64,000 nucleotides of DNA, taken from positions 160,001 to 224,000 of the forward strand of contig CAVUKA010000001.1 of assembly GCA_963741945.1 (NCBI GenBank). The letters run 5' to 3'. This document shows positions 1-64,000 of this stretch, in pieces; within the stretch, counting starts at the first letter, position 1; every line of letters begins with the position of its first letter. Source of the DNA: an uncultured Gemmatimonadales bacterium. Its GTDB lineage: Bacteria; Gemmatimonadota; Gemmatimonadetes; Longimicrobiales; RSA9. The notes beneath the pieces were generated by a model. That model was given only the letters and a program-made list of their open reading frames with translations, was not told where the DNA came from and did not search any database. The translations under genes were made by a program, and so were the position numbers.

Positions 1-1664
1 CCGATCACCACCCGGCCGACGGTCAGGTGGAACGTCCCGGCCGTGAAGCCGGCGCTCATGATCCACTGCCAGGTGGTCACAGGCGATCCCGTCAGCCCCC
101 AGACGTCCAGGAGGATGAGCACGCCGACCAGAGCGAGCACGACCCGGCCGATCAGGATCAGCCGCTGCGCCAGCAGCACGCCCGCCCGGTGCAGCAGCGA
201 ACCCGTGGCGTCCAGGCGCTTGAACGTGGTGGAGGAAGCCCCCATCATGGCAAAGCCCAGCGTCACCGTGTACGCCACCGCACCGCTCATGACGGTCACG
301 TGCAGCGTCCACCGGGCCAGCGCGTCGAGTCCCAGGATCAAACAGGCCAGCACCACGACCCACACGGCCGCACCCATGAGAAGCGGCCACTTTCGAGCCG
401 GTTCACCGCCCCCCGCCCCGGGCTCCTCGCGCACCACCGGAAGCCGACGGAACGCCAGCAGCAGGAAGAGTGGGATGGCCATTGCGGCCACCAGGGCCAG
501 GCCCACGCGGAAGACCGGCTCGGGAAGCTGGCCCACTTCCAGGAGCAGGAACGCCGGGTAGAAGGCCGCGGCCAGGTAGATCATGAGGCGGACGGCCCGG
601 GCCTCGAAGAGGCGTCGGCCCAGGATCGCGGCGGTCGCCCCGAAGACGGCCCACAGCAGGACATCCCAGAGGGGCGGTGCCAGCGTGATACGGCCCATGG
701 CGGCCAGCGCGGAAACGAAAAGGCCCATGGCCCAGGGATGTTCGAGGAGCCCCGACCACTCGGTGGCCTCCGCCCGACCGGCCATCCGCCGGCCAAACCG
801 CACCGTCGCTCCGACGAGCAACGCCAGGAGCGCGTGGAACAACAGCATGCCCGCGTTGTCCCGTGCGAACGCCCGATACGCGTCCAGCTCGATGCCGGCA
901 GCGGGATCCCACGCGCGCCAACCTCCCTCGCGGAGCTGCGCCCGATGCTCAGCCGAGAAGAGAACCGGCTCCCCCCACGCGAGCAGGGCCTGCCGGCGCC
1001 GTGCCTGGATGGCGGTGATCGTGTCGCCCAGCTCGCGGATCCGCTCTCGCAGCGCCTCCACTCGACCCTGGAGCGCCATCGGGGCGGCCGCCGCGGCCGT
1101 CGCCGCCCGCAGCACCGAATCGATCCGATCGAGCGCGGCCCTCGCCTGCCCCGCCGACAGCGCCACCTCGGCCGCCGTCCCGTCGGCTTCCGCGCGCAAC
1201 GCCTCCAGCCGCGACCGCCACTGTTGCCGGCGGTCGGACCACTCCGCATCGAGGGCACCGAGCCGCTCCAGGCGGTCGACCAGGCGCCCACGGATGGTCT
1301 CGAGCCGCCCGTCCTCCAGCTGCGCCTGATCACGGAGTCGCGAAAGACGCTCCAGCCTCACGAAATCCGCGCTCGTCATGGCGTCGAACAGCGCCCGCAG
1401 CTCACCGTGGCGACGCTCCGCCGCTGCGACGTCCGCCGTCAGCTCCGCCATGGCCCCCAGGTTCAGGACCCTCTGCTCGGCCTGCGCCGCCGAGTCCGCC
1501 AGGACCTGAGCGCCGGCGGCGATCTGGAACGAGCTCGGTGGACCGGGCGCTTCCCCCTGCTCCTGGACCGCACTGCTCCCGGGGACCCCCTGCCCCAGCG
1601 CGGGAGCGGTCCCCAGCGCCGAGCCGATCAGGATCAGGACGGTTGTCCAGCCGGTTGATTTCAT
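1..1664 (-). CDS. Large MscS/MscK-like mechanosensitive channel protein (runs off the window edge)
   Basis: Not in the ORF track because it has no stop in the window. ATG at 1664 (MKSTGWTTVLILIGSALG, signal-like), then a helical periplasmic region and many TM helices, ending at the edge with LDVWGLT...GFTAGTFHLTVGRVVI, which typically precedes an MscS core. The 27..1658 + ORF is its antisense shadow. Confidence 0.6.
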   Translation of the reverse strand, partial: MKSTGWTTVLILIGSALGTAPALGQGVPGSSAVQEQGEAPGPPSSFQIAAGAQVLADSAAQAEQRVLNLGAMAELTADVAAAERRHGELRALFDAMTSADFVRLERLSRLRDQAQLEDGRLETIRGRLVDRLERLGALDAEWSDRRQQWRSRLEALRAEADGTAAEVALSAGQARAALDRIDSVLRAATAAAAAPMALQGRVEALRERIRELGDTITAIQARRRQALLAWGEPVLFSAEHRAQLREGGWRAWDPAAGIELDAYRAFARDNAGMLLFHALLALLVGATVRFGRRMAGRAEATEWSGLLEHPWAMGLFVSALAAMGRITLAPPLWDVLLWAVFGATAAILGRRLFEARAVRLMIYLAAAFYPAFLLLEVGQLPEPVFRVGLALVAAMAIPLFLLLAFRRLPVVREEPGAGGGEPARKWPLLMGAAVWVVVLACLILGLDALARWTLHVTVMSGAVAYTVTLGFAMMGASSTTFKRLDATGSLLHRAGVLLAQRLILIGRVVLALVGVLILLDVWGLTGSPVTTWQWIMSAGFTAGTFHLTVGRVVI

Positions 1665-1719
1665 CGGCGGTCGATCTCCGGCTCCGCTCGTCGCCTCCTC
1701 GATCGAGGCCAGGTCTGAA

Positions 1720-2037
1720 TCACGGAACGGGCATGGGCAGCGTGACGGAATATGGAACGTCCAGCTCCTTCAGGGCGGCCTCGATCCGGCGGGTGATGTC
1801 CGGGTCCATCTCGGGGGTGTCACTCACCACGAGCAGGTGCGTGACCTGGTTCTCCAGGACCAGGCGGGCGGCCCACTTGCGGTCTTCCCGGGCGGCCCCA
1901 CCGTTCGCTTCGTCCAGCAGTGCGCGGATCGCTTGCATCCGGCGCACCGCGTGGGGCGGCAACAGCTCGTAGGCATAGGCCCAGAGCGGTGCATCCGGGA
2001 CTTGCTTCCCACTCCGATCATTCGTCGGTCCATCCAT
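1720..2037 (-). CDS. Hypothetical protein
   Basis: GAGGAG RBS before MDGPTND; globular composition (WAYAYELLPP...HLLVVSDTPE). Confidence 0.6.
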   Translation of the reverse strand: MDGPTNDRSGKQVPDAPLWAYAYELLPPHAVRRMQAIRALLDEANGGAAREDRKWAARLVLENQVTHLLVVSDTPEMDPDITRRIEAALKELDVPYSVTLPMPVP

Positions 2038-2236
2038 CCTTCCACTCCTCGGGCGCGACATCGATCCTGCGCCCATTCTCCCGATCACAGACAGCGGTCC
2101 ACCGCGCCGGAGGCGCCGCGACGCGCCGGGAAACGCTCGCCCTGGATCGACGGTAGCGAACGGACCCGGCAGCGGTATCGCCCGATCAGGGCACCTCCCG
2201 CCGCCGGGTCCGCCCGGTGGACCGGGCCGGTTCCGC

Positions 2237-2644
2237 CTACTGGAGGTACCACCAGAGACCGAGGATGCCGACTGCGCCGCCCCCGATCATGATGATGGTT
2301 CCGGCGTCACCTCCGATCACGGCGCCGGCCACCATGGCCGTGGCGCCCACGATCATCATGGCGACATCGCGCGACTGGCGACCCTCGATGGCGTCGGCCA
2401 GCGCCGCGTTCGCGGACCGCGTCTGGCCGACCTCCGCCTGGCCCGACCGGACGGTGAGAGCCGCCCATGCGGCGGTGGGGCCGGGCACGACCGAGGAGGT
2501 CGCGGGGGCCACGGCCGTCACTGCGGGCCCGGCCGCGGACCAGGGACCGGCCTGCTGGCCCGCGACCGGAGTGGCCAGGAAGGACAGCGGTGCCAGGAGA
2601 AGGGCAGCGAAGTAGAGAAGCGGTCTTTTCATTGAGACGTGCAT
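2237..2644 (-). CDS. Hypothetical exported/membrane protein with a C-terminal Gly-rich hairpin
   Basis: Signal-like N-terminus; C-terminal MIVGATAMVAGAVIGGDAGTIIMIGGGAVGILGLWWY. Confidence 0.6.
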   Translation of the reverse strand: MHVSMKRPLLYFAALLLAPLSFLATPVAGQQAGPWSAAGPAVTAVAPATSSVVPGPTAAWAALTVRSGQAEVGQTRSANAALADAIEGRQSRDVAMMIVGATAMVAGAVIGGDAGTIIMIGGGAVGILGLWWYLQ

Positions 2645-2739
2645 TCGTGCTCCAGGGTCCGAGGTGACTGTCGATGCGGTTCGAGTCCGGCCGGCGAGCC
2701 GACGGAGTATCATGCGCCGGATGCGTCGGCCGGCTCGCG

Positions 2740-3372
2740 CTACCTCACGGCGAAGATCGCGACTTCGATGCGCCGGTTCTGGCTGCGACCGTCGACCGTC
2801 TCGTTGGTCGCGATGGGCTCGTTTTCGCCGCTTCCGACCGCGCTGATGCGCGAAGCCGCTACGCCATTGGCCGCGATGAAGTCCGCTGCCGTCCGCGCTC
2901 GCCGTTCCGACAACCCCTGGTTGTACGACGACTCCCCGTCCGAATCGGTGTGTCCGACCACGACCGTCCGGGTGTTCGGGTACTTGACGAGACTCGCAGC
3001 GAAGCGGCGCAGGTTCTCGCGCGCGCCCGTGCCGAGCTGATCGGAATCGAAGCCGAAGAGCAGCCCCTCAGGGAACGTCACAGCGATGCCCTCGCCGATG
3101 CGCTGGACCTGGGCGCCGGGGAGGTCGTACGCCAGCTCCTTGGCGTGCTGGTCCATCTGGTGGCCGATCACCGCGCCCGCGGTGCCGCCCACCACGGCCC
3201 CGATGATCGCGCCACGAACCGTCGAGCCCGTGTTGTTGCCCACCACGGCCCCGGCCGCGCCACCCGCGCCCGCGCCGATCACTGCCCCCTTGGCTTTGCT
3301 GCTCCAGGCGCAGCCGGAAGCCAGCATGAGGACAATGGCCCCGAGAGTGAAGCCGAAAGACAAGCGCTTCAT
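2740..3372 (-). CDS. OmpA-family lipoprotein (YiaD-like)
   Basis: Lipobox LASGC, glycine-zipper helices, OmpA motifs GHTDSDG, NQGLSERRA, NRRIE. Confidence 0.92.
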   Translation of the reverse strand: MKRLSFGFTLGAIVLMLASGCAWSSKAKGAVIGAGAGGAAGAVVGNNTGSTVRGAIIGAVVGGTAGAVIGHQMDQHAKELAYDLPGAQVQRIGEGIAVTFPEGLLFGFDSDQLGTGARENLRRFAASLVKYPNTRTVVVGHTDSDGESSYNQGLSERRARTAADFIAANGVAASRISAVGSGENEPIATNETVDGRSQNRRIEVAIFAVR

Positions 3373-3635
3373 GGCCAGTCCTCCACGGTTCTGCGTGTCT
3401 CGTCCTTCCGATAATGTGGTTCTCACCTGTTTATCCCGCCGATCTGCATGAGTGTTCGTGTGCCTGTCCCTGTTGCAATCTCCCGGAAGGAAGACGGGAG
3501 GACCATCCCTCGAATGGGGTAGATGCTGCGATTCCGCGATCCCGAGAGCTGCGGGACCTGGCGGTGCACCGCGCAGAGGATCGGGCGCGATGGGCTACGG
3601 GATGTCCGCCGGCCGGACCTGCGCGGGAGGGAGCC

Positions 3636-4562
3636 TCAATCCCGGAGTGGCACCAGCAGGACGGGGGAGGAGACGCGCGGCACGACGGCGGCGGCGAAGC
3701 TGCCCGACAGCACGCCGGGCACGCCGGCGTGCCCGTGAGTCGCGATGACCAGCAGACCGACGGCCTGGCGGGCCATCACGTCCAGCGTCTCCTGCGTGGC
3801 GCTGCCGCGCCGTACCTCCGTGCTCGCTTCGACGCCCTCGGCGCGCAACGTCTCCAGGAGCGAGTCCATGTAGCGGCGCATGTCCTGCGCCTCCATCTCC
3901 AGCACGTCCGCAGTGGCGGATGGCGCGAAGATCGCCGGTGCGCCGCGCTCGGGCGGCAGACTCGTGCGAGTGGGGACGACCGTCAGGAGATGCAGCCGGG
4001 CGCCACACTTCCGGGCGAGCATCGTCGTCAGCGGCAGCGCGCCGGGGCCGTGGACCACCGGGTCGAGCGCCACGATCCAGTGACCGCAGTCCAGCCCCGA
4101 CGCCGGTCCCTCCGGGCGCACCACCAGCACGGGACGGGTCGTGAGCCGCAGCGTCTGTTGCGCGATGCTCCCCAGCAGCAGGTCCCGCAAGCCGCCCGAG
4201 CCGTGCGTGCAGAGCAGGATGAGCCCCACCGCGAGCTCATCAGCGTGCTGCGCGATGCCCGCGGCGACATCGCCGATGGCGGGCTCGTGCACGTGCGCCA
4301 CCACGCGCACGCCTCGCCGACGCAGCCCCTCCGCCACGACATCCAGGTAGCGTGTCGCGTCATGCGGCCGGTGCAGGTGCGGCTGGCCGTGCACGTGCGT
4401 GGGCGCGCCACGCTCCACAACGTGCAGGAGCGCCAGCTCGGCATCGAGCAGCCCGGCCAGCTCTTCCGCGAGCGCCAGGGGGGTCTCCGCCAGGGCGGAG
4501 CCATCCAGTGGGACGAGGATGCGGTCCACGCGCGCGTTCCCCAGAGCGTCCGTCTCGATCAT
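3636..4562 (-). CDS. Universal stress protein (tandem USP domains)
   Basis: RILVPLDGS...THGSGG...LLGSIAQQ...PVLVV, with a second similar domain; ATGA overlap with the mntH stop. Confidence 0.9.
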   Translation of the reverse strand: MIETDALGNARVDRILVPLDGSALAETPLALAEELAGLLDAELALLHVVERGAPTHVHGQPHLHRPHDATRYLDVVAEGLRRRGVRVVAHVHEPAIGDVAAGIAQHADELAVGLILLCTHGSGGLRDLLLGSIAQQTLRLTTRPVLVVRPEGPASGLDCGHWIVALDPVVHGPGALPLTTMLARKCGARLHLLTVVPTRTSLPPERGAPAIFAPSATADVLEMEAQDMRRYMDSLLETLRAEGVEASTEVRRGSATQETLDVMARQAVGLLVIATHGHAGVPGVLSGSFAAAVVPRVSSPVLLVPLRD

Positions 4563-5896
4563 GGGCCGGCTCCTGTGAAGATCCGGAACAGAAGGTACAA
4601 GTTGAGCGCGATGATCCCGGTGGCGACGAACCAGGCCACGGCCGTGGTCCAGCGATGGTTCACCAGCACACCCATCAGCTCGCCTCGGCGCGTGAACTGC
4701 ACCAGCGGCACCAGCGCGAAGGGGATGCCGAAGGACAGCACGACCTGGCTTAGCACCAGGGTCCGTGTAGGATCGAGCCCCATGGCGATGACGACGATGG
4801 CCGGCGCCATGGTGACCAGCCGCCGCACCCAGATCGGCACGTGCCAGTGCAGGAATCCCTGCATGATGACCTGACCGGCCATGGTCCCGACCGTCGACGA
4901 GGACAGCCCCGCGGCCAGGAGCGAGATAGCGAACACCACGCTCGCCAGCGGACCCAGCAGCGGCGTGAGCGTTCGGTACGCTTCCTCGATGGATGCCACC
5001 TGTGTCAGCCCCGCCTGGTGGAACGTCGCCGCTGCCATGACCAGCATCGCGCCATTGATCAGCCCGGCCAACCCCATGGCGACCGTCACGTCCACGAGCT
5101 GAAACCGGAACAGACGCCGCTTCTGCTCCGCACTCGTGGTGCGGATGCGGTTCTGCGTCAGCGACGAGTGCAGGAAGATGACGTGCGGCATCACCGTCGC
5201 TCCCAGGATGCCCACCGCGAGCAGCACGCTCTCCGTGCCCTGGAACCGCGGCGTGACGGCGCTGGAAAAGAGAGCGCCCCAGTCGGGCCACTCCAGCAAC
5301 GTCTCGACGAGGTAGGAGAGGGCAATGACGCCCACCATCACGGTGATCACCGCCTCGATCGGGCGGAACCCGTAGCGCTGCAGCCCCAGGATCAGAAACG
5401 TGGCGACACCCGTGAGCAGGGCCGCGGGCAGAAGCGGGATGCCGAAGAGCAGGTTGAAGCCGATGGACGCGCCGAGGAATTCCGCCAGGTCCGTGGCAAT
5501 GGCCACCATCTCCGAGACCACCCACATCCCCCAGACCACCGGCCGCGGATACTCGTCCCGGCACACCTCTGCCAGGTTCCGGCCCGTGGCAATCCCGAGC
5601 TTGGCCGAAAGCGTCTGGATCAGCATGGCCGTCACGTTGCTCGCCACGATGACCCACAGCAGCGTGTAGCCGAACGCGGCGCCCGCCTGGATGTTGGTGG
5701 CGAAGTTGCCCGGATCGACATACGCCACCGAGGCGACGAACGCCGGGCCGAGGAACGGCAGCAGCCTCACGTACCACGGCCCACGACCTTCCCCCCGCAG
5801 CACAGCCGATGCCCCGCCCGGGCCGGAGGCGGCCACGTCCTCATTGCCCGGTGCGGCTGCGGCGTCCGCCACACCCTCGCCCTCCGCCGCGCTCAC
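4559..5896 (-). CDS. mntH: Nramp-family divalent metal (Mn2+) transporter
   Basis: AYVDPGNFATN and GATVMPHVIFLHS signatures; GGAGAG RBS before GTG. Confidence 0.95.
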   Translation of the reverse strand: MSAAEGEGVADAAAAPGNEDVAASGPGGASAVLRGEGRGPWYVRLLPFLGPAFVASVAYVDPGNFATNIQAGAAFGYTLLWVIVASNVTAMLIQTLSAKLGIATGRNLAEVCRDEYPRPVVWGMWVVSEMVAIATDLAEFLGASIGFNLLFGIPLLPAALLTGVATFLILGLQRYGFRPIEAVITVMVGVIALSYLVETLLEWPDWGALFSSAVTPRFQGTESVLLAVGILGATVMPHVIFLHSSLTQNRIRTTSAEQKRRLFRFQLVDVTVAMGLAGLINGAMLVMAAATFHQAGLTQVASIEEAYRTLTPLLGPLASVVFAISLLAAGLSSSTVGTMAGQVIMQGFLHWHVPIWVRRLVTMAPAIVVIAMGLDPTRTLVLSQVVLSFGIPFALVPLVQFTRRGELMGVLVNHRWTTAVAWFVATGIIALNLYLLFRIFTGAGP

Positions 5897-6223
5897 GACG
5901 TCATCTCTCCCGCGGACTGCCGGCGGGACCCCACATCCGCGACGCGCATGCGCCTACGATAGCGCCCCACCAGCGTGCAGGAAATCCCTCGAAGTGCGGC
6001 CGCGCCCGGCTCCCGAGCCGGCTTCCTCACCGGAACAGCTATTGCAGTTCGGCACCTCGCGAGCCCCTGCCGATTCCGCACGGTTTCGAAGGAGAACGGC
6101 ATGCCCCGGGATGAGCTCCTCTCCGCGGTCGTGATCGTGTGGAGCGTCGTGTCCCCCCTTCAGCTTCGCACTCCCCTGGGTTCGCGCCGCATGAGCCCGC
6201 TCCGGCGTCCCCGGTAGGGCGCG

Positions 6224-7507
6224 ATGTTCAATGTCGATCTCTCGCAGCTGGGCGTAACCGCGTGGGTCGTCAACGGTCTCGTCGTCCTCGCGACGCTCGC
6301 GCTGATCGCCGCGTTCGCCCGCCCGGAAGTGCGATCCTCGACGCTCTGGCGGGCGACGGTCACACCGCTCGCTTCCATCATCGGCAGCGGCTTCCTGGTG
6401 GTGGCACCGCTCCTCGGCTTCACCGTGGGGCACTGGGCCTTCGTCGCCATGGCCGGGATCGTCGGCCTCGCCTACCTCGTGGGCGGCGCCATCCGCTACA
6501 ACATCGCCCACGTCGAGGACATCACCGAGGCGGACGAGCCCGGCAAAGGCCTCGATCGCACGCTGCAGTGGCTGGGCCGCGGAGCGAAAGTGGCGCTGGC
6601 CATTGCCTACGTGATCGCGGTCACCTTCTATCTCGAGCTGCTCGGCGCGTTCGTGCTCCGCGTGGTGGACACGCGCAGCGTCTTCCTGCAGAAGACCATC
6701 GCCAGCGGCCTCATCGTCTTCATCGGCGGGTACGGTCTGTGGCGCGGACTCCGCTCGCTGGAGTCGCTGGAGAAGTACGCGGTGGAGACCAAGCTCTCCA
6801 TCATCGGCGGCTTTCTGCTCGGACTGGCGTTCTACAATGGCCAGCAGCTGGTCAACGGCAGCTGGCACCTGCCGCAGCTGTCCACCTCATGGAACGTGGA
6901 CACGATCCGGAAGCTGCTGGGCGCGTTCCTGATCGTGCAGGGATTCGAGACATCCCGGTATCTGAAAGGCGTGTACGAGCCGGAGCACCGGATCCGGACC
7001 ATGCGCTACGCGCAGCTGGCGGCCGCGGGGATCTACCTGGCGTTCGTCGGCCTCGCCACGGTGCTGCTGGGCGTGTTCGAGACCATGGAGGAGACCGGCA
7101 TCATCAACCTGTCGGAGCGGGTGGCGTTCACGCTGCCGATCCTGTTGAGCATCGGCGCGGTGATGAGCCAGTTCTCCGCGGCCGTGGCCGACACCATCGG
7201 CTCCGGCGGGTTGGTGGAGGAGGTGAGCAAGGGGAGGGTGGATCACCGGATCACGTACGCGGCGGTAGGCGCCCTCGCGCTGGGGCTTCTCTGGAGCTCG
7301 AACATCTTCGCGGTCATCGCATACGCCAGCCGCGCGTTCGCCCTCTACTACGCCCTGCAGTCAGCCATGGCAGCGCTGCACGCGTTCAGCCGTGGCCATG
7401 GCAGCCGCAAGCCGTGGAAGGCGACGCTGTTCGCAGTGCTCGCCGTGGTCATGCTGATCACCGCCATCTTCGGCATCCCGGCCGAGAGCGCCGGCAGTCA
7501 CGGCTGA
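6224..7507 (+). CDS. APC-superfamily-like membrane transporter
   Basis: About 11-12 TM helices; TM1 LASIIGSGFL and TM6 VQGFETS resemble APC-fold motifs. Confidence 0.7.
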   Translation: MFNVDLSQLGVTAWVVNGLVVLATLALIAAFARPEVRSSTLWRATVTPLASIIGSGFLVVAPLLGFTVGHWAFVAMAGIVGLAYLVGGAIRYNIAHVEDITEADEPGKGLDRTLQWLGRGAKVALAIAYVIAVTFYLELLGAFVLRVVDTRSVFLQKTIASGLIVFIGGYGLWRGLRSLESLEKYAVETKLSIIGGFLLGLAFYNGQQLVNGSWHLPQLSTSWNVDTIRKLLGAFLIVQGFETSRYLKGVYEPEHRIRTMRYAQLAAAGIYLAFVGLATVLLGVFETMEETGIINLSERVAFTLPILLSIGAVMSQFSAAVADTIGSGGLVEEVSKGRVDHRITYAAVGALALGLLWSSNIFAVIAYASRAFALYYALQSAMAALHAFSRGHGSRKPWKATLFAVLAVVMLITAIFGIPAESAGSHG

Positions 7508-7718
7508 GGCTCGTGGTGACGATGCCGGGCGGGTCGATGGCGTCCACTGCCGCACCAGCGCAGCGGTGCGGTCGGCGGCGAGCGCTTGCGACGTCGGCCT
7601 CGCCGGCGGCGCGGCCGTGCGGTGCGAGTCCGTGTCCGTGAGGTCCGCTCCCCAGCCCATCGCCTCGCAGGACCAGCAGGAAGCGATGCTCGTTCACCGG
7701 CTGAACGTGGACCGCGCG

Positions 7719-8732
7719 TCAGTCGTTTTCCGGCAGCGGCTTCTGCGCCAGGTACTCCGCCGTCCGGATCATCTGGGCGGTGTAGCCCCACTCGTTGTCG
7801 TACCAGGACATCACTTTCACCAGGTCGCCGCCCACCACCTGTGTCATCTCCAGGTCCACCACGGACGCCCGGGAGTCCTGGATGATATCCGACGAAACCA
7901 GTGGATCGTGCGCCGCGCCCAGAATCCCGCTGTACCGTTCACTCTGGGCTTCTTCCTCCAGAATCCCGTTGACCTCTTCGACCGACGTCTCTCGTTTCGC
8001 CTGGATCACGATGTCCGTGATCGAGCCCACCGGCACCGGCGCGCGCACGGCCACGCCATCGAACCGACCCGCAAGCCCGGGAAGCACCTTCGTGGTTGCC
8101 CTGGCCGCTCCCGTGGACGTCGGCACCAGATTCTGCGCCGCTGCGCGCCCCCGCCGCACCTTCTTGCTGGGGCCGTCCACGATCCCCTGGCTGGCCGTGT
8201 AGGCATGGATGGTGGTCATGGTCGACTTCGCCACGCCGATCTGTCGATCCAGGACCTCCATCACGGGCGCAATGCAGTTCGTCGTGCAGCTGGCGCACGT
8301 CACCATCCGGGCGTTGTCACTCGGCTTGTTCACGCCGAACACCACCCATTCCACGCCGTCCTCCTTCGCCGGGGCGGAGAGGATGGCCCGACCCGCACCG
8401 GCCTCCAGGTGCTTCCGGAGCCCTTCCCGGTTCGTGAACACACCCGTGCATTCGAACACGATGTCCACGCCGAGGTCGTCCCAGGGGAGCCGCGCCGGGT
8501 CCTTCTCGCTGAACATGCGCAGCTCTTCACCATCGATGGTGAGGTTGTCACCCGCCACGCTGACCCTTCTGCCATACCGGCCATAGACGGTGTCGTAGTT
8601 CAGCAGGTAGGCGAGGTTCTCCACCGGGATCAGATCGTTGGCCGCCACCAGCTCGATGGCGGGCGCCTCGATCACCATTTTCAACGTGGCCCGGCCGATC
8701 CGGCCGAGGCCGTTGATCGCTACGCGAGTCAT
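7719..8732 (-). CDS. gap: Type I glyceraldehyde-3-phosphate dehydrogenase
   Basis: RVAINGLGRIGR, active-site ASCTTNC, WYDNEWGY. Confidence 0.96.
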   Translation of the reverse strand: MTRVAINGLGRIGRATLKMVIEAPAIELVAANDLIPVENLAYLLNYDTVYGRYGRRVSVAGDNLTIDGEELRMFSEKDPARLPWDDLGVDIVFECTGVFTNREGLRKHLEAGAGRAILSAPAKEDGVEWVVFGVNKPSDNARMVTCASCTTNCIAPVMEVLDRQIGVAKSTMTTIHAYTASQGIVDGPSKKVRRGRAAAQNLVPTSTGAARATTKVLPGLAGRFDGVAVRAPVPVGSITDIVIQAKRETSVEEVNGILEEEAQSERYSGILGAAHDPLVSSDIIQDSRASVVDLEMTQVVGGDLVKVMSWYDNEWGYTAQMIRTAEYLAQKPLPEND

Positions 8733-8871
8733 TCGGTCCCTTTCTTCTTCGAGTGTGCGTTCATCGCTCGAGCGATGAGGTCCAGGTGCCGCCGCCCCGC
8801 TTGTTCGCCACAGCCGTATACGCGGCGTCGTGGAAGTCGTGTGGTCGTTGGCCACCTGCCAGCGGACGCGG

Positions 8872-9020
8872 CCACCAGCTCACGCCGCCATTGATCAGCA
8901 GCATGGCGAGGATGACGAAGAAATCCTCCCAGCGACCGCCCACGGCCGGGAGCAGGACCGCCGCCTCCAGCATCCACGGGATCGGACCCCAGAAGTAGGA
9001 GAAGAACTTTGGACGTCTGC
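8872..9020 (-). pseudogene. Remnant of a P3A-type plasma-membrane H+-ATPase (first TM hairpin only)
   Basis: KFFSYFWGPIPWMLEAAVLL...WEDFFVILAMLLINGGVSWW matches the M1-M2 region of this family; no DKTGT or other parts present. Confidence 0.75.
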
Positions 9021-9175
9021 GGTGTAGGGGCGTCAAGATGTGTCGCAGAATACGTTCCGTTTCGCGGACGACGCGTCGGCCTGAAGACACTGGCACCGGA
9101 TTTCCGTCTGCTGACCGCCCCCTGTCCGCGATCGACGCTGCCTGGCCGACACAGGCCATGACAGGAGAGGTGCGG

Positions 9176-9652
9176 ATGCCCGGGATGGCGACGCTCACAA
9201 TGAACCCGGCGGTGGACGCGTTCGCCACCGTGGACCGGGTGGTGCCCGACGAGACGCTCCGCTGCCGCGACACGCGGCAGGACGCCGGCGGAGGTGGCAT
9301 CAACGTGGCGCGCGCCATCCTGCACCTGGGCGGCAAGGCCACCGCCATGTTCCCCATGGGCGGCCCCGAGGGAGACCTCCTCGCCGGCCTGCTCGAGGAC
9401 GAGGGCGTTCGGGTCGCCCCCGTCCGGATCAGCGGCTCGACACGCGAGGATCTGACCCTGTACGAGTCCCAATCGGCGCGGCAGTTCCGAGCTGGCCAGG
9501 CGCGACGTGAGGGAGGATCCGGAGCAGGAGGGCGGTTCGGCGTCGTTGCCGGCGCCGCCGCCGTCATGACCCCGGGCACCGAGCTGTGCCGCCCGGAGGA
9601 CACCGAACGGCTTTTCGAACGTATCCGCGACTCGAATGGAGATGGATCATGA
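9176..9652 (+). pseudogene. 1-phosphofructokinase-family (PfkB) hexose kinase with an in-frame internal deletion
   Basis: N-terminus TLTMNPAVD...AGGGGINVARAI joined to C-terminus RFGVVAGAAAVMTPGTELC; only about 158 aa and the GAGD catalytic motif is missing. Confidence 0.8.
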
Positions 9653-11235
9653 CCGCGACGACCGACGAAGCTGCCGCTTCCTCCGCCGGGGAGATCGACG
9701 TGTCCGGGATCGGCGCCTTCATCTGCGACCTGGATGGCGTCCTGACGGACACTGCGGAGACCCACTTCCGCGCCTGGAAACGAATGTTCGACGATTACCT
9801 CCAGCAGCGGAACGGAGACGACGCCGAGCCGTTCACGCGCGACGACTACAGGGCCTACGTGGATGGCAAGCCGCGTTACGATGGTGCCCGGAGCTTCCTG
9901 GAGTCGCGGGGCATCGACCTTTCACGGGGCGAGCCTGACGACCCACCGGGCAGGGAGACTGTCTGCGGCCTGGGCAACCGGAAGCACCAGATCTTTCATC
10001 GACTCCTCGAGGAGGACGGCGTCGAGCGGATCGAGCCGGCGATCGCGTGGGCGAGGGCGGCGAAGCAGCGGGGCGTCCCGCTGGCCGTGGTGACGTGCAG
10101 CCGAAACGGCGAACGCGTCATGGAGGCCGCCGGCATCTCCGACCTGTTCGATGCCCGCGTGGACGGAAACGTGGGGCACGAGCTGGAGCTGCCCGGAAAG
10201 CCGGACCCCGCGTATTTCCTGGAAGCCGCGCGTCGCCTGGGCATCGCGCCCGAGCACGCGGCCGTGGTGGAGGACGCACGGGCGGGCGTGGAAGCCGGCC
10301 ACGACGGTGGTTTCGGCCTGGTTGTGGGCATCGCCGCGGACGGCGGCGCGGCCCTGCGGGACGCCGGCGCGGACGTCGTCGTGCACGACCTGGGTGAGCT
10401 GCCCCTCCCCGGCACGCCCGCGGGAACCCGCATCCGGGACCTCCCGCTCCTCCTGGAGCGCGAGGACCCCTTCCGCGCGCTGCTGGCCGACGATGGCCCC
10501 GCGCTCTTCATGGACTATGATGGCACGCTCACCGCCATCGTGCCGGACCCCGAAGACGCCCGGCTTCCCGAGGACACGCGTGATGCACTGGCCCGCGCGG
10601 CCGAAGTCTTCCCCGTGGCCATCATCAGCGGCCGGGACCTGGACGTGCTGCGGGACTTCGTCGGGCTCGATGGCCTCTACTACGCCGGCAGTCACGGCCT
10701 CCATATCCGGGAACCCGACGGCACGGAGCACGAGCGGGCCCGGGACTGGCTGCCGGCCCTCGACCGCGCGGAAGAGCGACTTCGGCAGCGCGTGGGTGGA
10801 ATCCCGGGCGCCGCAGTGGAGCGGAAGCGATTCGCCATCGCCGTGCATTACCGCAACACGCCGGACGACCGGGTGGGCGAAGTCCAGAAGCTGGCCCGGG
10901 AAGTGGCGGCGGACGAGGACCGACTCGAGCGATCCGGCGGCAAGAAGGTGGTCGAGCTGCGCCCCGACCTGGACTGGGACAAGGGCTCCGCCGTCCTCTG
11001 GATCCTCGAGCTGGTTTCCGGTGACCGGACGCTGCACCCCGTCTATGTCGGCGACGATGTGACCGATGAGGACGCGTTCCGCGCGCTCCCCCCCGACGGG
11101 ATGGGGATCGTGGTCCGCGGCGAGGATGACGCTCGGCACACCGCCGCCGACTTCGCCCTCACCGGTCCGGACCAGGTCCGGCTGCTGCTCGAGCGGCTCC
11201 TCGACATCAAGGAAACGAACAGAGGTCTGTCATGA
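9649..11235 (+). CDS. otsB: Beta-phosphoglucomutase-like HAD domain fused to trehalose-6-phosphate phosphatase
   Basis: Two HAD domains: DLDGVLTDTA...GKPDP...VVED and DYDGTLTAIV...ISGR...YAGSHG...DKG...GDDVTDED. Confidence 0.88.
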   Translation: MTATTDEAAASSAGEIDVSGIGAFICDLDGVLTDTAETHFRAWKRMFDDYLQQRNGDDAEPFTRDDYRAYVDGKPRYDGARSFLESRGIDLSRGEPDDPPGRETVCGLGNRKHQIFHRLLEEDGVERIEPAIAWARAAKQRGVPLAVVTCSRNGERVMEAAGISDLFDARVDGNVGHELELPGKPDPAYFLEAARRLGIAPEHAAVVEDARAGVEAGHDGGFGLVVGIAADGGAALRDAGADVVVHDLGELPLPGTPAGTRIRDLPLLLEREDPFRALLADDGPALFMDYDGTLTAIVPDPEDARLPEDTRDALARAAEVFPVAIISGRDLDVLRDFVGLDGLYYAGSHGLHIREPDGTEHERARDWLPALDRAEERLRQRVGGIPGAAVERKRFAIAVHYRNTPDDRVGEVQKLAREVAADEDRLERSGGKKVVELRPDLDWDKGSAVLWILELVSGDRTLHPVYVGDDVTDEDAFRALPPDGMGIVVRGEDDARHTAADFALTGPDQVRLLLERLLDIKETNRGLS

Positions 11236-11335
11236 TGGCGCGCACTACCCGGACACCTACCGGATCGGGCTCTATGATCGGCATGAGACCACGATCAACG
11301 ACACGACCGTTCCGAACGAGAGCCTCGTCAACTGG
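11232..11335 (+). pseudogene. Remnant of a glycoside hydrolase family 65 N-terminus
   Basis: HYPDTYRIGLYDRHETTINDTTVPNESLVNW resembles the GH65 HYPGTY..G.YNRL...ENE.LVN segment; an out-of-frame ATG overlaps the otsB stop (ATGA 11232-11235). Confidence 0.6.
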
Positions 11336-11389
11336 TTCACTCCCGATGACGCCGAGTTTGATCAGGACCCGAAAGGAAGGAGACGGCCG

Positions 11390-11620
11390 ATGATCGCAGC
11401 GCGCGTAGCGGAGCTCGTGGGAATGGCCATGATCGGCGATGGAGCGCTCGCGGTGCTTGCCCCCGATGGCCACGTCCGCGTCTGGGAGGAAGGCCCGGAG
11501 TGGTGGGAGAAGCTCCTGCGCCCGTTCTCCGGGCGACCCGGACTCACCCGGGCCGTGGGCGCGGCGGAGCTCGCGCTCGGCGTCGCCCTGGCCCTCGCCG
11601 CGACCCGCCAGGTGGAGTGA
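11390..11620 (+). CDS. Small hypothetical membrane protein
   Basis: AGGAAGGAG RBS; two hydrophobic helices (MAMIGDGALAVL; AVGAAELALGVAL). Confidence 0.7.
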   Translation: MIAARVAELVGMAMIGDGALAVLAPDGHVRVWEEGPEWWEKLLRPFSGRPGLTRAVGAAELALGVALALAATRQVE

Positions 11621-12076
11621 CGGCGAGCGGCGGCGGCGGACGATCGACAGGGAAACCGGCCCCGGCTACGCGAACGACTCTTTCGGCGCCTGCAGCGTAA
11701 TGGCCCGCTCGTGGGTCGCGACCCGCTGGCAGCGTCTCGATGACGACGCAGTGCCGCCGCTCCGGATCCGCCAGTGCGCTGTTCCGGACCCGCCAGTGCC
11801 GTCGTGCGGCAGTCACGGACGGGGGCAACAGCCGTTCCTTGCCGCCCACCCTCCACTGGCGCCGGGCTGGGCGTTCGCCGGGCGGCCGGCACCGTCGGCG
11901 AAAGCCGGGCGGGGAATGGCGCCCGATGCGACGGGCGGTGCACGGCGGCCCGGCGGGTGGAGGATGCCGAGGGACGTGCCGTGGCACGGAATACCTCTTG
12001 CCCACGCGGGTGCGCGAGACGCCGGTGTGGTGACCGGTAGGCCGCCGCACCGACGTCACTCATTCCAAGAGGGGAG

Positions 12077-12769
12077 GTGACGATGGCAACCGTCGATCCT
12101 GACTTCGGGCGCAGCGAGACGACGCTGTTCCTGCGGCCGATCGCCGCCCCGTCGATCCTGGGGCTGTTCGGGTTCGCGGGGGCGACGTTCATCGTGTCCG
12201 CGCACATGGCCGGATGGTACGGCGACTCTGCAACCGCACTGTACCTGTTCCCGTTCGCCGCGTTCTTCGGCGGGCTGGCGCAGTTCTCCGCGGGGATGTG
12301 GTCCTTCCGCGCGCGTGATGGTCTCGCGACCGCCATGCACGGCATGTGGGGCGCGTTCTGGATGGCCTACGGGCTGCTCTACCTGCTGTTCGCCATGGGG
12401 ACGCTGACGGAGCCGAGTGGCGCGTTCCCGGAGCTGGGCTACTGGTTCATCGCGTTGGCGGCGATCACCTGGGCCGGCACGGCCGCCGCCACCGCGGAGA
12501 GCATCGGCCTGGTCGCCGTGCTCGGCCTCCTCGCGATCGGCTCGACCCTCGCGGCGATCGGGGAGCTGGGCGGGGCCGCGTGGCTGTCGGAGGCCGCCGG
12601 GTACGCGTTCATGATATCCGCCTTCTGCGCCTACTATGTCGCCACCGCGCTGATGCTCGAGGCGACGTTCGGCGAACCGAAGCTGCCGGTGGGGCTGACG
12701 GAGCGGGCACGCGCCGCGCCGGACGTGAACCCGGGTCGCGGCGAGCCGGGCGTGAAGCACGGGCAGTAA
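12077..12769 (+). CDS. GPR1/FUN34/YaaH (SatP-like) acetate uptake channel
   Basis: IAAPSILGLFGFAGAT, FGGLAQFSAGMW, GAFWM; six TM helices; GGAGG RBS. Confidence 0.85.
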   Translation: MTMATVDPDFGRSETTLFLRPIAAPSILGLFGFAGATFIVSAHMAGWYGDSATALYLFPFAAFFGGLAQFSAGMWSFRARDGLATAMHGMWGAFWMAYGLLYLLFAMGTLTEPSGAFPELGYWFIALAAITWAGTAAATAESIGLVAVLGLLAIGSTLAAIGELGGAAWLSEAAGYAFMISAFCAYYVATALMLEATFGEPKLPVGLTERARAAPDVNPGRGEPGVKHGQ

Positions 12770-12859
12770 CGGCCGACGCGCGGCAGGAGCCGCCGGGCGC
12801 ACCGCTCCGTCGGCTCCTCCGCACCGGCCTCGATTCCGCCCGGTGTCGCGGCCTCTCCC

Positions 12860-15025
12860 TCAGCGGCGACCGTTGAACGTCGCCCGCACGCCGAGGTGGA
12901 ACGCGCGGCCCGGCCCCGGCTCGAAGAACCGCCTGCCGAAGGCGTTCACGGCCACGGACGAGATGTAGTCGGTGTCGAGGATGTTGGAGATGCCGGCGAA
13001 GGGATCGACGCGGAGGCCAGGGGCGTCGACCGTCCATTCCCCCCGCACCGACAGAAGGGTGTAGCCGTCGGCAGCGTCGGTATTGGCATCGTCCACGGGC
13101 GTCCTGCCCGAGACCGTGGCATCGAGGGCGATGAGCGCGCGGTCGAGCCGACCGGTCAGCGTGCCTTCGAACCGGTGGGGTGTGACGCCGGGCACACGGT
13201 TCCCGCCATACTGCCTGGCGTCGACTTCGAAGTCGCGGAACCGGGCGTCGGTCCAGGTATAGGCCATGTCGGCCCGCAGGCGTGGCGTGACGGACACGGA
13301 GACGGCCGTCTCCACGCCCTGATGTCGGGTGGTGCCAGCATTTCGGTAGTACTGCCGGCCCGGCGACGTGGCGACCTCGAACGGGATGAGCGCGTCTCGC
13401 ACACGCGCCCGGTAGACTGCGACCTGGTACGTCAGGCGCCCCGCGTCGCCGCGCGCACCGAGCTCGACGGAGGTCGTCCGCTGGGGCTCGAGGTCGGGGT
13501 TGAAGCCACCGGCCGAGTCGGGCCGATTGACCAGCTCGGTCGTCGTCGGCGTCTCGAAGGCGGTCGCGACATTGGCGTAGAGATCGAGGGCGCCGGCGAG
13601 GCGCGCGCGCACGCCGGCCGTGGGACTGAACGCGCTCATGACGCGCTCTCCGCTGTCGTTGGGATCGCCGTCGGTGAACCGATCGCGCGCGCGGAAGCGG
13701 TAGCTGTCGTAGCGTGCTCCGGCAGTGAAGTCGACGTCGTTGCCGATGGGGAGCCGCGTGTGGGTGAAGGCGCCCAGCTGCCGCACCCATTCCACCTGAC
13801 TGAGCACCAGGTCGCCGCGCGCGCCGCCGTCGTTCTCATGGTTGCGCCGGTCGTCCCTCTGGAGCCCCGCCTCGCCGCCGACGGCCACGCCCACGGGCCC
13901 GATGCCACCGAGCCACAGGACGCGGCCTCCGGCGGCCCGACGGTGGAGGTCGATGATGACGGGGGGAATCGGGTTGTCCAGCGTCTTGAGCAGTCCCCAT
14001 CCCGTCAGCTCCACCCGGCCGGCGCCTGTCCGCCGATCCCACCGGAGCCCGACCAGCCCCTGCCGCCCGGCCTCGCTCGTCTTCTGGGCCACATTGGCCG
14101 GATTCGCCTGCGTCGGGTCGGCGCGCAGCTGATTGGCGGTGAGGGAGCCCGGGTTGTCGGCGGCATAGTCGACGAGGGCGCCCAGCGCATCGAGCCGGCC
14201 GCCGGCGAGGGATCCGCTGCCGCGGAAATCGGCGACGGTGCGACTCGATGCGGCGAAGGCGCGGAAGCCATCGACGTGGCGCCGCGTCAGGCGCGCCTGA
14301 TACGCGAAGCCGGCGCTGCGGCCGCCGACGCGCGTGTGGGCGCGCGCCAGGCCACCGCTCCCCGCCAGCAGCCCGGCCTGTACGGCCAGCGGGGCGTCGC
14401 CGGGATCGGTGGTGTGGATCATGACCACGCCGCCGGCCGCGTTGCCATAGATGGCCGAGGCTGGACCCCGCAGCACTTCCACCTCGCGCACCGCGGCCAG
14501 GTCGAGGCGGCTGAGATCGGTCTGGCCGTCGGGCAGTGTGGCCGGAATGCCGTCGATGTAGACCCTCACGCCGCGCACGCCGAACGCGGAGCGGGCGCCG
14601 AAGCCGCGGATGCTGAGCCGGTCACCGAGCGCCTCGTTGTAGCGGTTGTCGGCCTGGAGCCCCGGCACGCCGTGCAGCACGCCCGCGAGCCCCCGATCGG
14701 CGCGCGCGGCCGCGACGCGCTGCGGCCCGAGCACGCTGACCGCGTAGGGCGCCGCGGCCGCCCCGTCATCCGTGCGAACCACGATGGGAGGCAGGGAGAT
14801 GGGGGGCGCGGTGTCCCGGGCGGCTTCGCCTGCGGACGTCTGCGCGGACTGCCGAGCGGCCGCCGTACGGGCGGTATCGGGGACCTGTGCTCCGACGCCG
14901 GCCGGCAGCGCTGCGAGGGCCACGCCGGCCGGCAGCGCTGCGAGGATGGCGCGAGCCGCCGCGCGCAGGTGGAGGATGCGCGGGATGTGGTGCATACGCC
15001 TCGGTGCGAACGGGCGGATCCGCAC
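12860..15025 (-). CDS. TonB-dependent receptor, YncD-like (start may be 14995)
   Basis: Plug motif LSIRGFGARSAFGVRGVRVYIDGIPATLPDGQ...EVLRGPASAIYGNAAGGV; FETPT; FFEPGPGR near the C-terminus. Confidence 0.9.
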   Translation of the reverse strand: MRIRPFAPRRMHHIPRILHLRAAARAILAALPAGVALAALPAGVGAQVPDTARTAAARQSAQTSAGEAARDTAPPISLPPIVVRTDDGAAAAPYAVSVLGPQRVAAARADRGLAGVLHGVPGLQADNRYNEALGDRLSIRGFGARSAFGVRGVRVYIDGIPATLPDGQTDLSRLDLAAVREVEVLRGPASAIYGNAAGGVVMIHTTDPGDAPLAVQAGLLAGSGGLARAHTRVGGRSAGFAYQARLTRRHVDGFRAFAASSRTVADFRGSGSLAGGRLDALGALVDYAADNPGSLTANQLRADPTQANPANVAQKTSEAGRQGLVGLRWDRRTGAGRVELTGWGLLKTLDNPIPPVIIDLHRRAAGGRVLWLGGIGPVGVAVGGEAGLQRDDRRNHENDGGARGDLVLSQVEWVRQLGAFTHTRLPIGNDVDFTAGARYDSYRFRARDRFTDGDPNDSGERVMSAFSPTAGVRARLAGALDLYANVATAFETPTTTELVNRPDSAGGFNPDLEPQRTTSVELGARGDAGRLTYQVAVYRARVRDALIPFEVATSPGRQYYRNAGTTRHQGVETAVSVSVTPRLRADMAYTWTDARFRDFEVDARQYGGNRVPGVTPHRFEGTLTGRLDRALIALDATVSGRTPVDDANTDAADGYTLLSVRGEWTVDAPGLRVDPFAGISNILDTDYISSVAVNAFGRRFFEPGPGRAFHLGVRATFNGRR
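14895..14945. repeat. 24-nt direct repeat (27-nt period) in the receptor signal region
   Basis: acgccggccggcagcgctgcgagg occurs twice and encodes LAALPAGV twice. Confidence 0.8.
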
Positions 15026-15152
15026 GGGCGGCGCCCCGGGACGTGGGCGGATGCGCCGGCGCGATGAGTGGCAGCGGCATTGGCAACATCCGTTCCCTAC
15101 ACGCAGCGCGGAGCCGCAATGGGGGGCAGCCGGATCCGAGGGCGCTCGCGGC

Positions 15153-15434
15153 TCAGGGTTGACCGGATCGCGGACTGCTCAGCTCCTTCCTGAAGTCGCT
15201 CTCCTCTCGCAGGCGCCGGAGCTCGGACTCCGTTCCCTCCAGCTGGTTCTCCAGCAGCGACACCCTGGATTCGAGCGACGCCAGCCGACCCCCGGTCTCC
15301 GGCGTCTGCCGGACCAGCGCCAGAGACTCCACGATCGGTTTGAGCGCGAAGCGAGCGGTGATCCCCGCGACGGGGATGAGGATGACGAGCGTTCCCATGA
15401 TGACCGCGGCGAGCCCTACCCAGTCGATCGGCAT
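15153..15434 (-). CDS. Small single-TM coiled-coil protein
   Basis: GGGGAGG RBS; MPIDWVGLAAVIMGTLVILIPVAGITARFALKP followed by a heptad coil. Confidence 0.75.
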   Translation of the reverse strand: MPIDWVGLAAVIMGTLVILIPVAGITARFALKPIVESLALVRQTPETGGRLASLESRVSLLENQLEGTESELRRLREESDFRKELSSPRSGQP

Positions 15435-15541
15435 ATCGGTCCTCCCCCGTTCGGATTCGACACCGTGTGCGCGCTTCCGGCTGTACGGAGCGCCCGCGCC
15501 GCCGGTTTCGCAAGAGTCCGGAGCCGGCCGGTTCGGCCCGG

Positions 15542-16963
15542 CTATGGCAGCAGGGCGATCCCGCGCAGGAGCGAGAATGCCGGGCCGGCGGCGAGGCCGA
15601 GGGCGAGGGTGGCGAGCGCAGCGACGGCGAGGGTCCAGCGGGCCCAGGGACCGAGAACGGCCACGCGTGCGCCCGCCGCCGGGTCGTCGAAGTAGACGGG
15701 GGCGAGGACGCGCAGGTAGTAGAAGAGGGAAACCACGGTGTTCGCCACGGCCACGCCGGCGAGCCAGCCGTAGCCGGCGTCGATGGCGGCGCCGAACACC
15801 ACGAGCTTCCCGAAGAACCCCACGAGCGGGGGCACCCCCACCATGGACAGGAACGCCACGACGAGGGCGGCCGCGGCCCCCGGGCGAGCGGCGCCGAGGC
15901 CGTGGTAGTCGGCGAGGTTCGTGCGTCCCCGCAGGTGGGTGACCACGGCGAACGCCGCCATGGTAGCCATCCCGTAGCCGAGCAGGAAGAAGAGGAGCGC
16001 GGGGAGCGCGAGCGGCGTGCGTCCGAGCACCACCACGGCCACCAGCGCGTACCCGGACTGGGACACCGACGACCAGCCGATCAGCCGGCGCACGTCGGTC
16101 TGCCAGAGCGCGGCCAGGTTGCCGATGCTCATGGTCGCAACGGCCAGGGCGGCCACCAGCAGACGCCACGGCACCATCCCTTCCGGCACCAGCATCAGCA
16201 AACGGCCCAGCGCCACGAGCGCGCCGATCTTCGGCACCACGCCCAGGAACGCCGCCGATGGCGCGGGCGCCCCCTCCGCCACGTCCGGGAGCCATGCGTG
16301 GGCGGGGAACGCGGCCAGCTTGTATGCCAGTCCCACGGCGACGAAGCCGATGGCCACCAGCACGCCCCAGGAGGATGGGGGCGGTCGGCTGGCGAGCGCC
16401 GCCTGCGTCGCCGGGTAGCCGGTGTCGCCGACCAGGCCGAACAGCAGCACCACGCCCGTGGCCAGCAGCGCGTTGGCCAGGGCGCCGATGAGGAAGTACT
16501 TCATCCCCGCCTCGACGGAGAGCGGCCAGTCGCGGTGGTAGGCGGCGAGGGTGAAGCCGGTGACGGAGGAGAGGAGGACGGCAATGACCAGCTCCATGGT
16601 GTCGGCGGCGCCGGCCATGAGGATGGCGCCAAGGGCGGAGAGGAGGAGCACCCCATAGTACTCGCCGTGGCGGCGGTCCTCGCGCAGCCACTCCGGTGTG
16701 AGCCCCGCCGAGAGGGCCGTGAAGGCGAGGATGAGGAGCGATGCGGCCGCCGTGGCGCCGTCGAGCGCCCAGCTCCCGCGGAACGTGAGCCGCGGCGCTC
16801 CCGTTCCACGGGTGACGACGAACGCGGCCGCCGCTGCGAGCCCGGCGAGGGCGATGAGGGCGCCCCACCAGTGCCGCCGCTGCGCCACGAACGAAGCGGT
16901 CAGGACCGCGACAATGGCGGAGACCAGGAGCGCGATCTCGGGAAGGACGTCGCCGACCGGCAT
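15542..16963 (-). CDS. nuoN: NuoN-like antiporter subunit
   Basis: EAGMKYFLIGA, YKLAAFPAHAWLPDVAEGAP, VPKIG, GFFGKL. Confidence 0.88.
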   Translation of the reverse strand: MPVGDVLPEIALLVSAIVAVLTASFVAQRRHWWGALIALAGLAAAAAFVVTRGTGAPRLTFRGSWALDGATAAASLLILAFTALSAGLTPEWLREDRRHGEYYGVLLLSALGAILMAGAADTMELVIAVLLSSVTGFTLAAYHRDWPLSVEAGMKYFLIGALANALLATGVVLLFGLVGDTGYPATQAALASRPPPSSWGVLVAIGFVAVGLAYKLAAFPAHAWLPDVAEGAPAPSAAFLGVVPKIGALVALGRLLMLVPEGMVPWRLLVAALAVATMSIGNLAALWQTDVRRLIGWSSVSQSGYALVAVVVLGRTPLALPALLFFLLGYGMATMAAFAVVTHLRGRTNLADYHGLGAARPGAAAALVVAFLSMVGVPPLVGFFGKLVVFGAAIDAGYGWLAGVAVANTVVSLFYYLRVLAPVYFDDPAAGARVAVLGPWARWTLAVAALATLALGLAAGPAFSLLRGIALLP

Positions 16964-18445
16964 TCAGCGCCCCACCACCAGGAACCCGGCGGTGCTCTCG
17001 ACGAGCGTGAGGAGGAAGCGCGGGTAGACCCCGATGGCGATCACCGCGGCCAGCAGCACTCCGAGCACCGCGCGCTCCGAGCGCGACAGGTCCGGGAATG
17101 CCGCCCATCGCTCGGGCAGCTCGCCGGTGAAGAGGTCGCGCAGCATGAGCAGGAAGAGGGCGGCCGTGACCAGCACGCCGACCAGGGCCAGCCCGGCGAG
17201 CCAGGGGAAGACGCCGAACGTGCCGATGAAGATCTGGATCTCGGCCACGAAGCCGGCCAGGCCGGGGAGGCCGAGGCTGGCGAAGGCGGCCACGACGGCG
17301 GCGACGGCGAGCACGGGGGCCGGACCGGCCAGCCCGCCGAACGCGCCGAGGTCGTACTCCTTCGCCCGCTGCCAGAACGACCCCGCGATGAGGAAGAGGG
17401 ATCCCGTGATGAGCCCGTGCGCCACCATCTCCACTGTGGCCCCGGTGAGCGCGAGCCGGCGCGCTCCTTCGGCGCCGTGGAGCGCCCCGCCCGCGGCCGC
17501 GATCCCCAGAACGGCATAGCCCATGTGATTGACCGACGTGTAGGCGATCCGCCGCTTCAGGTCGCGCTGCGCCAGGGCGACGAGGGCGCCATAGAGGATC
17601 GAGACCAGCGCGATGACGCCGATGACGAACGCGTAACGGTGGAAGGTCTCGCGCATCATGGAATACGGGATCCGGATCAGCCCGTACGTCCCCATCTTGA
17701 GCAGTACGCCTGCCAGGATCGCGGAGCCCGGGCCTGGCGCATCCACGTGCGCAGGGGGCAGCCAGGTGTGGACGGGGACCACGGGCGTCTTCACGCCCAG
17801 CCCGATGCCGAAGCCGAGGAGCGCGAGGCCGGCCAGGCCGCTGCCGGCCAGCGGCTGCTGCGCGATGATGGCGCGCATGTCGAAGGTGCGGGGGTCCGTC
17901 GCCAGGTACAGGGCGAGGATCGCCAGCAGCATCGTGAGTGACCCGGCCAGCGTGTAGAGGAAGAACTTGAGGGCGGCGCGGCGGGCGTCGCCGTGGCCCC
18001 ACCGGCCGATGAGGAAGAACATCCCCACCAGGCTCAGGTCGAAGAAGACGTAGAAGAGCAGCAGGTCCAGCGCGAGGAACACGCCCAGCGAGACGGACTC
18101 GAGGAACAGGAGCCAGGCGTAGTACTGGCGCGGCCGCCCCTTCGTGTCCACCGGATAGGCCGTGGCGCCGGAAAAGAGGAGGGCGCTCATGGTGGCGACC
18201 GCGAGGGCGATTCCGTCGACACCGAGGCGATAGCCGACGCCGAGCGAAGGGACCCACGGCACGTCCACCACGAGCTGGAACTGTGGTCCGGCCGTGTCGA
18301 AGCGGAGCCACGCCCCCACGAGCAGGAGGAAGGGGACCGCCGCGGCGACCATGGCAAAGCGCCGCGCCGCGGCTTCGCTCCAGCCAGGCCGGAGCGCCAG
18401 CGCGAGGGCGGAAAGGAGCGGCACCACGAGTGTCGCCGTCAGCAT
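16964..18445 (-). CDS. nuoM: NuoM-like antiporter subunit
   Basis: LGVDGI, VKTPVVPVHTWLPPAHVDAP, LAGVLLKMGTYG, AYTSVNHMG, GFVAE. Confidence 0.9.
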   Translation of the reverse strand: MLTATLVVPLLSALALALRPGWSEAAARRFAMVAAAVPFLLLVGAWLRFDTAGPQFQLVVDVPWVPSLGVGYRLGVDGIALAVATMSALLFSGATAYPVDTKGRPRQYYAWLLFLESVSLGVFLALDLLLFYVFFDLSLVGMFFLIGRWGHGDARRAALKFFLYTLAGSLTMLLAILALYLATDPRTFDMRAIIAQQPLAGSGLAGLALLGFGIGLGVKTPVVPVHTWLPPAHVDAPGPGSAILAGVLLKMGTYGLIRIPYSMMRETFHRYAFVIGVIALVSILYGALVALAQRDLKRRIAYTSVNHMGYAVLGIAAAGGALHGAEGARRLALTGATVEMVAHGLITGSLFLIAGSFWQRAKEYDLGAFGGLAGPAPVLAVAAVVAAFASLGLPGLAGFVAEIQIFIGTFGVFPWLAGLALVGVLVTAALFLLMLRDLFTGELPERWAAFPDLSRSERAVLGVLLAAVIAIGVYPRFLLTLVESTAGFLVVGR

Positions 18446-18449
18446 CGGT

Positions 18450-20393
18450 TCAGCCTCCCAGGATCAACAGGACGAGAAGGATGCCCAGCCCCACCATGAT
18501 GAGGCGGTAATACTGGTGGGCGAGCCCCGTCTGGAGCCGCCGGGCCCACGAGCCCGCGCGGCCCACCAGCCGGGACAGGCCCTCCGGAGCGCCGTCGATG
18601 AGGACTTCCGCCCCCCGCTTCCCGGCCACGGCCAGCCGGGCCGCGGCATCGGCCGCCCACCACACCGTTCCATCCACGACGGCATCATCGAACCGGGCGA
18701 GCAGGCGAGCGCTGTCCCGCGCCACGCCGGGCAGCAGCCACACCGCCCGGTCCAGCACGCCATCATCGAAGCGCGCGAGCAGGTCGGCACACCGCTGAGC
18801 GGGCCGCGCGATGACGAGCCGGGCCAGCGCGGGGAGCCCGAGCCAGTCGGCGGCCGGCGCAGCACCGGCCTCCCCCAGCCGCGGCCGGAAACGCGCAACC
18901 GCCCAGCCGATCGCCACTCCGACCGTGACCAGGAGCAGTGAAGCCGCGAGCTCCCACGCCTCGCTCGACGGCACGATCCCCGCCAGCGCCTCCGCGACTC
19001 GCTGCGCCACGGGCGCGGCCCAGAGCAGCGAGAGCAGTGCGGTGGCGGCCGCGAGCAGGTAGAGCGCCCCGCGTTCTGCCGTGCGCGGCGGGCGGCCGCT
19101 CTCCCCCTCCCCGCACCCCGCTCCGCCGCGGCCGAACGCCTGGAACCAGAAGCGGGCCATGTAGGCGGCCGAAAGTCCACCGGCGATGCTCACGGCCACC
19201 GCCAGCCACGGGGAAGCGTGCCCGGCCGCGGTCACCACCTCCTCCTTCGTCCAGGCGGCTCCGAGGGGGGGCACACCGGCCAGCGCGGCCGCGGGGAGCG
19301 CGGAGGCAATGGCCACCCCGGGCAGCGCGCGCCCCAGCTTCATCCCGGGCAGGCGATAGCTGCCCGTGCAGCCGTGAGCGACTCCCGAGGCGAGGAAGAG
19401 CGGCGCCTTCGCCAGTGCGTGGGCGACGAGGTGGAGCACCGCCACGGCGGGATACCCGGCGCCCACGGCTACGAACATCAGGCCGTAATGGGCGGAGGTG
19501 GAGCCGGCCAGAAGTCGCTTGGCATGGGGCTGGAGGAGGGCGACGAGCCCGCCCGCCAGTGCCGTGGTCACGCCCACCGCCATGGCCGCCGGCCCGAACC
19601 AGGCCACACCGCCGAGCACCGGCTCCAGTCGGATAAGCAGGAACGCCCCGGCGGCCACCATGGTGGCCGCGTGGAGCAGCGTGGAGACGGTCACCGGCCC
19701 TTCCATGGCCGCGAACAGCCACGGCGCAAACGGCAGCTGCGCCGACTTCGCCGCGGCCGCGGCCAGCAGCCCCGCCGCTACCAGGTGGAGCGGCAGCCCG
19801 GTAAGGCCGGGCAGCGCCCCGTAGCGCAGCGAACCCGCACCGGCGAACGCAGCGACCACGGCCAGGAACATCCCCAGGTCGCCCGCGCGCGTGGTGAGGA
19901 AGACCACCGCCCCCGCCCTCGCCTTCCCGCGCTCCCACCACCCGTGGGCCACCAGCAGCGCCGAGCAGGCGCCGATCACTTCCCAGCCGACCACCAGCGT
20001 GAGCAGGTCCGCCGCCCCCGCAACCAGCTCCATGGCCCCCGCGAAGAACGTGAGCAGCACCAGCAGACGCCGCAGTCCTCGCGCCTCCTCGTGGTAGGCC
20101 GCGTACGCCACCACCGGGGCGGCGACCAGCGGTACCAGGACGGCGAAGATCGGCACCACCGGCGAGGTCCCATAGGCGTAATCCAGCGACAGGCCCAAGT
20201 CGGCCGCCCACAGAAGCCGACCGGTCCAGCCATGGACGCCCGCCAGCCCGGCCAGTGCGGCGGTGGCGACCATGGTTCCCGTGCTCAGCACGGCCAGCGG
20301 CGCTCGCCCACCCCTCCCATCTCCACGGGCGAGCCCCGTCAGCCCCAGCAGCAGGGCGCCGAAGACCGGAAGCAGGGGAACCAGCCAGGCCAT
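18450..20393 (-). CDS. nuoL: NuoL-like antiporter subunit
   Basis: GWEVIG, AKSAQLPFAPWLFAAMEGP..VSTLLHAATMVAAG, HALAKAPLF, WTKE, long lateral helix ending RLQTG. Confidence 0.88.
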   Translation of the reverse strand: MAWLVPLLPVFGALLLGLTGLARGDGRGGRAPLAVLSTGTMVATAALAGLAGVHGWTGRLLWAADLGLSLDYAYGTSPVVPIFAVLVPLVAAPVVAYAAYHEEARGLRRLLVLLTFFAGAMELVAGAADLLTLVVGWEVIGACSALLVAHGWWERGKARAGAVVFLTTRAGDLGMFLAVVAAFAGAGSLRYGALPGLTGLPLHLVAAGLLAAAAAKSAQLPFAPWLFAAMEGPVTVSTLLHAATMVAAGAFLLIRLEPVLGGVAWFGPAAMAVGVTTALAGGLVALLQPHAKRLLAGSTSAHYGLMFVAVGAGYPAVAVLHLVAHALAKAPLFLASGVAHGCTGSYRLPGMKLGRALPGVAIASALPAAALAGVPPLGAAWTKEEVVTAAGHASPWLAVAVSIAGGLSAAYMARFWFQAFGRGGAGCGEGESGRPPRTAERGALYLLAAATALLSLLWAAPVAQRVAEALAGIVPSSEAWELAASLLLVTVGVAIGWAVARFRPRLGEAGAAPAADWLGLPALARLVIARPAQRCADLLARFDDGVLDRAVWLLPGVARDSARLLARFDDAVVDGTVWWAADAAARLAVAGKRGAEVLIDGAPEGLSRLVGRAGSWARRLQTGLAHQYYRLIMVGLGILLVLLILGG

Positions 20394-20397
20394 CGCG

Positions 20398-20703
20398 TCA
20401 GCCTTCCAGGGTGTCCAGCCCCTCGGTGGTGTCGGCCTGACGGTTCCGGTAGACCGCCACCACCAGCGCGAACCCCATCGCCATCTCCACTGCCATGATC
20501 GCCATGATGACGATCGCCAGCAGCTGTCCCCGGGGCGCGAAGCCCGACGCCATGGCCCAGAACGCCACGGTCGCCAGGATCAGCCCGTTCAGGATCAGCT
20601 CCAGCCCCATCATCAGCATCACGAACGACTGCTGCGAAAGCGCGCCGTACACGCCGATCCCCACCAGCACGGCCGCAACCACCAGGAGCGCCGGCAACGT
20701 CAT
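20398..20703 (-). CDS. nuoK: NuoK-like subunit
   Basis: 101 aa, three TM helices, MGLELILNG and AVEMAMGFALVVAVYR keep both conserved Glu. Confidence 0.88.
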   Translation of the reverse strand: MTLPALLVVAAVLVGIGVYGALSQQSFVMLMMGLELILNGLILATVAFWAMASGFAPRGQLLAIVIMAIMAVEMAMGFALVVAVYRNRQADTTEGLDTLEG

Positions 20704-21266
20704 GGCCGCCTCCCTGTCGGCTCGCCGCCAGGCTCCAGCCCGGGCGGGCGCGATCCCACGTCGGCGGGGCCGTAACGGCCGCGTCGGCTGGAGAGGATGA
20801 CAGTGCCGATCATGGCGGCGAGGAGCGTGACGCCGGCGGACTCGAAAACGAGCATGGAGCTGCCGAGGAGCTCGACGCCCAGGGCGGCGATCGGGTCGGC
20901 GGGCGGCGTCGAGCCCGCCCGGTGGAACGGAACGCCCAGCCCGACCGCCGCGAGGATGCCGCCCACGCCGACAGCGGCGGCCAGGGCGGTCGCGGGCTGG
21001 TGGACCATGTTCATCGGGTTGAGCCCGGCCGGGTTCATCATGAACATGACCATGAACAGGGCCATGACCATCATCTCGACGGCCATCATGAAGATGAGTG
21101 CGAAGCCGAGGTAGGGCGCGGCCAGGAGCAGGAGGATGGCGGCGACGGCCACGAACGACGTGAGCAGGTAGAAGGAGGCGCGAACCATGGAATCGGTGCG
21201 GAACACCCGCCAGCCGGTGACGATGGCGAGCGCGGCGAAAGCCCAGAACAGCGCGTCGATCGCCAT
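20700..21266 (-). CDS. nuoJ: NuoJ-like subunit, Met-rich
   Basis: MAIDALFWAF...; FESAGVTLLAAMIGTVIL matches the last NuoJ TM; TGATG overlap with nuoH. Confidence 0.8.
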   Translation of the reverse strand: MAIDALFWAFAALAIVTGWRVFRTDSMVRASFYLLTSFVAVAAILLLLAAPYLGFALIFMMAVEMMVMALFMVMFMMNPAGLNPMNMVHQPATALAAAVGVGGILAAVGLGVPFHRAGSTPPADPIAALGVELLGSSMLVFESAGVTLLAAMIGTVILSSRRGRYGPADVGSRPPGLEPGGEPTGRRP

Positions 21267-22198
21267 CAGAACAGGGCCACGAGGCCGGCTTCCAGGAGCC
21301 CCAGGAACGAAAGCGGGAGCAGGCCCAGCCAGACCAGGGAGACCACGCGCTCCGTGGCGATGCGGGCCGTGCTCCTGCCGAGGAAGGCGAGCAGCGTCAG
21401 GACGGCCAGCGTCTTGACGGCGAGCCAGACCGGTCCCGGAAGCCACGGCCCCAGCCACCCACCCAGGAACACCGTGGCCGCCACGGCGGAGAACGCCACG
21501 AGCATCGCGCGCCGGGCGAACTCCCAGACGAGCCTCGAAATGCCCGAGACCTCGGATGACGCCCCGCCCGCCAGGTCCGCGCTGTCGGCGAAATCGAGCG
21601 GTCCCCAGAAGGCGACGCCGAGCCCGACGAAGAGGAAGAGCGGCAGTCCGAGGGGCTGTCGGACCACGTTCCACACCCCGTGCTGGGACTCGACGATCGC
21701 CGACAGCCTCAGCGATTCCGCCGGGAGCGCGGCCGCGATGAGGACGAACATGCTCACCAGCATGTAGGTCAGCCCGAGGGCGACGTAGCGGTATCCGCCG
21801 ATCAGCGACAGGTGCGCGTTCGCGGCCCAGCCGTGAAGGAAGATGACCACCACCGCCAGTGCCTCGACGGAGCCCCAGAGCACGATCCCGGCGGCGACAT
21901 CCGCCGGCGCCAGCGCGCTCGACCATGGCACTGCCGCCAGCCCCACCACCGCCAGCGCCAGGTAGAGCGAAGGCGCCAGCATCCAGGCGGGCGCGTCGGG
22001 CCGCTCGGTCCGGTTCCGCTGCTGCACCAGCAGGAAGGCCGCCTCCCGGAGCGGAGCCAGGAGAACCGGCCCCGACGAGCGACCGGCCACGGCCGCCGCG
22101 GCGAGCCGGTCCAGGATGGCAAAGCCCCACACGCCGGCCAGTGCGGCGGCGGCGAGCACCCCCACGGTCGTAGCCGTCCCCGCCGTGGCCGGAATCAT
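21266..22198 (-). CDS. nuoH: NuoH-like subunit (divergent)
   Basis: GWAANAHLSLIGGYR, SLRLSAIVESQ.GVWNVVRQPLG, TVFLGGWLGP, VKTL; ATGA overlap with the upstream gene. Confidence 0.82.
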   Translation of the reverse strand: MIPATAGTATTVGVLAAAALAGVWGFAILDRLAAAAVAGRSSGPVLLAPLREAAFLLVQQRNRTERPDAPAWMLAPSLYLALAVVGLAAVPWSSALAPADVAAGIVLWGSVEALAVVVIFLHGWAANAHLSLIGGYRYVALGLTYMLVSMFVLIAAALPAESLRLSAIVESQHGVWNVVRQPLGLPLFLFVGLGVAFWGPLDFADSADLAGGASSEVSGISRLVWEFARRAMLVAFSAVAATVFLGGWLGPWLPGPVWLAVKTLAVLTLLAFLGRSTARIATERVVSLVWLGLLPLSFLGLLEAGLVALF

Positions 22199-23301
22199 GC
22201 CCCGCCTTCCGCTGTGGGAGTCAGGTCGGCGGCCACCACCACCAGGCACGCCTCGCTCCACTCGAGGCCGGGCAGGTGCTCCGCCAGCCACGCGGCCGCA
22301 TCCGCATGGCCGCCGGCCACCGCGTTGTCGAACGCCGCCGGATCGCCGGCCGCCGTGGACAGGAGGCCATGCAGGTGCGAGCGGACCGTGCCGCCCCCGG
22401 GCAGGGGCACGGCCGGGAGCGCGGGCAGCGTGGCGCCGAAGCGCACCAGCGACTGGAGCCGGCGCACGCGGGACGCGGTGAGGTCGGGGGCGAGCGCGGC
22501 CGTGAGCGCGCGGTCGGCCAGGGCGTGCGCGCCCGCCATGTCCAGGATCCAGGCCGCGCGACGCAGGCGGACGCGCGCCCCGGCCACGTCCACGTCCGCG
22601 CGGCGAGCGGAAGCGCGGCCCCCACCATCGCTTACGGCCGAAACGGCCCGGGGGTACGGTGGCTCCAGGAGCTCCGCCTCCTGCACCACGTCGCCCTGGA
22701 GCACGAGCCGGAGCACGAGTCCGGGGGGGAACGACGGAAAGAAGGGACCGATGGTGAAGGAGAGCTGATCGAGGGCGAGACCATCGCGGATGTCGTCGGC
22801 CGTCATGGCCATCGGGCGACCGTACGGCTTCCCCCCCATCATCCCTTCCCCGCCCTGCCCGTGATCGCCGAGTCCGCGCCACGGGTTCGGCGGGCGGTCC
22901 GGCAGCCACGCCGGCTCGGACGCTCGATCCCCGCGCAGCACTGCGCTGTGGAGCCCCCGCAGCGCGGGGAGCGGATCGTCGTCACCGGGGACCACCTGGC
23001 CGCTGGCGACCGACGCGCCCCCGCCGTGAAGATCCGGCTGTGGCGCGTCATCGCCCCAGTACAGCGTGGCCCGGGGGTGCGGGATCTGGTCGTGGACGCG
23101 GGCGAGCGCGGCCCCGAATCGTGACGGCACCCAGCCCGCCACCATCAGGATCGTCGCATGCCGTGGCGATCGGACGAGCCGCAGGTCGCGCCGGAGCGAA
23201 AGCGCCTCCACCCGGTCCCCTGCCCCCTCGCCGATGGCCGGGAAGATGGGCACCGGGGCGGCCGCTGCCATGGCCCCAAGCCAGCGGCGCAGCGCGCTCA
23301 C
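22195..23301 (-). CDS. Compact NuoB/NuoD-like fusion protein lacking Fe-S ligands
   Basis: SPRHATILMVAG...ALARVHDQIPHPR and VVPGDDD are NuoB-like; IGPFFPSFPPGLVLRLVLQGDVV and LPGLEWSEACLVVVAADL are NuoD-like; GTG start overlaps the nuoA stop. Confidence 0.72.
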   Translation of the reverse strand: MSALRRWLGAMAAAAPVPIFPAIGEGAGDRVEALSLRRDLRLVRSPRHATILMVAGWVPSRFGAALARVHDQIPHPRATLYWGDDAPQPDLHGGGASVASGQVVPGDDDPLPALRGLHSAVLRGDRASEPAWLPDRPPNPWRGLGDHGQGGEGMMGGKPYGRPMAMTADDIRDGLALDQLSFTIGPFFPSFPPGLVLRLVLQGDVVQEAELLEPPYPRAVSAVSDGGGRASARRADVDVAGARVRLRRAAWILDMAGAHALADRALTAALAPDLTASRVRRLQSLVRFGATLPALPAVPLPGGGTVRSHLHGLLSTAAGDPAAFDNAVAGGHADAAAWLAEHLPGLEWSEACLVVVAADLTPTAEGGA

Positions 23302-23678
23302 TGCCACCGGAAGATCCCTTCGCGCCAGCCGTAGACAATGCCGACCGAGAGGATCGTGAGGAACATCCCCATCTCGACGAGCGCCTTGATCCCCTCGCGG
23401 ACGTAGACCACGGCCCACGGATACATGAACATCATCTCCATCTCGAACGCGATGAAGAGCAGGGTCATGGAGTAGAACCGCACGTGGTAGCGGCTCCACG
23501 CGTGCGTCGCCGGCTCACCACCGCCGAGGAACGGCGCCTTCTGCGGCCCGGTCAGCGCACGCCGGTCGGCGCGGGTCAGCCCCAGCTGCACGGCAAGCGC
23601 AAAAGCGGCCGCCGTCCCGAACACGATGAGCAGGTTGAGGAGCATGCGCATTTGATTCCGTTTGCGCGCCGCAAGCAT
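23298..23678 (-). CDS. nuoA: NuoA-like subunit (start may be 23651 or 23645)
   Basis: PFLGG...YHVRFYSMTLLFIAFEMEMMFMYPWAV...YGWREGIFRW; GGAGG RBS. Confidence 0.85.
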   Translation of the reverse strand: MLAARKRNQMRMLLNLLIVFGTAAAFALAVQLGLTRADRRALTGPQKAPFLGGGEPATHAWSRYHVRFYSMTLLFIAFEMEMMFMYPWAVVYVREGIKALVEMGMFLTILSVGIVYGWREGIFRWQ

Positions 23679-23821
23679 TGTTCCTCCCTGCACGAGGGCT
23701 TTGCACCGCCTGGCAACCGCCTCGGTGGCGCTGCTGGCGCGCGCGGGCGCCGGTTGCCGACTAGCCCGCCCACGCCGCCGTCGCACTGGTCCCGCCCCGG
23801 CCGGCGCGCTACGCTGTAGCC

Positions 23822-25057
23822 ATGGCACAACCGAACGTGCTGGCGATCGTCCTCGCCGGAGGCGAGGGGAAGCGGCTGCAGCCGCTCACGCGGGACCGGA
23901 CCAAGCCGGCGGTCCCGTTCGGCGGAGACTACCGGCTCATCGATTTCGCCCTCTCGAACCTGGCCAACGCCGGCTTCCTGCACATTGTCGTGCTGACGCA
24001 GTACAAGAGCCACAGCCTGGACGTGCACCTGGGGAAGGCGTGGCGCATGTCGCCGATCCTGGGCAACTACGTCATCTCCGTGCCCGCCCAGATGCGGACG
24101 GGGCCGCAGTGGTTCGCGGGCTCCGCCGACGCCATCTACCAGAACCTGAACCTGATCGGCGACGAGCGGCCGGAGCACGTCATCGTCTTCGGCGCGGACC
24201 ACATCTACCGCATGGACCCGCGCCAGATGCTGGACGAGCACGTGGAAAGCGGCGCCGGCGTGACCGTGGCCGGGATCCGGGTCCCCCGCTCCCTGGCCAG
24301 CCAGTTCGGCATCATCGAGCCTTCCGCCGACCGCCGGCGCATCGAGCGCTTCCGGGAGAAGCCGCCCGAGGCCGAGGGGCTCCCCGACGCGCCGGACCAG
24401 GTCTTCGCCTCCATGGGCAACTACCTCTTCCGCACGGACACGCTCGTGGAGATGGTCACCCGTGACGCCGAGGACCCGGACTCCCGGCACGACATCGGCG
24501 GCGACATCATCCCCCGGCTCGTGGACGCGGCCGACGCCCACGTCTACGACTTCGCCGACAACGACGTCCCCGGCGCCACCGACCGCGACCGCGGCTACTG
24601 GCGCGACGTGGGGACGCTGGAAGCGTACTACGACGCCCAGATGGACCTGGTCTCCGTCGATCCCATCTTCAATCTCTACAACCGGCAGTGGCCGATCCTC
24701 ACCGCGCGGGACCCCGCTCCGCCGGCCAAGTTCGTCTTCGCCTCCCACGGCCGCACCGGCCACGCCCTGGACTCCATGATCTCCGCGGGCGTGGTCATCT
24801 CCGGCGGCGAGGTGCGCCGCTCCGTGCTCTCCCCCGGCGTCTACGTGCACAGCTACGCCAGCGTCGAGGACTCGGTCCTCATGCACAACGTGGACGTGGG
24901 CCGCCACGCCATCGTCCGGAATGCCATCATCGACAAGAACGTGCGCATCCCAAGGGGCGCCCGCATCGGGGTGGATCCGGAAGTGGACGCCGCCCGGTTC
25001 CATGTCACGGAGCGTGGCATTGTCGTCATCGGCAAGGGCCAGACGGTGGCGCCGTGA
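23822..25057 (+). CDS. glgC: Glucose-1-phosphate adenylyltransferase
   Basis: [42 protein letters not shown]. Confidence 0.96.
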
Positions 25058-26250
25058 AAGTGGCGCTCTGCACACGGGAGTACCCGCCGGACGTCTACGG
25101 CGGCGCGGGAGTCCACGTGGAGCACATGGCCCGCGCCCTGGCCGACCTCGCCGACGTGGCGGTCCACTGCTTCGGCCCGCCCCGGCCCGACCCGCTGGTG
25201 GCCGCCACCTACCAGCCGTGGGACGCGCTGGATGGCGGGGCCCCGCACCTGGCCGCGCTGCGCACGTTCTCCGTGGACCTCTCCATGGCCGCGGGCGTCC
25301 GTGGCGCGGACGTGGTGCACACGCACACGTGGTACGCCAACCTGGCCGGCCACCTGGCGAAGCTCACGTACGGCACCCCGCACGTCATGACCAGCCACAG
25401 CCTGGAGCCGCTCCGGCCGTGGAAGGAGGAGCAGCTGGGCGGCGGCTACCGCCTCTCCCTCTGGGCCGAGCGCACGGCCGTGGAAGCCGCCGACGCGGTC
25501 ATCGCCGTCTCACGGGGCATGCGCGACGACATCCTCCGCTGCTACCCCGCCGTGGCGCCGGAGCGCGTGCACGTCATCCACAACGGCGTGGATGCCGACG
25601 TGTACCGGCCGGATGCCGGCCGTGACGCGCTGGCGCCCCTCGGCATCGATCCAGACCGGCCCACCACCGCCTTCGTGGGACGGATCACCCGCCAGAAAGG
25701 CCTGCCGCACCTGCTGGACGCCGCGGAGCTGCTCGTGGAAGGGAGTCAGCTGGTCCTCTGCGCCGGGGCGCCGGACACCGAAGAGATCGGCCGCGAGGTG
25801 GCCGCGCGGGTGGACGCGCTCCGCTCGGCCGGGCGCCTCTCCGTCGTCTGGATCCCGGAAATGCTGCCGCCGCAGCAGGTGACCCAGGTCCTGGCCGCCT
25901 CCACGGTCTTCGTCTGCCCGTCCATCTACGAGCCGTTCGGGATCGTGAACCTGGAGGCCATGGCGTGCGGCACACCCGTCGTCGCTTCCGCCGTGGGCGG
26001 GATCCCCGAGATCGTGCTGGATTCGGAGACGGGGTGGCTCGTCCCGTTCGAGCAGGGCGACGATGCCTTCGGCTCACCGGCCGACCCCCCGGCGTTCGCC
26101 CGTGACCTGGCAGCCCGGATCAACGCGCTCCTCGAAGACCCGGAAGCAGCCGCGGCCATGGGCCGGGCAGCACGGGAGCGGGCACTGGCCGACTTCGGCT
26201 GGCCGGCCATCGCCGAGCGGGTCCTCACCCTCTACCGCTCGCTGATCTGA
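25054..26250 (+). CDS. glgA: GT4 glycogen synthase / alpha-maltose-1-phosphate synthase (actinobacterial GlgA/GlgM type)
   Basis: [59 protein letters not shown] overlap with glgC. Confidence 0.9.
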
Positions 26251-26295
26251 GGCAGCGGCAGGACGCGCGCCCCGGAGAGACGGGGCCCGGCGGCG

Positions 26296-26334
26296 CGGAT
26301 GAGGCTCCCGGATTCGCTCCGGGAGCCTCATCCG
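26296..26334 (+). terminator. Perfect 17-bp hairpin, likely terminator of glgC-glgA
   Basis: CGGATGAGGCTCCCGGA-TTCGC-TCCGGGAGCCTCATCCG followed by TTT. Confidence 0.75.
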
Positions 26335-26440
26335 TTTCCGGAAGCACCGCCCTCCCAACGCTCCGTGCGTCCAATGTGTCACACTTCTCCCCGGGCGCGC
26401 GTTTGCCTGGCGGTACCGCAGCGTGCAGATTGCGGTGATA

Positions 26441-26456
26441 TTGACCGCTCGGTCTA
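26441..26456. promoter_or_regulatory. Candidate palindromic operator upstream of susC
   Basis: TTGACCG-CT-CGGTCTA in an AT-richer patch next to TATACA. Confidence 0.4.
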
Positions 26457-26668
26457 TACATCAAGGACACGAATCCGTGGACCATCCGGCATGGCGCCGG
26501 AGAGAGGAGGCGAGCCAGCGATCGAACGCTACCGATCCCCCCAAACAAGACGTGTGTGAGAAAGGAGCGCCCCCGCGCAGGCGGGCGAGGGCGAAGCGTG
26601 GCATGTGGCATCGGCGCGTGAAGGGCCGGTGGCGCGGTGCCACGGACACATAGCAAGGAGAACGAGGG

Positions 26669-29600
26669 ATGACCAGGAGTCACTGGCGTACGGCTCTGTT
26701 CGCCATGCTCGCGTTCCCGGCGGCGCTGTTTGCGCAGGACCGGGGCTCGATCGCGGGTGTGGTGACGGCCGAGGACACGAATGAGCCCCTGCAGGGGGTT
26801 CAGATCCAGCTGAAGGGAACGGGTCAGGGAACACTGACCAACCAGACGGGTGGGTTCCTGTTGACGAACGTCCCCGTGGGCGAGCAGACGCTGCAGTTCA
26901 CGTCCATCGGGTATGCGACGGTGTCGCGGACGGTGACGGTGGAGTCCGGCGCCACGTCGACGGTGCGTGTGTCGATGGCGACGGACGTGCTGGGCCTGGA
27001 CGAGATCGTGGTGGTCGGGTACGGGAAGGAGAAGCGGCGGAACGTGACGGGGGCGATCTCGAGCGTGTCGCCATCGGAGATCTCCGAGCAGATCCCGGCG
27101 CCGAACGTGGAGAACGTGCTGCAGGGCCGTGTGGCGGGGGTGCAGGTGGTGCAGAACTCGGGCAGCCCGGGTTCGGCCATGACGATCCGGGTGCGCGGCA
27201 CGGCATCGATCACGGCGGGCAACCAGCCGCTGTACGTGGTGGACGGCGTGCCGATGATCCAGGGCAACTTCTCGACGCTGGACAACCTGTACGGCGGTCA
27301 GGGGATCGATGCGCTGGCGGATCTGAACCCGAACGAGATCGAATCGGTGGAGGTCCTGAAGGATGCGTCGGCGGCGGCGATCTACGGGTCGCGCGCGTCG
27401 AACGGTGTGGTGCTGATCACCACGAAGAAGGGCGTGGTGGCGGACCGTCCGAAAGTGCAGTACAGCGCGTACTACGGGCAGCAGGAGGCCTGGCGGATCC
27501 CGGGCTTCACGAACGCCGTGCAGTACATGGACGTGACGAACGAGGGGTACGCCGCGTACGTGCAGCAGGCGTACGGCATGACGATCCCGGACTTCTTCGA
27601 CTGGGGTTATGGCGTTCCCGGGATCGACGCCTACATGAGCTACGACAACGACAACGTCAACAGCTGGTACGAGATCCCGGCGGGGACGGATACCGACTGG
27701 CTGCGTGCCATGCTGCAGACGGCGCCGGTATCGAACATGTCCGGCTCCATCGCGGGTGGTAACGAGAAGGCGCGCTACTACATCTCCGGGACCTGGTTCA
27801 ACCAGGACGGGATCGTCCAGGGGTTCGGGTACAACCGGGTGAACGGCCGGATCAACCTGGACTACAGCGTGACGGACGCGGTCACGCTGGGGACCAACGT
27901 GGCGCTGACGCACGCGGTGACGGACCGGATGGCGAGCGACAACACCATTTACGGCCCGTTCTCCAACGCCATCGCCAACGCGCCCATCGATCCGATCTAC
28001 GCGAATCCGGAGAAGACGGAGTTCAACTACAACACGTCGTACGCGAACCCGGTGGCGCTTGCGAACAAGAACTCCGCGGAAGAGCGCAACGTCCGAATCC
28101 TGGGCAACGCGTTCGCCGACTGGAACTTCATGCAGGGGCTGGACGCGAAGGTGAGCGTGGGGCTGGACCATTACGCGCTGCGCTCGCGCTCCTACGACTC
28201 GCCGGAGGTGGGTCCTGCCACGGGCTCGAACGGCCAGGCGTACGCGGGCAACTCCTTCGCCAGCAAGCTGGTGACGGAAGCCACGGTGAACTGGATCCGT
28301 GACCTGGCGGAGAACCACAGCTTCTCCGGCGTCGTCGGGACATCGTACGAGCAGAACACCACGGAGACGGACTGGGTGACGGGGACGAACTTCCCGTCCA
28401 GCGCGTTCCGCTATCTCACGTCGGCGGCGAGCATCACGGGCGGCAGCTCGAGCCTCACCGACTGGTACCTGCTCTCCTTCTTCGGCCGCGCGTCGTACAC
28501 GTTCGCGGACCGGCTGACGGCCACGTTCAACATCCGGACGGACGGCTCCTCGCGCTTCGGCGCGAACAACCGCTATGGCGTGTTCCCTTCGGGCTCGCTG
28601 CTGTGGCGCGTGACGGACGAGCCGTTCATGGGGGACCAGACGCTGCTGAGCAACCTGGCGCTGCGCGTGAGCTACGGGCGCACGGGGAACCAGCAGGGGA
28701 TCGGCAACTTCGCGTCTTGGGGGCTGGTGGGCACCGGCTACAACTACGAGGACACGCCGGGGACGGCGCCGGCGCAGCTGGCGAACCCGGACCTGAGCTG
28801 GGAGAAGACCACACAGTTCAACGTGGGCGGCGATGTCGCCTTCCTGAACGGGCGGCTGGGCTTCAGCGCCGATTACTACATCAAGAACACGACGGACCTG
28901 CTGCTGGACCGGCCGATCCCGTATTCCACGGGCTTCGCGCTGATCACGCAGAACATCGGTGCGGTGAACAACAAGGGCGTGGAGCTGACGGCCACGGCCA
29001 AGCTGGCGCAGGGACCCGCGCGCGGCTTCAACTGGACGGCCGAGATGAACGTGAGCGCCAACCGCAACGAGGTGACGGCGCTGTACGGAGACAACCCGCT
29101 CAACTACGGCTTCGTCAGCCGCGTCGAGGTGGGGCAGCCGCTGGGCGTGTTCTACGGCTACGTCACCGACGGTCTGTTCCAGGCCGATGCCGAGGCGTGC
29201 CACGACCCCACGGGCGCGACGTGCGCCGGGACGGGGACGGGGTACCAGAGCTACTACACCACCGCCGGCGACATCCGCTTCAAGGACCTGAACGGTGATG
29301 GTTTGATCACGTCCGAGGACCGGGCCGTGATCGGCTCGCCGTGGCCCGACTTCCAGGGCGGCTTCACCAACACAATGTCGTTCGGGGGCTTCGACCTGAA
29401 CGCCTTCTTCCAGTTCTCGAAGGGGAACGACATCTACAACGCCACCCGGATCTACACCGACCAGTTCGGTGGGTACTGGGACAACAACTCGGATCGCGCG
29501 CTGGACCGGTGGACGCCGGAGCACACGGACACGAATCAGCCCCGGGCGATCTGGTACGACCTGCCCAACAACGCGCGGGACTCCGACCGGTTCGTGGAGG

Positions 29601-29848
29601 ACGGCTCGTACGTCCGGCTGAAGAACCTGGTACTCGGCTACACGCTGCCGAATGAGGTGGCGGGGAAGCTGGGCTTCAGCCAGTTCCGCCTCTACGTCCA
29701 GGGGCAGAACCTGATGACGTGGACCAACTACAGCGGCTTCGACCCCGAGGTGAACTACGCGGGCGATGCCAACGTCACGCGGGGCACGGACTTCTACACG
29801 CTGCCACAGGCCCGGACGCTGTCCTTCGGCGTCAATCTCGGGCTGTGA
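26669..29848 (+). CDS. susC: SusC/RagA-family TonB-linked outer membrane transporter
   Basis: N-terminal extension domain, LDEIVVVGYG, PLYVVDG, LKDASAAAIYGSRASNGVVLITTKKG, NPDLSWEKT, GFDPE. Confidence 0.95.
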   Translation: MTRSHWRTALFAMLAFPAALFAQDRGSIAGVVTAEDTNEPLQGVQIQLKGTGQGTLTNQTGGFLLTNVPVGEQTLQFTSIGYATVSRTVTVESGATSTVRVSMATDVLGLDEIVVVGYGKEKRRNVTGAISSVSPSEISEQIPAPNVENVLQGRVAGVQVVQNSGSPGSAMTIRVRGTASITAGNQPLYVVDGVPMIQGNFSTLDNLYGGQGIDALADLNPNEIESVEVLKDASAAAIYGSRASNGVVLITTKKGVVADRPKVQYSAYYGQQEAWRIPGFTNAVQYMDVTNEGYAAYVQQAYGMTIPDFFDWGYGVPGIDAYMSYDNDNVNSWYEIPAGTDTDWLRAMLQTAPVSNMSGSIAGGNEKARYYISGTWFNQDGIVQGFGYNRVNGRINLDYSVTDAVTLGTNVALTHAVTDRMASDNTIYGPFSNAIANAPIDPIYANPEKTEFNYNTSYANPVALANKNSAEERNVRILGNAFADWNFMQGLDAKVSVGLDHYALRSRSYDSPEVGPATGSNGQAYAGNSFASKLVTEATVNWIRDLAENHSFSGVVGTSYEQNTTETDWVTGTNFPSSAFRYLTSAASITGGSSSLTDWYLLSFFGRASYTFADRLTATFNIRTDGSSRFGANNRYGVFPSGSLLWRVTDEPFMGDQTLLSNLALRVSYGRTGNQQGIGNFASWGLVGTGYNYEDTPGTAPAQLANPDLSWEKTTQFNVGGDVAFLNGRLGFSADYYIKNTTDLLLDRPIPYSTGFALITQNIGAVNNKGVELTATAKLAQGPARGFNWTAEMNVSANRNEVTALYGDNPLNYGFVSRVEVGQPLGVFYGYVTDGLFQADAEACHDPTGATCAGTGTGYQSYYTTAGDIRFKDLNGDGLITSEDRAVIGSPWPDFQGGFTNTMSFGGFDLNAFFQFSKGNDIYNATRIYTDQFGGYWDNNSDRALDRWTPEHTDTNQPRAIWYDLPNNARDSDRFVEDGSYVRLKNLVLGYTLPNEVAGKLGFSQFRLYVQGQNLMTWTNYSGFDPEVNYAGDANVTRGTDFYTLPQARTLSFGVNLGL

Positions 29849-29859
29849 GGAGAAGGCAT

Positions 29860-31197
29860 ATGAGACACCGTACAATGGCATGGATCGCCGCCCTCGGCCT
29901 GCTGGCTGGCGCGTGCGATAGCCCGCTGGATGTGACGCCGCGGGCGTCGGTGAAGGAGGAGGAGGCGTACGACGAGCCGGCGGAGCTGAACATCGCCGTG
30001 ATGGGACTGTACGACGGCCTTCAGGACGCGGACGGCGCCTACGGGCGCAACACCGTGGTCTACCCGGACCTGTACGCGGACGCGCTGGACTTCACCGGCA
30101 CGTACCAGACTGACCGGGAGGTCGACCAGCACACGGTCACGGCGGAAAACGTGGCCGTGGAGGAGATCTGGGCCGACTTCTACGACGTGGTGAACCGGGC
30201 CAACAACGTGCTCGCCGCGGCGCCGGCGCTGGCCGATGAAGCCGGGCAGGACGACGTGGACGGCTGGATGGCGCAGGCGCGCTTCGCCCGGGCGCTGGCC
30301 TACTTCAACCTGGTGCGCTTCTTCGGCGGCGTGCCGCTGGTGCTGGATCCCACGTGGGACCTGGGAGGCGACTTCCAGCCCGCGCGGGCCACGGCGGCCC
30401 AGGTCTACGCCCAGATCGAGACGGACCTGACGGGCGCCATCCCGGCGCTGCCGACCTCCGGCTCCAGCTACACCGCCACGACGTGGGCGGCGGAGATGCT
30501 GCTGGCGAAGACGGAGATGGAGCAGGGCGACTACGCGTCGGCGCTGACGCACGTGGGCGATGTCATCGACCGCGGGCCGTTCGGCCTGCCGGCGAACTAC
30601 GCCGACGTGTTCAGCGTGAGGGACAACGACGAGATGGTCTTCGCCCTCCACTACACGGTGAACGACAACAACAACCTGGCGTTCTGGTTCTTCGCCGAAG
30701 GCTATGGCGGCCGCTGGGGCTTCGCCCCGAGCAGCGCGCTGGAGAACGCCTACGAGGGGAACGAGCGCTATGATGCCTCCATCGCCTACGACAACTACTA
30801 CGGCGAGGTCTTCGGCACCAAGTTCCACCGCATCGCCGCAGGTGACGACGACGTGCCGGTCCTCCGGCTCGCCGACGCCTACCTGATGCGCGCGGAGGCG
30901 AACCTGTTCGAGGGCGCCACGGCGGCCACCGTCCTCGATGACATCAACGTGGTGCGCCAGCGTGCCGGCCTGGCCGGCCTGGACGCCGGCACGGTGAACA
31001 CCCAGGCGCAGCTCGTCGGCGCCATCGCACACGAGCGATTCGTCGAGCTGGCCATGGAAGGGCACCGCTTCTTCGACCTGCGACGCCTCGGCCTGGCCGA
31101 GAGCACCCTGGGACTGGACGCGACCCAGCTCCTGTTCCCGGTGCCGCAGCGGGAGATCGATGTGAACCCGAACCTGGTGCAGAACCCGGGCTACTGA
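29860..31197 (+). CDS. susD: SusD/RagB-family lipoprotein
   Basis: Lipobox LAGAC, ARFARALAYFNLVRFFGGVP, ERFVELAMEGHRFFDLRR, QNPGY end. Confidence 0.95.
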   Translation: MRHRTMAWIAALGLLAGACDSPLDVTPRASVKEEEAYDEPAELNIAVMGLYDGLQDADGAYGRNTVVYPDLYADALDFTGTYQTDREVDQHTVTAENVAVEEIWADFYDVVNRANNVLAAAPALADEAGQDDVDGWMAQARFARALAYFNLVRFFGGVPLVLDPTWDLGGDFQPARATAAQVYAQIETDLTGAIPALPTSGSSYTATTWAAEMLLAKTEMEQGDYASALTHVGDVIDRGPFGLPANYADVFSVRDNDEMVFALHYTVNDNNNLAFWFFAEGYGGRWGFAPSSALENAYEGNERYDASIAYDNYYGEVFGTKFHRIAAGDDDVPVLRLADAYLMRAEANLFEGATAATVLDDINVVRQRAGLAGLDAGTVNTQAQLVGAIAHERFVELAMEGHRFFDLRRLGLAESTLGLDATQLLFPVPQREIDVNPNLVQNPGY

Positions 31198-31214
31198 CCG
31201 GACGCCAGTGAAGC

Positions 31215-31253
31215 CCACGGCCCCGCCCCGCCTCGCGTGGAGCGGGGCCGTGG
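31215..31253. terminator. GC-rich hairpin between convergent susD and the peptidase gene
   Basis: CCACGGCCCCGC...GCGGGGCCGTGG inverted repeat. Confidence 0.6.
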
Positions 31254-31266
31254 TGCATCTCGCCCG

Positions 31267-33324
31267 CTAGTGAGGCCCGGCCTGGCTCCCCTGCGGCGTC
31301 TCCGGCGCGTCGCCGGGGATCGGGACGTCGGTCCCGTATACCCACTTCTCGAACCACTGCCAGTTGTGCCAGAGCGCAGCGAGACGCTCCTTCGGGCGCG
31401 GGATGCCGTGGGTGTCCGCCTTGTAGATGATCAGCCGCACCGGCACCCCCTGGTCCTGCAGCCCCTGGTAGAGCTCGAAGGCGTCGGCGACGGGGACGCG
31501 GGGGTCCCCGGAGTCGTGCTGGATGAGCGTGGGCGTCGTCGCCTGCTTGATGTACGTGATGGGCGACGTCTTCCGGTAGATCTCCGGGTCGTCCCACGGC
31601 GTGGCCTTCAGGTACTGGCGCGTGAACGGGTGGATGTCGGTGTTCACGTAGTACGTCAGCCAGTCGGAGATGCCGGCGCCGACGGAGATGGCGGCGAAGC
31701 GCCGGGTGGTGGTGGTGAGGAACGCGGAGATGTAGCCGCCCTCGCTCCAGCCCATGGAGCCCATCCGCGTGGTGTCCACGATGCCCTGCGCCACCAGGTG
31801 GTCCACGCCGGACAGCACGTCCCACGCGTCGCCGACGCCGAGGTTGCGGACGTTCAGCGCCCGGAACACCGCGCCGTATCCGGCCGACCCGCGGTAGTTG
31901 GGCTGGAGGATCAGGGCGCCGCGGGCGAGCCACTGCAGCGCGGGATAGACGGACCCGGTCAGCGGCTCCGGGTAATCGTGGCCCGTGGGCCCGCCGTGGA
32001 TCACCACGAAGAGCGGGTACTTCCGCTGCGGGTCGAAGCCCGCAGGCGTGTGGAGCACGCCCTCGATCGTCGCTCCATCCCGGCTCTTCCACGAGACCAT
32101 CTCCGCCTTGCCGAGGGGCCAGCCGTCGATCTGCGACGTCATCGTCGTCACCGCCGTGGCGGCCAGGCGCGACGCCGGCGAGCGATAGATCTCGGGCAGG
32201 CTCGTCGCCGTCTGGCCGAGCAGCGCCATGGTGGTGCCGTCCGCCGAGACGTCGAAGGAGAGGATCACGGGTGGCCCGCCGGGCACGACGGTCGCGCGTC
32301 CGCTCGATGGGTCGATCCGGACCAGGCGACGGCTGTCGCCACCCTGCCACGCCACGCCGAACAGCCCCGCCCGGGTCCACGAGAGCCGGCCGATGTCCTC
32401 GTCGAAGTCCGCCGCCAGCCGCGTGGGCTCGCCGCCGCCAGGCCCGACGCGGTAGAGTTGCCCGTTCGCGTAGTAGTTCGACGTCGTGTCCCCCGCGTTC
32501 GAGCTGTACAGGATCCATTTCCCGTCCGGCGACCAGAGCTCCAGCTCGTCCCCGCCCGGCGCGGTGACCGCCGGCGACGCTGCTTTGGTGGCGACATTGA
32601 GAAGGTAGATGTCCGCGCTCGCCCAGGAATTGATGAGCGGGTCGCGCCGCTTCCCGAACGCGATGCGGCGGCCGTCGGGTGACCACTCGAAGGACGTGAC
32701 CGTGAAGTCGTCGCCCTCCGTGAGGCGCTGTGCCTCGGGAGGCGAGCCGGGGGATACGTCGACCATCCAGAGGTGCGCCTGCCGGTACTCGTGATCCTCG
32801 ATGCTGAAGTCGCCGAGCTTCTCGGTCCACTCCTTCCGGGCCTTCGACTCCGGGTCCTGCGCCCGGAACGCGATGCGCTTCCCGTCAGGCGACCAGCGGA
32901 ACGCCTGCACGGCCTCTCCGTGTTTCGTCACCGGCAGGGCCTCGCCGCCGTCGGCCCGCATGGCCCAGACCTGCTGCTTACCGTCCCGCCCCGCCAGGAA
33001 CGCGATCCACGCGCCGTCCGGAGACCACGCCGGCGAATCACTGCTCCCCTCCGGCGAGTTCGTGAGTTGGAACGGCGCTCCTCCCTGCCGGGCCAGCCAC
33101 AGCTCCGTGTCGAAGCGGTTGTCTTCCCAGTCGGCGCTCCGCACCGGGTAGACGATGGAGCGGCCGTCGGGCGAGATGACCGGCGAGCCCGCCCCGCGCA
33201 GCGAGAGGGTCTGCTCGAACGATGGGCCGGGGATCGAGTCCTGGGCTCGCAGCGATGTGGCCGCGGCAGCACCGAGGAACGCGACGTACGCAGCGAGAAG
33301 CAGCGCTGGGCGCTGGAAAGTCAT
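31267..33324 (-). CDS. S9-family (prolyl oligopeptidase/acylaminoacyl) peptidase with PD40 propeller
   Basis: Signal peptide, WSPDG repeats, IHGGP, NYRGSAGYG, nucleophile GWSEGG, DPRVP, HGI. Confidence 0.92.
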   Translation of the reverse strand: MTFQRPALLLAAYVAFLGAAAATSLRAQDSIPGPSFEQTLSLRGAGSPVISPDGRSIVYPVRSADWEDNRFDTELWLARQGGAPFQLTNSPEGSSDSPAWSPDGAWIAFLAGRDGKQQVWAMRADGGEALPVTKHGEAVQAFRWSPDGKRIAFRAQDPESKARKEWTEKLGDFSIEDHEYRQAHLWMVDVSPGSPPEAQRLTEGDDFTVTSFEWSPDGRRIAFGKRRDPLINSWASADIYLLNVATKAASPAVTAPGGDELELWSPDGKWILYSSNAGDTTSNYYANGQLYRVGPGGGEPTRLAADFDEDIGRLSWTRAGLFGVAWQGGDSRRLVRIDPSSGRATVVPGGPPVILSFDVSADGTTMALLGQTATSLPEIYRSPASRLAATAVTTMTSQIDGWPLGKAEMVSWKSRDGATIEGVLHTPAGFDPQRKYPLFVVIHGGPTGHDYPEPLTGSVYPALQWLARGALILQPNYRGSAGYGAVFRALNVRNLGVGDAWDVLSGVDHLVAQGIVDTTRMGSMGWSEGGYISAFLTTTTRRFAAISVGAGISDWLTYYVNTDIHPFTRQYLKATPWDDPEIYRKTSPITYIKQATTPTLIQHDSGDPRVPVADAFELYQGLQDQGVPVRLIIYKADTHGIPRPKERLAALWHNWQWFEKWVYGTDVPIPGDAPETPQGSQAGPH

Positions 33325-33569
33325 GGTCGGCGTCCGGGAGCGAGGATCGGGATCGGGCCAAGATGCGCACTCCGATCCCGAAACGGAACCCCGCGCGTGC
33401 GTGGACCGCACCGTTCTGAAGCGGTTGCAGCGATCGGCTCCACCTCTCTAGGTTCCGAGACACCTTCGACAGGACCTGTTCGGCCGCTCCGTTGTGCCCG
33501 CACATCGGCGAACCGCGGGGCGGCCCACGGGCCGACGACGACGCGGGCGATGGTGCCGATGAGGACCAC

Positions 33570-34124
33570 ATGATGGCGGCCGCTCTGACCGCACTGCCGG
33601 AATGGCTCGCGCGCTGGGCCGAGCTGTACAGGAGCAGCGTGGCCGTACAGGCCATCGCGCTGTACGGCCACCTGACCGCGGTCGTGCTGGCCGCGGCCTT
33701 CGCGTTGGGTGCGGACCAGAAGATCGTGCGGGCCCGACGGGGCCCTCAGATCCGGCGCGTCCGCGCCCTCCGTGACTGGCGCCGGGCTCACCGGTTCGTC
33801 CTGGCGGGCCTCGCCCTTGGCGTGCTCGCGGGCCTCGGCCTGCTCCTTTCCAACGTCCCGAGATTCCTCCCGTCCTGGATCTTCTGGCTGAAGATGACTC
33901 TTCTCGCCGTGCTGGTCGCCAACGGACGGGTGCTGAAACGGGACGTCGTCTCGCTATGGGCGACCGCGGCCCCCGATCACCGGGGCGAGGCCCCGCCCCC
34001 GGACATCGTCGATGCCGCACCGATTCTGGATGACGCCTGGGACCGGCTCGCCCACGCCGCTCTCCGCAGCGCCTGGCTCTGGGCCGCCACGCTGCTGGCC
34101 GGCGTGCTTCTCACCACTGCGTGA
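33570..34124 (+). CDS. Hypothetical four-TM membrane protein
   Basis: Hydrophobic helices; FWLKMTLLAVLVANG motif; GAGGA RBS. Confidence 0.65.
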   Translation: MMAAALTALPEWLARWAELYRSSVAVQAIALYGHLTAVVLAAAFALGADQKIVRARRGPQIRRVRALRDWRRAHRFVLAGLALGVLAGLGLLLSNVPRFLPSWIFWLKMTLLAVLVANGRVLKRDVVSLWATAAPDHRGEAPPPDIVDAAPILDDAWDRLAHAALRSAWLWAATLLAGVLLTTA

Positions 34125-34236
34125 CTGCACACCCCATCACGCCCACCGCCGCCACCCTGCCCCGACCTGACCCGCGAGAGGTCCGCGGCCGCCCGGCGTT
34201 TCGAGGCCGCCCTCACCCGCGGGTCGAGGCGGTCCG

Positions 34237-34380
34237 TCACTCCCCGGGGAAATGCGTCGCCAGGCAGTCGGGGCAGATGCCGTGGCTGAAGTCGATATCG
34301 GAGTGCTGCCGGATGTAGACGTCGATCTGCTGCCAGGCCCCGTCGTCGTTGCGGATCTTCCTGCAATAGCTGCAGATCGG
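34237..34380 (-). pseudogene. Orphan C-terminal Cys-rich domain of response regulator/PAS proteins
   Basis: PICSYCRKIRNDDGAWQQIDVYIRQHSDIDFSHGICPDC with no upstream receiver domain or clear start. Confidence 0.65.
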
Positions 34381-34402
34381 GGTCTTGCGCCTGGTGTATC
34401 TT

Positions 34403-35110
34403 TCATCCGGGCGGCGATTTCCGGGTTTCCCGGACAGCACCGGGTCCTGCCTCTTTCGGAGCCGCAGCATCGCTCCGCTCCGGGCTCGCCTCCTGCAGCC
34501 CCTCGCGCACGCCCTCGGCGTCGTGGTTGGTGCCGTACACGGGCGTGCCGGGCTGCTGGCGCCAGGACTCGTCGAGTGGGCCGGCGTCGATGGCGTCGAA
34601 GCCCAGCTCCTCGACGAGGCTCATGACGACCGCCTTCGCGCGCGCGTCGTCGCCGGCCACGGGGAGGGCGATGCGGTCGGCGGCGTCCTTCGGCCGGCCG
34701 CGGGTCATGAGGTCCTGCGCGTGGATGTTGTTGAACGCCTTCACCACGGGTCGACCGAGCTGCTCCGACACCCAGCGGCTCTCGGGGGTGCCCTCTTCGA
34801 TGGGGGCGATCCGGCCGTCGCGCTGCGGGTAGTAGTTGCACGTGTCCACGACCACGACGTCGTCGGGGACGCCGTCGAAGAGGTCGTCGGGCAGCTCGGG
34901 GACGGCGCCCTCCGGGATCGTGACGACGACGACGTCGCCAGAGCGAGCGGCCTCGCGGGCGGTCACGGGCGTTGCGCCGGTCTCGTCGGCGAGCTCCTGG
35001 AGGGTCCCGGGGCCGCGGGAGTTCGCGACGGAGACCTCGTACCCGAGGTCGCGGAAGCGCCGGGTGAGCGTTCCGCCGATGTGGCCAGCGCCGATGATGC
35101 CGAACTTCAT
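34403..35110 (-). CDS. NADPH-dependent F420-reductase-like oxidoreductase
   Basis: MKFGIIGAGHIGG, ANSRGP, DTCNYYPQRDG, VVKAFNNI, SWRQQPGTPVY. Confidence 0.88.
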   Translation of the reverse strand: MKFGIIGAGHIGGTLTRRFRDLGYEVSVANSRGPGTLQELADETGATPVTAREAARSGDVVVVTIPEGAVPELPDDLFDGVPDDVVVVDTCNYYPQRDGRIAPIEEGTPESRWVSEQLGRPVVKAFNNIHAQDLMTRGRPKDAADRIALPVAGDDARAKAVVMSLVEELGFDAIDAGPLDESWRQQPGTPVYGTNHDAEGVREGLQEASPERSDAAAPKEAGPGAVRETRKSPPG

Positions 35111-35472
35111 GGGTCCTCTCAGTCCTGGAGTGAGGGTCGGCCAGTCGACCGGGGTCGATCAGGCCATCGAGCTCGCGTAAGCACTGTCCGTGCCTACTTC
35201 GTGCCGGCCGAGGCTGGGCCCCGCTTCCACGAGGCCACTCTCTTCTCCGCCGACAATGCCCGCACCCTCACCGCGTGTCCCGCTCCCCCCGCACGGTCCG
35301 CCCGCCGCCCCGCGGAGGTCGGGCACGGTGCGATTCTCGCAGTGCAGGCCGCGCCGCCGGAGGGGCGAGCCGAGCGGCCGCCCGGGGAGGGCGTAGACCG
35401 TCCCGCTCCGGCTGGCCGGGGGAGCCCGGCCGGGCTCGATTCTCGCCTGCCGCCGAGACCGGATGACCGACC

Positions 35473-36423
35473 ATGACCCACATCCCTTTCCTGTTCGACA
35501 CGGGGCCGATCATCGCCCTGCAGCGCTTGTTCGGCCTCGGCTGGCCGGAGCCCTGGGTCGCCGTCTCGCTGCTGGGGATCAACTGGGGGATCATACTGGC
35601 CGTGGGCATTGCGCTCTGGATGTGGGGCCGCCGGGTGGCGTACGGGCTGCTGGCGGTGGTGGTGGTCGAGGGCGGGCTGAAGATGGCGCTCAATCAGGTC
35701 GTGAGCATGCCACGCCCGGATGCCCCGGGTCTGGTGAAGTACGAGCATGTCAGTGTCTCGTCGTTCCCAAGCGGCCACGTTTCCACGGCGACGGCGCTGT
35801 GGAGCTGGCTTGCCATCCGGGGCCGGGTCTCGTGGGCGATCCCCGCGGTCGTCGCCGTCCTGGTCGGCACCAGCCGGCTGTATCTCGGCGTCCACTACGT
35901 GGGCGATGTGGTGGGCGCCGTCCTGCTCGCGGCCGTGGCCGTGGTCCTGGTGCAGTCGATCTGGCCACCGGTTCGTGCCTGGCTGGCCGCGCGTCCGTTC
36001 GCCCTGTTCGCGGGCGCGGCCATGCTCGCCCTCGCCTTCGTGGTGGCCGGCCCGTTCCTCTACTTCGGCGAGGACCCCTACCGCTGGCGCGCCGGGGGGC
36101 TCATCGCCGGCTTCGCCATGGCCCTCCCGGTGGAATACCGCTTCGTGAAGTACGAGCCAGGGGAGCAGTCATGGGGTCGCACGGTCGCCATGCTGCTCAT
36201 CGGTGGGACGGTCATTGCCATCCTCGCCGCGGGCGACCAGCTGACGGACTCGAACGTGCTCAGCCTGGTTCTGGCCACGCTGGCCGGGCTGTGGGCCCTG
36301 CTGGTCGCGCCGGCCATGTTCGTCCTTCTCGGCTGGTGCCGACGGCCGGACCGGTCCGCGAACGGGGCAGGCTCGAGGGGCGACGCGTCCCGGGCGCCGC
36401 CGCCCGAAGATCCTTTGTCGTGA
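35473..36423 (+). CDS. PAP2-family membrane phosphatase
   Basis: K-x7-PRP, SFPSGH, SRLYLGVHY..D. Confidence 0.9.
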   Translation: MTHIPFLFDTGPIIALQRLFGLGWPEPWVAVSLLGINWGIILAVGIALWMWGRRVAYGLLAVVVVEGGLKMALNQVVSMPRPDAPGLVKYEHVSVSSFPSGHVSTATALWSWLAIRGRVSWAIPAVVAVLVGTSRLYLGVHYVGDVVGAVLLAAVAVVLVQSIWPPVRAWLAARPFALFAGAAMLALAFVVAGPFLYFGEDPYRWRAGGLIAGFAMALPVEYRFVKYEPGEQSWGRTVAMLLIGGTVIAILAAGDQLTDSNVLSLVLATLAGLWALLVAPAMFVLLGWCRRPDRSANGAGSRGDASRAPPPEDPLS

Positions 36424-36657
36424 GGTTCCGGGCGCCGGAGCGGGATCCGGCCGGGAGTCGGTGGACCGGGGGAAGTCTCATCGGTTCGAGTCCGCTCCGA
36501 TCCCCCGTTGATGAATCTCTCGCGTCAGCTGGTTGACCTGCTCCGTGCGACGGGGCGGCTCGCTGAGACCCGGGGCGGTCGACTCGGCCACTCGGGGGCA
36601 CCGCGGGCCGCCTCCACCGCTCCAAACCGGCCCCAGGACCACGGGACCGCTCGGGCC

Positions 36658-37560
36658 TCAGGGCTGCGGGATGCGCACCGTGGCCCACCCATCGCCGGCC
36701 GGTCCCGCGTAGCGCGCGTCGCCCACGGTGACCGACGAGCCTGCCGCGCGGAAGAAGGGATAGCGCGACCAGACCAGGAACCGGCGGCCGCGGTCGCTGG
36801 CCTCGACGGCGGGACGCAGCTCGGAGTTCCGGGGCAGTGCGCCATAGGCCCGGAAGCCGGAATCCGGCGCATATCCGCCGAACTGGTAGGTATCGGGCTC
36901 CTCGACCAGGATGCTGCGGCGGAGGGGGTTCAGGGCCACGGGCGAGGCGAGCACGTGGACCGGAGACCCGTGCGCACCGGCGCCGAGGCTCCGCTCGATC
37001 CTGGAGCGGACCGTGGCGCTCCACCCCCACATCCCGACACCGTAGAGGACGCACGCCGCGAGCGCCGCGCGGGCGGCGGCCGGCCCGAAGCGTCGAGCCA
37101 GGATGATGCCGGTCACGAGCGCGAGCCAGATCCACGGGTCGGCGATGAACCACGCGTCCCCGTGGTACCAGTGCCAGGAGAAGGGCGCCAGCAGGCGGAC
37201 CCCGTACGTGTTCATCCAGTCCAGCAGCGGGTGGGACCAGACCGCCAGCGTGGCCGCGGCGAGGAGCGGACCCGGTCGCGCCCGGGGCCGTGCGGGCGCC
37301 GTGCGTCGCCTGGCTCGCCAGCGGTCGAAGAGGAGCAGTCCGCCCGTCAGGACCAGCGGGAGGACGGCCATGGCGAGGATCCCGTGGGTCCAGCCGCGGC
37401 GGAACGCCAGGGCGTGGGTTTCGCCCCAGGCGTACGCGGCCGCGTCCACGTCCGGCAGGTTGGCGCCGATGAGGAGGGCCGCGTAGGCCAGCGGCGTCCA
37501 GCGGCGGGCGCCGGACTCCGCCATGGCGGCGCCCACGAGGGTATGCGTGAGGTTGTCCAT
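36658..37560 (-). CDS. YdjM-like membrane-bound metal-dependent hydrolase
   Basis: MDNLTHTL, ANLPDVD, RRGWTHG, SHPLLDWMNTYGV. Confidence 0.88.
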   Translation of the reverse strand: MDNLTHTLVGAAMAESGARRWTPLAYAALLIGANLPDVDAAAYAWGETHALAFRRGWTHGILAMAVLPLVLTGGLLLFDRWRARRRTAPARPRARPGPLLAAATLAVWSHPLLDWMNTYGVRLLAPFSWHWYHGDAWFIADPWIWLALVTGIILARRFGPAAARAALAACVLYGVGMWGWSATVRSRIERSLGAGAHGSPVHVLASPVALNPLRRSILVEEPDTYQFGGYAPDSGFRAYGALPRNSELRPAVEASDRGRRFLVWSRYPFFRAAGSSVTVGDARYAGPAGDGWATVRIPQP

Positions 37561-37795
37561 GCAGCGGGAACCTTCCAGAGCGCAGGCTGTTCTCGGGGGG
37601 ATGAGCCAGGTGTGATCGCGTCAACATCTCAAAATACCCGATCCTCGTCCCCTTCGCGCGGATCCTCGCAGGGCCGGTGCTGGAAGCGGTGTAGCGGGCG
37701 ACGGGGGCCGGCCCTCTGAAACCCTGCCGACGCTCCTTCCGTCAGGGCACGGAGCGGCGTCACGGGGGCGCCGGACACGGAAGGGTCAGGGTGCA

Positions 37796-38710
37796 ATGAC
37801 GGTCATCGAGACGCAGGGGCTGACCAAGCGCTACCGCCGCCACCTCGCGGTGGACGGCGTTTCGTTCGCAGTGGAGCGCGGCCAGATCTTCGGGTTCCTG
37901 GGGCCGAACGGGTCCGGGAAGACCACCACCATCGGGATGCTGCTGGGCATCACGTCGCCCACGGCGGGGCACTTCCGCCTCTTCGGCGAGCCGGGTCCCG
38001 GACGGATGCACCGGGTGCGCCAGCGGATCGGCGCCACACTGGAACAGCCCAATTTCTACCCCTACCTCAGCGGTTTCGACAACCTCCGAATCGCCGCCAA
38101 CGTGAAGGGCGTGGGAGCCGCGGCGATCGAGGAAGCGCTGGCGGTGGTGCGCCTGGGCGACCGCGGTCGCGACACGTACCGCACGTACTCGCTGGGGATG
38201 AAGCAGCGCCTGGCGCTGGCGGCCACGATCGTTGCGGATCCGGAGCTCATCCTCCTGGACGAGCCGGCGAACGGCCTCGACCCGGAGGGGATGCGCGAGA
38301 TACGGCAGGTGATCCTGGAGCTGGGCGAGCGCGGCAAGACCATCTTCCTGTCCAGCCACCTCCTGCACGATGTGGAGCGGACCTGCACCCACGTGGCGGT
38401 GATCCGGAAGGGGCGGATCGTGCGTCAGGAGAGCGTGGAGGCGCTGCTCTCGAACAACGTGGCGGCCGAGCTCCACGGGCCCGACCCGGTGGTGTTGGCG
38501 GCGGCGGTGGCGGAGTACCCGCGCACGGTGAGCGCGCGCCGCGAGGGCGATGTGGTGGTCGCGCAGCTCGGGGACCGGGACCTGGGCGCGCTCAACCGCT
38601 TCCTGGCAGGCCGAGGTGTGTACGTGGACCGGCTGGCGGAGCGCCGGCGGTCGCTGGAGGAGGCCTTCCTGGAGATCACCACGGCGGATGTGGAGGAGGT
38701 GGCGGCATGA
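37796..38710 (+). CDS. ABC transporter ATP-binding protein
   Basis: GPNGSGKTT, YSLGMKQR, LLDEPANGLD, SSH. Confidence 0.93.
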   Translation: MTVIETQGLTKRYRRHLAVDGVSFAVERGQIFGFLGPNGSGKTTTIGMLLGITSPTAGHFRLFGEPGPGRMHRVRQRIGATLEQPNFYPYLSGFDNLRIAANVKGVGAAAIEEALAVVRLGDRGRDTYRTYSLGMKQRLALAATIVADPELILLDEPANGLDPEGMREIRQVILELGERGKTIFLSSHLLHDVERTCTHVAVIRKGRIVRQESVEALLSNNVAAELHGPDPVVLAAAVAEYPRTVSARREGDVVVAQLGDRDLGALNRFLAGRGVYVDRLAERRRSLEEAFLEITTADVEEVAA

Positions 38711-39540
38711 CGACGATGGTGCTGGCGAGGAACGAATGGCTGAAGACCACGCGCCGGCTGGCGTTCTGGATCACACTTCTGTGCCTGGCGGGTCTCATGG
38801 GAATCGTCTTCTGGGATCGGCACAGTACGGGTGTGAACAGCGCCAAGGTCGCGCCGTTCACCCTCCCGGACGGCTGGCGTTACATCCTCTCGGAGGCGGG
38901 CCCGATGCCCGCCATGTTCGGCGCGGTCCTGATCATCATGCTGGTGGCCAGCGAGTTCTCGTGGCGCACGGCCAGGCAGAACGTGATCGACGGGCTGTCG
39001 CGGGGACAGTTCTTCGCGGGAAAGACGCTGCTGCTCCCCGCCGTTGCCGTGGCCACGCTGCTCCCGGTGGTGCTGGTGGGCGCCACCGTGGCGCTCCTGG
39101 ACACGGCGCCGTCCGCCCTGGCCGGGGCGCTCCCGGGGCAGGAAGACCTTGCGTTCGCCGGTGGCGACCTCCTGGCCGTCGGCGTGATGGCGGCCATGGC
39201 GCTCCTGCTGGCCACCACGGTCCGCAGTTCCGGACCCGCCATGGCCCTCTACTTCTTCTATATCGCTTTCGGTGAGCGCATCCTGGCAGGCGCGGCCGCA
39301 AGGCTCATCCCCGCCGCGGCGGCGCTGGGGCCGTACTGGCCGTGGCAGGTGGTTTCCCGGCTGACGGAGGAGGGGACGTACTACGCCCCGGTGCGACAGG
39401 CGGCAGTGGAGGAGGCAGCGACGAAGGGGGCAGCCGCCCCGACGTTCATCGATCCCGCGGTGCTCTCGGCTGTGGCCGTCGCCTGGATCCTGGTGTTCGC
39501 GCTGGGGGGATACCTGGCCTTCCGCCGCAGGGATCTCTAA
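38707..39540 (+). CDS. ABC-2-type permease
   Basis: Six TM helices, SEFSWRTARQNVIDGLSR, FRRRDL end; ATGA-coupled to the ATPase. Confidence 0.88.
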   Translation: MTTMVLARNEWLKTTRRLAFWITLLCLAGLMGIVFWDRHSTGVNSAKVAPFTLPDGWRYILSEAGPMPAMFGAVLIIMLVASEFSWRTARQNVIDGLSRGQFFAGKTLLLPAVAVATLLPVVLVGATVALLDTAPSALAGALPGQEDLAFAGGDLLAVGVMAAMALLLATTVRSSGPAMALYFFYIAFGERILAGAAARLIPAAAALGPYWPWQVVSRLTEEGTYYAPVRQAAVEEAATKGAAAPTFIDPAVLSAVAVAWILVFALGGYLAFRRRDL

Positions 39541-39726
39541 CCGGGTCGGCCGGCCGGGCTGTCGAGGGTGGACGGGCTCCGGCTCCCGTCCGGCACATCC
39601 GTGGCCTTGAGGCCGAGGCGGGCCGAAGCAATCCCCTGGGTCGGCGCCGCGCTGTTGAAGCTCGGCTTCACGACGACGCGGCGGGTGCCCGTCCCTCGGG
39701 GATCAGCATCCGCCGCGCCTGCGTCA

Positions 39727-41193
39727 TCACAACCGCACGACCACCTTCCCCTCCCCCCGCTCCACCTCGGCCCCTTCGAAGCGCGCCTCGAAACCGGCCG
39801 CCCGCACCACCACCGCGCCATCCTCGAGCGTGACTGCCGGCTCTTCGGCGAACCCGGTCACCACCAGCGCCGCGAAACCGTTGCCCAGCGGGTCGCCCCC
39901 GATGCCGCGCGTGAGCGCCGACCGGTCCAGCACCTCCACCTGGCCGCGGGCGTTGCCGAGCCGCACCCAGCGGGTGTGAAGCAGCTCGGCGCCACCCAGG
40001 CGGATGAGGTTGGCCGGGTCCAGGTTGCGCAGCCCGAGCGGCGCCGCCTCCGTCGCTTCCACGGTGATGCGCCAGCCATCGCGCGCAAGGAATGCGGCCC
40101 GCGCGGAGTCCCGCCGCGCCCGCACGCCGGCCACATCGCGGTCCGCCCGGGCCCGCGCCGCGCGCAGGTCATGGCGCCACGGCACCGGCCGCGCGCCCGC
40201 AACCGCCGGCAGCGCGGCGAGGGCCCGGTCCAGCGACGGGGCGGCCCCGGCCTCCACGGCCGCCTCCCATTGCGGGTCGAGCCGCTCCAGCACGGTCGTG
40301 AGCGCCAGCCCCATGGCGTAGTTGCGCATGAACAGCGCTTCCGGCTCGAAGCCGTCCGCGGGCAGCGTCATGAGCCCCGCCCGGGAGCCCGTGCTCGCGG
40401 CCTGCACGTGCTGCGCGGTGCCCTCCATCAGCTCCATGCCTCGCTCGAACCGCACCACTGACGCCGGCAGCAGCGCGTACCGTTCGCGCCGCGCTTCCAC
40501 CGCCGCGGCGGCCAGCGCCGCAACGCTGTCGGGGTTCGTCGCCTCGAGCGCACGCCGCAGAAGCGCCGTCTCCATGCGACGCAGCGCCAGCACGCGCGCG
40601 TCCGCCACCGGCGTCTCCAGCCCCATGCCACCCGGGCCCCAGTCCGGGTGCGCGCGCGCCTCGTAGGCGTGGAACGCCTCGTGGACCGCCACGCCCGCCC
40701 GGTCACGGGGGGAGGGGAACGCCTCCAGCGTTGAAAGCAGCAGCGTGGCCGTGGTCACGCCCCCGATCTTCGCCGTGCTGTTCGCCCGCACCGCCTCGTG
40801 CTGCCCTTCCGCCACCCACACGCCGGGCGCACCGGCCTCCTCGAATCCGGGCGGCGGCGACGGGTGGTCCAGCAGCCACGTCCGCCCGCCCCCGGCAATC
40901 GCCACCGGGTACTCCCCAGGATCGAACCCCGGCCACACCCGGCGTCCGGCCAGATCCCCGTACGCCGCCTTGATCGCCAGCACCTCCGCGAGCGCCGCCC
41001 CCGTATCGGCGGCCGCCGCCAGCGCCCGCCCCCGCTCCTGTGCGGTCTCCGGCTCCATCTCCCGCTCGGTCTCCTGCGCACCGAGCGCCGCCGGCCACGC
41101 GCCCATCCCAAGCAGCACCACCAGCACCGCCGATCCGCCTCGCTGCCGCTGTCCCAGCACGTCCGACCTCCCATTTCGGGTTCGTCCCGCCAA
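39727..41193 (-). CDS. Exported hypothetical protein with an HEXXH motif
   Basis: Signal-like helix, AVHEAFHAY and downstream ELMEGTA (gluzincin-like). Confidence 0.65.
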   Translation of the reverse strand: MAGRTRNGRSDVLGQRQRGGSAVLVVLLGMGAWPAALGAQETEREMEPETAQERGRALAAAADTGAALAEVLAIKAAYGDLAGRRVWPGFDPGEYPVAIAGGGRTWLLDHPSPPPGFEEAGAPGVWVAEGQHEAVRANSTAKIGGVTTATLLLSTLEAFPSPRDRAGVAVHEAFHAYEARAHPDWGPGGMGLETPVADARVLALRRMETALLRRALEATNPDSVAALAAAAVEARRERYALLPASVVRFERGMELMEGTAQHVQAASTGSRAGLMTLPADGFEPEALFMRNYAMGLALTTVLERLDPQWEAAVEAGAAPSLDRALAALPAVAGARPVPWRHDLRAARARADRDVAGVRARRDSARAAFLARDGWRITVEATEAAPLGLRNLDPANLIRLGGAELLHTRWVRLGNARGQVEVLDRSALTRGIGGDPLGNGFAALVVTGFAEEPAVTLEDGAVVVRAAGFEARFEGAEVERGEGKVVVRL

Positions 41194-41248
41194 TGTCCCC
41201 TCTACGGCCGCAATTGTGACGGGGATTCACTTGAGTGGGGGGGAGGTG

Positions 41249-41569
41249 CGTGAGGCCGGGCAGCAGCGCGTTGCAGCGCACGCCTGTCTCGGCGCATTCC
41301 ACCGCGAAGGCCCTGGTCATCGAGATCACGGCCGCCTTGGTGATGGAATAGATGCCCTGCTGGAAACCGGGCACCACGCCGTTGACCGAGGCCACGTTGA
41401 CCATGGCTCCGCCTCCGTTCTTCGCCATCAATTTGGCACCGTGGCTCGACATGTAGAAGTAGCCGCGGATGTTCACGTCCACCGTCTTCTGGAAGACCGT
41501 CGCATCGGTTTCGGTGATCGGGCCGAAGTAGGGGTTGGTGGCGGCGTTGTTGACCAGCACGTCGAGCCG
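41249..41569 (-). pseudogene. Internal fragment of a short-chain dehydrogenase (SDR)
   Basis: RLDVLVNNAATNPYFG...NVASV...YSITKAA...RCNALLPGLT; lacks the N-terminal TGxxxGxG motif and the C-terminus. Confidence 0.85.
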
Positions 41570-41744
41570 CCTGGGTGATCCCGAGCAGGTCCGCCGCTTC
41601 GGTCCGTTTGAGGCCACGTTCCCTCAGCTCCTTCCGAATCGCCCTGGCGAGCTCCGCCTTGGCGAGGCGCTCTTCCGCGTCCCGCGAGTCCATGTCCGCG
41701 AAGATGTTCCCGCTCCTTTCACCTATTGTAGTCTCTTCGCTCAT
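41570..41744 (-). pseudogene. Truncated XRE/HigA-like antitoxin, paralog of 63622..63960
   Basis: SGNIFADM...AEERLAKAELARAIRKEL...EAADLLGITQ, cut inside the HTH by the SDR fragment. Confidence 0.85.
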
Positions 41745-42270
41745 ATCACTCTCCGAACCGCCGCCGATGGTCCTCGGCGGGCACCAGCCAGGCCGCGCCG
41801 CACGTCACCGGCCTCGCGGCGCTTGCGGTGGAGGACGTGGGCCGCAACCCGGCGCAGGTGCGGGCCCATATCCGCCGGTTCCGTTCCCCAAGCCCGATCA
41901 TCCCCCACCCGTCGCACCGGCCGATCCCCTGCCCCATGACGACTCCGACAAGACGCCCGCCGAACTCACCGGACCTTCCACCTGCATCACGCGCGCCCGC
42001 CCATGACCACCGCTCTTGACCCGCCCATCCAACGCCACCCATCGTACCGAGAACAGCCGAAACGGTGTTTGGATCTCCTTCTATGGGGCGGCCCATCAAG
42101 CCGCACGCCGACTGCTCAGGTACGCCTCTGAAATCGTGCGTTCGCCAGGAGCGCGCGGCTCGTCGCCACTTCGACACACCGGCTGAACCTGCTGGGTGCG
42201 CAGACCGCTGCAATGTGGACCTGCCCGCCTGCGCACAGGCCGACTCCTGCCTGCTGGGGAGGGCAGTACG

Positions 42271-44991
42271 ATGCCCGAGTCCATCGACAGAATCAACGCC
42301 GCCCTCTCGGATCGTTATCGTGTCGAGCGCCTGCTCGGCGAAGGCGGCATGGCCACGGTATACCTGGCCGAGGACCTCAAGCACCGGCGCAAGGTGGCCC
42401 TCAAGATCCTCAAGCCCGACGTTGCCGCAGTCGTGGGCTCTGCCCGGTTCCTCGCCGAGATCGAAACCACGGCCAACCTGCACCACCCCCACATTCTTCC
42501 GCTCCACGACTCCGGGGAGGCCGACGGCCTGCTCTACTACGCGATGCCGAGGGTGGAAGGCGAGTCACTTCGGGACCGCCTGGACCGTGAAGGCCAGCTT
42601 CCGGTGGAGGAGGCGGTACGGATCGCGGTGGCGGTAGCCGGCGCACTGGAGCACGCGCACGCCCGGGGCGTGATCCATCGCGACATCAAGCCCGGCAACA
42701 TCCTGCTGCAGGACGGGCAGCCGCTCGTCGCCGACTTCGGCATCGCACTGGCCGTGGGCACGGCGGCCGGCAACCGCCTCACGGAGACGGGCATCCGCGT
42801 AGGAACACCGTTCTACATGAGCCCCGAACAGGCGACGGGCGACCATGCAGTCGGCCCGGCGAGCGACGTGTACGCGCTGGCCTGCGTGCTCTACGAGATG
42901 CTGGTGGGCGAGCCACCGTTTGCGGGCACGGTGGCGCAGGCGATGCTCGGCAGGATCATATCGGGGAGCTTCAGGCGGCCCAGGGATGTGCGGCCGCTCG
43001 TACCGGCCAACGTCGATGCCGCGCTGCGGAAGGCGCTGGAGAGACTGCCCGCAGATCGCTTCTCCTCCGCCAGGGCTTTCGCCAGGGCCCTCGGTGATCG
43101 AGGGTTCCGCTACGGCCCCGACGAGGACGCCCGGGCGGCGGCGCAAGACGGCCGGCGGCGGCGCGCAACAGTGGGAGCCGTGGCCGTCGCGGCTCTCGTG
43201 GCGGCCATGGCGGGGTGGGTGATCCTGAAGAGCGGAGCGCCCCGGCCGGTGGCGCGGTATTCACTGCGACTGCCGGACGGTCACGATATCGGCCAGATCC
43301 ACGGCTCGAATCTCGCCGTATCCCCGGATGGGTCGAGGCTGGTCTACGTGGGACCTGGACCGGGGGTCAGCGGCCGGTCTCAGCTCTGGCTCAAGAGGCG
43401 CGACGAGCTCGACCCCACTCCCCTGCCCGGTACCGAGGACGGACACGGGCCGTCCTTCTCGCCCGACGGCTCCCGGATCGCCTTTCTCGTCGGCAGACCT
43501 CTTGGTGCGGGGCCCTTCAGGATCAAGGTGTCGTCCCTCACTGGCGATCCCCCGGTGATCGTCGCGGAGAAGGGCGTCGGCGGCGATGCCGTCTGGTGGG
43601 GCGGCGATGGAAAGCTCTATTACGAGGGGGTCGCTCCCACCGGTGGACCCTGGGGCATCCTGCGCGTGCCGGCGTCGGGCGGCGCTCCCGAACAGGTGAC
43701 GAGTATTGACGCGGAGAGGCAGGAGACCTTCCATGAATGGCCCGAGCTGCTTCCGGGTGGCAACCGGATGTTGTTCACCGCGACACACACGTCACCGGCG
43801 GACGTGTCGGAGTACAATGTGGCGGTGGCCGATCTTGCAGCTGGCACACATCGCGTCCTCGTGCGGGGGGTCTTCGGCCGGTATGCGCCGTCCGGGCACC
43901 TGCTCTATGTGACGTCGAGCGGAGCCCTCATGGGGGCGCCCTTCGATCCCGACGCGATGCAGCTGACGGGGCCGCCGGTCAGGCTCGCGCGGGGCGTCAC
44001 CGTCGGCCTGTTCGGCTCGGTGGACCTTTCGCTGGCCGACGACGGAACCCTCGTCTACCGGACGGGCGGCGGCGCCAATGGCATTGGGCGGGTCGTGTGG
44101 GTGGGGCGGGACGGCGGAATCACGCCCGTCGACTCGGCCTGGAGCTATATGCCGTTCCCGACCCCGGCGCTCTCCCTCTCCCCGGACGGGAAGAGCCTCG
44201 CCTTGTTCATGCAGACAGAAGCGGGCGAAGATATCTGGGTGAAGATGTTGGGCGGAGGAGCTCCTTCTCGCCTGACCTTCGACACGGCCGAGGACCGCGA
44301 TCCCCGCTGGGCGCCCGACGGAAAGCACATCTACTTCATCTCGAACCGGAATGGACACGACGACGTTTGGTCCCGCGCGGCGGACGGAAGCGGAGAAGCC
44401 GAGATGGTCCTGGACCTCCCGACGGACATAGAGGAGTTCGAGGCTGCGCCCGGGCAACACCGATTCCTCGTGGGCGTCGATCACGGAGATTCACGCGATC
44501 TGGTAGCCGTGACCGGCGGCGATACGCTCGAGACGCCCGTCGCCGGCAGTCTGGACGACGAAGTCGCCCTGGACCTCTCCGACAATGGCCGGTGGGTAGC
44601 GTACGAGTCCATCACCAGGACTGGGGAAACGGAGGTATACGTAAGCCCCTTCGGCGATGCGAGCCGCGGGAGATGGCAGGTTTCCACCGACGGCGGGAGC
44701 AGTCCGCGCTGGGGGCACGACGGACGTGAGCTCTTCTATGTGGACGCCAGTGGCATGATGGTGTCCGCCCAGGTGGAAACGGCCCCTGGCTTTCGCGTGG
44801 TGAGGCACACGCCTCTGTTCAGTGTCACTGACCGTCATCTGCTTTCCGGAAACTATGCGGAATGGGATGTGGCACCCGGCGGACAGCGCTTCATCATGAT
44901 TCAGCTCACGGGGGAGAACCCGGACCAGCGCCACGACCTGGTGGTGGTGGAGAATTTCTTCCGTGAGCTGAAGGAGAAGGTGGGGAGCTAG
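42271..44991 (+). CDS. Hanks-type Ser/Thr kinase with TM helix and TolB/PD40 beta-propeller
   Basis: LGEGGMATVY, VALK, HRDIKPGN, DFG, YMSPEQ; SPDG repeats. Confidence 0.95.
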   Translation: MPESIDRINAALSDRYRVERLLGEGGMATVYLAEDLKHRRKVALKILKPDVAAVVGSARFLAEIETTANLHHPHILPLHDSGEADGLLYYAMPRVEGESLRDRLDREGQLPVEEAVRIAVAVAGALEHAHARGVIHRDIKPGNILLQDGQPLVADFGIALAVGTAAGNRLTETGIRVGTPFYMSPEQATGDHAVGPASDVYALACVLYEMLVGEPPFAGTVAQAMLGRIISGSFRRPRDVRPLVPANVDAALRKALERLPADRFSSARAFARALGDRGFRYGPDEDARAAAQDGRRRRATVGAVAVAALVAAMAGWVILKSGAPRPVARYSLRLPDGHDIGQIHGSNLAVSPDGSRLVYVGPGPGVSGRSQLWLKRRDELDPTPLPGTEDGHGPSFSPDGSRIAFLVGRPLGAGPFRIKVSSLTGDPPVIVAEKGVGGDAVWWGGDGKLYYEGVAPTGGPWGILRVPASGGAPEQVTSIDAERQETFHEWPELLPGGNRMLFTATHTSPADVSEYNVAVADLAAGTHRVLVRGVFGRYAPSGHLLYVTSSGALMGAPFDPDAMQLTGPPVRLARGVTVGLFGSVDLSLADDGTLVYRTGGGANGIGRVVWVGRDGGITPVDSAWSYMPFPTPALSLSPDGKSLALFMQTEAGEDIWVKMLGGGAPSRLTFDTAEDRDPRWAPDGKHIYFISNRNGHDDVWSRAADGSGEAEMVLDLPTDIEEFEAAPGQHRFLVGVDHGDSRDLVAVTGGDTLETPVAGSLDDEVALDLSDNGRWVAYESITRTGETEVYVSPFGDASRGRWQVSTDGGSSPRWGHDGRELFYVDASGMMVSAQVETAPGFRVVRHTPLFSVTDRHLLSGNYAEWDVAPGGQRFIMIQLTGENPDQRHDLVVVENFFRELKEKVGS

Positions 44992-45174
44992 CGCCCACTC
45001 GAATCGCACGGCGCCGGCCACTTCCTCCGCGCTGCATCTGGATCAGGCCGCCGGAACCCTGGCGCGGGACGCCACGCAGGCCCGGTGGCGGCACACGCCC
45101 TGGTCCTTGCCGGGGGCCGGGGGCTGCCAGATCTTTCCAGTGTCCAGGTCCTTCCTCCCAGGGGCAGCCCGACC

Positions 45175-47220
45175 ATGCGGCCACTGGATCGCTTCTTCGC
45201 CGAGCTTCAACGCCGCCGCGCGTTGCGAGTGGCGCTGGCCTACGGCGCGTTCGCATTCGCCCTCGTGCAGGCCGCGGACGTCTATTTCCCGGCGCTGGGG
45301 CTTTCGGATCGCGCGTTCCGGGTGCTGGCGGTGCTTTCGCTGCTCGGCTTTCCGCTGGTGCTGGTGCTGGCCTGGATCTTCGACGTGGGGCGGGGCGGCG
45401 TGCGGCGGACGCCGGCGCTCTCCTCCGCCGAGGACGTGGCGCCCCGCCCCGCCACCGTCGCTGCCGGGGGGCGCGGCGTCATGACTGCCGCCGCGGCCCT
45501 GCTGCTCCTCCTGTTCGGGGCCGTGGCCGCAGTCGCATTCCGCAGTGGTCGGATGGCGGCGGCGAACGAAGTCCGGGCCGGGTCGCGGATCCCGCGCTAC
45601 CAGGTCCAGCGCCTCACGTCGGAGCCGGGAGTGGAGTGGTTCCCCGACCTGTCGCCAGACGGGGAATGGCTGGTGTATTCGGGCGTCGGCGCGGGCGGTG
45701 GCAGGGACGTGTTCCTGCGTGCGGTCGGCGGACAGCGGGCCATTCCGCTGACGGCCGACTTTCCCGGTGACGACGATGAGCCGGCATTCTCGCCCGACGG
45801 CGAACGGATCGCATTCCGGTCCGAGCGCGACGGTGGCGGCATCTTCGTCATGGGTCGGACGGGCGAGGCGCTGCGGCGTGTGACGCGGATGGGGTACCGG
45901 CCGACGTGGTCGCCGGACGGGCGCCGGCTGGCGTTCGTGACGGAGGACGTCGAGCTGAATCCGCAGAACGCGGATCAGCGCAGCGAGCTGTGGATCGTGG
46001 AAGTGGACACGGGCGCGCGCCGGCGGATCGAGACCGTGGAGGATGCGGTGCTGCCCAGCTGGTCGCCGGGCGGCGGCCGGATCGCGTACTTCCGGCGGGG
46101 CTTCGGCGAGAGCGGCGAGTGGGGAATCTGGACCGTGGACACGGCCGGCACCGCGCCCGTGAAGGTGACCGGTGGTGCGAACCGCGACTGGTATCCGGTC
46201 TGGGCCCCCGACGGGCGCCACCTCTTCTTCGCCAGTGACCGCGCCGGGAGCATGAACCTGTGGCGCATCGCCGTGGACGAGGAGACCGGGGCCGCCACCG
46301 GTCCCCCCGAGCCCATCGTGACCCCCGCCACCACGCTGGCGCACATCGCGGTATCGGGAAACGGGCTGAGGCTGGTCTACAGCTCGGTGCTGGCCACCAA
46401 CAACGTGCAGCGGCTGCCCGTGGATCCCGCCACCGGCCGCCCCACGGGCTCGCCGACCTGGATCACCACGGGGACCCGCCGCTGGTCCTCCCCCGATCCC
46501 TCCCGGGACGGGCGCCGGATCGCGATGTATTCGCTCACGCAGCCGGAAGGCCACGTCTTCGTCGTCGCCGCCGATGGCACGGGGCTCCGGCAGGTCACGG
46601 GCGACACCGCCGTGGACCGCGTGCCGCGCTGGTCACCGGACGGCGAGTGGCTCGCCTTCTTCTCCGACCGCGGCGGGCAGCTGCAGGTGTGGAAGATCCG
46701 TCCCGACGGGAGCGACCTCCAGCGGATCTCGGACAGCGGGGGTGTGCCCGCGTGGTCGCCGGACGGCTCGCTCATCGCCACGGGAGTGGGTGCTGCCGCG
46801 TACCTGGTCGATGGCCGCGGCCCCGGGGTCGGCACCCCTCCGGACACGCTGCCACTGCCCGATGTCGGCGACCTGCCCTTCACACCCAACGCCTGGTCGC
46901 CGGATGGCAGGCTGGTGGCAGGCGGCGCCGGCTACGGCGACGGCGGGATCATCATCTACAATGTGGCGTCCAGGCGTTACGACCGCCTCACCGACTTCGG
47001 ACAGTGGCCGGTCTGGCTCCCCGACGGGCGGACGATCCTCTTCGTCACCGGCGGAAATGCGTTTCACACCGTGAACCGGCTCACGCGCGCCGTGCAGCCC
47101 GTGTTCTCCGGGGAGCGGGACGTGATCGGCCCGCCCCGCCTGGCCCCCGACGCGCGCGCCATCTACTTCACCCGCGCGGTCACCGAAGCGGACATCTGGA
47201 TGGTGAGGTTCGAGCCGTAG
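45175..47220 (+). CDS. Membrane-anchored TolB-like PD40 repeat protein
   Basis: FFAELQRRRALRVALAY...GFPLVLVLAWIFD membrane module, then many WSPDG repeats. Confidence 0.85.
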   Translation: MRPLDRFFAELQRRRALRVALAYGAFAFALVQAADVYFPALGLSDRAFRVLAVLSLLGFPLVLVLAWIFDVGRGGVRRTPALSSAEDVAPRPATVAAGGRGVMTAAAALLLLLFGAVAAVAFRSGRMAAANEVRAGSRIPRYQVQRLTSEPGVEWFPDLSPDGEWLVYSGVGAGGGRDVFLRAVGGQRAIPLTADFPGDDDEPAFSPDGERIAFRSERDGGGIFVMGRTGEALRRVTRMGYRPTWSPDGRRLAFVTEDVELNPQNADQRSELWIVEVDTGARRRIETVEDAVLPSWSPGGGRIAYFRRGFGESGEWGIWTVDTAGTAPVKVTGGANRDWYPVWAPDGRHLFFASDRAGSMNLWRIAVDEETGAATGPPEPIVTPATTLAHIAVSGNGLRLVYSSVLATNNVQRLPVDPATGRPTGSPTWITTGTRRWSSPDPSRDGRRIAMYSLTQPEGHVFVVAADGTGLRQVTGDTAVDRVPRWSPDGEWLAFFSDRGGQLQVWKIRPDGSDLQRISDSGGVPAWSPDGSLIATGVGAAAYLVDGRGPGVGTPPDTLPLPDVGDLPFTPNAWSPDGRLVAGGAGYGDGGIIIYNVASRRYDRLTDFGQWPVWLPDGRTILFVTGGNAFHTVNRLTRAVQPVFSGERDVIGPPRLAPDARAIYFTRAVTEADIWMVRFEP

Positions 47221-47251
47221 CGCTGACTGTCACACGGCGTCTCCCTCCCGC

Positions 47252-50200
47252 TCAGTCGCCCAGGTGGCCGTGCGGGTCCATGGCCCGGTACAGTCCGGGC
47301 AGCACCAGGAGCACGATGGGGCCGGAGACCACGAAGCCGCCGATTACGGCGATGGCCAGCGCCTGCATGAGCTGCGAGCCCTGGCCGATGGCGAGGGCGA
47401 GGGGGGCGAGGGCAAAGGCAGTGGCCAGGACGGTCATGGCCACGGGTCGGAGCCGGAGATGCGCCGCGGTCACCCACGCATCCTGCGGCGCCTGCCCGTC
47501 GCGCAGCGCGCGCTGCGCTTCGTGGATCACGAAGATGGCGTTCTCTCCCACGATCCCCACCATCATGATGGCCCCGACATAGCTGGAGATATTGAGCGTG
47601 GTTCCGGTGAGGACGAGGGCGCCGAAGACTCCGGCCAGGACGGCAATCGCGCACAGGGCCGTGGCGATGGGGGCGCGCCAGTCGGTGAACTCGAAGAGCA
47701 CGATGACGCCCACCAGGACCAGCCCGCCGAACAGTACGAAGAGCAGCGACTGGAAGGACTGCTGCTGCTGCTTGTACAGTCCGCCATAGTGCACGGACAT
47801 GCCCGGCCCGAGCTGGACCTGGCTCCCCACCTTCTGCTTGATCTCGTTCATGGCGCTGCCGAGATTGCGTCCGGACAGCCGCGCGGTCACGCCCACGTAC
47901 GTCTGCAGGTTCTCACGGTCGATCTCCGCCTCGGGCGTGCTGGTGTGGATGGTGGCCAGCGTGGAGAGCGGAACCAGGACCGGAGGGGTCTTCCCACGGA
48001 TCGGGAGGTTGGCCAGCGAGTCCGGGGGCGCGGCGAAGACGCGCAGGTCGTAGACCCGTTGACCCACCCGGATCTGGTCCTCCACCGCGCCGTTCACCGC
48101 CGGGGCCACTGCCGCGTGCACGTCCGTGGTGGTGAGGCCGTACCGGGCGGCCGCTTCCGCGTTGACGTCCACCACCAGCGACGGCCCCGAGATGGTGATG
48201 CCGTTGAACACGTCCGTCACCCCGTTGATGTTGCCCAGGACCGCGGCCACCTGTTTCGCCCGGCGGTGCAGGAGCGAGATGTTGTCGCCGAACAGCTTCA
48301 CGTCCACCGGCTGCGGCGTGCCGCCCGACAGGTCCCCGATGTTGTCCTCGAGGAGCTGACCGAAGTCCGTATTGACGGCGGGCTCCACGGCGGCGATCCG
48401 GGTGCGCAGCTGGTCCATCACCGTCTGGATCGCCGCCCGCTGTGAGCGCGGCTTCAACTTGATGACGTAGTCGCCCGTGTTGGGCTCCGTGATGAAGAAG
48501 CCGAGCTGCGTGCCCGTGCGCCGCGAGTAGCTCTCCACGCCCGGCGTCGCTATGATGACTCGTTCCGCCCGTCGCAGCATGGCGTCCGTCTCCGCCAGCG
48601 ACGTCCCGGGCGGTGTGAAGTAGTCCATGATGATGGAGCCCTCGTCCATGGCCGGGAGGAAGTCCGTGCCAATGTTCTGGTAGAGGAAGTAGGCGACGCC
48701 GATGAGCCCCACCGTGACCAGCGCCGGGACGAGGGCATGCCGGACGAACAGGCGCACCACCGCTTCGTAGGTTCGGCCGCTCCATCGCACCAGTCGTCGC
48801 CACGCGTCGAGCACGCCGCCCATGTGGCTTGCCGCGAACGCCTTTGCACGATCCCACCAGCTCTGCTTCTCCTTCCCCTCCCGCGGCGGCGCGTGCTTGT
48901 GGACGGCCACGGGGACCGCCACCAGCGCCACCCCGTAGGAGACGGCGAGCGTGGCGGCCATGGTGAACGCCAGCGGCTTGAAGAACGCGCCCACCACGCC
49001 GTTCACCAGCGCGAACGGGAGCAGGATGATGGTGGTGGAGAGGCTCGAGCCGATGAGGGCCGGCAGGATCTCGCGCACGCTGCTCGACACCGGATCCTCG
49101 CGCCCCTCCTCCCGGTAGCGGTGGATGTTCTCGATCACCACGATGGCGTCGTCGGCAATGAGCCCAAGGGCGGCGGCGATCCCGGCCAGCGTCATGAGGT
49201 TGATGGTCTCGCCGAAGACGCTCATCGCAAGTCCCACAATGGCCACGGTGAGGGGGATGGCCGCCACGGCGATGAGCGTGAGCCGCCAGTCGCGCAGGAA
49301 CACCAGGAGCACGAGCGCGGCCAGCAGCACGCCGATGAAGATGGCGTCGCGGGTCCCGCCCACGGAGTTCGCCACGAAGTGCGCCTGGTCGTAGAAATTC
49401 GTCCACTGTACGTCCTTCGGCAGCAGGTCGGGCTGGTCGCGGAAGAGCTGGTCCACGCCCGACGCGATGCTCACCGTGTTCGCCGACGGCTGCCGGATCA
49501 CGTTCACCAGCACCGCCCGCTGCCCGTTCGCCGTGGTGCGGATGTAGGACACCTCATCCGCCACCTTCACCGTCCCCAGCTCCGCCAGCGTCGCGGGCGG
49601 CCCCGCCGGGGTGGGAACAGCGAGCTGTTCGAGCGCGCTCAGGTCGTGCACGCGCCCGTTCACCAGCGTGAGGTAGAGCTCGTGGTTCCGCTCGGTCAGA
49701 CCCGCCGACAGGATGACGTTCTGGTCCCGGATCGCGGATGCCACGTCCCCCACCGCCAGCCCCCGCCCCTGGAGCGCCTGCGCGTCCAGATGCACCTCGA
49801 ACTGCCGCTGCCGACCGCCCTGGATCTGGACCTGCGAGACGCCCGGGATCCGGATCAGCGCCGGCTTCAGCGTGTACTCCGCCAGCGCCCGGAGCTGGGC
49901 CAGCGACTCCGTCTTCGAGGTGAGGGCGTACCCTTCGATGGGGAACACCGCCGGGTTCATCCACTCCACGTCGATCTGCGTTTCCGGCGGGAGCGTGGGC
50001 TGGACGCGCTGCGTGGCCGCCTGCACCCGCTGCAGCGCCACCTGCATGTCCGTCCCCCAGTGGAACTGGGCGTCGATCTCGCTCGAGCCCCGGGACGTGG
50101 TGGAGCGCACCGTCTGGATCCCCGGCACGCGCAGGATCGCCTCCTCCAGCGGACGCGTCGCCGTCGGCATCATGCGCGCGGCCGGCTCCTCGCCCACGTC

Positions 50201-50347
50201 CGCGATGACGCGCACCAGCGGGAACGTGACGGAGGGGAAAATGGAGGATGGGAGGCGCATCACGGACCACACGCCCGCGGCCGCCAGGATGCCGAGCAGC
50301 AGGTAGACTCCGACGATGCGCCGGCGGGCGCCCTCGACCAGCCTCAC
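47252..50347 (-). CDS. RND efflux permease (AcrB/CusA superfamily)
   Basis: 1031 aa, GLIADDAIVVIENI, FLPAMDEG, RLRPVAMT, ALAIAVIGG. Confidence 0.93.
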   Translation of the reverse strand: MRLVEGARRRIVGVYLLLGILAAAGVWSVMRLPSSIFPSVTFPLVRVIADVGEEPAARMMPTATRPLEEAILRVPGIQTVRSTTSRGSSEIDAQFHWGTDMQVALQRVQAATQRVQPTLPPETQIDVEWMNPAVFPIEGYALTSKTESLAQLRALAEYTLKPALIRIPGVSQVQIQGGRQRQFEVHLDAQALQGRGLAVGDVASAIRDQNVILSAGLTERNHELYLTLVNGRVHDLSALEQLAVPTPAGPPATLAELGTVKVADEVSYIRTTANGQRAVLVNVIRQPSANTVSIASGVDQLFRDQPDLLPKDVQWTNFYDQAHFVANSVGGTRDAIFIGVLLAALVLLVFLRDWRLTLIAVAAIPLTVAIVGLAMSVFGETINLMTLAGIAAALGLIADDAIVVIENIHRYREEGREDPVSSSVREILPALIGSSLSTTIILLPFALVNGVVGAFFKPLAFTMAATLAVSYGVALVAVPVAVHKHAPPREGKEKQSWWDRAKAFAASHMGGVLDAWRRLVRWSGRTYEAVVRLFVRHALVPALVTVGLIGVAYFLYQNIGTDFLPAMDEGSIIMDYFTPPGTSLAETDAMLRRAERVIIATPGVESYSRRTGTQLGFFITEPNTGDYVIKLKPRSQRAAIQTVMDQLRTRIAAVEPAVNTDFGQLLEDNIGDLSGGTPQPVDVKLFGDNISLLHRRAKQVAAVLGNINGVTDVFNGITISGPSLVVDVNAEAAARYGLTTTDVHAAVAPAVNGAVEDQIRVGQRVYDLRVFAAPPDSLANLPIRGKTPPVLVPLSTLATIHTSTPEAEIDRENLQTYVGVTARLSGRNLGSAMNEIKQKVGSQVQLGPGMSVHYGGLYKQQQQSFQSLLFVLFGGLVLVGVIVLFEFTDWRAPIATALCAIAVLAGVFGALVLTGTTLNISSYVGAIMMVGIVGENAIFVIHEAQRALRDGQAPQDAWVTAAHLRLRPVAMTVLATAFALAPLALAIGQGSQLMQALAIAVIGGFVVSGPIVLLVLPGLYRAMDPHGHLGD

Positions 50348-51435
50348 GGGCCCGTGGAGCCGGAAGCGTCCGGAGAGGCCTCCGTCGAGTCCGAGGCCTG
50401 GACCACCTTCGCGCCATCCGGCAGGCCGACCTGACCGGACACGATCACCGGCCGTCCGGCGCCGAGCCGGGGATAGACGATCTCGACGCGCGTCGAGTCC
50501 GCGATCCCGGGAATGACATCCATCCAGTGCGCGTGGTCCGTGGAATCCACCACCGCCATGCGCGTGGTGCCGCTCACGTCGTTGCGGACGACGGCGCCGC
50601 GCGGCACCACGGGCGTGTCCCGGTGCCGGCCCACGACGATGGTGGCCGTGCCGAACAGCCCCACGTCCACCGGCGCTCCCGCGCCTACCGCGGCCGTGGA
50701 GACATCGACGCGGACGGGGATCGTCATCGACACGCCCGTGTCCGCTGGCAGCACGCTGTGCACGGTTCCCCGCAGCGGCGACCGGCGCCCCACCAGGGTG
50801 ATGCGCGCTTCCTGGCCGGGGGAGACGCGGCCGATGTCGCTCTGGGCGATGCCCACCACGAACGTGAGTCTGCCCGTCGTCACCACGCTGATGATGCTGT
50901 CGCCCTGGCTCAGCCGCTCGCCCGGGCTCGCCGAGCGCGCCGCCACCACACCGCCCCGCGCCACCGTGAGCGGCGTCTGCACCACGTTCTGCCGGGCCAC
51001 GGAGAGCGCCCGCTGCGCCATCTCCCGCTCCGCGGCCGTGGCGGCCGAGGCCGCCATGGACTGCGCGCCCTGCAACGCGGCGTAGCTGCTATGCGCCACG
51101 AAGCTGCCGATCCGCTGGCCTGCCCGGACCCGGTCCCCCACGTTCACAGTGAGCGACATGAGCACGCCGTCGAACGGCGCCCGCATCCGCTCCGCGTTCA
51201 GCGCCTTCGTGCTCCCGGGCCCACTCACCGTCTCCCGCATGGTCTGGTAGACGACGGGCGCGATCTGAACCGGCGTCGCCATTCCCGCCGTATCGCTGGC
51301 CGCGCTCGCCGCCGCGCCCGCTCCCCCGCCGCCGCCGAAGCAGCCACTGCACGTACCGCCGCCCCCGCAGGCGAAAGCTGCCATGGCGAGCAGGACGAGG
51401 GAGCGACGCCCGGGGTGCCTCACGGACCGCTCCAT
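50344..51435 (-). CDS. RND membrane fusion protein (lipoprotein)
   Basis: Lipobox AFAC, RAPFDGV...VGDRVRAGQ lipoyl half, GQVGLPDGAKV. Confidence 0.88.
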   Translation of the reverse strand: MERSVRHPGRRSLVLLAMAAFACGGGGTCSGCFGGGGGAGAAASAASDTAGMATPVQIAPVVYQTMRETVSGPGSTKALNAERMRAPFDGVLMSLTVNVGDRVRAGQRIGSFVAHSSYAALQGAQSMAASAATAAEREMAQRALSVARQNVVQTPLTVARGGVVAARSASPGERLSQGDSIISVVTTGRLTFVVGIAQSDIGRVSPGQEARITLVGRRSPLRGTVHSVLPADTGVSMTIPVRVDVSTAAVGAGAPVDVGLFGTATIVVGRHRDTPVVPRGAVVRNDVSGTTRMAVVDSTDHAHWMDVIPGIADSTRVEIVYPRLGAGRPVIVSGQVGLPDGAKVVQASDSTEASPDASGSTGP

Positions 51436-52790
51436 CGGATCAGGCGCGCTCCGGCCTGTCGGTAGTTCATGGCCGCATTGGCCCTCGCGATCTCGGCGTC
51501 GATCCAGGAGGTGAACGCGTCCAGCACCTCGAGGGCGGTGCCGCCGCCGCCGCGGTACAGCGCCGTGGCCTCGAGATAGGAGTCCAGCGCAATGGGGACG
51601 CTGCGCGTCCGGAGCTGGTAGACGCGGTACAGGTCCTCGAGCTGCTCCATCGCCCGCGCCCACTCCAGGTGCGCCTGCCGCCGGACCACGAGCAGCGAGT
51701 CACGCGCCCGACCGGCGCGCAGCTGAGCAGCCTGGATCTGCGCCCGGTACAGGCCGTGGTTCCAGAGCGGCCAGGTGAAGCCCAGCACCGCTTCCACGCC
51801 CGCCCCCTGCCCGTTGTTCATCGGCGCCGGCGGGTTGCTCTGGAACGCCGGCTCCCAGCCGCCGTTCAGCGAGATCCAGAGCTGGGGCAGACGGTCCGCC
51901 CTGGCCTCGGCAATGGCGGCGGCCGCCACGCCCGTGTCCGCCGCGGCGGCTGCGACATCGGGCGTGGAGAGCCACGGAGCGTCAGCCGCCGATGGCGGCG
52001 GAGATGGGGACGGGAGCGGGGTCACGGCCAGGGGCGCCCTCGGGTCCCGCCCCATGAGCGTGTTCAGCTCCACCTGGGCCTCGTCCAGCAGGCGCTCGGC
52101 GTCCGCCGTGTTCGCTTCCTCGTTCGCCAGGCGAGTCCGGGTCTTCAGCACGTCGGCGGCTACACCCTCGCCGCCTGCCCGGCGGGCCTGGAGCCATGCC
52201 AGGTACTGGCCCAGGCGCTGGATGCCCTGCCGGCGCACCTCGATTTCCCGGCGTTGACGCAGCGCTTCCGCATAGCGCAGCCGGACGTCCAGTTCCACGT
52301 CCCGCACCGCCATACGATACCCGGCGGCAGCGGATGTCACCTCGAACCCGGCGCCGCGGACGCCAGCCCGGCGCCGACCGCCGTCGATGAGCGTCTCCTG
52401 GACCATGGCCTGGAGCCGGGCTTCACCCGACGCGTACTTCGGGGGCGCTCCGTCTCGCAGGTCACCATCCAGCGCCACGTTGGGCCACATTCGTGCCCTG
52501 GCCTGCCGCAGCCGTGAAGCGGCGATTGCCGCCGACGCGGCGGCCACGGGGAGCCCCGCGTTGGCGCGCCGTGCCAGCCGCAGGGCGGCGGCAAGCGTGA
52601 CAACACTGTCAGACGCTACCAGGTCCGATGGCGCGGTATCGGGTGCGGCAGCAGGTTCCGGCACCGCTTCCTGGCCCCGTGCACCCGCGGGAACGCATGC
52701 GATGGCCAGGAGCGCGGCCACGGTCAGCCAGCGCTGGCGCCGCGCTCGGCGCCCGCCGGGGTCAATAGGTCTGCTCGATGCGGTCCACAT
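51420..52790 (-). CDS. TolC-family outer membrane factor (start uncertain)
   Basis: Two OEP repeats, TLAAALRLARRAN, YRGGGGTALEVLDA. Confidence 0.88.
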   Translation of the reverse strand: MWTASSRPIDPGGRRARRQRWLTVAALLAIACVPAGARGQEAVPEPAAAPDTAPSDLVASDSVVTLAAALRLARRANAGLPVAAASAAIAASRLRQARARMWPNVALDGDLRDGAPPKYASGEARLQAMVQETLIDGGRRRAGVRGAGFEVTSAAAGYRMAVRDVELDVRLRYAEALRQRREIEVRRQGIQRLGQYLAWLQARRAGGEGVAADVLKTRTRLANEEANTADAERLLDEAQVELNTLMGRDPRAPLAVTPLPSPSPPPSAADAPWLSTPDVAAAAADTGVAAAAIAEARADRLPQLWISLNGGWEPAFQSNPPAPMNNGQGAGVEAVLGFTWPLWNHGLYRAQIQAAQLRAGRARDSLLVVRRQAHLEWARAMEQLEDLYRVYQLRTRSVPIALDSYLEATALYRGGGGTALEVLDAFTSWIDAEIARANAAMNYRQAGARLIRWSGP

Positions 52791-53499
52791 CGTCCAGGAT
52801 CGCGGTCGCCACAGATTTTGCCGGTCCGAGATTGTGCGCGCTCACCGCGCTCTGCAGCCGCGAGATCTCGCCCGTGATCCGCTGGTCCAGCGACGCGTCG
52901 GCGAGCGTGACGTGGCTCTTCACCGCCGAGTAGCGCTGACGGAGCTCCGAGACTGCACTGTCTGCCTGCGACCACTGCCCTTCCTGCGCGTCGTAGATGA
53001 CGTCCCGACCTGCCACGTCCATGTACGCGACGTCGATGGGCACGCGCGTGGGGTACGCCTCCATCATGCCGTTGAGGGCGCGACTCATCCGGTTCGCCGA
53101 CGTGAGCGCCTGATTCCGCCGTTGTTGCTGGACCGCAGCCCGCAGCGTGTCGAGCGCCGTCGCATACGCGTCGAGATCGTTCTGCGCCGGGCCGGTCGCG
53201 GCGATGCGCGACTGCAGGTTTGCGAGCGTGTCCACTTTCCCGCTCGCGGCGGACCAGGAGCCGCCCGCGATGTCATCCTGGATGTCTTCCGCCGCGCTCT
53301 CCGCCTTCGACAGCACGTCCGGCATGCGCGCGGGCTGTCGTGCCGCTTGCGACCCCGCCGCGGTATTCGCCGGCGCGGACGTGGCGGCCGGTGACGCGGC
53401 GTTGTCGCTCGCGTTCTGATTGTTGGCCTGTCCGCCTCCGCCGCACGCCGCCGCACTGGCTACCGTGATCGTCATGAACAGGTTTGTCGCGCGCTTCAT
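52762..53499 (-). CDS. Helical lipoprotein of unknown function in the RND operon
   Basis: Lipobox AAAC, low-complexity tether, amphipathic helices. Confidence 0.75.
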   Translation of the reverse strand: MKRATNLFMTITVASAAACGGGGQANNQNASDNAASPAATSAPANTAAGSQAARQPARMPDVLSKAESAAEDIQDDIAGGSWSAASGKVDTLANLQSRIAATGPAQNDLDAYATALDTLRAAVQQQRRNQALTSANRMSRALNGMMEAYPTRVPIDVAYMDVAGRDVIYDAQEGQWSQADSAVSELRQRYSAVKSHVTLADASLDQRITGEISRLQSAVSAHNLGPAKSVATAILDDVDRIEQTY

Positions 53500-53761
53500 A
53501 TCCGTTCCATCTGCTCCGTCTGTTTGGCCCACGTTCGTGCTCCGGCCCTGCATGGTCCTGAGCGATGCAACGGCAAGACTTGTGACGCCGCTTTACCGCG
53601 TGCGCCGGCGACCGTGACCCCGCTCGCGACGCTGCTCGGACTCCTGCTCGGGGGTGTTGCCCGCCATGCCGGCTCACTCCGACAGCAGCGGCCCCGGGTC
53701 AGGTGATCGACTCACGATCTCCATGGCCCGTGGCCGCAGCCACGGACGCGGCCGGAATCCG

Positions 53762-54436
53762 TCAGCCGTTCTCGTGCTCCACCGACACCACCTGCCCGGA
53801 GCGCGCGTCCACGTTGACCTCCTGGATCCCGCTCTTCCCCGGCACCACGAACTCGAACGAGTAGATCAGGTGACCGTCCTCGTTCTCCAGCTCGCTCGCC
53901 TTCACCCGACTCCCCGCCGGAACCTTCTTCGCCGCGATGGACAGCGCCTGCGCCTCCGTGAGCCGCGCCTGCCGCCGCAGCGCCGCCTGCGCCGCCTCTG
54001 CCGCCTCCCCGTGCTCGCCAGCTTCCGCTGCTTCGCCGACTGCCTCGTGCTCGCCCGCCTCCGCCGCCTCAGCCCCCTCCCCGTGCTCGCCAGCCTCGGC
54101 CGCTTTGCCCATGGACTCGCGCTCGCCAGCTTCCGCCGCTTCCGCCGCCGGGCCCTCGTGCTCCACCGACAGCACCGCCCCGGTGTTCGCGTCCACGTGG
54201 ACCTCCTCGATCCCCGGCCGCCCCGGGACCACGATGTCGTACGAGTAGATCAGGCGGCCGCCCTCCCGCTCCAGCTCCTCCGACTTCACAGTGCCGCCCG
54301 GCACCCGGGCGCTGGCCGCCGCCCGGGCCTTCACCTCCGGCACCTTCGCGCTCCCGCCGGCCTCCTGCGCGCACGCCGGCGACGCCAGCGCCGCGGCCGC
54401 CATCATCGACAACGAAACTCTCAGTATCCGGTTCAT
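53762..54436 (-). CDS. Exported protein with two PepSY domains
   Basis: Twice ELE.E.G.LIYS...VPG..GI.EV.VDA..G.V.SVEHE; GGAGG RBS. Confidence 0.88.
   Translation of the reverse strand: MNRILRVSLSMMAAAALASPACAQEAGGSAKVPEVKARAAASARVPGGTVKSEELEREGGRLIYSYDIVVPGRPGIEEVHVDANTGAVLSVEHEGPAAEAAEAGERESMGKAAEAGEHGEGAEAAEAGEHEAVGEAAEAGEHGEAAEAAQAALRRQARLTEAQALSIAAKKVPAGSRVKASELENEDGHLIYSFEFVVPGKSGIQEVNVDARSGQVVSVEHENG
54000..54145 (-). repeat. 36-nt tandem repeat, about four copies (EAAEAGEH-type)
   Basis: g(t/c)gctcgcc at 54011, 54047, 54083 and 54119. Confidence 0.85.
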
Positions 54437-54804
54437 GCCTGTTCCTCCCATGAATGGTCTGTCCAAGAACCGGTGACCTTTTCCGTCCGGTCACGAGAGA
54501 AAGGTAGCCGGCACATCCTCACAGCCCGTTAACAGCGCCGGGGCGGGCACCACGCCCGTGTGGTGGTGGTGCTGAATCTCGGGGTGGAGCTGAAGGCGCG
54601 GGTGCCCGGACGGAGATGAGCGGGGAACGGCGGATCGCTGGTCTCCGCGCTTTCACCCTGACCGGTCGGTCCCATGGAGGCGCTCCGGTCCGAATGGCGG
54701 GGACCGCCGGCCGCACCCGCGGAACGCGTCGGGTGCGGACACAACCGTTGGGCCGCCGCCGCTGTCCAACGTTTCGAGGTCCAATCCTCCTGACCAGGTT
54801 CCTG

Positions 54805-57324
54805 ATGGCCAACATCAAGGTCGCGTTCCGGAAGCTCCTGAGCACGCCGTTCATCACGGTTGTCGCCATCCTCTCGCTGGCGCTGGGTATCGGCGCCAAC
54901 GCGGCGATCTTCTCCATCTTCCACGAGGTTCTGCTGCGACCGCTCCCGGTGTCGGAGCCGGGCCGGCTGGTGAACCTCGAGGCGCCGGGGCCCAAGCCGG
55001 GGGGGAGCGCGTGCAACGGGGCCGGGGGCTGCGACGTGGTCCTCAGCTACCCCATGTTCCGGGACCTCCAGGCCGCCGAGGGCACGGGGCTCAGCGGGGT
55101 GGCCGGGCACCGCCTGTTCGGCGCGAACATCGTCCAGGGTGACCGTACAGAGGATGGGGCCGGGATGATGGTCTCCGGGTCGTACTTCCCGCTGCTGGGG
55201 CTGCGGCCCGCCCTGGGCCGCCTGTTCCAGCCCGCGGACGACGCGGTCATCGGGGAGAGCCCGCTGGCGGTCCTGAGCTACGGCTTCTGGCAGGACCGCG
55301 TGGGCGGGGACCCCGGCGTGCTGAACCGTACCATCATGGTGAACGGGGCCAGCATGACGGTGGTGGGAGTGGCGCCCCGGGGCTTCGCGGGGACCACGCT
55401 GGGCGCCGAGCCGGACGTATTCGTGCCGCTGAGCATGCGGGGCGCGATGGAGCGGTGGCGGGGAGATCGGGAGAACCATGACCTTGAGAATCGGCGGTCG
55501 TACTGGATCTACGCGTTCGGGCGGCTGGCGCCGGGCGTATCGCTGGAGCAGGCGGACGCCCGACTGAACCGGGTCTACTCGTCCATCCTCAATGAGGTGG
55601 AGGCGCCGCTCCAGGAGGGGATGAGCGAGCAGACGCTGGCCCAGTTCCGGGAAAAGCGGCTGGTGGTGGAGCCCGGAGAGAGAGGTCAGAGCTCCGTCCG
55701 CGAGGAGGTACGCAACCCCCTGCTGCTGCTGCTGGGGATCACCGGGCTGGTCCTGCTGATCGCGTGCGCCAACATCGCGAACCTCCTGCTGGCCCGGGGC
55801 GCCAACCGGAGCACGGAGATGGCGGTCCGAAGCTCCATGGGCGCCACCCGGGGCCAGCTCCTGCGGCAGCTCCTGGTGGAGGCCATGATGCTCGCCGCGG
55901 TGGGCGGTGCAGCGGGTCTCGCCGTGGCGCGTGTGACGCTGGTGGGGATCGGGAGCCTGATCCACATGCCTGCCGATGAGGCGGTGCTCCTGGACCCCCA
56001 CCTCAGCCCTATGGTGCTGGCCTTCACCTCCCTCGTGGCGCTGGGAACGGGCGTCCTCTTCGGGCTCTACCCGGCCTGGTACGCCACCCGGACCGACCTG
56101 GTCTCGTCGCTGAAGAGCGGGACCGGCCAGGCCGCCGGGTCGCGCACGGCCGTCCGGTTCCGGACCGGACTGGTCACCGTCCAGATCGCCCTCTCCATGA
56201 CCATGCTGGTGGCCGCCGGGCTGTTCATCAAGAGCCTGGCCAACATCAGCCGCGTGGACCTGGGGCTCCGGACCGACAACGTGGCCACGTTCAGCATCGC
56301 GCCGCTGTTGAACGACTATGAGCCGGAGCGGTCGGCGGTCCTGTTCGAGCGGCTGCGGGAGGAGCTGGCGGCGCAGCCGGGCGTGTCGGCGGTGACCTCG
56401 GCCCTGGTGCCGGTCCTGGAAGGGAGCGCCTGGGCGGCGCGCGTGGCGGTTCAAGGATTCCAGGAGGGCCCGGACGTCGACGATGTGTCCTTCTTCAACG
56501 AGGTGGGGCCGGGGTACCTGAATGGTTTGGGCATCCCGCTGATTGCTGGCCGGGAATTCGATCAGCGGGATGGCCCCGATGCGCCGAACGTGGCAATCGT
56601 CAACGAGGCGTTCGCCGAGAAGTTCGGCCTCTCGCGGGGCGAGGTGGTTGGCTCGTTCATGGCGATGAACGGCGATTCGCTGGACATCGAGATCATCGGG
56701 CTGGCCCAGAACGCCAAATACAACAGTGTGAAAGACGAAGTCCCGCCCCTCTTCTTCACCCCACACCGGCAGGATGCACGCCTGGGGATCCTCAATTTCT
56801 ATGTCCGGACGGCCGGCGACCCCGGCCCGATCCTCCGCGCCATCCCGGACGTGGTGCGACGCCTCGATTCCAACCTTCCGGTGTCGAACCTCAAGACACT
56901 GGAACAGCAGGCCGTGGAGAGCGTGGCCATGGACCGGTTGATCAGCATCCTGACCACGTCGTTCGCCGTCCTGGCCACGCTCCTGGCCGCCATCGGACTC
57001 TACGGCGTGCTGGCCTATACCGTGACCCGGCGTACCCGGGAGATCGGGCTCCGCATGGCGCTGGGCGCCGACACCCCACGGGTGCGCCGGCTGGTGCTGC
57101 GGCAGGTGGGCGTCATGTTCGCGCTGGGCGGCGGGATGGGCCTCGCGGCCGCCCTGATGCTGGGACGTGCCGCCGGGTCGCTCCTCTACCAGCTCGATGG
57201 CTACGACCCCGGGGTCGCCGCGTCGGCCGCCGTACTCCTGGCCATGGTGGCGTTCGGCGCCGGCTACGTACCGGCGTTCCGGGCGTCCCGGGTCGATCCC
57301 ATGGAGGCGCTCCGGCACGAGTAG
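54805..57324 (+). CDS. ADOP/MacB-like duplicated ABC permease
   Basis: LALGIGANAAIFS, LLIACANIANLLLAR, GLYGVLAY.V.RRTREIGLRMALGA, VDPMEALRHE. Confidence 0.93.
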   Translation: MANIKVAFRKLLSTPFITVVAILSLALGIGANAAIFSIFHEVLLRPLPVSEPGRLVNLEAPGPKPGGSACNGAGGCDVVLSYPMFRDLQAAEGTGLSGVAGHRLFGANIVQGDRTEDGAGMMVSGSYFPLLGLRPALGRLFQPADDAVIGESPLAVLSYGFWQDRVGGDPGVLNRTIMVNGASMTVVGVAPRGFAGTTLGAEPDVFVPLSMRGAMERWRGDRENHDLENRRSYWIYAFGRLAPGVSLEQADARLNRVYSSILNEVEAPLQEGMSEQTLAQFREKRLVVEPGERGQSSVREEVRNPLLLLLGITGLVLLIACANIANLLLARGANRSTEMAVRSSMGATRGQLLRQLLVEAMMLAAVGGAAGLAVARVTLVGIGSLIHMPADEAVLLDPHLSPMVLAFTSLVALGTGVLFGLYPAWYATRTDLVSSLKSGTGQAAGSRTAVRFRTGLVTVQIALSMTMLVAAGLFIKSLANISRVDLGLRTDNVATFSIAPLLNDYEPERSAVLFERLREELAAQPGVSAVTSALVPVLEGSAWAARVAVQGFQEGPDVDDVSFFNEVGPGYLNGLGIPLIAGREFDQRDGPDAPNVAIVNEAFAEKFGLSRGEVVGSFMAMNGDSLDIEIIGLAQNAKYNSVKDEVPPLFFTPHRQDARLGILNFYVRTAGDPGPILRAIPDVVRRLDSNLPVSNLKTLEQQAVESVAMDRLISILTTSFAVLATLLAAIGLYGVLAYTVTRRTREIGLRMALGADTPRVRRLVLRQVGVMFALGGGMGLAAALMLGRAAGSLLYQLDGYDPGVAASAAVLLAMVAFGAGYVPAFRASRVDPMEALRHE

Positions 57325-57971
57325 CGGGGCCCGCCGGTCTGACCTTGCACCGTCAACGACCCGCCGGGACATTGATGGGATGGCGAGGAGTTCTCCCGGA
57401 CGCCCCGGACTTCGGCGTCCTAGCCTACGAAGTGGGCGTCGAACAGGGAGAGTTGGAGCTCGCCGGCCAGCGCATCGAGATCAATCAGCGGGCCCGCAGT
57501 GGCCCGGGTCCGGGCTCGTCACGCTGAAGGCGGGGTCGCCGATCGCGTCGAGGTCATCGATCGTCACGCGCCCGGTGTCCACCCGCATGCCAGAGCCGAG
57601 CCGAGCCGAAAGATGGTTCGCTGTAGCGAAGCGGGCGCAAGTACGGGCAAGCAGACGCCGACTCCCGGCCCGCACCTGTGCCTTTGAGGGCGCGGACGGC
57701 CGATGCCGCCCCGCGTGTTGGTGCCCGCCCATGTGAGCAGTCGAGCCGGAGCGCCCGGTTGCCTGCAGAGCGCAGCGGGCGCAAGACCCCCGGCAAGCGG
57801 AGGCCGACTCCCGCGTCACTGCGCCGCCCCAGGCCTGCGCTGGAAACGGCTCGGACTGCGCCAGAACGTTTGGGACCTGATCGAACGCCACGGCGTCGTC
57901 CTTTGTCGTGGCCGGGCCGGCGCTCCTGGTCCGCTCCCAGCCGACCGGATTGCCGCCGGAGGCTGCCGATA

Positions 57972-57997
57972 GTATCGTTGTATACGATGAGTGATAC
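57972..57997. promoter_or_regulatory. Candidate autoregulatory operator overlapping the antitoxin start
   Basis: ATCGT-TGTAT-ACGAT palindrome plus GTATC...GATAC in an AT-rich patch with no Shine-Dalgarno. Confidence 0.45.
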
Positions 57998-58559
57998 CAA
58001 TGAACCGGAAGGCCTCCCCTCAGGACGGTTCGTGCTCCGGATCGCGCCGCGGCTGCACGCGCGGCTGCGGCGAGAGGCGGCGGAGGCCGGGATGTCGCTG
58101 AACGAATACTGCGCGCGGAAGCTGAAGGCGTCGGGGCCTGGAGGCGAGGGGCCTGCGTGGGAGGTGGTGGAGGCGACGCGGGACGTGTTCGGCCGGGAGC
58201 TGGTCGGGGTTGTGGCGTACGGTTCGTGGGCGCGAGGGGAAGCGATGGACGCGTCGGACCTGGACGTGCTGCTGGTGTTGGAGCCCGGAGCGGAAGTGAC
58301 GCGGGAGCGGTATCGGTGCTGGGACGCGGCGGCGCCGGCTCGGGAGGGGCGGATGGTGGAAGCCCACATCGTGGCGCTGCCTTCGGAAGTGGAGCGTTTG
58401 ACGGGATTGTGGGCGGAGGTCGCCGTGGACGGCGTGGTGCTGTTCGAGGTCGAGCATCGGCTGTCGCGTTACCTGTCCAAGGTGCGCAGGAGATTGCTGG
58501 AGGGTGAGCTGGTGCGCCGGGAGTCACACGGGCAGCCGTACTGGACGGAGGTGGCGTGA
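57987..58559 (+). CDS. HicB-like RHH domain fused to a minimal nucleotidyltransferase (MNT) antitoxin
   Basis: SGRFVLRIAPRLHARL..EA...GMSLNEY (RHH) and YGSWARGEA...SDLDVL (GS-x10-DxD). Confidence 0.85.
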   Translation: MSDTNEPEGLPSGRFVLRIAPRLHARLRREAAEAGMSLNEYCARKLKASGPGGEGPAWEVVEATRDVFGRELVGVVAYGSWARGEAMDASDLDVLLVLEPGAEVTRERYRCWDAAAPAREGRMVEAHIVALPSEVERLTGLWAEVAVDGVVLFEVEHRLSRYLSKVRRRLLEGELVRRESHGQPYWTEVA

Positions 58560-58969
58560 TGCACAACCCGGATCTGGCGGCGGACTACATCCAACGCGCG
58601 GCGGTCCGTCTGGACGCCGTGGCCGTGCTGTTCGCGGCGGAGAGCTGGGCGGACGTGGTGCGGGAGTCGCAGGAAGTGGTGGAGCTGGCGTTGAAGGCGC
58701 TGCTGCGCTCGTGCGGGATCGAGCCGCCGCGCATCCACGACGTGTCGGAAGTCCTGCTGCGGGAGGCATCGCGTCTGCCGGAGAGAGTGCGGGGGGAGTT
58801 GGAGCGGCTGGTGGCGACGTCGCGTGAGCTGCGGCGGGACCGGGAGCTGGCATTCTACGGCGCGGAGGATCTCACGCCGTCGGGGTTCTACGGGCGGCCC
58901 GACGCCGAGCGGGCGCTGGAGGGGGCGCGGCACACGGTGGCGGTGGTGCGGGATGGGATGCCGGCGTGA
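58559..58969 (+). CDS. HEPN-domain protein
   Basis: SQEVVELALKALL...PPRIHDV...RELAFYG; TGATG-coupled to the MNT gene. Confidence 0.85.
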   Translation: MHNPDLAADYIQRAAVRLDAVAVLFAAESWADVVRESQEVVELALKALLRSCGIEPPRIHDVSEVLLREASRLPERVRGELERLVATSRELRRDRELAFYGAEDLTPSGFYGRPDAERALEGARHTVAVVRDGMPA

Positions 58970-59269
58970 GCGCGGCGGCGCCATCGCCGGTCGATCGCGC
59001 GGGCCAAGCTTTCGATCCCCTTCGCGTCTCGCCCGACAACCGGCGGTTGGTCGCTCATGCCTGTGTGGCCGGGGCGGCGCTGTGTCGAGCCTGAACCGGC
59101 GTCGTACGATACCGGGTCGTTAGGGCGTGGCCTCCACCACCTCACCGGAAGGCGTCGGTGACGTGCCGGCCCTCATCTCCTCCTTCGTGGAGCACACCAC
59201 CCTTTGCCCAACCACCGTCAGGGCGAAATCGAGACCGACATCACGCCCGAGGCCGAATCTGACCGGGAC

Positions 59270-59530
59270 ACCGAGCCGCCCCTGGCCTCGTTCCACTTCG
59301 GAGGATTCTCCACGGGCGCTAAGAAGCCTTCCCATGCCGGCAGCCTCTGGGCCCGGAGGAACGGCGACAGCGACTCCACCTGGCCGCAGACGTGGTCTTC
59401 CGGGTCGACCACCACCGTGGTCACGTCGATCCACTGCCCCAGCGCGGCATCCCAGTGCAGGAGCCGGAGCAGGTTCTGGTCCTGGAAGCTGACGCCCGAG
59501 TAGTCGATGCAGATCTCTTCAACGCCATGA
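59270..59530 (-). pseudogene. Fragment of a secreted/surface protein C-terminal region (start of a PxKF-like domain)
   Basis: ICIDYSGVSF...LRLLHW...WIDVTT...VCGQVESLSPF...GFLAPVENPP.WNEARGGS with no start or completion. Confidence 0.5.
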
Positions 59531-60147
59531 TGAAACAGGACAGCCGGACCGCTGGGAGGGCCCCGACGCGCGCTCAGCCCTCCACACGCAACGCCCCACT
59601 GGCCGTGGCGCTGGCGCTCGCCCTGGCGTGGACGGCCTCGTGCCACGAACCCGAGACGGGCGGCCGGCGGACCGCCACAACCTCGGGCACGGCCGCCTCG
59701 GGCGCGGCAGGGTCAGGCGCGACCACGTCTGGCGTCGACCGGGCCGACAGCGCGGGCGCTTCCGCTTCCAACCGCTCCGGGGACGCGGACTCCGCCGCCG
59801 CCGTCATCCGCCGCTACTACGCCGCCATCGCCGCCGGGCGGTACCGCGAAGCGTACGACCTGTGGGGCGACGGGGGTCGGAACAGCGGGCAGACGTTCGA
59901 TGCGTTCAGCGCGGGTTTCCGACACACCGCCCGGGTGAGCGTGGCCATCGGCGCCCCCGGGCGGGTGGAGGGGGCCGCGGGGTCGCGCTACGTGGAGATC
60001 CCCGTGGTGGTTCGCGCGCTCACGGATTCGGGGGTGCGGCAGCGGTTCGAGGGCACGTACACGCTGCGGCGTGCGGTGATCGAGGGTGCGAGCGCGGCGG
60101 ACCGCCGCTGGCACCTGTATGCCGGCCAGCTGGAGGCAGCGCGCTGA
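59527..60147 (+). CDS. Hypothetical lipoprotein
   Basis: Lipobox TASC; RRYYAAI...EGAAGSRYVEIPV...GTYTLRR. Confidence 0.75.
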   Translation: MMKQDSRTAGRAPTRAQPSTRNAPLAVALALALAWTASCHEPETGGRRTATTSGTAASGAAGSGATTSGVDRADSAGASASNRSGDADSAAAVIRRYYAAIAAGRYREAYDLWGDGGRNSGQTFDAFSAGFRHTARVSVAIGAPGRVEGAAGSRYVEIPVVVRALTDSGVRQRFEGTYTLRRAVIEGASAADRRWHLYAGQLEAAR

Positions 60148-60156
60148 GGTGGAGCG

Positions 60157-60590
60157 TCACCCCCAGGCGTCCAGGAGGCGCCGCACCAGCACGATCTGGC
60201 CGACGTGGTAGGCCGTATGATCCACCACCAGGAGAAGCTCCCGGACGTGAGTCTGCCCGGACCCCCACGGCACGGTGGCGAACAGGTCGAACGCGGGGTC
60301 GAGGACCAGCGCCTTGAACGCGTCCACGTCGGCGCGATACGCAGCGATGCTCTCCTCCCACGCCGCATCGGACGCGGGCACCGGCGAGGCGGGCCACTAG
60401 TCGCCGCGCCAGCTGGGCTCGCGCTAGTCCGAGTCGCGGCAGAAGTCCAGGATGTCGCGCTGGGCCTGGCGGATGTACTCCATCAGCTCCCACACGGGGT
60501 GCGGTGAGCCCCGGGGCCGCTCGTCGCGGAGCGCGGCCGGGAGGTCGGCGACGGCCGAATCGCAGCGCGCGTTCGCTTCCTGCCAGTCTC
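60157..60590 (-). pseudogene. DinB-family protein with two in-frame TAG stops and a lost N-terminus
   Basis: VWELMEYIRQAQRDILDFCRDSD*REPSWRGD*WP...RELLLVVDHTAYHVGQIVLVRR; TAGs at 60424-60426 and 60397-60399. Confidence 0.8.
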
Positions 60591-60904
60591 CGGCACTCGC
60601 CCCTGAGATCGATCTGCTCCGAAAGAGCAGGCCGTAGATATGCTCGCCGCCTTCGGTGATGAGCTCCACATGTCCTGGCTCGCTCCAGAGCTGGAGCGCG
60701 AGGATGCCATGGACGCGCTCCAGGCACTGCGCGATCTCGCTTCATCCGACGAGCTAGTTACAGACGACGGGCTCCGCCATCTGATCGACCGCCTCCACGA
60801 ACGCGGCTGAACCGGGAATGTGGGCGAGACGATCTCCACGGCGGCCCGCGCGGATCGGTTGGTAGATCCCGGACGGGTCCGAAATCCGCTTCTCCGGCGT
60901 CCGG

Positions 60905-61297
60905 TCAGGCGCCTGGCGCGGCTTTGTCGGGGGCGCTGAGCGACAGGACGTAGGCGGCCAGATCGGCGATCTCGGTGTCGGTCAGGGTGGCGCCGCCCAT
61001 GGCTGGCATGGGGGCCGGGTGGCGGACGGGTCTGGGCACGCCGGTCCGGATGAGGGCCTCCACCTGCTCCCGGGTGGGGCGGGCGTCGAAGTGGAGCCAG
61101 GCGTCGTCCGTGAGGTCGGGGGCCAGCGGCGTCCCCTTGCCGTCGGCGCGGTGGCAGGAGAAGCAGGCGCCCTTCCCCTTGAACAGCGCCTGCCCAGCGG
61201 CGGGGTCGGGTTCCTGTCCGCGGGCGGCGGCCGGGAGGATCGCCAGAGCGGCGAGGGTGAAAGCCAGCGCCGGAATCGTGGGGGTCGCGCGTTGCAT
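60905..61297 (-). CDS. Periplasmic monoheme cytochrome c
   Basis: Signal peptide, CFSCH, APDLTD..WLH, distal MPAMGG; GGAG RBS. Confidence 0.9.
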   Translation of the reverse strand: MQRATPTIPALAFTLAALAILPAAARGQEPDPAAGQALFKGKGACFSCHRADGKGTPLAPDLTDDAWLHFDARPTREQVEALIRTGVPRPVRHPAPMPAMGGATLTDTEIADLAAYVLSLSAPDKAAPGA

Positions 61298-61317
61298 GAT
61301 CTCCTCCGTGTCGTCGC

Positions 61318-62535
61318 TCAGAATGCCGAAACGAAGCCGCCCACGAACCGGAAGGCCTCGCGGTCCAGGTCGTACTGAATCTCGCTCGTCAGCCGGAGGT
61401 TGCGGGCCAGCAGGTAGTTTCCGCCGAACGCGGCGGACCGGTACCGCTCCAGCAGTCCCTCCTCGCCCTGGCGCACGGTGAAGATGGGCTCGTCGGCGCT
61501 CACGTGGTTGTAGAGGGCGGTGAAGAACACGCGGCCGCCGGGCCCGGCCGGCCCCCAGATGAGCTCGGCCAGGGCCATGTCCACGCGGGTGTCGGTGGGC
61601 CCGATGGCTCCGAAGAATGGCCGGTCGTCGAGGCGACGCAGGTACTGACCGTTCAGCTCCAGCCCCGGCGCCACCTGGAGCGTCGCGTCCGGACCGAACA
61701 CGCGCATCGTGCTGGTGACGCCGTCGGCCTTCTCGCGGCCGTAGTAGGCGAAGGCGCCGAGCCGGAGCGGTCCGAAGCCCTGGGAGAAGCGGGCGCCGAG
61801 GTTCTTGGCGTTGTCGGTGTCGTACACTTTCGCTTCGCTGGCCGCGCCAATGCCCTGACCGTTCACCACCTGGACGAAGAGGTCGCCTCCGTCCCACGGG
61901 GAGTAGGCCGCCATGAGCCCCCGGTCATAGGTCAGGTCGGCCCGCACGTCACCGACGCGGACCCGGTAGGCCTGGTAGTCCTCGAACTCGAGCCGGAGCT
62001 CCCGCTTGAAGAGCGGGTCCGAGACCTGGAACTGCCCCACCATCAGGTTTACGGGCGAGCCGAACAGGTCGCTGAACTGGACGTACGCGTCCTCCAGCCC
62101 GGCCACCTCACCCCGCTCCGACAGGAAGAAATACATGTAGTAGCTGACGGTGGGGGTGATCTGCCCGCCCGAAAGCAGCTTGATCGCCCACGGCGTCAGG
62201 AAGTCCGCGGTCGGGGTCTCGCCGCCCGACCGCACCTGGGCGTACCCGTCGAAGCGCACGGCCAGCGGGAGGTCGTCCATGAGCTGGAGGAGCTCATCCC
62301 CCGTGTCCACGCCATTCACCGGCTCCTCGCCCACGGCGAACTGGAACCCGTTGGCGGCGAAGTTCTGGCCCGTCTCGTTCAGGCGCGGGACGGGCGCGTG
62401 GCAGACGGCGCAGGACACGTTGTATTTCCGGGCGAACGCGGGGATCGCTTCCGCTTCTCTCGGGGACGCGACCACGAGGAGCAGCAGCACGACCGCGCCG
62501 CTGGCGAGTCCGAGGATGGCCTTCCTTAGCATCAT
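61318..62535 (-). CDS. Cyc2-like cytochrome c-porin fusion
   Basis: Signal AEA|IPAFARKYNVSCAVCHAPVPRL followed by an amphipathic beta-barrel ending in Phe. Confidence 0.78.
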   Translation of the reverse strand: MMLRKAILGLASGAVVLLLLVVASPREAEAIPAFARKYNVSCAVCHAPVPRLNETGQNFAANGFQFAVGEEPVNGVDTGDELLQLMDDLPLAVRFDGYAQVRSGGETPTADFLTPWAIKLLSGGQITPTVSYYMYFFLSERGEVAGLEDAYVQFSDLFGSPVNLMVGQFQVSDPLFKRELRLEFEDYQAYRVRVGDVRADLTYDRGLMAAYSPWDGGDLFVQVVNGQGIGAASEAKVYDTDNAKNLGARFSQGFGPLRLGAFAYYGREKADGVTSTMRVFGPDATLQVAPGLELNGQYLRRLDDRPFFGAIGPTDTRVDMALAELIWGPAGPGGRVFFTALYNHVSADEPIFTVRQGEEGLLERYRSAAFGGNYLLARNLRLTSEIQYDLDREAFRFVGGFVSAF

Positions 62536-62787
62536 GCCTCCAGCCGTAATGGATGTTACCGCTGACGCTAGGCCACGGACGTAGGAAGCACCATCCGACA
62601 GATGTAGGGGTTCGCGCTCGGAGAGCCGTCCGCGGAGGCGAGATCGGCCTTCCGGAACGGCTTTCGGGAGGGGCCGCTTAGGACGAGCCTGGCCACCAGC
62701 TCGTCCCTCCGCGGGCCGCCAAAAGAAAGAACCGCTCCCGCGCCGGGAAAGCGGCGCGGGAGCGGCAGAGGTCCATCGCTGCGGACG

Positions 62788-63275
62788 TCAGGCCATGTCT
62801 TCCTCCCGGCGCCTTCAGCCCACGACGCCCAGCGCCAGCAGTCCGCTGCCGAGGAGCAGCCACGTCGAAGGGTGCAGCCCAGCGGGTCCGTGCACGCGAA
62901 CGCGAAGCTCAGCCCCGATCCCGAGTGGTCCGTGCCGAAAACCAGGTCCAACGTCGACGTCGCCAGCGAGATCTGAGCGTTCACAGCCGCCGCGAACACC
63001 GTTGCATCCAGCCCGTACGTGAATTGGTTCGTCAGCGTCCCGCCCGTCGCGCTCGTAACGGCGGACGCCTGGCCGTACTCGTCGATCCCGGACGAGGCCG
63101 AGTTGAACGCGATCACCGTCACGCCCTTCGCGTTCAGCGCATCGATCGCCTGCGCCTGCGCGGTCGTCGCGGTGTCCGACGGCGCGTCGCCGAACCACAC
63201 AGCCAGCCGCTGCGACCCCGCGCGCCACCCGGCGGTGTTCGCCATCTGCTGCAGCGCGTAGAAGTTCCCCTCCGC
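62788..63275 (-). pseudogene. Remnant of a vWA-domain PEP-CTERM protein
   Basis: EGNFYALQQMA...WRAGSQRLAVWFGDAP (vWA-like), then a frame switch into PSTWLLLGSGLLALGVVG*RRREE. Confidence 0.65.
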
Positions 63276-63621
63276 GGTTGCTGCTGCTCCAACGGGCCTG
63301 ATCGCGCAGGATCCCGAGGGGCCGCCCGTGTGCGGAGTCGAGCCGGAGCGCCCGATGATCCGTAGAGCGAAGCGGGCGCACGTACCGGCAAGCGGAGGCC
63401 GGCTCCCGCCCTTCGCACCTATGCCTGGAGGGCACGGACCGCCAATGCCACCTCACGTGTCGGCGCCCGCCCGTGTGCGGAAACCCGCTCCCGCAGACCG
63501 GCCGTTCTGCACGGAATGGCGCGGATAACTCGAGTTCACGCCTCTGTCGCCCGCGCATTGTGCTATGGGGTGTGCGACGCTCTGGCTGTCTCAGGCGATT
63601 CCCAATCTGAACGAGCCACCG

Positions 63622-63960
63622 TCAGAACGATCCCACCACCTCGACGCTGATTCCCGCCCGCTCCTTCCCCGCAGGCTTCTTCCCCACCTGGATCCGGACG
63701 TCCATGTCGAGCGCGTTCAGGAAGCGCTCGAGGCGCTCCATACTGAAGCGGGCAAGCTTCCCCCGCACCAGATCCGAGACATCGGGCTGAGCAACCCCGA
63801 GCAGGTCAGCGGCTTCGGTCTGCTTCAGGCCGCGCGCTTTCAGCTCCTTCCGAATCGCTCTGGCAAGCTCCGCCTTCGCAAGACGCTCTTCGGCGTCCCG
63901 CAACCCCATGTCGGCGAATACGTTCCCGCTGCTCCCGCGTACTGTAGTCTCCTCGTCCAT
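63622..63960 (-). CDS. XRE-family HTH antitoxin (HigA-like)
   Basis: SSGNVFADMG, GLKQTEAADLLGVAQPDVSDL.RG...FSMERL. Confidence 0.9.
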   Translation of the reverse strand: MDEETTVRGSSGNVFADMGLRDAEERLAKAELARAIRKELKARGLKQTEAADLLGVAQPDVSDLVRGKLARFSMERLERFLNALDMDVRIQVGKKPAGKERAGISVEVVGSF

Positions 63961-63961
63961 C

Positions 63962-64000
63962 TCAACCTCCGAACCGTCGCTTATGGTCTTCGGCGGCGGC
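63962..64000 (-). CDS. 3' end of a probable RelE/HigB-like toxin (partial, runs off the window)
   Basis: ...AAAEDHKRRFGG* ends 1 nt before the antitoxin ATG; toxin identity is inferred from position only. Confidence 0.5.
   Translation of the reverse strand, partial: AAAEDHKRRFGG

Follow-up and report, generated by a model that had tools for sequence, protein, structure and literature searches.

An operon printed with the gene order nuoA-hypothetical-nuoH-J-K-L-M-N has been described in marine actinomycetes (Salinispora, sponge Streptomyces, and Kocuria flava) under the name "partial NDH-1/nuo operon." These papers describe it as a second copy that accompanies a complete complex I and is thought to have been acquired horizontally, state that the hypothetical gene lacks homologs, and see in it only a pump for protons or sodium that serves life in the sea (PMC6676996, PMC3314556, PMC6002675). 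A related nuo-like cassette in Marinobacter atlanticus lies within a copper-resistance operon and is co-expressed with the cop genes. According to Bird et al. 2021 (PMC8233155), it combines complex-I-like membrane genes with a NuoD-like gene and a hypothetical gene, seven genes in all (NuoADHJKL plus the hypothetical gene), lacks nuoM and nuoN, has a short NuoL, and is suggested by the authors to serve energy from copper redox reactions, not copper transport. Ehr complexes and Mbx are related both to complex I and to group 4 hydrogenases and have a large subunit without its metal ligands; their function is given as unknown, and redox-module partners are expected for Ehr (PMC6349859, PMC10284858).

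The gene order of the cassette analyzed here is thus already in print as that of the partial NDH-1 operon of marine actinomycetes, a likeness that, as for the M. atlanticus cassette and Ehr, is drawn from the published descriptions. No description of a cofactor-less cap or of a methionine channel was found in our literature search, and both the Met clusters of NuoA, NuoJ, and NuoK and the copper-gene neighborhood of the cassette are new findings of the present analysis.

The window, that is, the whole 64,000-nucleotide stretch of DNA that was analyzed, carries the cassette at positions 15542–23678. All eight genes lie on the minus strand, in the following order: a nuoA-like gene (23298..23678; 126 aa; Pfam Oxidored_q4, E 1.9e-24), a NuoB/NuoD fusion referred to as the cap (22195..23301; 368 aa), and genes resembling nuoH (21266..22198; 310 aa; NADHdh, E 8.4e-40), nuoJ (20700..21269; Oxidored_q3, E 3.4e-19), nuoK (20398..20703; 101 aa; Oxidored_q2, E 2.4e-16), nuoL (18450..20393; 647 aa; Proton_antipo_M, E 7.6e-42), nuoM (16964..18445; 493 aa; Proton_antipo_M, E 1.9e-64), and nuoN (15542..16963; 473 aa; Proton_antipo_M, E 4.8e-54). 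The fusion starts with GTG and overlaps the nuoA stop as GTGA; nuoH and nuoJ each start in an ATGA overlap with the preceding gene (an alternative GTG for nuoJ lies at 21275), nuoK follows nuoJ and nuoN follows nuoM with no gap, and 4-nt gaps precede nuoL and nuoM. The flanks are a divergent glgC (23822..25057, plus strand) and a 93-aa ORF without family match (15153..15434, minus strand). An earlier note on this DNA, made from the letters and their open reading frames, had claimed a complete membrane arm, a gene set A-[B/D]-H-J-K-L-M-N packed too tightly to leave room for C, I, or EFG, and these same two bounds. The ORFs and Pfam matches agree with it throughout: the A, H, J, K, L, M, and N proteins all score above the Pfam gathering cut-offs, overlaps are 4 nt and gaps 0–4 nt, and no NuoC, I, E, F, or G gene is present in the cassette.

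All seven membrane subunits of respiratory complex I are thus also present here, the proton-path Lys, His, and Glu residues of L, M, and N and the NuoK Glu residues are common to both systems, and the cap keeps the NuoB and NuoD folds. Unlike complex I, however, the cassette lacks NuoC, I, E, F, and G, its B and D subunits are fused with D trimmed, and its N2 cysteines and quinone motifs are absent; in addition, NuoN has Leu for the TM5 Glu, the E-channel appears to be lined with methionine, and the subunits are only 26–39% identical to canonical ones. Among NCBIfam models, only M (subfamily TIGR01972, 470 versus 264 bits) and K (64.5 versus 57) pass, and A (79.8 versus 163, and under every NuoA equivalog cut-off), H (121 versus 399), J (49.5 versus 154), L (261 versus 556), and N (319 versus 333) fall below. 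With NuoC, NuoI, NuoE/F/G, the N2 Cys ligands, and the quinone-ligand His/Tyr motifs of NuoD missing, membership in complex I was rejected, and the assembly is therefore not an NADH:quinone oxidoreductase.

Mrp (CPA3) antiporters are likewise multi-subunit, redox-free, and pmf-driven, and contain antiporter-like subunits and a NuoK-like subunit, but they lack NuoH, NuoA, and a cytoplasmic cap and possess MrpE, F, and G, of which no equivalents occur among the ORFs of the cassette. Mrp membership was rejected because NuoH and NuoA are present and because L, M, and N score far below the Mrp equivalog cut-offs (e.g., 165.7 versus 1104 bits). A group 4 [NiFe] hydrogenase was rejected as well, since the cap has no conserved Cys; its likeness to the HycE fold has a Z of 11.5 and an rmsd of 4.2 Å over 187 aligned residues. 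Compared with Ehr, the cassette has membrane subunits of the Nuo type, among them NuoA and an L/M/N triple, and has lost the small-subunit cluster too.

The cap is the only soluble subunit. Its NuoB match in Pfam is below threshold (E 0.008; 16.4 bits against a cut-off of 27), and the profile of the fusion family matches NDUFS7 with an E of 3.7e-10. In an AlphaFold model of the fusion (pLDDT 84.7, pTM 0.85), residues 1–128 resemble NuoB/PSST chains (Z 10.5–12.4, rmsd 2.3–2.9 Å, 100–121 aligned), and structure comparison of residues 157–367 points to NuoD/HycE chains (8qby_D, Z 11.6, rmsd 6.2, 196 aligned; 7z0t_E, Z 11.5, rmsd 4.2, 187 aligned). The cap is thus predicted to fold as NuoB plus a trimmed NuoD; the D half in the window is a shortened NuoD, of which family members of 420–440 aa retain more. 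The searches matched the cap to NuoB and NuoD only and revealed no catalytic fold in it, whether like carbonic anhydrase or of another kind. The NuoD β1–β2 loop motif HPS-AHG reads FPSFPPG in the fusion, a change whose position is approximate because alignment identity is low, and the IGYHHRG block is deleted.

The whole fusion protein of the window contains one Cys. Across an alignment of 53 family members, no protein has Cys at the columns where E. coli NuoB and the host's own NuoB both have Cys (0/53), no Cys is conserved anywhere in the cap, and nine members are entirely Cys-free. The two halves are connected by a Gly/Met/His-rich linker loop (WRGLGDHGQGGEGMMGGKPYGRPMAM; 22804..22881, minus strand), in which G143, G145, G150, G151, M154, G156, G157, P159, G161, and R162 are invariant in all 53 members; the pattern GG.GM[MT]GG.P occurs in 244 of the 249 proteins fetched, and 15 of 244 cap proteins have His-rich C-terminal tails. 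The loop has a low pLDDT (43–50) when the fusion is modeled alone. A model of the cap with NuoH gave an ipSAE of 0.80, compared with 0.00 for the best control (116 of 157 solved complexes attain this mark, as do 2 of 215 mismatched pairs), with at least 79% of contacts in agreement between runs and a partner pLDDT of at least 70; as similar complexes have already been solved, this docking shows likeness, not binding. The conserved cap loop is absent from the confident contacts of this model.

The family comprises 648 representatives at E ≤ 1e-3 and 171 at E ≤ 1e-30, and 287 relatives were found in reference genomes, of which the 80 best loci were fetched and underlie all locus counts given here. 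The same eight genes are complete and colinear in 70 of these loci, nine are cut by a contig end, and one is odd; NuoI, C, E, F, and G are found neither in nor beside any of the 70 complete loci. Subunits of the relatives are 45–84% identical to those of the window, and the cassette occurs in at least three phyla, as indicated by record titles and source names. Values of dN/dS for the eight genes range from 0.03 to 0.36 in six chosen pairs and from 0.20 to 0.46 against two relatives from the host's own bacterial family. In a NuoH tree, the family is split from canonical sequences with 100/100 support, on a branch of approximately 3.8 changes per site. The locus is a horizontally mobile eight-gene cassette.

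The host also has a canonical nuo operon, which the earlier note had proposed to look for; it lies on contig C8 of the same genome, and canonical NuoH was present in four of four other hosts checked. The cassette is therefore an add-on to respiration and not a replacement. The genome encodes one NuoD, one NuoC, and one canonical NuoB, its two other NuoB-like matches sit beside [NiFe]-hydrogenase large subunits, and no spare Q-module was found. Its six PF00361 matches are the three canonical subunits and the three in the cassette, with no Mrp among them.

In blastp comparisons, L, M, and N of the cassette each matched their own canonical counterpart best (L–L, M–M, N–N), the best matches of NuoL being E. 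coli NuoL and the host's own NuoL. The roles of individual residues follow E. coli numbering and the assignments in the complex I literature. NuoL keeps E138, K216, and K383 as well as H241, H321, H325, and K329; equivalents of E. coli E144, K229, H254, H338, K342, and K399 are present in 70/70 family rows, and that of H334 is present in 69/70. NuoM keeps K219, K250, and E402 (equivalents of E. coli K234, K265, and E407 in 69/69 rows), with D136 replacing E. coli E144. NuoN keeps K215, K245, and K386 (equivalents of E. coli K247 and K395 in 71/71 rows and of K217 in 67/71), and L130, which is Leu in 71/71 rows, replaces the TM5 Glu, E. coli E133. The residues that the earlier note had listed (NuoL E/K/K, NuoM K/K/E, NuoN K/K/K, and both NuoK Glu) are all kept, and its list needs two corrections, the Asp in NuoM and the Leu in NuoN. 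Because NuoN lacks the TM5 Glu, coupling may differ from that proposed below.

NuoA, H, J, and K combine kept carboxylates with family-specific methionines. NuoA keeps E79 and E81 (aligned with E. coli D79 and E81) and has a methionine-rich TM segment (MTLLFIAFEMEMMFMY; 23421..23468, minus strand); M71, M80, M82, M83, and M85 are Met in 51/51 family rows, whereas E. coli and the host's canonical NuoA have other residues there, and H59 and H65 are also family-specific. NuoJ has a methionine ladder covering TM3 and the following loop (FMMAVEMMVMALFMVMFMMNPAGLNPMNMVH; 21000..21092, minus strand; 12 Met in 31 residues), where M63, M64 (aligned with E. coli Y59), M68, M71, M75, M80, M88, and M90 are Met in 74/74 rows; none of up to seven canonical NuoJ sequences has Met at the ladder positions. 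NuoK keeps E35 and E73 and has family-specific M29, M31, and M70. NuoH, whose closest solved relative is E. coli NuoH (E 2e-26) and which at E ≤ 0.001 matches solved chains of complex I or NDH-1 only, keeps the acidic TM5–6 loop (D205/D208/E216) but has M, I, or L in place of E. coli E157 and R in place of E241. In total, family-invariant Met residues number six in NuoA (plus two His), 11 in NuoJ (plus E67, H92, and E135), three in NuoK, and two in NuoH; these clusters are missing from E. coli and from the host's canonical subunits, and Met content is 8.3–8.9% in the cassette subunits versus 2.4–5.2% in canonical ones. This sequence pattern suggests that the E-channel of NuoA, H, J, and K is lined with methionine. 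Clusters of methionine characterize the Cu(I) sites of CusA, CusF, Ctr1, and CopA/PcoA, and in CusA they occur with carboxylates within the membrane.

Copper-specific genes neighbor the cassette in 29 of the 80 loci (multicopper oxidase in 18, CopB in 14, DUF411 in 10, CusB with HMBD in five, and cupredoxin in four). Any metal gene is nearby in 35, and no clustered metal gene was seen in the other 45; these counts ignore kinship, the loci not being independent and many belonging to Halomonadaceae or Salinisphaera. On plasmids with informative annotation, copper-resistance genes lie beside the operon in three of three cases (copA/copB/copCD/copRS, or cueR with a P-type ATPase and a multicopper oxidase), and cueR abuts the operon on two plasmids. 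Beside the cassette of the window, where the neighbors are glgC, a TonB-dependent receptor, and a small ORF, there is no copper gene, nor is there one beside the cassette of one relative (G033), and no CueR-type box was found upstream of nuoA. The His-rich tails of some caps and the published co-expression of the M. atlanticus cassette with cop genes point to copper as well. A passing remark on metal tolerance in the earlier note agrees with the neighbors and the methionine pattern.

From the observed anatomy, loss of cofactor ligands, conservation, purifying selection, methionine pattern, and gene neighborhoods, we infer transport, its direction and coupling, and the identity of the ion. The complex is probably a redox-free, pmf-coupled cation transporter. 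Cu(I) is our tentative choice for the transported cation, and the reading we consider best, though we hold it with reserve, is that the complex works as a redox-free, proton-gradient-driven exporter, most likely of Cu(I), instead of respiring. In such an exporter, the cap would sit on NuoH, at the place of the quinone module in complex I, and the machine would work like an Mrp antiporter: protons would flow inward via L, M, and N, the antiporter-like subunits, all three of which are intact, and this inflow would drive a cation outward through the remodeled "E-channel" of NuoH, A, J, and K. The cation, most likely Cu(I) and perhaps also Ag(I), would come from the cytoplasm, where the cap's Gly/Met/His-rich loop, the histidines of the NuoA loop, and the acidic loop of NuoH would capture it, and would then be handed along the methionine and glutamate ladder. 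The proposed job, Cu(I) removal, is the same as that of CusCBA and CopA-type P1B ATPases, which are frequent neighbors of the cassette but have no homology to it; the energy for the cassette would be pmf, via complex I antiporter modules.

The earlier note had claimed that the cassette fits neither the complex I and group 4 hydrogenase class nor Mrp, with one 368-aa soluble subunit and no visible Fe–S motif, and had proposed an ion pump or antiporter that uses the complex I chassis, is coupled to pmf, and is independent of redox chemistry. The first claim is borne out by the single Cys, the missing cofactor ligands, and the presence of NuoA and NuoH, and the second gains support from the absent Cys ligands, the low dN/dS, and the lack of a spare Q-module. 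Two of the three outcomes it had named as speaking against this did not materialize: none of 53 relatives has Cys at the N2 columns, selection is not relaxed (dN/dS 0.03–0.46 across genes), and local decay is at odds with 287 relatives and with the same gene order in 70 of 80 loci.

The main rival to Cu(I) export, which we regard as unlikely, is Na+ (or K+)/H+ antiport under saline or alkaline conditions, an Mrp-like use of the complex I membrane arm. Record titles, read and not tallied by computation, place about 70 of the 80 best loci in marine or halophilic genera (Halomonas, Chromohalobacter, Salinicola, Salinisphaera, Aurantimonas, Fulvimarina, and the Roseobacter group), a Na+/H+ exchanger gene lies near five of the loci, and the host genome has no Mrp. 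Penn and Jensen (2012) and later genome papers class the operon among marine adaptation genes. The kept carboxylates of NuoK, NuoA, and the NuoH loop would also suit Na+, but some twenty invariant methionines surround them, and Na+ sites are not known to use methionines. Moreover, the recurrent neighbors are copper genes and not osmotic genes, with cueR directly abutting the operon on the two plasmids, and the hosts include non-marine Rhodanobacter, Fulvimonas, Rhizobacter, Burkholderiales, and Sphingomonas; the one listed holder of the window DNA is labeled freshwater sediment. Chloride stabilizes Cu(I), and the saline-habitat bias therefore also fits copper.

Improbable in our judgment is the use of pmf for another task, such as transport of another soft cation or a small molecule, vectorial chemistry like that of DabAB or NDH-1MS/CupA, or a regulated proton path. 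Non-redox tasks have been taken on by parts of complex I, and MpsA and NuoL-like proteins are mentioned in this connection (PMC13399641). Ergothioneine genes follow nuoN in some loci (egtB in 13/80, egtD in 9/80), and CDF and RND genes, which are not copper-specific, also occur among the neighbors. Against this, the most specific neighbors are copper genes, and no catalytic fold was seen in the cap, which matches NuoB and NuoD only.

A complex that is still a redox enzyme, either because the cap recruits an electron-input module from elsewhere or because bound copper is a redox center driving pumping, is distinctly improbable. Relatives of complex I do swap input modules, as described for Fpo, NDH-1, Mbh, Mbs, and Ehr (PMC6349859). 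Copper could be bound by the invariant His and Met residues, and the authors of PMC8233155 propose that copper redox reactions supply energy. Here, however, the cap has no conserved Cys, the NuoD quinone-ligand motifs are gone, NuoI, C, E, F, and G are missing in and beside all 70 complete loci, the neighbor clusters hold no conserved redox partner, and the host has a single canonical Q-module, its other NuoB-like genes being those of [NiFe] hydrogenases.

A functionless, decaying remnant of a second nuo operon, for which one could cite the six missing canonical subunits and the broken frames in two metagenome-assembled loci (L025 and L074), is extremely improbable and already contradicted by the retention of the same eight genes across at least three phyla at 45–84% identity to the window, by invariant family-specific residues, and by dN/dS well below 1 for every gene.

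The eight ORFs of the cassette run from 23678 to 15542 on the minus strand of the window, whose G+C content is approximately 70%, and are joined by 4-nt overlaps (GTGA, ATGA, and ATGA) or by gaps of 0 to 4 nt. This bears out the tight packing in the order nuoA-[B/D]-H-J-K-L-M-N that was described in the earlier note. Seven of the ORFs match NuoA, H, J, K, L, M, and N above the curated Pfam cut-offs. The second gene (23301–22195, minus strand), which encodes the 368-residue “cap,” has only a sub-threshold NuoB match in Pfam (E = 0.008). The flanks were also read correctly: a divergent glgC lies upstream, and a small ORF without a family (93 residues; 15153–15434, minus strand) lies 107 nt downstream of nuoN, with a TonB-dependent receptor coming next. 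The product of this small ORF is predicted to span the membrane once and has a coiled-coil-like tail; neither Pfam nor NCBIfam gave a match, and the ORF is absent from the neighbor clusters common to other loci. Between positions 15000 and 24000, a promoter/terminator scan detected nothing promoter-like and a single terminator-like site (plus strand), fewer than in shuffles.

The claim that the only soluble subunit is a NuoB/NuoD fusion agrees with its predicted fold. An AlphaFold model of the cap, built on an alignment of 53 of approximately 250 fetched homologs that were picked for full length and spread, has a pLDDT of 84.7 and a pTM of 0.85. Foldseek searches with this model returned NuoB/PSST chains only (14 matches at E ≤ 0.001, the best at 2.1e-4), and the family profile matches NDUFS7 (E = 3.7e-10). 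In an all-against-representatives structural search, residues 1–128 resemble NuoB-type chains (Z 10.5–12.4, rmsd 2.3–2.9 Å, 100–121 residues aligned), and residues 157–367 resemble NuoD and HycE chains, including 8qby_D (Z 11.6, rmsd 6.2, 196 residues aligned), 7z0t_E (Z 11.5, rmsd 4.2, 187 aligned), and 7zm7_C (Z 11.3, rmsd 4.7, 192 aligned). The two halves are joined by an invariant loop, WRGxGxHGQGGEGMMGGxPYGRPMAM. In a low-identity alignment, the β1–β2 loop of the D half reads FPSFPPG, compared with HPS-AHG in canonical NuoD, and the IGYHHRG block that follows this loop is deleted together with much of the middle. Longer family members (420–440 residues) retain more of NuoD and match PF00346, and 15 of 244 members carry His-rich C-terminal tails.

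At the columns where Cys is shared by the NuoB of E. coli and that of the host, none of the 53 family rows has this residue, which means that the absence of Fe–S ligands noticed in the window is a loss shared by the family and not local decay. The window cap has a single Cys, nine of the 53 members have none at all, and Cys never exceeds 11 rows in any column. The idea that the former N2 pocket might house a cofactor site was considered and dropped, as the former Cys-ligand columns are unconserved (I/V/A/R, G, and D/E/A/R). An ESM Atlas cluster of 60 NuoD-like proteins (“NiFe-hydrogenase III large subunit-like”), 95% of which carry the heavy-metal-binding domain PF19335, scores 0.77 to the cap and is regarded as a lead only. 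Among the 120 matches listed in a second homolog search, there was no fusion of the cap with a heavy-metal-binding domain.

The modeled complex of the cap with NuoH gave an ipSAE of 0.80, versus 0.00 for the best control; among solved complexes, 116 of 157 attain this mark, and among mismatched pairs, two of 215 do. Runs share at least 79% of contacts, partner pLDDT is at least 70, and the contacts include the TM5–6 loop of NuoH and, on the cap, the HDQxPHPR motif and the β-sheet. The model suggests that the cap is seated on NuoH in the manner of the Q-module; complex I is solved, and the pass therefore shows likeness only.

To describe the membrane arm, we built an alignment for each subunit from 51 to 76 family rows, its E. 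coli K-12 counterpart, and the canonical protein of the host. Complex I residues are given in E. coli numbering, with the functional roles ascribed to them in the complex I literature. In NuoL, E144, K229, H254, H338, K342, and K399 are kept in 70/70 rows and H334 in 69/70; in NuoM, K234, K265, H241, H248, H322, H348, and E407 are kept in 69/69; and in NuoN, K247, K395, D229, E154, and K158 are kept in 71/71 and K217 in 67/71. NuoK retains E36 in 76/76 rows, and its E72 position holds 67 Glu and nine Asp. The positions of NuoA D79 and E81 are both Glu in the family, and the acidic TM5–6 loop of NuoH is kept. Hence, the statement that most proton-channel residues persist holds for the Lys residues of NuoL, M, and N, the NuoL Glu, NuoM E407, and both acidic sites of NuoK. 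Two positions differ: NuoM E144 is Asp in every family row, and the TM5 Glu of NuoN (E133; residue 130 in the window) is Leu in 71/71 rows, the matching position being Glu in family NuoL and Asp in family NuoM. The NuoN Glu-to-Leu exchange marks the whole family, and models of coupling have to account for it. Judged by these residues, the proton paths of the antiporter arm are intact. In all or nearly all members, NuoH E157 has become Met, Ile, or Leu and E241 has become Arg, and NuoH and NuoA have lost several charges in their loops.

The most striking change in the membrane arm is a set of family-invariant Met residues absent from both canonical sets. Family-specific residues include M71, M80, M82, M83, M85, and M105 together with H59 and H65 in NuoA; M30, M63, M64 (aligned with E. 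coli Y59), M68, M71, M75, M80, M88, M90, M141, and M155 together with E67, H92, and E135 in NuoJ; M29, M31, and M70 in NuoK; and M150 and M232 in NuoH. The NuoJ positions, scored on 41 family rows, are never Met in up to seven canonical NuoJ sequences. Met makes up 8.3 to 8.9% of NuoA, J, and K in the family versus 2.4 to 5.2% in canonical subunits, whereas the Met content of NuoL, M, and N is lower in the family than in canonical proteins. The corresponding stretches in the window read AFEMEMMFMY in NuoA and FMMAVEMMVMALFMVMFMMNPAGLNPMNMVH in NuoJ, and the 64-68-71-75 spacing in TM3 of NuoJ would place these Met residues on one face of the helix.

The family is widespread. Homologs of the cap at E ≤ 1e-3 numbered 511 among 8000 scored candidates, and cluster representatives numbered 648, 249, and 171 at E ≤ 1e-3, 1e-10, and 1e-30, respectively. 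A scan with one genome per species yielded 287 relatives, the best 80 of which underlie the locus counts. The survey of gene order suggested in the earlier note found all eight genes complete and colinear in 70 of these 80 loci; nine others end at a contig edge and are colinear up to there, and one (L077) has nuoA and the cap gene only, despite 10 kb following. Broken frames occur in two metagenome bins (loci L025 and L074). L077 and L074, the latter complete with broken frames, come from one bin labeled Bacillaceae that contains the cassette twice, which is probably an artifact of assembly or binning. The window subunits are 39 to 88% identical to those of other phyla and only 26 to 39% identical to the host's canonical or E. 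coli subunits. In a NuoH tree built from seven canonical rows, 22 of the 74 family rows, and the window sequence, family and canonical sequences split with 100/100 support along a branch of approximately 3.8 changes per site. Relaxed selection, raised earlier as a concern, was not observed: dN/dS across all eight genes is 0.03 to 0.46, made up of 0.03 to 0.36 in six chosen pairs and 0.20 to 0.46 against two relatives, where dS is near saturation.

The cassette is accessory and mobile. In a sample of 201 genomes from the host's taxonomic order, which for this tally only included six unpublished genomes (G030, G144, G002, G153, G095, and G078), a full-length cap gene occurs in three, namely the host and two members of a single other genus; the remaining matches are 45-residue matches to ordinary NuoB. 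A relative, G033, has the same eight genes with wholly different neighbors, and synteny comparison of the cassette region with a genome of the same genus (G096) gave short DNA matches only. The separate canonical nuo operon that the note had proposed to look for is present in the host, on contig C8, where B, C, D, H, L, M, and N were found, and canonical NuoH is also present in 4/4 other cassette hosts tested. Mrp is absent from the host genome, with all six PF00361 matches accounted for. The host's two other NuoB-like genes adjoin [NiFe]-hydrogenase large subunits; besides complex I, the genome (G000) encodes two [NiFe] hydrogenases, each with a large and a small subunit (C3:93623–98369 and C7:90770–92786).

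Flanking ORFs of at least 100 residues were clustered across the best 80 of the 287 loci (70 with at least 3 kb upstream and 64 with at least 2 kb downstream), and for the 45 largest clusters, 29 representatives were searched against Pfam, omitting clusters that resembled antisense shadows. Out of these 80 loci, multicopper oxidase genes occur at 18, CopB at 14 (mostly immediately upstream on the same strand), DUF411 at 10, RND pumps, CDF proteins, and cytochromes c at nine each, MerR at eight, P-type ATPases with HMA at seven, CusB with HMBD, outer-membrane factors, and Na+/H+ exchangers at five each, and cupredoxins at four. A copper-specific neighbor is found at 29 of the 80, any metal gene at 35, and none at 45; these are raw counts over mutually related loci and do not measure enrichment. 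The ergothioneine genes egtB (13/80) and egtD (9/80) lie directly after nuoN on the same strand in Halomonadaceae, including the KO116 plasmid (example loci among L015–L086, such as L084:18002–19330, and L089:21973–24245), a linkage that may tie the cassette to thiol or copper stress. Copper neighbors are absent beside the cassette in the window and in G033. The dyad CCTTCC-N7-GGAAGG, which we take to be the E. coli form of a CueR-type operator, was found with up to two mismatches within 300 nt upstream of nuoA at 1 of the 80 loci, with no enrichment and no occurrence in the window.

The cap gene was present on five of 72,556 plasmids, and on the three with informative annotation the operon lies within a copper island in every case. 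In order along the DNA, the Halomonas sp. KO116 plasmid carries DUF411, copC, copD, an azurin-like gene, copRS, copA, copB, the operon, egtB, and egtD; the Acuticoccus plasmid carries a multicopper oxidase, a P-type ATPase, cueR, the operon, TolC, a copper oxidase, and a cupredoxin; and the Roseivivax marinus plasmid carries the operon with cueR 9 nt downstream, a P-type ATPase, HMA, and a multicopper oxidase. On a Vreelandella sulfidaeris plasmid with the cap gene, every feature is annotated “hypothetical.”

The gene order is already in print as a partial nuo operon. Passages of Almeida et al. 2019 (PMC6676996) give the order nuoA, hypothetical, nuoH-J-K-L-M-N in Streptomyces, Salinispora, and Kocuria and call the extra gene product a protein without homologs, and a passage of Sun et al. 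2018 (PMC6002675) gives the same order in Kocuria. Bird et al. 2021 (PMC8233155), in the text available, describe a seven-gene nuo-like cassette that interrupts the copper-resistance operon of Marinobacter atlanticus and is coexpressed with cop genes, and suggest use of copper redox energy. As far as their excerpts go, the “nuoAHJKLMN” of PMC12142623 and PMC6295475 is ordinary complex I, PMC12361115 places partial nuo sets merely under “incomplete,” and the closest named group of “ligand-less” relatives is that of the Ehr complexes. A full-text search, with subscription journals outside its reach, found no paper on a Cys-less B/D fusion, a methionine-lined channel, or Cu(I)/H+ antiport; as far as searched, the Fe–S-free complex I derivative, its methionine-lined channel, and its copper context are not in print.

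The system is a variant within the complex I/Mrp superfamily, and the interpretation first offered for it, a redox-independent pump or antiporter, survived the tests that could be run, with function predicted from sequence. We consider the cassette to be probably a redox-free, pmf-coupled cation transporter. The former quinone cavity, which would now be lined by the cap loop, NuoA His residues, and NuoH carboxylates, would take up a cytoplasmic cation that would travel along the Met/Glu ladder provided by NuoA, J, and K. Proton influx via NuoN, M, and L would pay for cation export, as in Mrp, on which this step is modeled, and the bound cation may serve as the relay's first charge in place of the Glu/Lys pair that NuoN lacks. 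There is a near-even chance that the cation is Cu(I), which is favored over Na+ because of the thioether lining and the copper neighbors; thioether lining is Cu(I) chemistry as in CusA, CusF, and Ctr1. Somewhat more tentatively, the whole membrane arm of complex I may have been repurposed as a copper exporter of a new class, in which Cu(I) would pass from the Fe–S-free cap into the Met/Glu-lined E-channel and would be the coupled charge that replaces quinone chemistry, linked to three proton-translocating antiporter modules.

Transport of Na+ or K+ through the same arm is less likely; the saline-habitat bias that would suit it is also compatible with copper because chloride stabilizes Cu(I). 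Some other pmf-driven task we hold to be quite improbable. A hidden redox function, in line with the energy source suggested for M. atlanticus, is decidedly doubtful. With such dN/dS values, the cassette is hardly a relic.

The central question of complex I is how proton pumps as far as approximately 200 Å away are driven from the quinone site. The family occurs in nature, retains NuoH, A, J, K, L, M, and N under purifying selection although no redox cofactor is left, and must couple these modules to something else. Since all redox cofactors are lost and selection nevertheless persists, the cassette is a simpler system in which to test coupling models. If the copper-exporter reading is true, the cassette would be nature's own “redox-free complex I,” with coupling accessible through a simple ligand, and an operon long listed among marine adaptation genes would be a metal-resistance determinant spreading on plasmids and islands. 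With Cu(I) as the cation, it would add a fourth kind of exporter to the P-type ATPases, RND pumps, and CDF proteins by which bacteria expel copper, powered by the pmf at a potentially high H+/Cu+ ratio and traveling on such elements between marine and halophilic bacteria; this would also alter how we read the marine adaptation label and the annotation pipelines that name these genes NADH-quinone oxidoreductase subunits.

Elsewhere in the window, a 549-residue ORF (9586–11235, plus strand) combines a HAD hydrolase domain with a trehalose-phosphatase domain, near genes for GAPDH and an Nramp transporter (4559–8855). At 26669–31197 (plus strand), in this genome of approximately 70% G+C, a SusD-family gene comes after a SusC-like TonB-dependent receptor that has a carboxypeptidase-regulatory domain. 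An RND efflux operon (47252–52790, minus strand) comprises an AcrB-family pump, an outer-membrane factor, and a membrane-fusion protein that carries a CusB/HlyD-type barrel-sandwich domain.

Follow-up and report, generated by a model that had tools for sequence, protein, structure and literature searches.

A methionine-rich relative of the complex I membrane arm that probably moves copper across the bacterial membrane

Methionine-rich relatives of respiratory complex I can be compared with several described membrane systems. In Mrp antiporters, the cation site comprises a Glu at the position in the NuoJ-like TM3 that is occupied by Tyr in complex I, together with a His of MrpC and the TM5 Glu of MrpD (PMC7419157). 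Furthermore, complexes related to complex I enclose other substrates, e.g., sodium, in a Q-like cavity (PMC10212512). In CusA, pairs of Met relay Cu(I)/Ag(I) over the membrane on the same helix as the proton-relay Asp, and the pump draws on the proton gradient (PMC8092243). The closest description comes from Marinobacter atlanticus, in which a complex I-like cassette lies within a cop operon and rises with the cop genes, according to the passages devoted to it (Eddie et al. 2021, PMC8233155); these passages contain nothing on Met clusters or on copper transport via the complex, and this co-expression note was the only report found in the freely accessible literature that bears on a Met-lined or copper-transporting complex I relative. 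The present analysis concerns a complex I-like operon in a 64-kb window, i.e., the whole stretch of DNA analysed, from an uncultured Gemmatimonadales bacterium. The original prediction was that the E-channel may have been turned into a Met-lined soft-metal conduit powered by the L, M, and N modules, and this claim is partly supported by the sequence comparisons below. Because conserved Mets surround an acidic path and copper-resistance genes neighbour the operon in related genomes, the role of this complex I relative is probably movement of copper across the membrane rather than respiration.

The operon comprises eight tightly packed genes with overlapping start and stop codons, in the order nuoA, a nuoB-nuoD fusion, nuoH, nuoJ, nuoK, nuoL, nuoM, and nuoN (Table 1), and is bounded by glgC and an ORF of 93 aa. 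A GGGAGGA ribosome-binding site lies upstream of the nuoA ATG, and the GTG start of the B-D fusion, set from 75 homologues, produces an 8-nt overlap with the nuoA stop codon. No nuoC, nuoE, nuoF, nuoG, or nuoI was found in this operon or in the operons of two annotated plasmids. The A, H, J, K, L, M, and N proteins all exceed the Pfam gathering scores, with PF00361 matched three times, and the closest solved relative of NuoH is E. coli NuoH (2e-26). Against the NCBIfam equivalog cut-offs, A (78 vs 163 bits), H (119 vs 399), J (49 vs 154), L (261 vs 556), and N (TIGR01770, 319 vs 333) fall below, whereas K passes one model (64.5 vs 57) and M passes the subfamily model TIGR01972 (470 vs 264 bits). 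A small ORF 3' of nuoN (15153-15434) was rejected as an operon member and placed outside the system because it has no match in 80 fetched loci and belongs to no family. Genomic relatives number 478 among 185,579 species genomes; all eight genes occur in the same order in 72 of the 80 loci, the other eight being interrupted by contig ends, and the eight-gene operon is also carried by the genome of Marinobacter aromaticivorans (L061). As judged by homology, the family is widespread, occurring at least in Pseudomonadota, Actinomycetota, and Gemmatimonadota.

Table 1. Positions of the operon's genes and of their conserved motifs in the window.
Feature	Position	Strand	Basis or content
nuoA-like gene, 126 aa	23298..23678	-	PF00507 at 5e-24
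NuoA invariant His59 and His65, TM1-2 loop	23484-23504	-	
NuoA TM2 motif FEMEMMFMYPW	23415-23447	-	
nuoB-nuoD fusion without Fe-S ligands, 370 aa	22195..23307	-	Family profile, AF2, Foldseek
Conserved Met loop of B-D fusion, GGEGMMGGKPYGRPMAM	22804-22854	-	
nuoH-like gene, 310 aa	21266..22198	-	PF00146 at 5e-39
NuoH YMLVSM	21749-21766	-	'YM' where the E. coli NuoH column has 'YE'
nuoJ-like gene, 188 aa	20700..21266	-	PF00499 at 3e-19
Met cluster, NuoJ residues 60-87	21006..21089	-	11 of 28 residues are Met; spans most of TM3 plus the TM3-4 loop
TM3-4 loop of NuoJ, NPAGLNPMNMVHQ	20997-21035	-	
nuoK-like gene, 101 aa	20398..20703	-	PF00420 at 2e-16
NuoK Met residues bordering both conserved acidic residues	20599-20622, 20473-20508	-	
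nuoL-like antiporter subunit, 647 aa, long C-terminal extension	18450..20393	-	PF00361
nuoM-like antiporter subunit, 493 aa	16964..18445	-	PF00361, TIGR01972
nuoN-like antiporter subunit, 473 aa	15542..16963	-	PF00361, TIGR01770

Translation of the minus strand reproduced the quoted NuoJ stretch of 28 residues with 11 Met, and the Met motifs quoted for NuoA and NuoK were likewise recovered from that strand (Table 1). The assignment of the cluster to TM3 was correct for approximately nine Mets, which lie within or border the helix, and did not extend to M85 and M87, which belong to the TM3-4 loop when the helix is taken as residues 53-76 from a structure model of low confidence (pLDDT 61). The background Met rate in the 35 other ORFs of the window is 280 in 15,677 residues (1.79%), giving a binomial probability of 9.6e-13 for at least 11 Met per 28 residues, or approximately 1.5e-8 when multiplied by all windows of this size. 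The runner-up 28-residue windows are found in A (six Met) and K (five Met), with at most four in all other ORFs. Overall Met content reaches 7.9% in A, 7.9% in J, and 8.8% in K, and is only 1.6-2.4% in the B-D fusion, H, L, M, and N.

The TM3 helix of NuoJ was expected to read VYAGAI in ordinary complex I, and the columns of that motif in Thermus Nqo10 and E. coli NuoJ do align to MMAVEM here. The same alignment places Met61 in the Tyr column of complex I, with an invariant Glu64, an acidic residue new to the Met-rich family, three residues on. NuoJ homologues number 1687; among 90 full-length representatives, 51 have a Met-rich TM3, including those of Actinomadura, Acidobacteriota, and Balneola, and 33 are of the canonical type, with 0-4 Met across the same 41 columns and with the Tyr-Ala-Gly gating motif that is absent in the Met-rich clade. 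A check of Met conservation returned values of 0.96-1.0 for most positions in 68-77 distinct homologues of A, J, and K. In the 77 distinct NuoJ sequences, M60, M61, M65, M68, M72, M76, M77, M85, and M87 are conserved at 1.0, as are E64 and H89, followed by M74 (0.97) and M66 (0.65). In 73 distinct NuoA sequences, M71, M80, M82, M83, M85, M103, and M105 and the two loop histidines are conserved at 0.99-1.0. In NuoK, M29, M32, M67, and M70 are conserved at 1.0, M31 at 0.96, M74 at 0.84, and M76 at 0.37; in NuoH, M150 (0.99) and M232 (0.96) are more conserved than M146 (0.52). Alignment indicates that both Glu columns of Thermus Nqo11 are retained in NuoK, with residue 73 being Glu or Asp across all motif variants listed. 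The nearly invariant Mets thus border acidic residues in A (E79, E81, and E102), J (E64), and K (E35 and E/D73), and more than 20 Met codons are near-invariant over Pseudomonadota, Actinomycetota, and Gemmatimonadales in genomes of approximately 70% G+C. On an ideal-helix wheel, the nine NuoJ TM3 Mets are distributed round the axis (resultant 0.19), with a stripe formed by M61, M65, M68, M72, and M76 only, which counts against a copper exporter.

The B-D fusion had no match in an initial Pfam scan. Its family profile matches PSST/NuoB chains at 8e-9, and its AF2 model (pLDDT 83.5, with the Met loop below 50) retrieved NuoB-type chains as all of the top 50 Foldseek hits of the whole model, mostly with TM-scores to the target of 0.4-0.6. 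PF00346 (49 kDa/NuoD) is matched by 17 of 41 homologues and PF01058 by 6 of 41. The NuoD assignment is based on the former matches and not on an Atlas search, in which the C-terminal half retrieved a PF00346-bearing cluster (score 0.82), a lead. Among 75 homologues, the number of Cys varies from zero to seven, with none in eight of them and one in the window protein, and no invariant or near-invariant Cys column that could hold N2 cluster ligands was found in 41 aligned sequences. The cap is thus, by its profile matches and predicted model, a NuoB fold with NuoD homology and without Fe-S cysteines, and is cytoplasmic by homology.

With regard to the proposed drive by L, M, and N, the part that concerns residues held for L and M, in which proton-pathway residues are retained. 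In NuoL (77 sequences), conservation extends to a Glu in TM5, a Lys in TM7, a His in TM8, and two Lys columns further on, all of them retained; in NuoM (76 sequences), it extends to an acidic residue in TM5 (Asp here), two Lys columns, and a Glu in TM12. These Lys, Glu, and His residues were assigned to what we take to be the corresponding helices. In NuoN, three Lys columns are kept, Leu occupies the column of the canonical TM5 Glu, and a Glu six positions N-terminal to it is conserved. Coupling to the antiporter modules may therefore be different, which counts against a copper exporter.

At 38 of the 80 loci, or in 27 of 48 genus-level groups, the operon is flanked by genes of the copper, Cus, or Mer families, and the co-location with cop/cus genes that had been suggested as a check of the original prediction is found at these loci. 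The counts do not represent independent events, since neighbouring loci have common ancestry and travel on mobile islands. The main neighbours are copper-resistance genes (multicopper oxidase, CopB, Cus, cueR, and DUF411); 23 loci (18 genus-level groups) are flanked by a gene for a multicopper oxidase or CopB, and cupredoxin and cytochrome c genes are frequent nearby. The two plasmid copies are each embedded in a copper island, and one has cueR 1.5 kb upstream and a P-type ATPase. Immediately upstream of the operon are a CusCBA set in Novosphingobium (L042) and merA and merP in Brevirhabdus (L039), and CDF transporters are encoded near five loci. Furthermore, egtB and/or egtD occur in the downstream flank of 17 of the 80 loci, right after nuoN where coordinates were examined, and also on a Halomonas plasmid; some flanks contain transposases. 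No metal gene was found in the flanks of 42 of the 80 loci, which counts against a copper exporter, and an NCBIfam scan of 14 such loci still yielded none in 12.

The operon of the window itself is located beside glgC/glgA and a PqqU-like TonB receptor, with no cop, cus, or mer gene within the 64 kb and no cop gene in a Pfam scan of 33 further ORFs, which counts against a copper exporter. The adjacent TonB-dependent receptor was rejected as a copper receptor, its PqqU-like best match being below the cut-off and no copper-receptor model being matched, and the RND pump at 47252-50347 scored below the cut-off as a CusA/CzcA type and likewise as a multidrug type. A regulator site shared 5' of nuoA was also rejected: 8-mer enrichment over 77 upstream regions returned nothing beyond the ribosome-binding site and start codon shared by genes from Halomonadaceae, and no CueR-type box was established in these regions.

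Metal-binding appendages occur on several of the proteins. Of 71 NuoJ homologues in which the PPGL motif is present, 65 have a His-rich tail (at least three His); the window copy, which stops directly after the conserved PPGL..GEP motif, has no His there. The tails of the B-D fusion are His-rich in 17 of 75 proteins, and the window protein is without a His tail; the lack of such tails in both window proteins counts against a copper exporter. In addition, among 14 long, Met-rich relatives of NuoJ, six are fused to between one and six PF19335 heavy-metal-binding domains (HMBDs), which in these distant proteins are placed in the TM3-4 loop or the tail. Poly-His tails are equally typical of Ni, Zn, or Co handling, and hence they do not settle Cu as the substrate. 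Four independent signs, i.e., flanking genes, His tails, HMBD fusions, and the co-expression described for the Marinobacter cassette, probably of the same family, point to a soft metal.

We propose that the complex functions as an Mrp-like antiporter that would let protons in and move Cu(I), possibly Ag(I), out, a reading drawn from sequence and analogy to which we give an even chance. Cytoplasmic metal may be caught by the His-rich tails of NuoJ or the B-D fusion and, in distant relatives, by the fused HMBDs. It would then enter the former quinone chamber, in which homology with complex I positions a putative loading site formed by the B-D Met loop, NuoA His59/His65, and NuoJ Met85/Met87/His89. 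Passage would follow the central axis, past the Mets bordering the acidic residues of A, J, and K, where Met replaces the gating Tyr of complex I at the position equivalent to the key Na+-binding Glu of Mrp, and proton flow via L, M, and N would power the transport step. Finally, the metal may be released in the periplasm to a multicopper oxidase, CopB, cupredoxin, or Cus proteins, which are encoded alongside in many genomes; no periplasmic exit from the E-channel of complex I is established, which counts against a copper exporter (PMC10212512; PMC7419157). The wider claim, namely that a complex I membrane arm has been converted into a proton-driven Cu(I)/Ag(I) exporter of a class not recognised before, with the quinone chamber as loading chamber and the E-channel as a Met/Glu relay, and has spread on copper-resistance islands at least in the three phyla named above, with Met-rich NuoJ also in Acidobacteriota and Balneola, is put forward tentatively, at slightly short of even.

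Alternatively, the complex may serve copper homeostasis without conducting copper, either as a proton or sodium pump for potential or pH or as a membrane sensor, the Mets protecting or tuning the acidic axis by Cu(I) buffering or scavenging of oxidants, which we consider unlikely. In a related idea, voiced in the passages on the Marinobacter cassette, the cassette gains energy from copper redox or replenishes redox cofactors (Eddie et al., PMC8233155). Co-location and co-expression with cop genes would be equally expected of such a complex, the acidic residues of the axis and the proton residues of L and M are all kept, as a pure proton or sodium machine needs, and the NuoJ TM3 Mets are spread over more than one face of the ideal helix. 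The redox form is opposed by a B-D cap without conserved Cys and by an operon that encodes no Fe-S or flavin subunit. It is further opposed by location, since the copper oxidases encoded near the operon are presumably periplasmic, by family, whereas homology places the cap in the cytoplasm. Protection by itself would leave unexplained the HMBD fusions, poly-His tails, and Met loop on the cytoplasmic face, as well as the Met at the gating Tyr position, which binds the cation in Mrp.

A metal transporter of different substrate or direction, which would import Cu for copper enzymes, export Ag, Hg, Ni, Zn, or Co, or carry a metal-ergothioneine complex, is suggested by the merA/merP pair of Brevirhabdus, the CDF transporters, the poly-His tails, the egtB/egtD genes, and the neighbouring cupredoxins and cytochromes c. 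We regard it as quite improbable, given that copper-resistance genes rather than uptake or Ni/Zn systems dominate the flanks, that Cu(I) and Ag(I) best fit Met-only ladders (PMC8092243), and that the metal-binding appendages are on loops that are cytoplasmic by homology, which fits capture inside the cell. That the Met richness is unrelated to metal, with flexible hydrophobic side chains plugging or reshaping the E-channel of a degenerate complex and the cop link arising by hitch-hiking on mobile islands, would accord with the 42 loci and the window copy that lack nearby metal genes, the transposases, and three proteins with the same loop motif and few Met (P0154, P0139, and P0138, with one, three, and four), but is very improbable in view of Met codons kept near-invariant over Pseudomonadota, Actinomycetota, and Gemmatimonadales in genomes of high G+C content, the independent appendages (His tails and, in a distant branch, HMBD fusions), the association in more than half of the genus-level groups (27 of 48), and the co-expression described for Marinobacter.

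If the proton-driven exporter proposed here is correct, it would constitute a fourth architecture by which bacteria export copper, in addition to P-type ATPases, RND pumps, and outer-membrane proteins of the CopB/PcoB type, and would explain gene sets in copper islands that are now annotated as NADH dehydrogenase subunits. It would also provide a natural experiment for complex I, in which the electron-input module is lost and the gating helix rewritten with the antiporter modules intact, so that a heavy ion visible by spectroscopy could replace the proton in tests of how the E-channel couples to L, M, and N and of whether it can open to the periplasm. Mrp (sodium), complex I (quinone), and the Met-rich family (soft metal) would then follow one scheme, with the same chamber and axis and different substrates.

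Comparison with the known systems delimits the family. With complex I it has in common the usual gene order of the homologous membrane subunits (A, H, J, K, L, M, and N); acidic residues are retained in A and K, as is the chain of Lys, Glu, and His in L and M, and the cap has a NuoB fold with NuoD remnants. It differs in the absence of NuoC, E, F, G, and I, in the fusion of B and D without Fe-S cysteines, and in MMAVEM instead of VYAGAI in NuoJ TM3. In addition, A, J, and K contain more than 20 conserved Mets, and invariant His that complex I lacks occur in the loops of A and J. The 11-subunit NDH-1/Fpo type has separate Fe-S-bearing NuoB, C, D, and I, in contrast with the single fused, Cys-poor B-D found here without C or I. 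The Marinobacter atlanticus cassette (ACP86_11540-11570), compared by its description only, probably belongs to the same family: it has nuo-like genes, a 'hypothetical' second gene, and copper-resistance flanks, although the passages on it describe seven genes without nuoM and nuoN (PMC8233155). CusA likewise combines membrane Mets with an acidic residue on a shared helix, a likeness of chemistry only, judged from sequence spacing; its fold is unrelated (PF00873 vs PF00499, PF00420, and PF00507), and no operon protein matches PF00873. Mrp is also a redox-free set of antiporter-like subunits with NuoK-like and NuoJ-like parts, but MrpB, E, F, and G are absent among the eight proteins, L matches NuoL with a better score than MrpA, there are three antiporter-like subunits here, and NuoH, NuoA, and the B-D cap, which Mrp lacks, are all kept. 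The resemblance to Mrp thus concerns the proposed working and not membership: the ligands are Glu and His in Mrp and Met and Glu in the Met-rich family, and the spot that holds the cation in Mrp (PMC7419157), when placed by way of the complex I Tyr, would be where this family concentrates its Met and its new Glu.

Eight minus-strand genes, with start and stop codons that overlap or abut, constitute the nuo-like operon, within which nuoC, E, F, G, and I were not found. The operon is bordered by a divergent glgC/glgA pair on one side and by an unconserved 93-residue open reading frame (ORF) on the other. The cut-offs of the NCBIfam models are passed only by M and by one K model, and the equivalog scores of A, H, J, and L fall far under theirs.

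Features of the window, with Met conservation scored over 68-77 distinct sequences per protein
Feature	Position	Strand	Pfam	Remarks
nuoA	23298-23678	-	recognised	M71, 80, 82, 83, 85, 103, 105: 0.99-1.0
B-D fusion (370 residues)	22195-23307	-	no match	
nuoH	21266-22198	-	recognised	
nuoJ	20700-21266	-	recognised	M60, 61, 65, 68, 72, 76, 77, 85, 87: 1.0; M74: 0.97; M66: 0.65
nuoK	20398-20703	-	recognised	M29, 32, 67, 70: 1.0; M31: 0.96; M74: 0.84; M76: 0.37
nuoL	18450-20393	-	recognised	
nuoM	16964-18445	-	recognised	
nuoN	15542-16963	-	recognised	
NuoJ Met cluster	21006-21089	-		
NuoA Met motif	23415-23447			
NuoK Met motifs	20599-20622; 20473-20508			
glgC and actinobacterial-type glycogen synthase	23822-26250	+		651 vs 458-bit and 548 vs 302-bit cut-offs; divergent, upstream of operon; no obvious link to it
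93-residue ORF	15153-15434	-		downstream of nuoN; N-terminal stretch hydrophobic by eye; no family, no counterpart in 80 loci
TonB-dependent receptor	12860-15025	-		downstream of nuoN; best match PqqU, under cut-off
MntH-type Nramp Mn2+ transporter	4559-5896	-		
SusC/SusD-like pair	26669-31197	+		
RND pump and outer-membrane factor	47252-52790	-		score under cut-off as multidrug type and as CusA/CzcA type

The Met cluster of the original prediction is real: its translation comprises 28 residues with 11 Met, and the motifs claimed for NuoA and NuoK are likewise present. Because the G+C content of the region is approximately 70%, the single codon of Met is rare, and across 35 other ORFs in the window Met makes up 280 of 15,677 residues (1.79%). 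Under a binomial model, a 28-residue stretch has 11 or more Met with a probability of 9.6e-13, which becomes approximately 1.5e-8 when all such stretches are counted. Enrichment is confined to the three small proteins A (7.9%), J (7.9%), and K (8.8%), Met content being only 1.6-2.4% in the B-D fusion, H, L, M, and N, and the runner-up 28-residue windows of the whole set lie in A (6 Met) and K (5 Met). The placement of the cluster in TM3 of NuoJ (residues 53-76 in a low-confidence monomer model) stands for approximately nine Met in or at the edge of the helix and fails for two, which lie in the following loop. On an ideal helix, the nine are scattered round the axis (resultant 0.19); M61, 65, 68, 72, and 76 line up as a stripe close to E64, and M66, 74, and 77 occupy the opposite face. 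Were the helix buried at the centre, both faces could be usable.

The original prediction hinged on conservation of these residues, and most Met of A, J, and K are near-invariant. It had also given VYAGAI as the normal TM3 motif of NuoJ, as is indeed seen in Thermus Nqo10 and Escherichia coli NuoJ; the same columns read MMAVEM here, and the gating Tyr column is therefore Met61. Glu64 of J is invariant and new in the Met-rich family, as are His residues in the TM1-2 loop of NuoA (H59, H65) and after TM3 of NuoJ (H89, within NPAGLNPMNMVHQ). In alignments, E79 and E81 of A fall on the acidic pair that solved NuoA/NdhC chains have, and E35 and E/D73 of K on both Glu of Thermus Nqo11. In NuoH, the "YE" column of E. 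coli is "YM", with another conserved Met four residues later. L and M retain the full Glu/Asp, Lys, and His columns. N retains three Lys, and its canonical TM5 Glu column is Leu across the whole family, with a conserved Glu in a DTMEL motif six residues before it (residues about 118-142); this indicates that the E-channel meets the first antiporter module at a rebuilt junction.

Among 8000 candidates scored, 1687 NuoJ homologues were obtained at E ≤ 1e-3, and the best 120 of these (62-84% identity) include proteins of Halomonas, Novosphingobium, Altererythrobacter, Algiphilus, and Bowmanella. In a survey of 41 TM3 columns in 90 full-length representatives of 50%-identity clusters, TM3 was Met-rich (8-13 Met) in 51, canonical (0-4 Met) in 33, and reduced to 1-6 Met with the family loop motif kept in four; two were misaligned. 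Met-rich members occur in Actinomadura, an Acidobacteriota MAG, and Balneola. The metagenomic proteins P0154, P0139, and P0138 keep the family Glu and the NPAGL..HQ loop motif with 1, 3, and 4 TM3 Met, respectively, and the Met-rich relatives P0153, P0185, and P0189 are fused to NuoH (PF00146 followed by PF00499). A scan of one genome per species yielded 478 encoded relatives, of which 80 loci underlie the locus statistics; the full eight-gene set is found in the same order in 72 of them, and contig ends cut the other eight.

The second gene is a NuoB-NuoD fusion, as established by three lines of evidence. A profile built from 41 homologues picks up NuoB/PSST chains (8e-9, 45-residue core); the top 50 Foldseek matches of its AlphaFold model (pLDDT 83.5, pTM 0.83) are exclusively NuoB-type chains, with TM-scores to the target of mostly 0.4-0.6; and the NuoD family PF00346 and PF01058 are matched by 17 (best 5.6e-10) and six of the 41 homologues, respectively. 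Translation begins at a GTG that overlaps the nuoA stop by 8 nt, a position set from 75 homologues that all share the same beginning. Short forms span 291-380 residues and long forms 405-495, some of the latter with long His- or Met-rich inserts (e.g., 28 His in locus L019); the window's copy is a short form and is devoid of the NuoD-like segment of the longer ones. The alignment contains no conserved Cys column, and the Cys count ranges from 0 to 7 among the 75 homologues, so the Fe-S cluster of NuoB is impossible in this protein. An almost invariant loop rich in Gly and Met (GGEGMMGGKPYGRPMAM in the window) has a pLDDT below 50, consistent with a flexible loop.

The expected co-location of homologous operons with cop/cus genes was found upon clustering the flanking ORFs of the 80 loci and naming recurrent clusters by Pfam. 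The commonest clusters are multicopper oxidase, CopB, cupredoxin, DUF411, cytochromes c, DUF326, DUF305, outer-membrane efflux protein, and two-component regulators. With annotated Halomonas plasmid proteins as queries, a copper-family gene flanks 36 loci, and multicopper oxidase or CopB 23 (18 of 48 genus-level groups). Of the 44 loci that lacked a copper-family match, 14 were scanned with NCBIfam, which added two, so that copper-family, Cus, or Mer genes flank 38 loci (27 of 48 groups); the other 12 scanned loci gave no metal gene, and 42 of the 80 have no metal neighbour. The CusC-CusB-CusA genes lie directly upstream of the operon in Novosphingobium (NCBIfam scan), as do merA and a MerP/CopZ-like gene in Brevirhabdus pacifica (L039 5152-7319), whose NuoJ tail has 131 residues with 21 His. 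Such metal genes are expected in approximately 1% of random 12-kb flanks, an estimate that assumes one to three cop loci in a 4-Mb genome and is not a computed control. The loci share descent and mobile islands, so that fewer independent events stand behind them than the counts suggest. Both plasmid copies of the operon sit within copper islands: in Halomonas sp. KO116 with DUF411, copC, copD, an azurin-like gene, a two-component pair, multicopper oxidase, and copB; in Acuticoccus with multicopper oxidase, DUF411, an HMA protein, a heavy-metal P-type ATPase, and cueR 1.5 kb upstream, and with TolC, copper oxidase, cupredoxin, and a copper-binding protein downstream.

Furthermore, egtB and/or egtD (ergothioneine) occur in the downstream flank of 17 of the 80 loci (8 of 48 groups), immediately behind nuoN in those whose coordinates were read (e.g., loci L003, L005, L006, L008, L013, L016, L017, L022, and L024) and also behind nuoN on the Halomonas KO116 plasmid (L081 25870-28142), which hints at a functional tie to this copper-binding thiol. 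Salinicola peritrichatus carries two whole operons approximately 39 kb apart on contig NZ_PZJU01000019.1 (L015 122588-143145, L031 83240-103797), one beside multicopper oxidase, CopB, and Egt genes and the other beside DUF411 and DUF326.

Three signs of metal handling are independent of gene neighbourhood: His tails, heavy-metal-binding domain (HMBD) fusions, and co-expression in Marinobacter. His-rich tails, often natural runs of six to fourteen His, are present in 65 of 71 NuoJ homologues and in 17 of 75 B-D fusions; poly-His is equally typical of Ni, Zn, and Co proteins and of copper proteins. In a distant Met-rich NuoJ branch, PF19335 HMBDs, one to six per protein, are found in the TM3-4 loop or C-terminal tail of six of 14 long proteins. 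Eddie et al. (2021; PMC8233155) reported that the copper-resistance operon of Marinobacter atlanticus contains a complex I-like cassette, probably of the same family, whose seven genes all rise with copA and other cop genes, and suggested that the cassette might gain energy from redox reactions of copper or serve to replenish redox cofactors; their account of the cassette, in the portions available, makes no mention of Met clusters or transport.

In complex I, TM3 of NuoJ lies on the central axis and gates the proton path through its hydrophobic residues; the TM3-4 loop, which touches the NuoA TM1-2 loop, is sandwiched between the peripheral arm and the membrane arm; and in related complexes the Q-like cavity holds other substrates, e.g., sodium (Sazanov's review, PMC10212512). 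The NuoJ fold recurs in the C-terminal domain of MrpA, whose key cation-binding Glu occupies the TM3 Tyr position of complex I, beside a His of MrpC and the TM5 Glu of MrpD (Steiner and Sazanov, PMC7419157). In the Met-rich family, this spot is predicted to hold Met61 with Glu64 alongside, ringed by Met of K and A. Homology predicts that the loops of J (M85, M87, H89) and A (H59, H65), the Met loop of B-D, and the appendages, whether His-rich or HMBD, all face the cytoplasm round the former quinone chamber. In CusA, Cu(I) from the cytosol is relayed by three transmembrane Met pairs that share TM4 with the proton-relay Asp (PMC8092243). From the Mrp cation site, the cytoplasm-facing ligands, the residues kept in L and M, and the CusA precedent, together with the associations, we infer path, direction, and substrate of an Mrp-like Cu(I) antiport: Cu(I), perhaps also Ag(I), would be loaded in the cytoplasmic chamber, be driven by inward proton flow through L, M, and N along the Met and Glu axis to the periplasm, and there be taken over by neighbouring oxidase, CopB, or Cus proteins.

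That the complex plays some part in the handling of copper or soft metals is quite probable, and the specific mechanism of proton-driven Cu(I) export is evenly balanced. Counting against an exporter, the window's own 64 kb contains no cop, cus, or mer genes, its NuoJ has no His tail, and the TonB receptor next to the operon is PqqU-like with a score under cut-off; further points are the loci without a metal neighbour, the scattered TM3 Met, the NuoN Leu, the non-copper-specific poly-His, the non-independent loci, and a periplasmic exit from the E-channel that is not established for complex I in the available portions of PMC10212512 and PMC7419157. The original interpretation, a Met-lined soft-metal conduit powered by L/M/N, is partly supported, all of its testable parts having been upheld.

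The family is a complex I/Mrp-type machine and may realistically prove to be a new class of copper exporter. Searches of literature outside subscription journals turned up no account of the Met-lined axis, of a B-D fusion carrying a Met loop, of His tails or HMBD fusions, of how broad the family is, or of a transport hypothesis; cop co-location and co-expression are already in print for one Marinobacter (PMC8233155). Membership in complex I proper is rejected, as the family differs in having neither input module nor Fe-S ligands, a rewritten gating motif, and equivalog scores under the cut-offs (except M and one K model), and membership in Mrp is rejected because MrpB, E, F, and G are absent. 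The fold of CusA is unrelated. As a working proposal, the nearest known system is Mrp in architecture and CusA in chemistry.

Follow-up and report, generated by a model that had tools for sequence, protein, structure and literature searches.

We describe here a protein, X, in which a NuoB-like and a NuoD-like domain are fused and from which the ligands of the redox chemistry of complex I appear to have been lost. Its gene takes the second place among the eight of an operon, nuoA-X-nuoH-J-K-L-M-N, located in the analysed window, a stretch of 64,000 nucleotides from an uncultured Gemmatimonadales bacterium. We hold it quite possible, though short of probable, that X caps, on the cytoplasmic side, a pmf-driven cation transporter derived from complex I, with Cu(I) (or Ag(I)) as the favoured cation.

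The X frame (23301..22195, minus strand) encodes 368 aa followed by a stop codon, with no internal stop. It starts with a GTG that shares the sequence GTGA with the stop codon of the nuoA-like gene upstream, and the N-termini of homologues align with that of X as read from this GTG. An earlier sequence-only reading of this DNA had proposed that the protein is a NuoB-NuoD fusion, and the strings it quoted (SPRHATILMVAG, ALARVHDQIPHPRATLYWGDD, VVPGDDD, GDHGQGGEGMMGGKPYGRPMAM and GPFFPSFPPGLVLRLVLQGDVV) are all found in the X translation; it left the minus strand of the gene unstated. The open frame of the nuoA-like gene extends up to 23828, and tblastn matches in related loci mostly start near residue 44-64 of this long ORF. 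The set of seven membrane subunits, NuoA/H/J/K/L/M/N, is complete, follows the nuo order and matches the respective families:

23298..23678, minus strand: nuoA-like gene (NuoA2), 126 aa from the ATG at 23678; PF00507, E 5.3e-24
22195..23301, minus strand: X, apparently cofactor-less NuoB-NuoD fusion, 368 aa; stop-free translation
22918..23301, minus strand: NuoB-like flavodoxin-fold domain of X, residues 1-128; VIA, Foldseek and profile matches
22771..22899, minus strand: inter-domain loop of X, residues ~135-177, PPNPWRGLGDHGQGGEGMMGGKPYGRPMAMTADDIRDGLAL; family conservation
22204..22800, minus strand: predicted reduced NuoD-like domain of X, residues ~168-366; VIA structure match
21266..22201, minus strand: nuoH-like gene (NuoH2), 311 aa; PF00146, E 8.5e-40, 137 bits
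20700..21266, minus strand: nuoJ-like gene (NuoJ2), 188 aa; PF00499, E 4.8e-19
20398..20703, minus strand: nuoK-like gene (NuoK2), 101 aa; PF00420, E 2.4e-16
18450..20393, minus strand: nuoL-like gene (NuoL2), 647 aa; PF00361, E 7.6e-42
16964..18445, minus strand: nuoM-like gene (NuoM2), 493 aa; TIGR01972, 470 bits (cut-off 263.8)
15542..16963, minus strand: nuoN-like gene (NuoN2), 473 aa; TIGR01770, 319 bits (cut-off 332.6)

A small ORF after nuoN (15153-15545) was unmatched in the 80 nearest loci, and a promoter and terminator scan of 14900-24100 returned no promoter-like site and one terminator-like site, on the wrong strand.

The likeness of X to NuoB and NuoD exceeds chance. The profile of the X family matched NDUFS7/NuoB chains with an E-value of 4.8e-10 and the NuoB of its own genome with 5.9e-7 (hhalign, probability 92%, 43 columns), and the SPRxA...VAG...DQxPxPR block of NuoB is retained in these profile alignments. 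NuoD chains were matched with E-values from 3.4e-7 to 1e-4 and the NuoD of the same genome with 1.5e-5, the latter match lying within a segment that is deleted from the short form present in the window. The scores of X against established families are low: 16.4 bits for PF01058 (Pfam cut-off 27), 24.6 bits for TIGR01957 (NCBIfam cut-off 142.7) and no match to PF00346 at E ≤ 0.1. Long-form relatives retain a PF00346-matching insert that the window protein does not have, and most of them score above the 24-bit Pfam cut-off, but the long forms stay below the NCBIfam cut-offs.

In an AF2 monomer model of X (pLDDT 86.1, pTM 0.87), residues 1-128 superpose on NuoB/NDUFS7 (VIA Z 12.3, rmsd 2.4, 121 residues; Foldseek E 1.6e-4, TMt 0.58) and residues 168-366 on the NuoD chain 8qby_D (VIA Z 11.5, rmsd 4.0), with a further match of the second half to HycE (Z 11.2). 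This structural similarity to both NuoB and NuoD, together with the profile E-values, bears out the fusion. The NuoD-like half consists of the N-terminal beta-sheet, a helical bundle and the C-terminus, the middle of NuoD being deleted; as modelled, it is a reduced, about half-size NuoD/[NiFe]-large-subunit fold. Since the alignment spans chain 3..412 of 8qby_D end to end with only 190 of ~410 residues aligned, the sequence-only reading was also right that most of the NuoD core is missing.

The only cysteine of X, C352 of 368 aa, is located in the NuoD-like half, near the C-terminus as had been noticed, and is not conserved in the family. Among 79 X sequences 14 are free of cysteine, a single alignment column reaches 10% cysteine or more (16/79), and no cysteine is conserved anywhere, which agrees with the reported loss of all N2 cysteines. 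RATLYWGD occupies the position of the canonical SMGS/SMGA in the hhalign alignment with the genome's own NuoB, and VVPGDDD corresponds to the fourth-Cys motif, a residue match that is based on secondary-structure order and aligned range only. The quinone-site histidines, likewise described as lost, are replaced, going by motif and strand order: GPFFPSFPPGL takes the place of the NIGPQHP stretch of the own-genome NuoD, and the family consensus there, GPFxPxLPPGL, has no histidine. Judged from the alignments, X has no residue able to ligate cluster N2 and has lost the quinone-site His. NuoC/E/F/G/I or any other peripheral-arm gene is absent from the operon in 80/80 loci. With no conserved cysteine, the histidine replaced and these subunits missing, the view that X is not an electron-transfer module is well supported.

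Binding of a redox-active or other organic ligand would be conceivable even in the absence of cysteines: a remnant pocket of X could accept a quinone, for instance, and the complex could act as a sensor of the quinone pool or react with it. X has kept the N-terminal sheet and the helical bundle of NuoD that surround the quinone site, and NuoH has kept its overall fold, but the replacement of the Q-site His, the deletion of about half of NuoD and the lack of an electron donor module in the operon make such a role very unlikely.

The two halves of X are joined by a loop that is more than the linker described by the sequence-only reading: residues 141-180 are the best-conserved stretch of the whole protein (conservation 0.77-0.88). 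In the 79-sequence alignment G143, G145, G150, G151, M154, G156 and G157 are invariant, as are P159, G161, R162, R172, D173, L175 and L177, and the segment is rich in conserved Trp, His, Met and Gly residues. Its pLDDT in the monomer model is 49-61, which is consistent with a segment that may become ordered on a partner. A putative role of X as a structural cap fits its homology and gene position, and the earlier denial of electron transfer stands; the accompanying description as a plug or ligand sensor undersells this loop and leaves aside the methionine relining of NuoA/J/K and the metal genes next to related loci, which are described below.

The antiporter-like subunits seem to be in working order. 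The TM5 Glu, TM7 Lys, His and TM12 Lys of NdhF have aligned counterparts in NuoL2; NuoM2 keeps the TM7 Lys, TM8 Lys and TM12 Glu, with Asp replacing the TM5 Glu; and NuoN2 keeps the TM7, TM8 and TM12 Lys and has Leu at the TM5 Glu position. We read the proton channels of NuoL2, NuoM2 and NuoN2, which keep channel Lys/Glu residues, as probably functional.

The subunits that would line the interface with the cap are rewritten, and the rewriting is conserved in the family. NuoH2 scores 137 bits against PF00146 versus 393 for the canonical copy; it keeps the overall NuoH fold, has an altered E-channel Glu, and the 23-residue TM5-6 loop of the E. coli protein is replaced by RGPFNYADSxDLAGGTxxExSG. 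In NuoA2 the TM1-2 loop and TM3 are changed, the canonical FIVFDLETIFLIPWGV becoming FIAFEMEMMFMYPWAV, and AFEMEMMFMYPWAVV is a family-invariant motif. TM3 of NuoJ2 is Met-rich and carries a new Glu and a 9-residue insertion (15 Met in the 188 residues of NuoJ2 versus 6 in the 171 of canonical NuoJ), while NuoK2 retains both TM Glu residues and has gained conserved Met residues. The rewritten parts of NuoH, NuoA, NuoJ and NuoK are those that build the quinone chamber and the E-channel in complex I, and many of the new residues are methionines. This Met enrichment is possibly structural, which would count against a copper reading.

The nuoA gene lies immediately upstream of X in 80/80 loci and the complete A-X-H-J-K-L-M-N order is found in 69/80, contig ends cutting 10 of the other 11; one locus, L078, has nuoA and X only, despite a 10 kb downstream flank. 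X is conserved on a par with the membrane subunits and always occupies the NuoB/NuoD gene position. No gene in the flanks is common to all 80 loci. Relatives of X are encoded in 354 species genomes, and the long forms make up at least 1274 clusters, with soil Actinobacteria, Chloroflexi and Gemmatimonadales records among them. Across phyla, module NuoH proteins share 52-65% identity versus 41-47% for canonical NuoH, in 25/25 genome pairs, and in the NuoH tree the window copy nests among gammaproteobacterial halophiles (support 97/94). The tree and the cross-phylum identities indicate that the module spread horizontally. A decaying, non-functional duplicate of complex I would account for the lost cofactor ligands and subunits and for the truncated copy at L078; the wide distribution of X, motifs that are invariant across phyla, intact and translationally coupled frames and a cross-phylum identity above that of canonical NuoH speak against it. 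These conservation data already contradict decay, and we give it the least credence of the readings considered here.

A complete canonical nuoA-N operon is located elsewhere in the same genome, and a canonical complex I accompanies the module in 35/36 module genomes, so that cross-talk between the two is possible. The operon might be a spare membrane arm that borrows the canonical NuoB-G and NuoI, X helping in assembly as a chaperone or holding the place until it is displaced. We consider this very improbable: the 4.5-Mb genome G027 contains the module with no PF01058 match, no canonical PF00346 match and a NuoH of the module type only, that is, without canonical NuoB, NuoD or NuoH; NuoH2 is only 28% identical to the canonical NuoH of its own genome and the Q-site loops are rewritten; and X, as conserved as the membrane subunits, never leaves the NuoB/NuoD position.

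The genes that surround the module point to metals. Copper or heavy-metal resistance genes are found in the flanks of 37/80 loci (copper-type in 34/80; the examined flanks of 43/80 have none), counts that are phylogenetically non-independent, as 8 of the loci, for example, are from Salinisphaera. Control 20-kb regions beside canonical nuo operons had metal genes in 0/16 cases, whereas 10/15 module loci of the same genomes were positive (Fisher p 7e-5), 2 of these 10 positives being self-hits, as some search seeds came from counted loci. In Salinisphaera, CopA and CopB genes end ~70 nt upstream of the module on the same strand; in Halomonadaceae a CusA/CzcA gene (TIGR00914, 1271 bits) is directly upstream; a RicR/CsoR-type repressor precedes the module in Sphingomonas, Stakelama and Consotaella; and in 4 loci a small Csp-like ORF precedes nuoA by 100-300 nt. 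CopB is found within 10 kb of the module for 7/25 copies in 27 genomes versus ~0.2 expected, and overall module relatives adjoin copAB, cusA/czcA, cusF, csoR-type and Csp-like genes far above chance.

Evidence against copper comes from the window itself: its operon has no copper gene nearby, the flanks containing glgC, a glycosyltransferase, a TonB receptor and an acetate transporter, and no CopB was found in the genome to which it belongs. The downstream TonB receptor was considered as a copper-specific one and rejected, its best match being a sub-threshold PqqU. No HMA/HMBD domain was detected by Pfam in the window X nor in 20/20 long relatives scanned; an ESM-Atlas neighbour cluster combines HMBD with PF00346, and at its score of 0.77 this link is a lead only.

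Met, His and Trp are soft-metal ligands. As such residues are conserved in the module and metal genes adjoin its relatives, we favour Cu(I)/Ag(I) as the transported cation, a choice that stays tentative. Taken together, the conservation of the X loop, the methionine relining and the metal-gene context point to the loop as the site where a working transporter would take in and handle its ion. X would be seated on NuoH/NuoA at the position of the Q-module, and proton inflow through NuoL/M/N would drive conformational changes by which a cation that enters at the loop of X might be passed through the former quinone chamber and the E-channel to the periplasm. In the more specific version, complex I would have been rebuilt as a proton-powered Cu(I)/Ag(I) exporter on mobile metal-resistance islands, which we regard as possible but slightly more doubtful than the cap role itself. 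The Trp/His/Met/Gly loop of the cap would capture cytoplasmic Cu(I) and hand it to the former quinone chamber, from which it would enter a methionine-lined E-channel formed by NuoH/A/J/K, the three intact antiporter-like subunits providing the driving force. We know of no case in the complex I superfamily in which a mechanism or substrate of Cu(I)/Ag(I) transport has been shown.

The same machine could instead move Na+ (or K+), as a complex-I-derived, Mrp-like Na+/H+ antiporter for high salt or alkaline pH, in which X would do no more than close and shape the NuoH cavity at its cytoplasmic mouth. Most of the 80 nearest loci come from halophilic or marine genera (by record titles, 30 Halomonadaceae and 7 Salinisphaera; Fulvimarina, Caenispirillum salinarum and Fodinicurvata halophila are further carriers) and Na_H_Exchanger genes adjoin 5 of them, both of which fit sodium. 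The antiporter-like subunits are intact and the genome of the window has neither MrpE nor any MrpA/D-like gene. On the other hand, MrpE is present in 31/36 module genomes, and a role of the module as an Mrp replacement was rejected on this ground; the long-form relatives include organisms from soil; and sodium leaves the conserved Met/His/Trp loop, the Met relining and the copper-island context unexplained. We consider sodium unlikely, although it remains the most serious competitor of copper.

A marine connection has also been drawn in the literature. A partial nuoAHJKLMN operon ("NDH-1 partial 2") of Salinispora, marine Streptomyces and Kocuria is proposed as a set of "marine adaptation genes" gained from marine bacteria and is linked to growth on seawater media (PMC3314556, PMC6676996, PMC8622039), which favours the sodium reading. 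The horizontal acquisition proposed there is also seen in our NuoH tree. Its order is given as nuoA, an unnamed ORF and then nuoH-J-K-L-M-N (PMC6676996), and in Supplementary Table 2 of PMC3314556 Stro0767 is skipped between nuoA (Stro0766) and nuoH (Stro0768). For the ORF after nuoA these papers use the label hypothetical protein, "with no homologs in UniProt or PDB", and the one factor they discuss is salt. The partial operon (Penn and Jensen, 2012; Almeida et al., 2019) and our module share the gene order, and both occur in addition to a complete nuo operon. The actinobacterial ORF is likened to X by gene order alone, and no Salinispora or Streptomyces names occur among the X-relative matches listed. 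A search of the literature outside subscription journals found neither a published Cys-less NuoB/D fusion nor a copper link, and the metal-gene association of the module is new here.

Compared with complex I (NDH-1), both halves of X share the folds of NuoB (NDUFS7/PSST) and NuoD (NDUFS2/49 kDa), the X gene is placed between nuoA and nuoH, and its partners are orthologous to NuoA/H/J/K/L/M/N. Unlike complex I, X has no N2 cysteines and no Q-site His, misses about half of NuoD, contains a new conserved fusion loop and scores under the Pfam/NCBIfam cut-offs, and the module does not include NuoC, E, F, G or I. Mrp (Mnh/Pha) antiporters resemble the module in being redox-free, with antiporter-like PF00361 subunits and NuoK/NuoJ-like small subunits, and in being pmf-driven cation exporters, the function we suggest for the module; they differ in having MrpB/E/F/G and in having no NuoH, NuoA or cytoplasmic cap, whereas the module lacks every Mrp-specific gene and contains both NuoH and NuoA. 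Systems of the CusA/CusF type handle Cu(I)/Ag(I) through methionine relays and His/Met/Trp sites. The module is similar in its conserved Met clusters within a putatively pmf-driven membrane protein and in the Trp/His/Met-rich predicted capture loop, and it adjoins cusA/czcA, cusF and copAB genes, but its proteins are not homologous to those with RND or CusF folds. Ehr complexes also belong to the complex I/group-4 hydrogenase superfamily, have a catalytic subunit devoid of metal ligands and no assigned function, and are classed as hydrogenase subtypes (PMC4758237); in the module, L, M and N are each orthologues of complex I subunits and the NuoB cluster is lost as well.

With X, the ORF listed as a "hypothetical protein" in the much-cited "marine adaptation" operon would gain an identity. 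The module is a natural relative of complex I that has proton machinery and the architecture of the Q-site and no redox chemistry. How the mechanics of the NuoH/NuoA/NuoD loops and of the E-channel contribute to coupling in complex I is an open question, and the module offers a ready system in which the mechanical role of these elements can be addressed. If the copper reading is true, the module would form a new class of inner-membrane metal exporters powered by the pmf, and the travel of the operon with copAB/cus islands would be explained.

The NuoB-NuoD fusion X (368 amino acid residues) is the second gene of a minus-strand operon of eight genes, hereafter the module, whose subunits carry the suffix 2. 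The sequence-only reading had placed X correctly at 22195..23301, leaving its strand, minus, unstated. The operon is composed of:

23678..23298, minus strand, nuoA-like
23301..22195, minus strand, X, 368 amino acid residues
22201..21266, minus strand, nuoH-like
21266..20700, minus strand, nuoJ-like
20703..20398, minus strand, nuoK-like
20393..18450, minus strand, nuoL-like
18445..16964, minus strand, nuoM-like
16963..15542, minus strand, nuoN-like

The operon in the window contains no nuoC, D, E, F, G or I. The GTG start of X overlaps the TGA of the upstream nuoA-like gene as GTGA and, from this start, its N-terminus aligns with those of its homologues; an identical copy in the sequence collection was called from M11, giving 358 residues. 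All strings quoted in the sequence-only reading are present in the translation, in which C352 is, as claimed there, the only cysteine. Directly after nuoN we noticed a 130-residue ORF (15153-15545, minus strand), predicted to form a single membrane helix and to end in a coiled coil. No Pfam or NCBIfam model matches it and none of the 80 related loci has a counterpart; it is probably lineage-specific or outside the module.

As a single sequence, X matches NuoB models below threshold (PF01058, 16.4 bits, cut-off 27; TIGR01957, 24.6 bits, cut-off 142.7) and has no NuoD match in the Pfam and NCBIfam scans. A 79-sequence X-family profile matched NDUFS7/NuoB chains (E 4.8e-10) and NuoD chains (E 3.4e-7 to 1e-4), as well as the canonical, i.e., ordinary complex I, NuoB (E 5.9e-7) and NuoD (E 1.5e-5) of the same genome; the NuoD match corresponds to an insert kept in the long forms of the family (~430-445 residues, PF00346-positive) and deleted in the short form of the window. 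The AF2 model of X is confident (pLDDT 86.1, pTM 0.87) and retrieved only NuoB-type chains at the top of a Foldseek search (19 matches at E<=1e-3; best 6zr2_B, E 1.6e-4, TMt 0.58). In a second, Foldseek-independent structure search, residues 1-128 matched NuoB (Z 12.3, rmsd 2.4 over 121 residues) and residues 168-366 matched NuoD (Z 11.5, rmsd 4.0 over 190 aligned residues, spanning chain residues 3-412), followed by HycE (Z 11.2) and the large subunits of [NiFe]-hydrogenases (Z ~8).

No conserved cysteine column exists in the 79-member X family, 14 members of which are Cys-free, and X presents GPFFPSFPPG where the canonical NuoD of the same genome reads NIGPQHP. Cluster N2 and the canonical quinone-histidine site are therefore absent, which confirms the loss of ligands noted earlier, and the view that X is not an electron-transfer module stands. 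The "linker" between the domains, whose Met/His conservation had been put forward for checking in homologues, proved to be the best-conserved stretch of the family, with a maximum at residues 141-180 (0.77-0.88). Invariant residues in the 79 sequences include G143, G145, G150, G151, M154, G156, G157, P159, G161, R162, R172 and D173, while W141, H147, M155, M164 and M166 are present in most; the "linker" is the core of the family. The same loop is the lowest-confidence part of the monomer model (pLDDT 49-61), and high conservation together with low pLDDT is a pattern typical of a segment that may become ordered on a partner.

An exhaustive search retrieved 648 representatives at E<=1e-3, 171 of them at E<=1e-30, with X relatives encoded in 354 species genomes; with a long-form query, at least 1274 clusters were obtained at E<=1e-20. 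All 80 of the best loci have nuoA immediately upstream of X, and the complete A-X-H-J-K-L-M-N order is observed in 69; 10 of the 11 incomplete loci are interrupted by contig ends, and the last, L078, is a truncated remnant consisting of nuoA and X, followed downstream by 10 kb of unrelated DNA. L078 comes from a MAG that also contains a full copy (L075), in which the nuoJ, L and M matches are broken into pieces, and both are examples of module decay. In the published passages dealing with it, the operon is treated as a partial nuoAHJKLMN "marine adaptation" cluster (PMC3314556; PMC8622039); Supplementary Table 2 of the former gives Stro0766 as nuoA and Stro0768 as nuoH, with Stro0767 unlisted. 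A "Nuo-Partial" class is distinguished in an HMM survey of Nuo clusters from 2025, whose relevant passages contain no description of the X module (PMC12361115). Ehr complexes, hydrogenase relatives without Ni-Fe ligands as presented in a passage citing them (PMC4758237), are the nearest published concept. Our literature search found nothing published on a NuoB/D fusion lacking Cys, nor on a connection with copper.

The proton-channel residues of the module are intact. NuoM2, above the NuoM family cut-off, retains TM7 Lys, TM8 Lys and TM12 Glu, with Asp replacing TM5 Glu; NuoL2 retains TM5 Glu, TM7 Lys, His and TM12 Lys; and NuoN2 retains the three Lys, its TM5 Glu being replaced by Leu. The former quinone chamber and E-channel are rewritten and rich in Met. 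NuoH2 has a rewritten but conserved TM5-6 loop, Met/Leu in place of one E-channel Glu (SYEV in E. coli) and a degenerate N-terminal LLQPLAD-type stretch. Rewriting also affects the TM1-2 loop and TM3 of NuoA2 (FIVFDLETIFLIPWGV to FIAFEMEMMFMYPWAV); TM3 of NuoJ2 has gained a Glu, an insert of 9 residues and many Met, and NuoK2 has gained Met as well. All of these changes are conserved across 43-75 family sequences, and Met counts in module versus own canonical subunits are 10/126 versus 6/127 (NuoA), 15/188 versus 6/171 (NuoJ) and 9/101 versus 5/97 (NuoK).

Outside the window, its genome (4.09 Mb, 8 contigs) carries all 14 genes of a canonical nuoA-N operon (contig 8, 73198-88144), with normally Cys-rich NuoB, E, F, G and I; the module subunits share only 26-38% identity with their canonical counterparts. 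Of 36 module genomes, 35 encode canonical NuoD (the window's own, 5/5 and 29/30). The exception, genome G027 (locus L082, 4.5 Mb), has no PF01058 match and NuoH of the module type only, indicating that the module can occur where no peripheral arm is available for borrowing. A role as Mrp replacement is ruled out by the presence of MrpE in 31 of the 36 module genomes; neither MrpE nor an MrpA/D-like gene was found in the window's genome. In the Consotaella genome G020 (loci L049 and L115), three more genes resemble nuoH but form an intermediate class by score (176-198 bits); together with several PF00346 matches that are split, they probably represent hydrogenase-4 or formate-hydrogenlyase-type complexes.

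NuoH scores in 26 genomes separate canonical (375-438 bits) from module (106-156 bits) copies, a split obtained at 100/100 in an IQ-TREE analysis of 53 NuoH sequences. Across phyla, the module NuoH of the window shares 52-65% identity with its counterparts, versus 41-47% for the canonical NuoH in the same genome pairs (module higher in 25/25), and it groups with Halomonadaceae, Bowmanella and Saccharospirillum at 97/94, the canonical copy being placed elsewhere. Identities and tree agree with the horizontal acquisition proposed for the actinobacterial partial nuo operon (PMC3314556).

The module is associated with metal-resistance islands. When flank ORFs were clustered, a family of multicopper oxidases was found at 14 of the 53 loci with full flanks, representing at least five lineages; flank genes were then typed by Pfam and NCBIfam scans. 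In Salinisphaera, genes for a CopA-type oxidase and CopB share the strand of nuoA and end ~70 nt upstream of it; CopAB flank the module in Rhodanobacter and Fulvimonas, in a Sphingomonas MAG (with a RicR/CsoR-type repressor, directly upstream) and in Halomonas (with a cupredoxin and a two-component pair); other Halomonadaceae have a CusA/CzcA RND pump directly upstream (TIGR00914, 1271 bits), and the Fulvimarina flank contains OEP, MCO, cupredoxin, CusF, MCO and cytochrome c. DUF411, Csp-like (DUF326), CDF, MerA and transposase genes were also found. In four Halomonadaceae loci (L016, L022, L036 and L084), a small Cys-rich DUF326/Csp-like (copper-storage-type) ORF lies directly before nuoA (~100-300 nt upstream, same strand) and may represent, for this lineage, a ninth gene of the operon.

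With seed proteins from module loci (tblastn, E<1e-8, >=40% coverage), metal-type genes were found in the flanks of 37 of 80 loci and copper-type genes in 34 (29 and 26, respectively, of the 53 full-flank loci). CopB lies within 10 kb of the module for 7 of 25 copies in 27 genomes, versus ~0.2 expected; counted among these neighbours is Salinisphaera G003, with two module copies (L048 and one on contig C9) and CopB within ~2.5 kb of each. Within the same set of genomes, seed matches occurred at 10 of 15 module loci, two positive loci being seeds matching themselves, and in none of 16 control regions of 20 kb adjoining canonical nuo operons (Fisher p 7e-5). The lineages behind these metal-context counts are not independent. 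In many loci the immediate neighbours are unrelated housekeeping genes. No copper gene was found near the module in the window, and no CopB in its genome. Other genes of the window include:

4562-5896, minus strand, Nramp metal transporter, flanking the operon
9586-11232, plus strand, trehalose-phosphatase/HAD fusion, flanking the operon
23822-26247, plus strand, glgC and GT4 glycosyltransferase, flanking the operon
26669-31197, plus strand, SusC/RagA-type TonB-linked receptor (1059 residues), then a SusD-like gene, from ORF translations only, in a genome of ~70% GC
47255-52790, minus strand, three-gene RND efflux set (AcrB-type pump, HlyD-type adaptor, outer-membrane factor), 25 kb from the module

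The flanking trehalose and glycogen genes could be related to osmotic stress.

The description of X as a cap or plug is probably too passive. X may cap NuoH/NuoA within a complex that would act as a pmf-driven cation exporter, and the X loop would be where cations are captured or gated on the cytoplasmic side. We favour Cu(I)/Ag(I) as the exported cation, on the basis of the gene context and because soft metals are bound by Met, His and Trp. Na+ comes second, in line with the halophile bias of the relatives, the literature on the partial nuo operon and the Na+/H+ exchanger genes neighbouring loci. X is a redox-dead NuoB-NuoD fusion, and the operon to which it belongs is conserved and mobile and encodes an entire membrane arm of the complex I type. 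No Pfam or NCBIfam model covers its family, and among members of the complex I superfamily X stands as a new variant, as yet uncurated.
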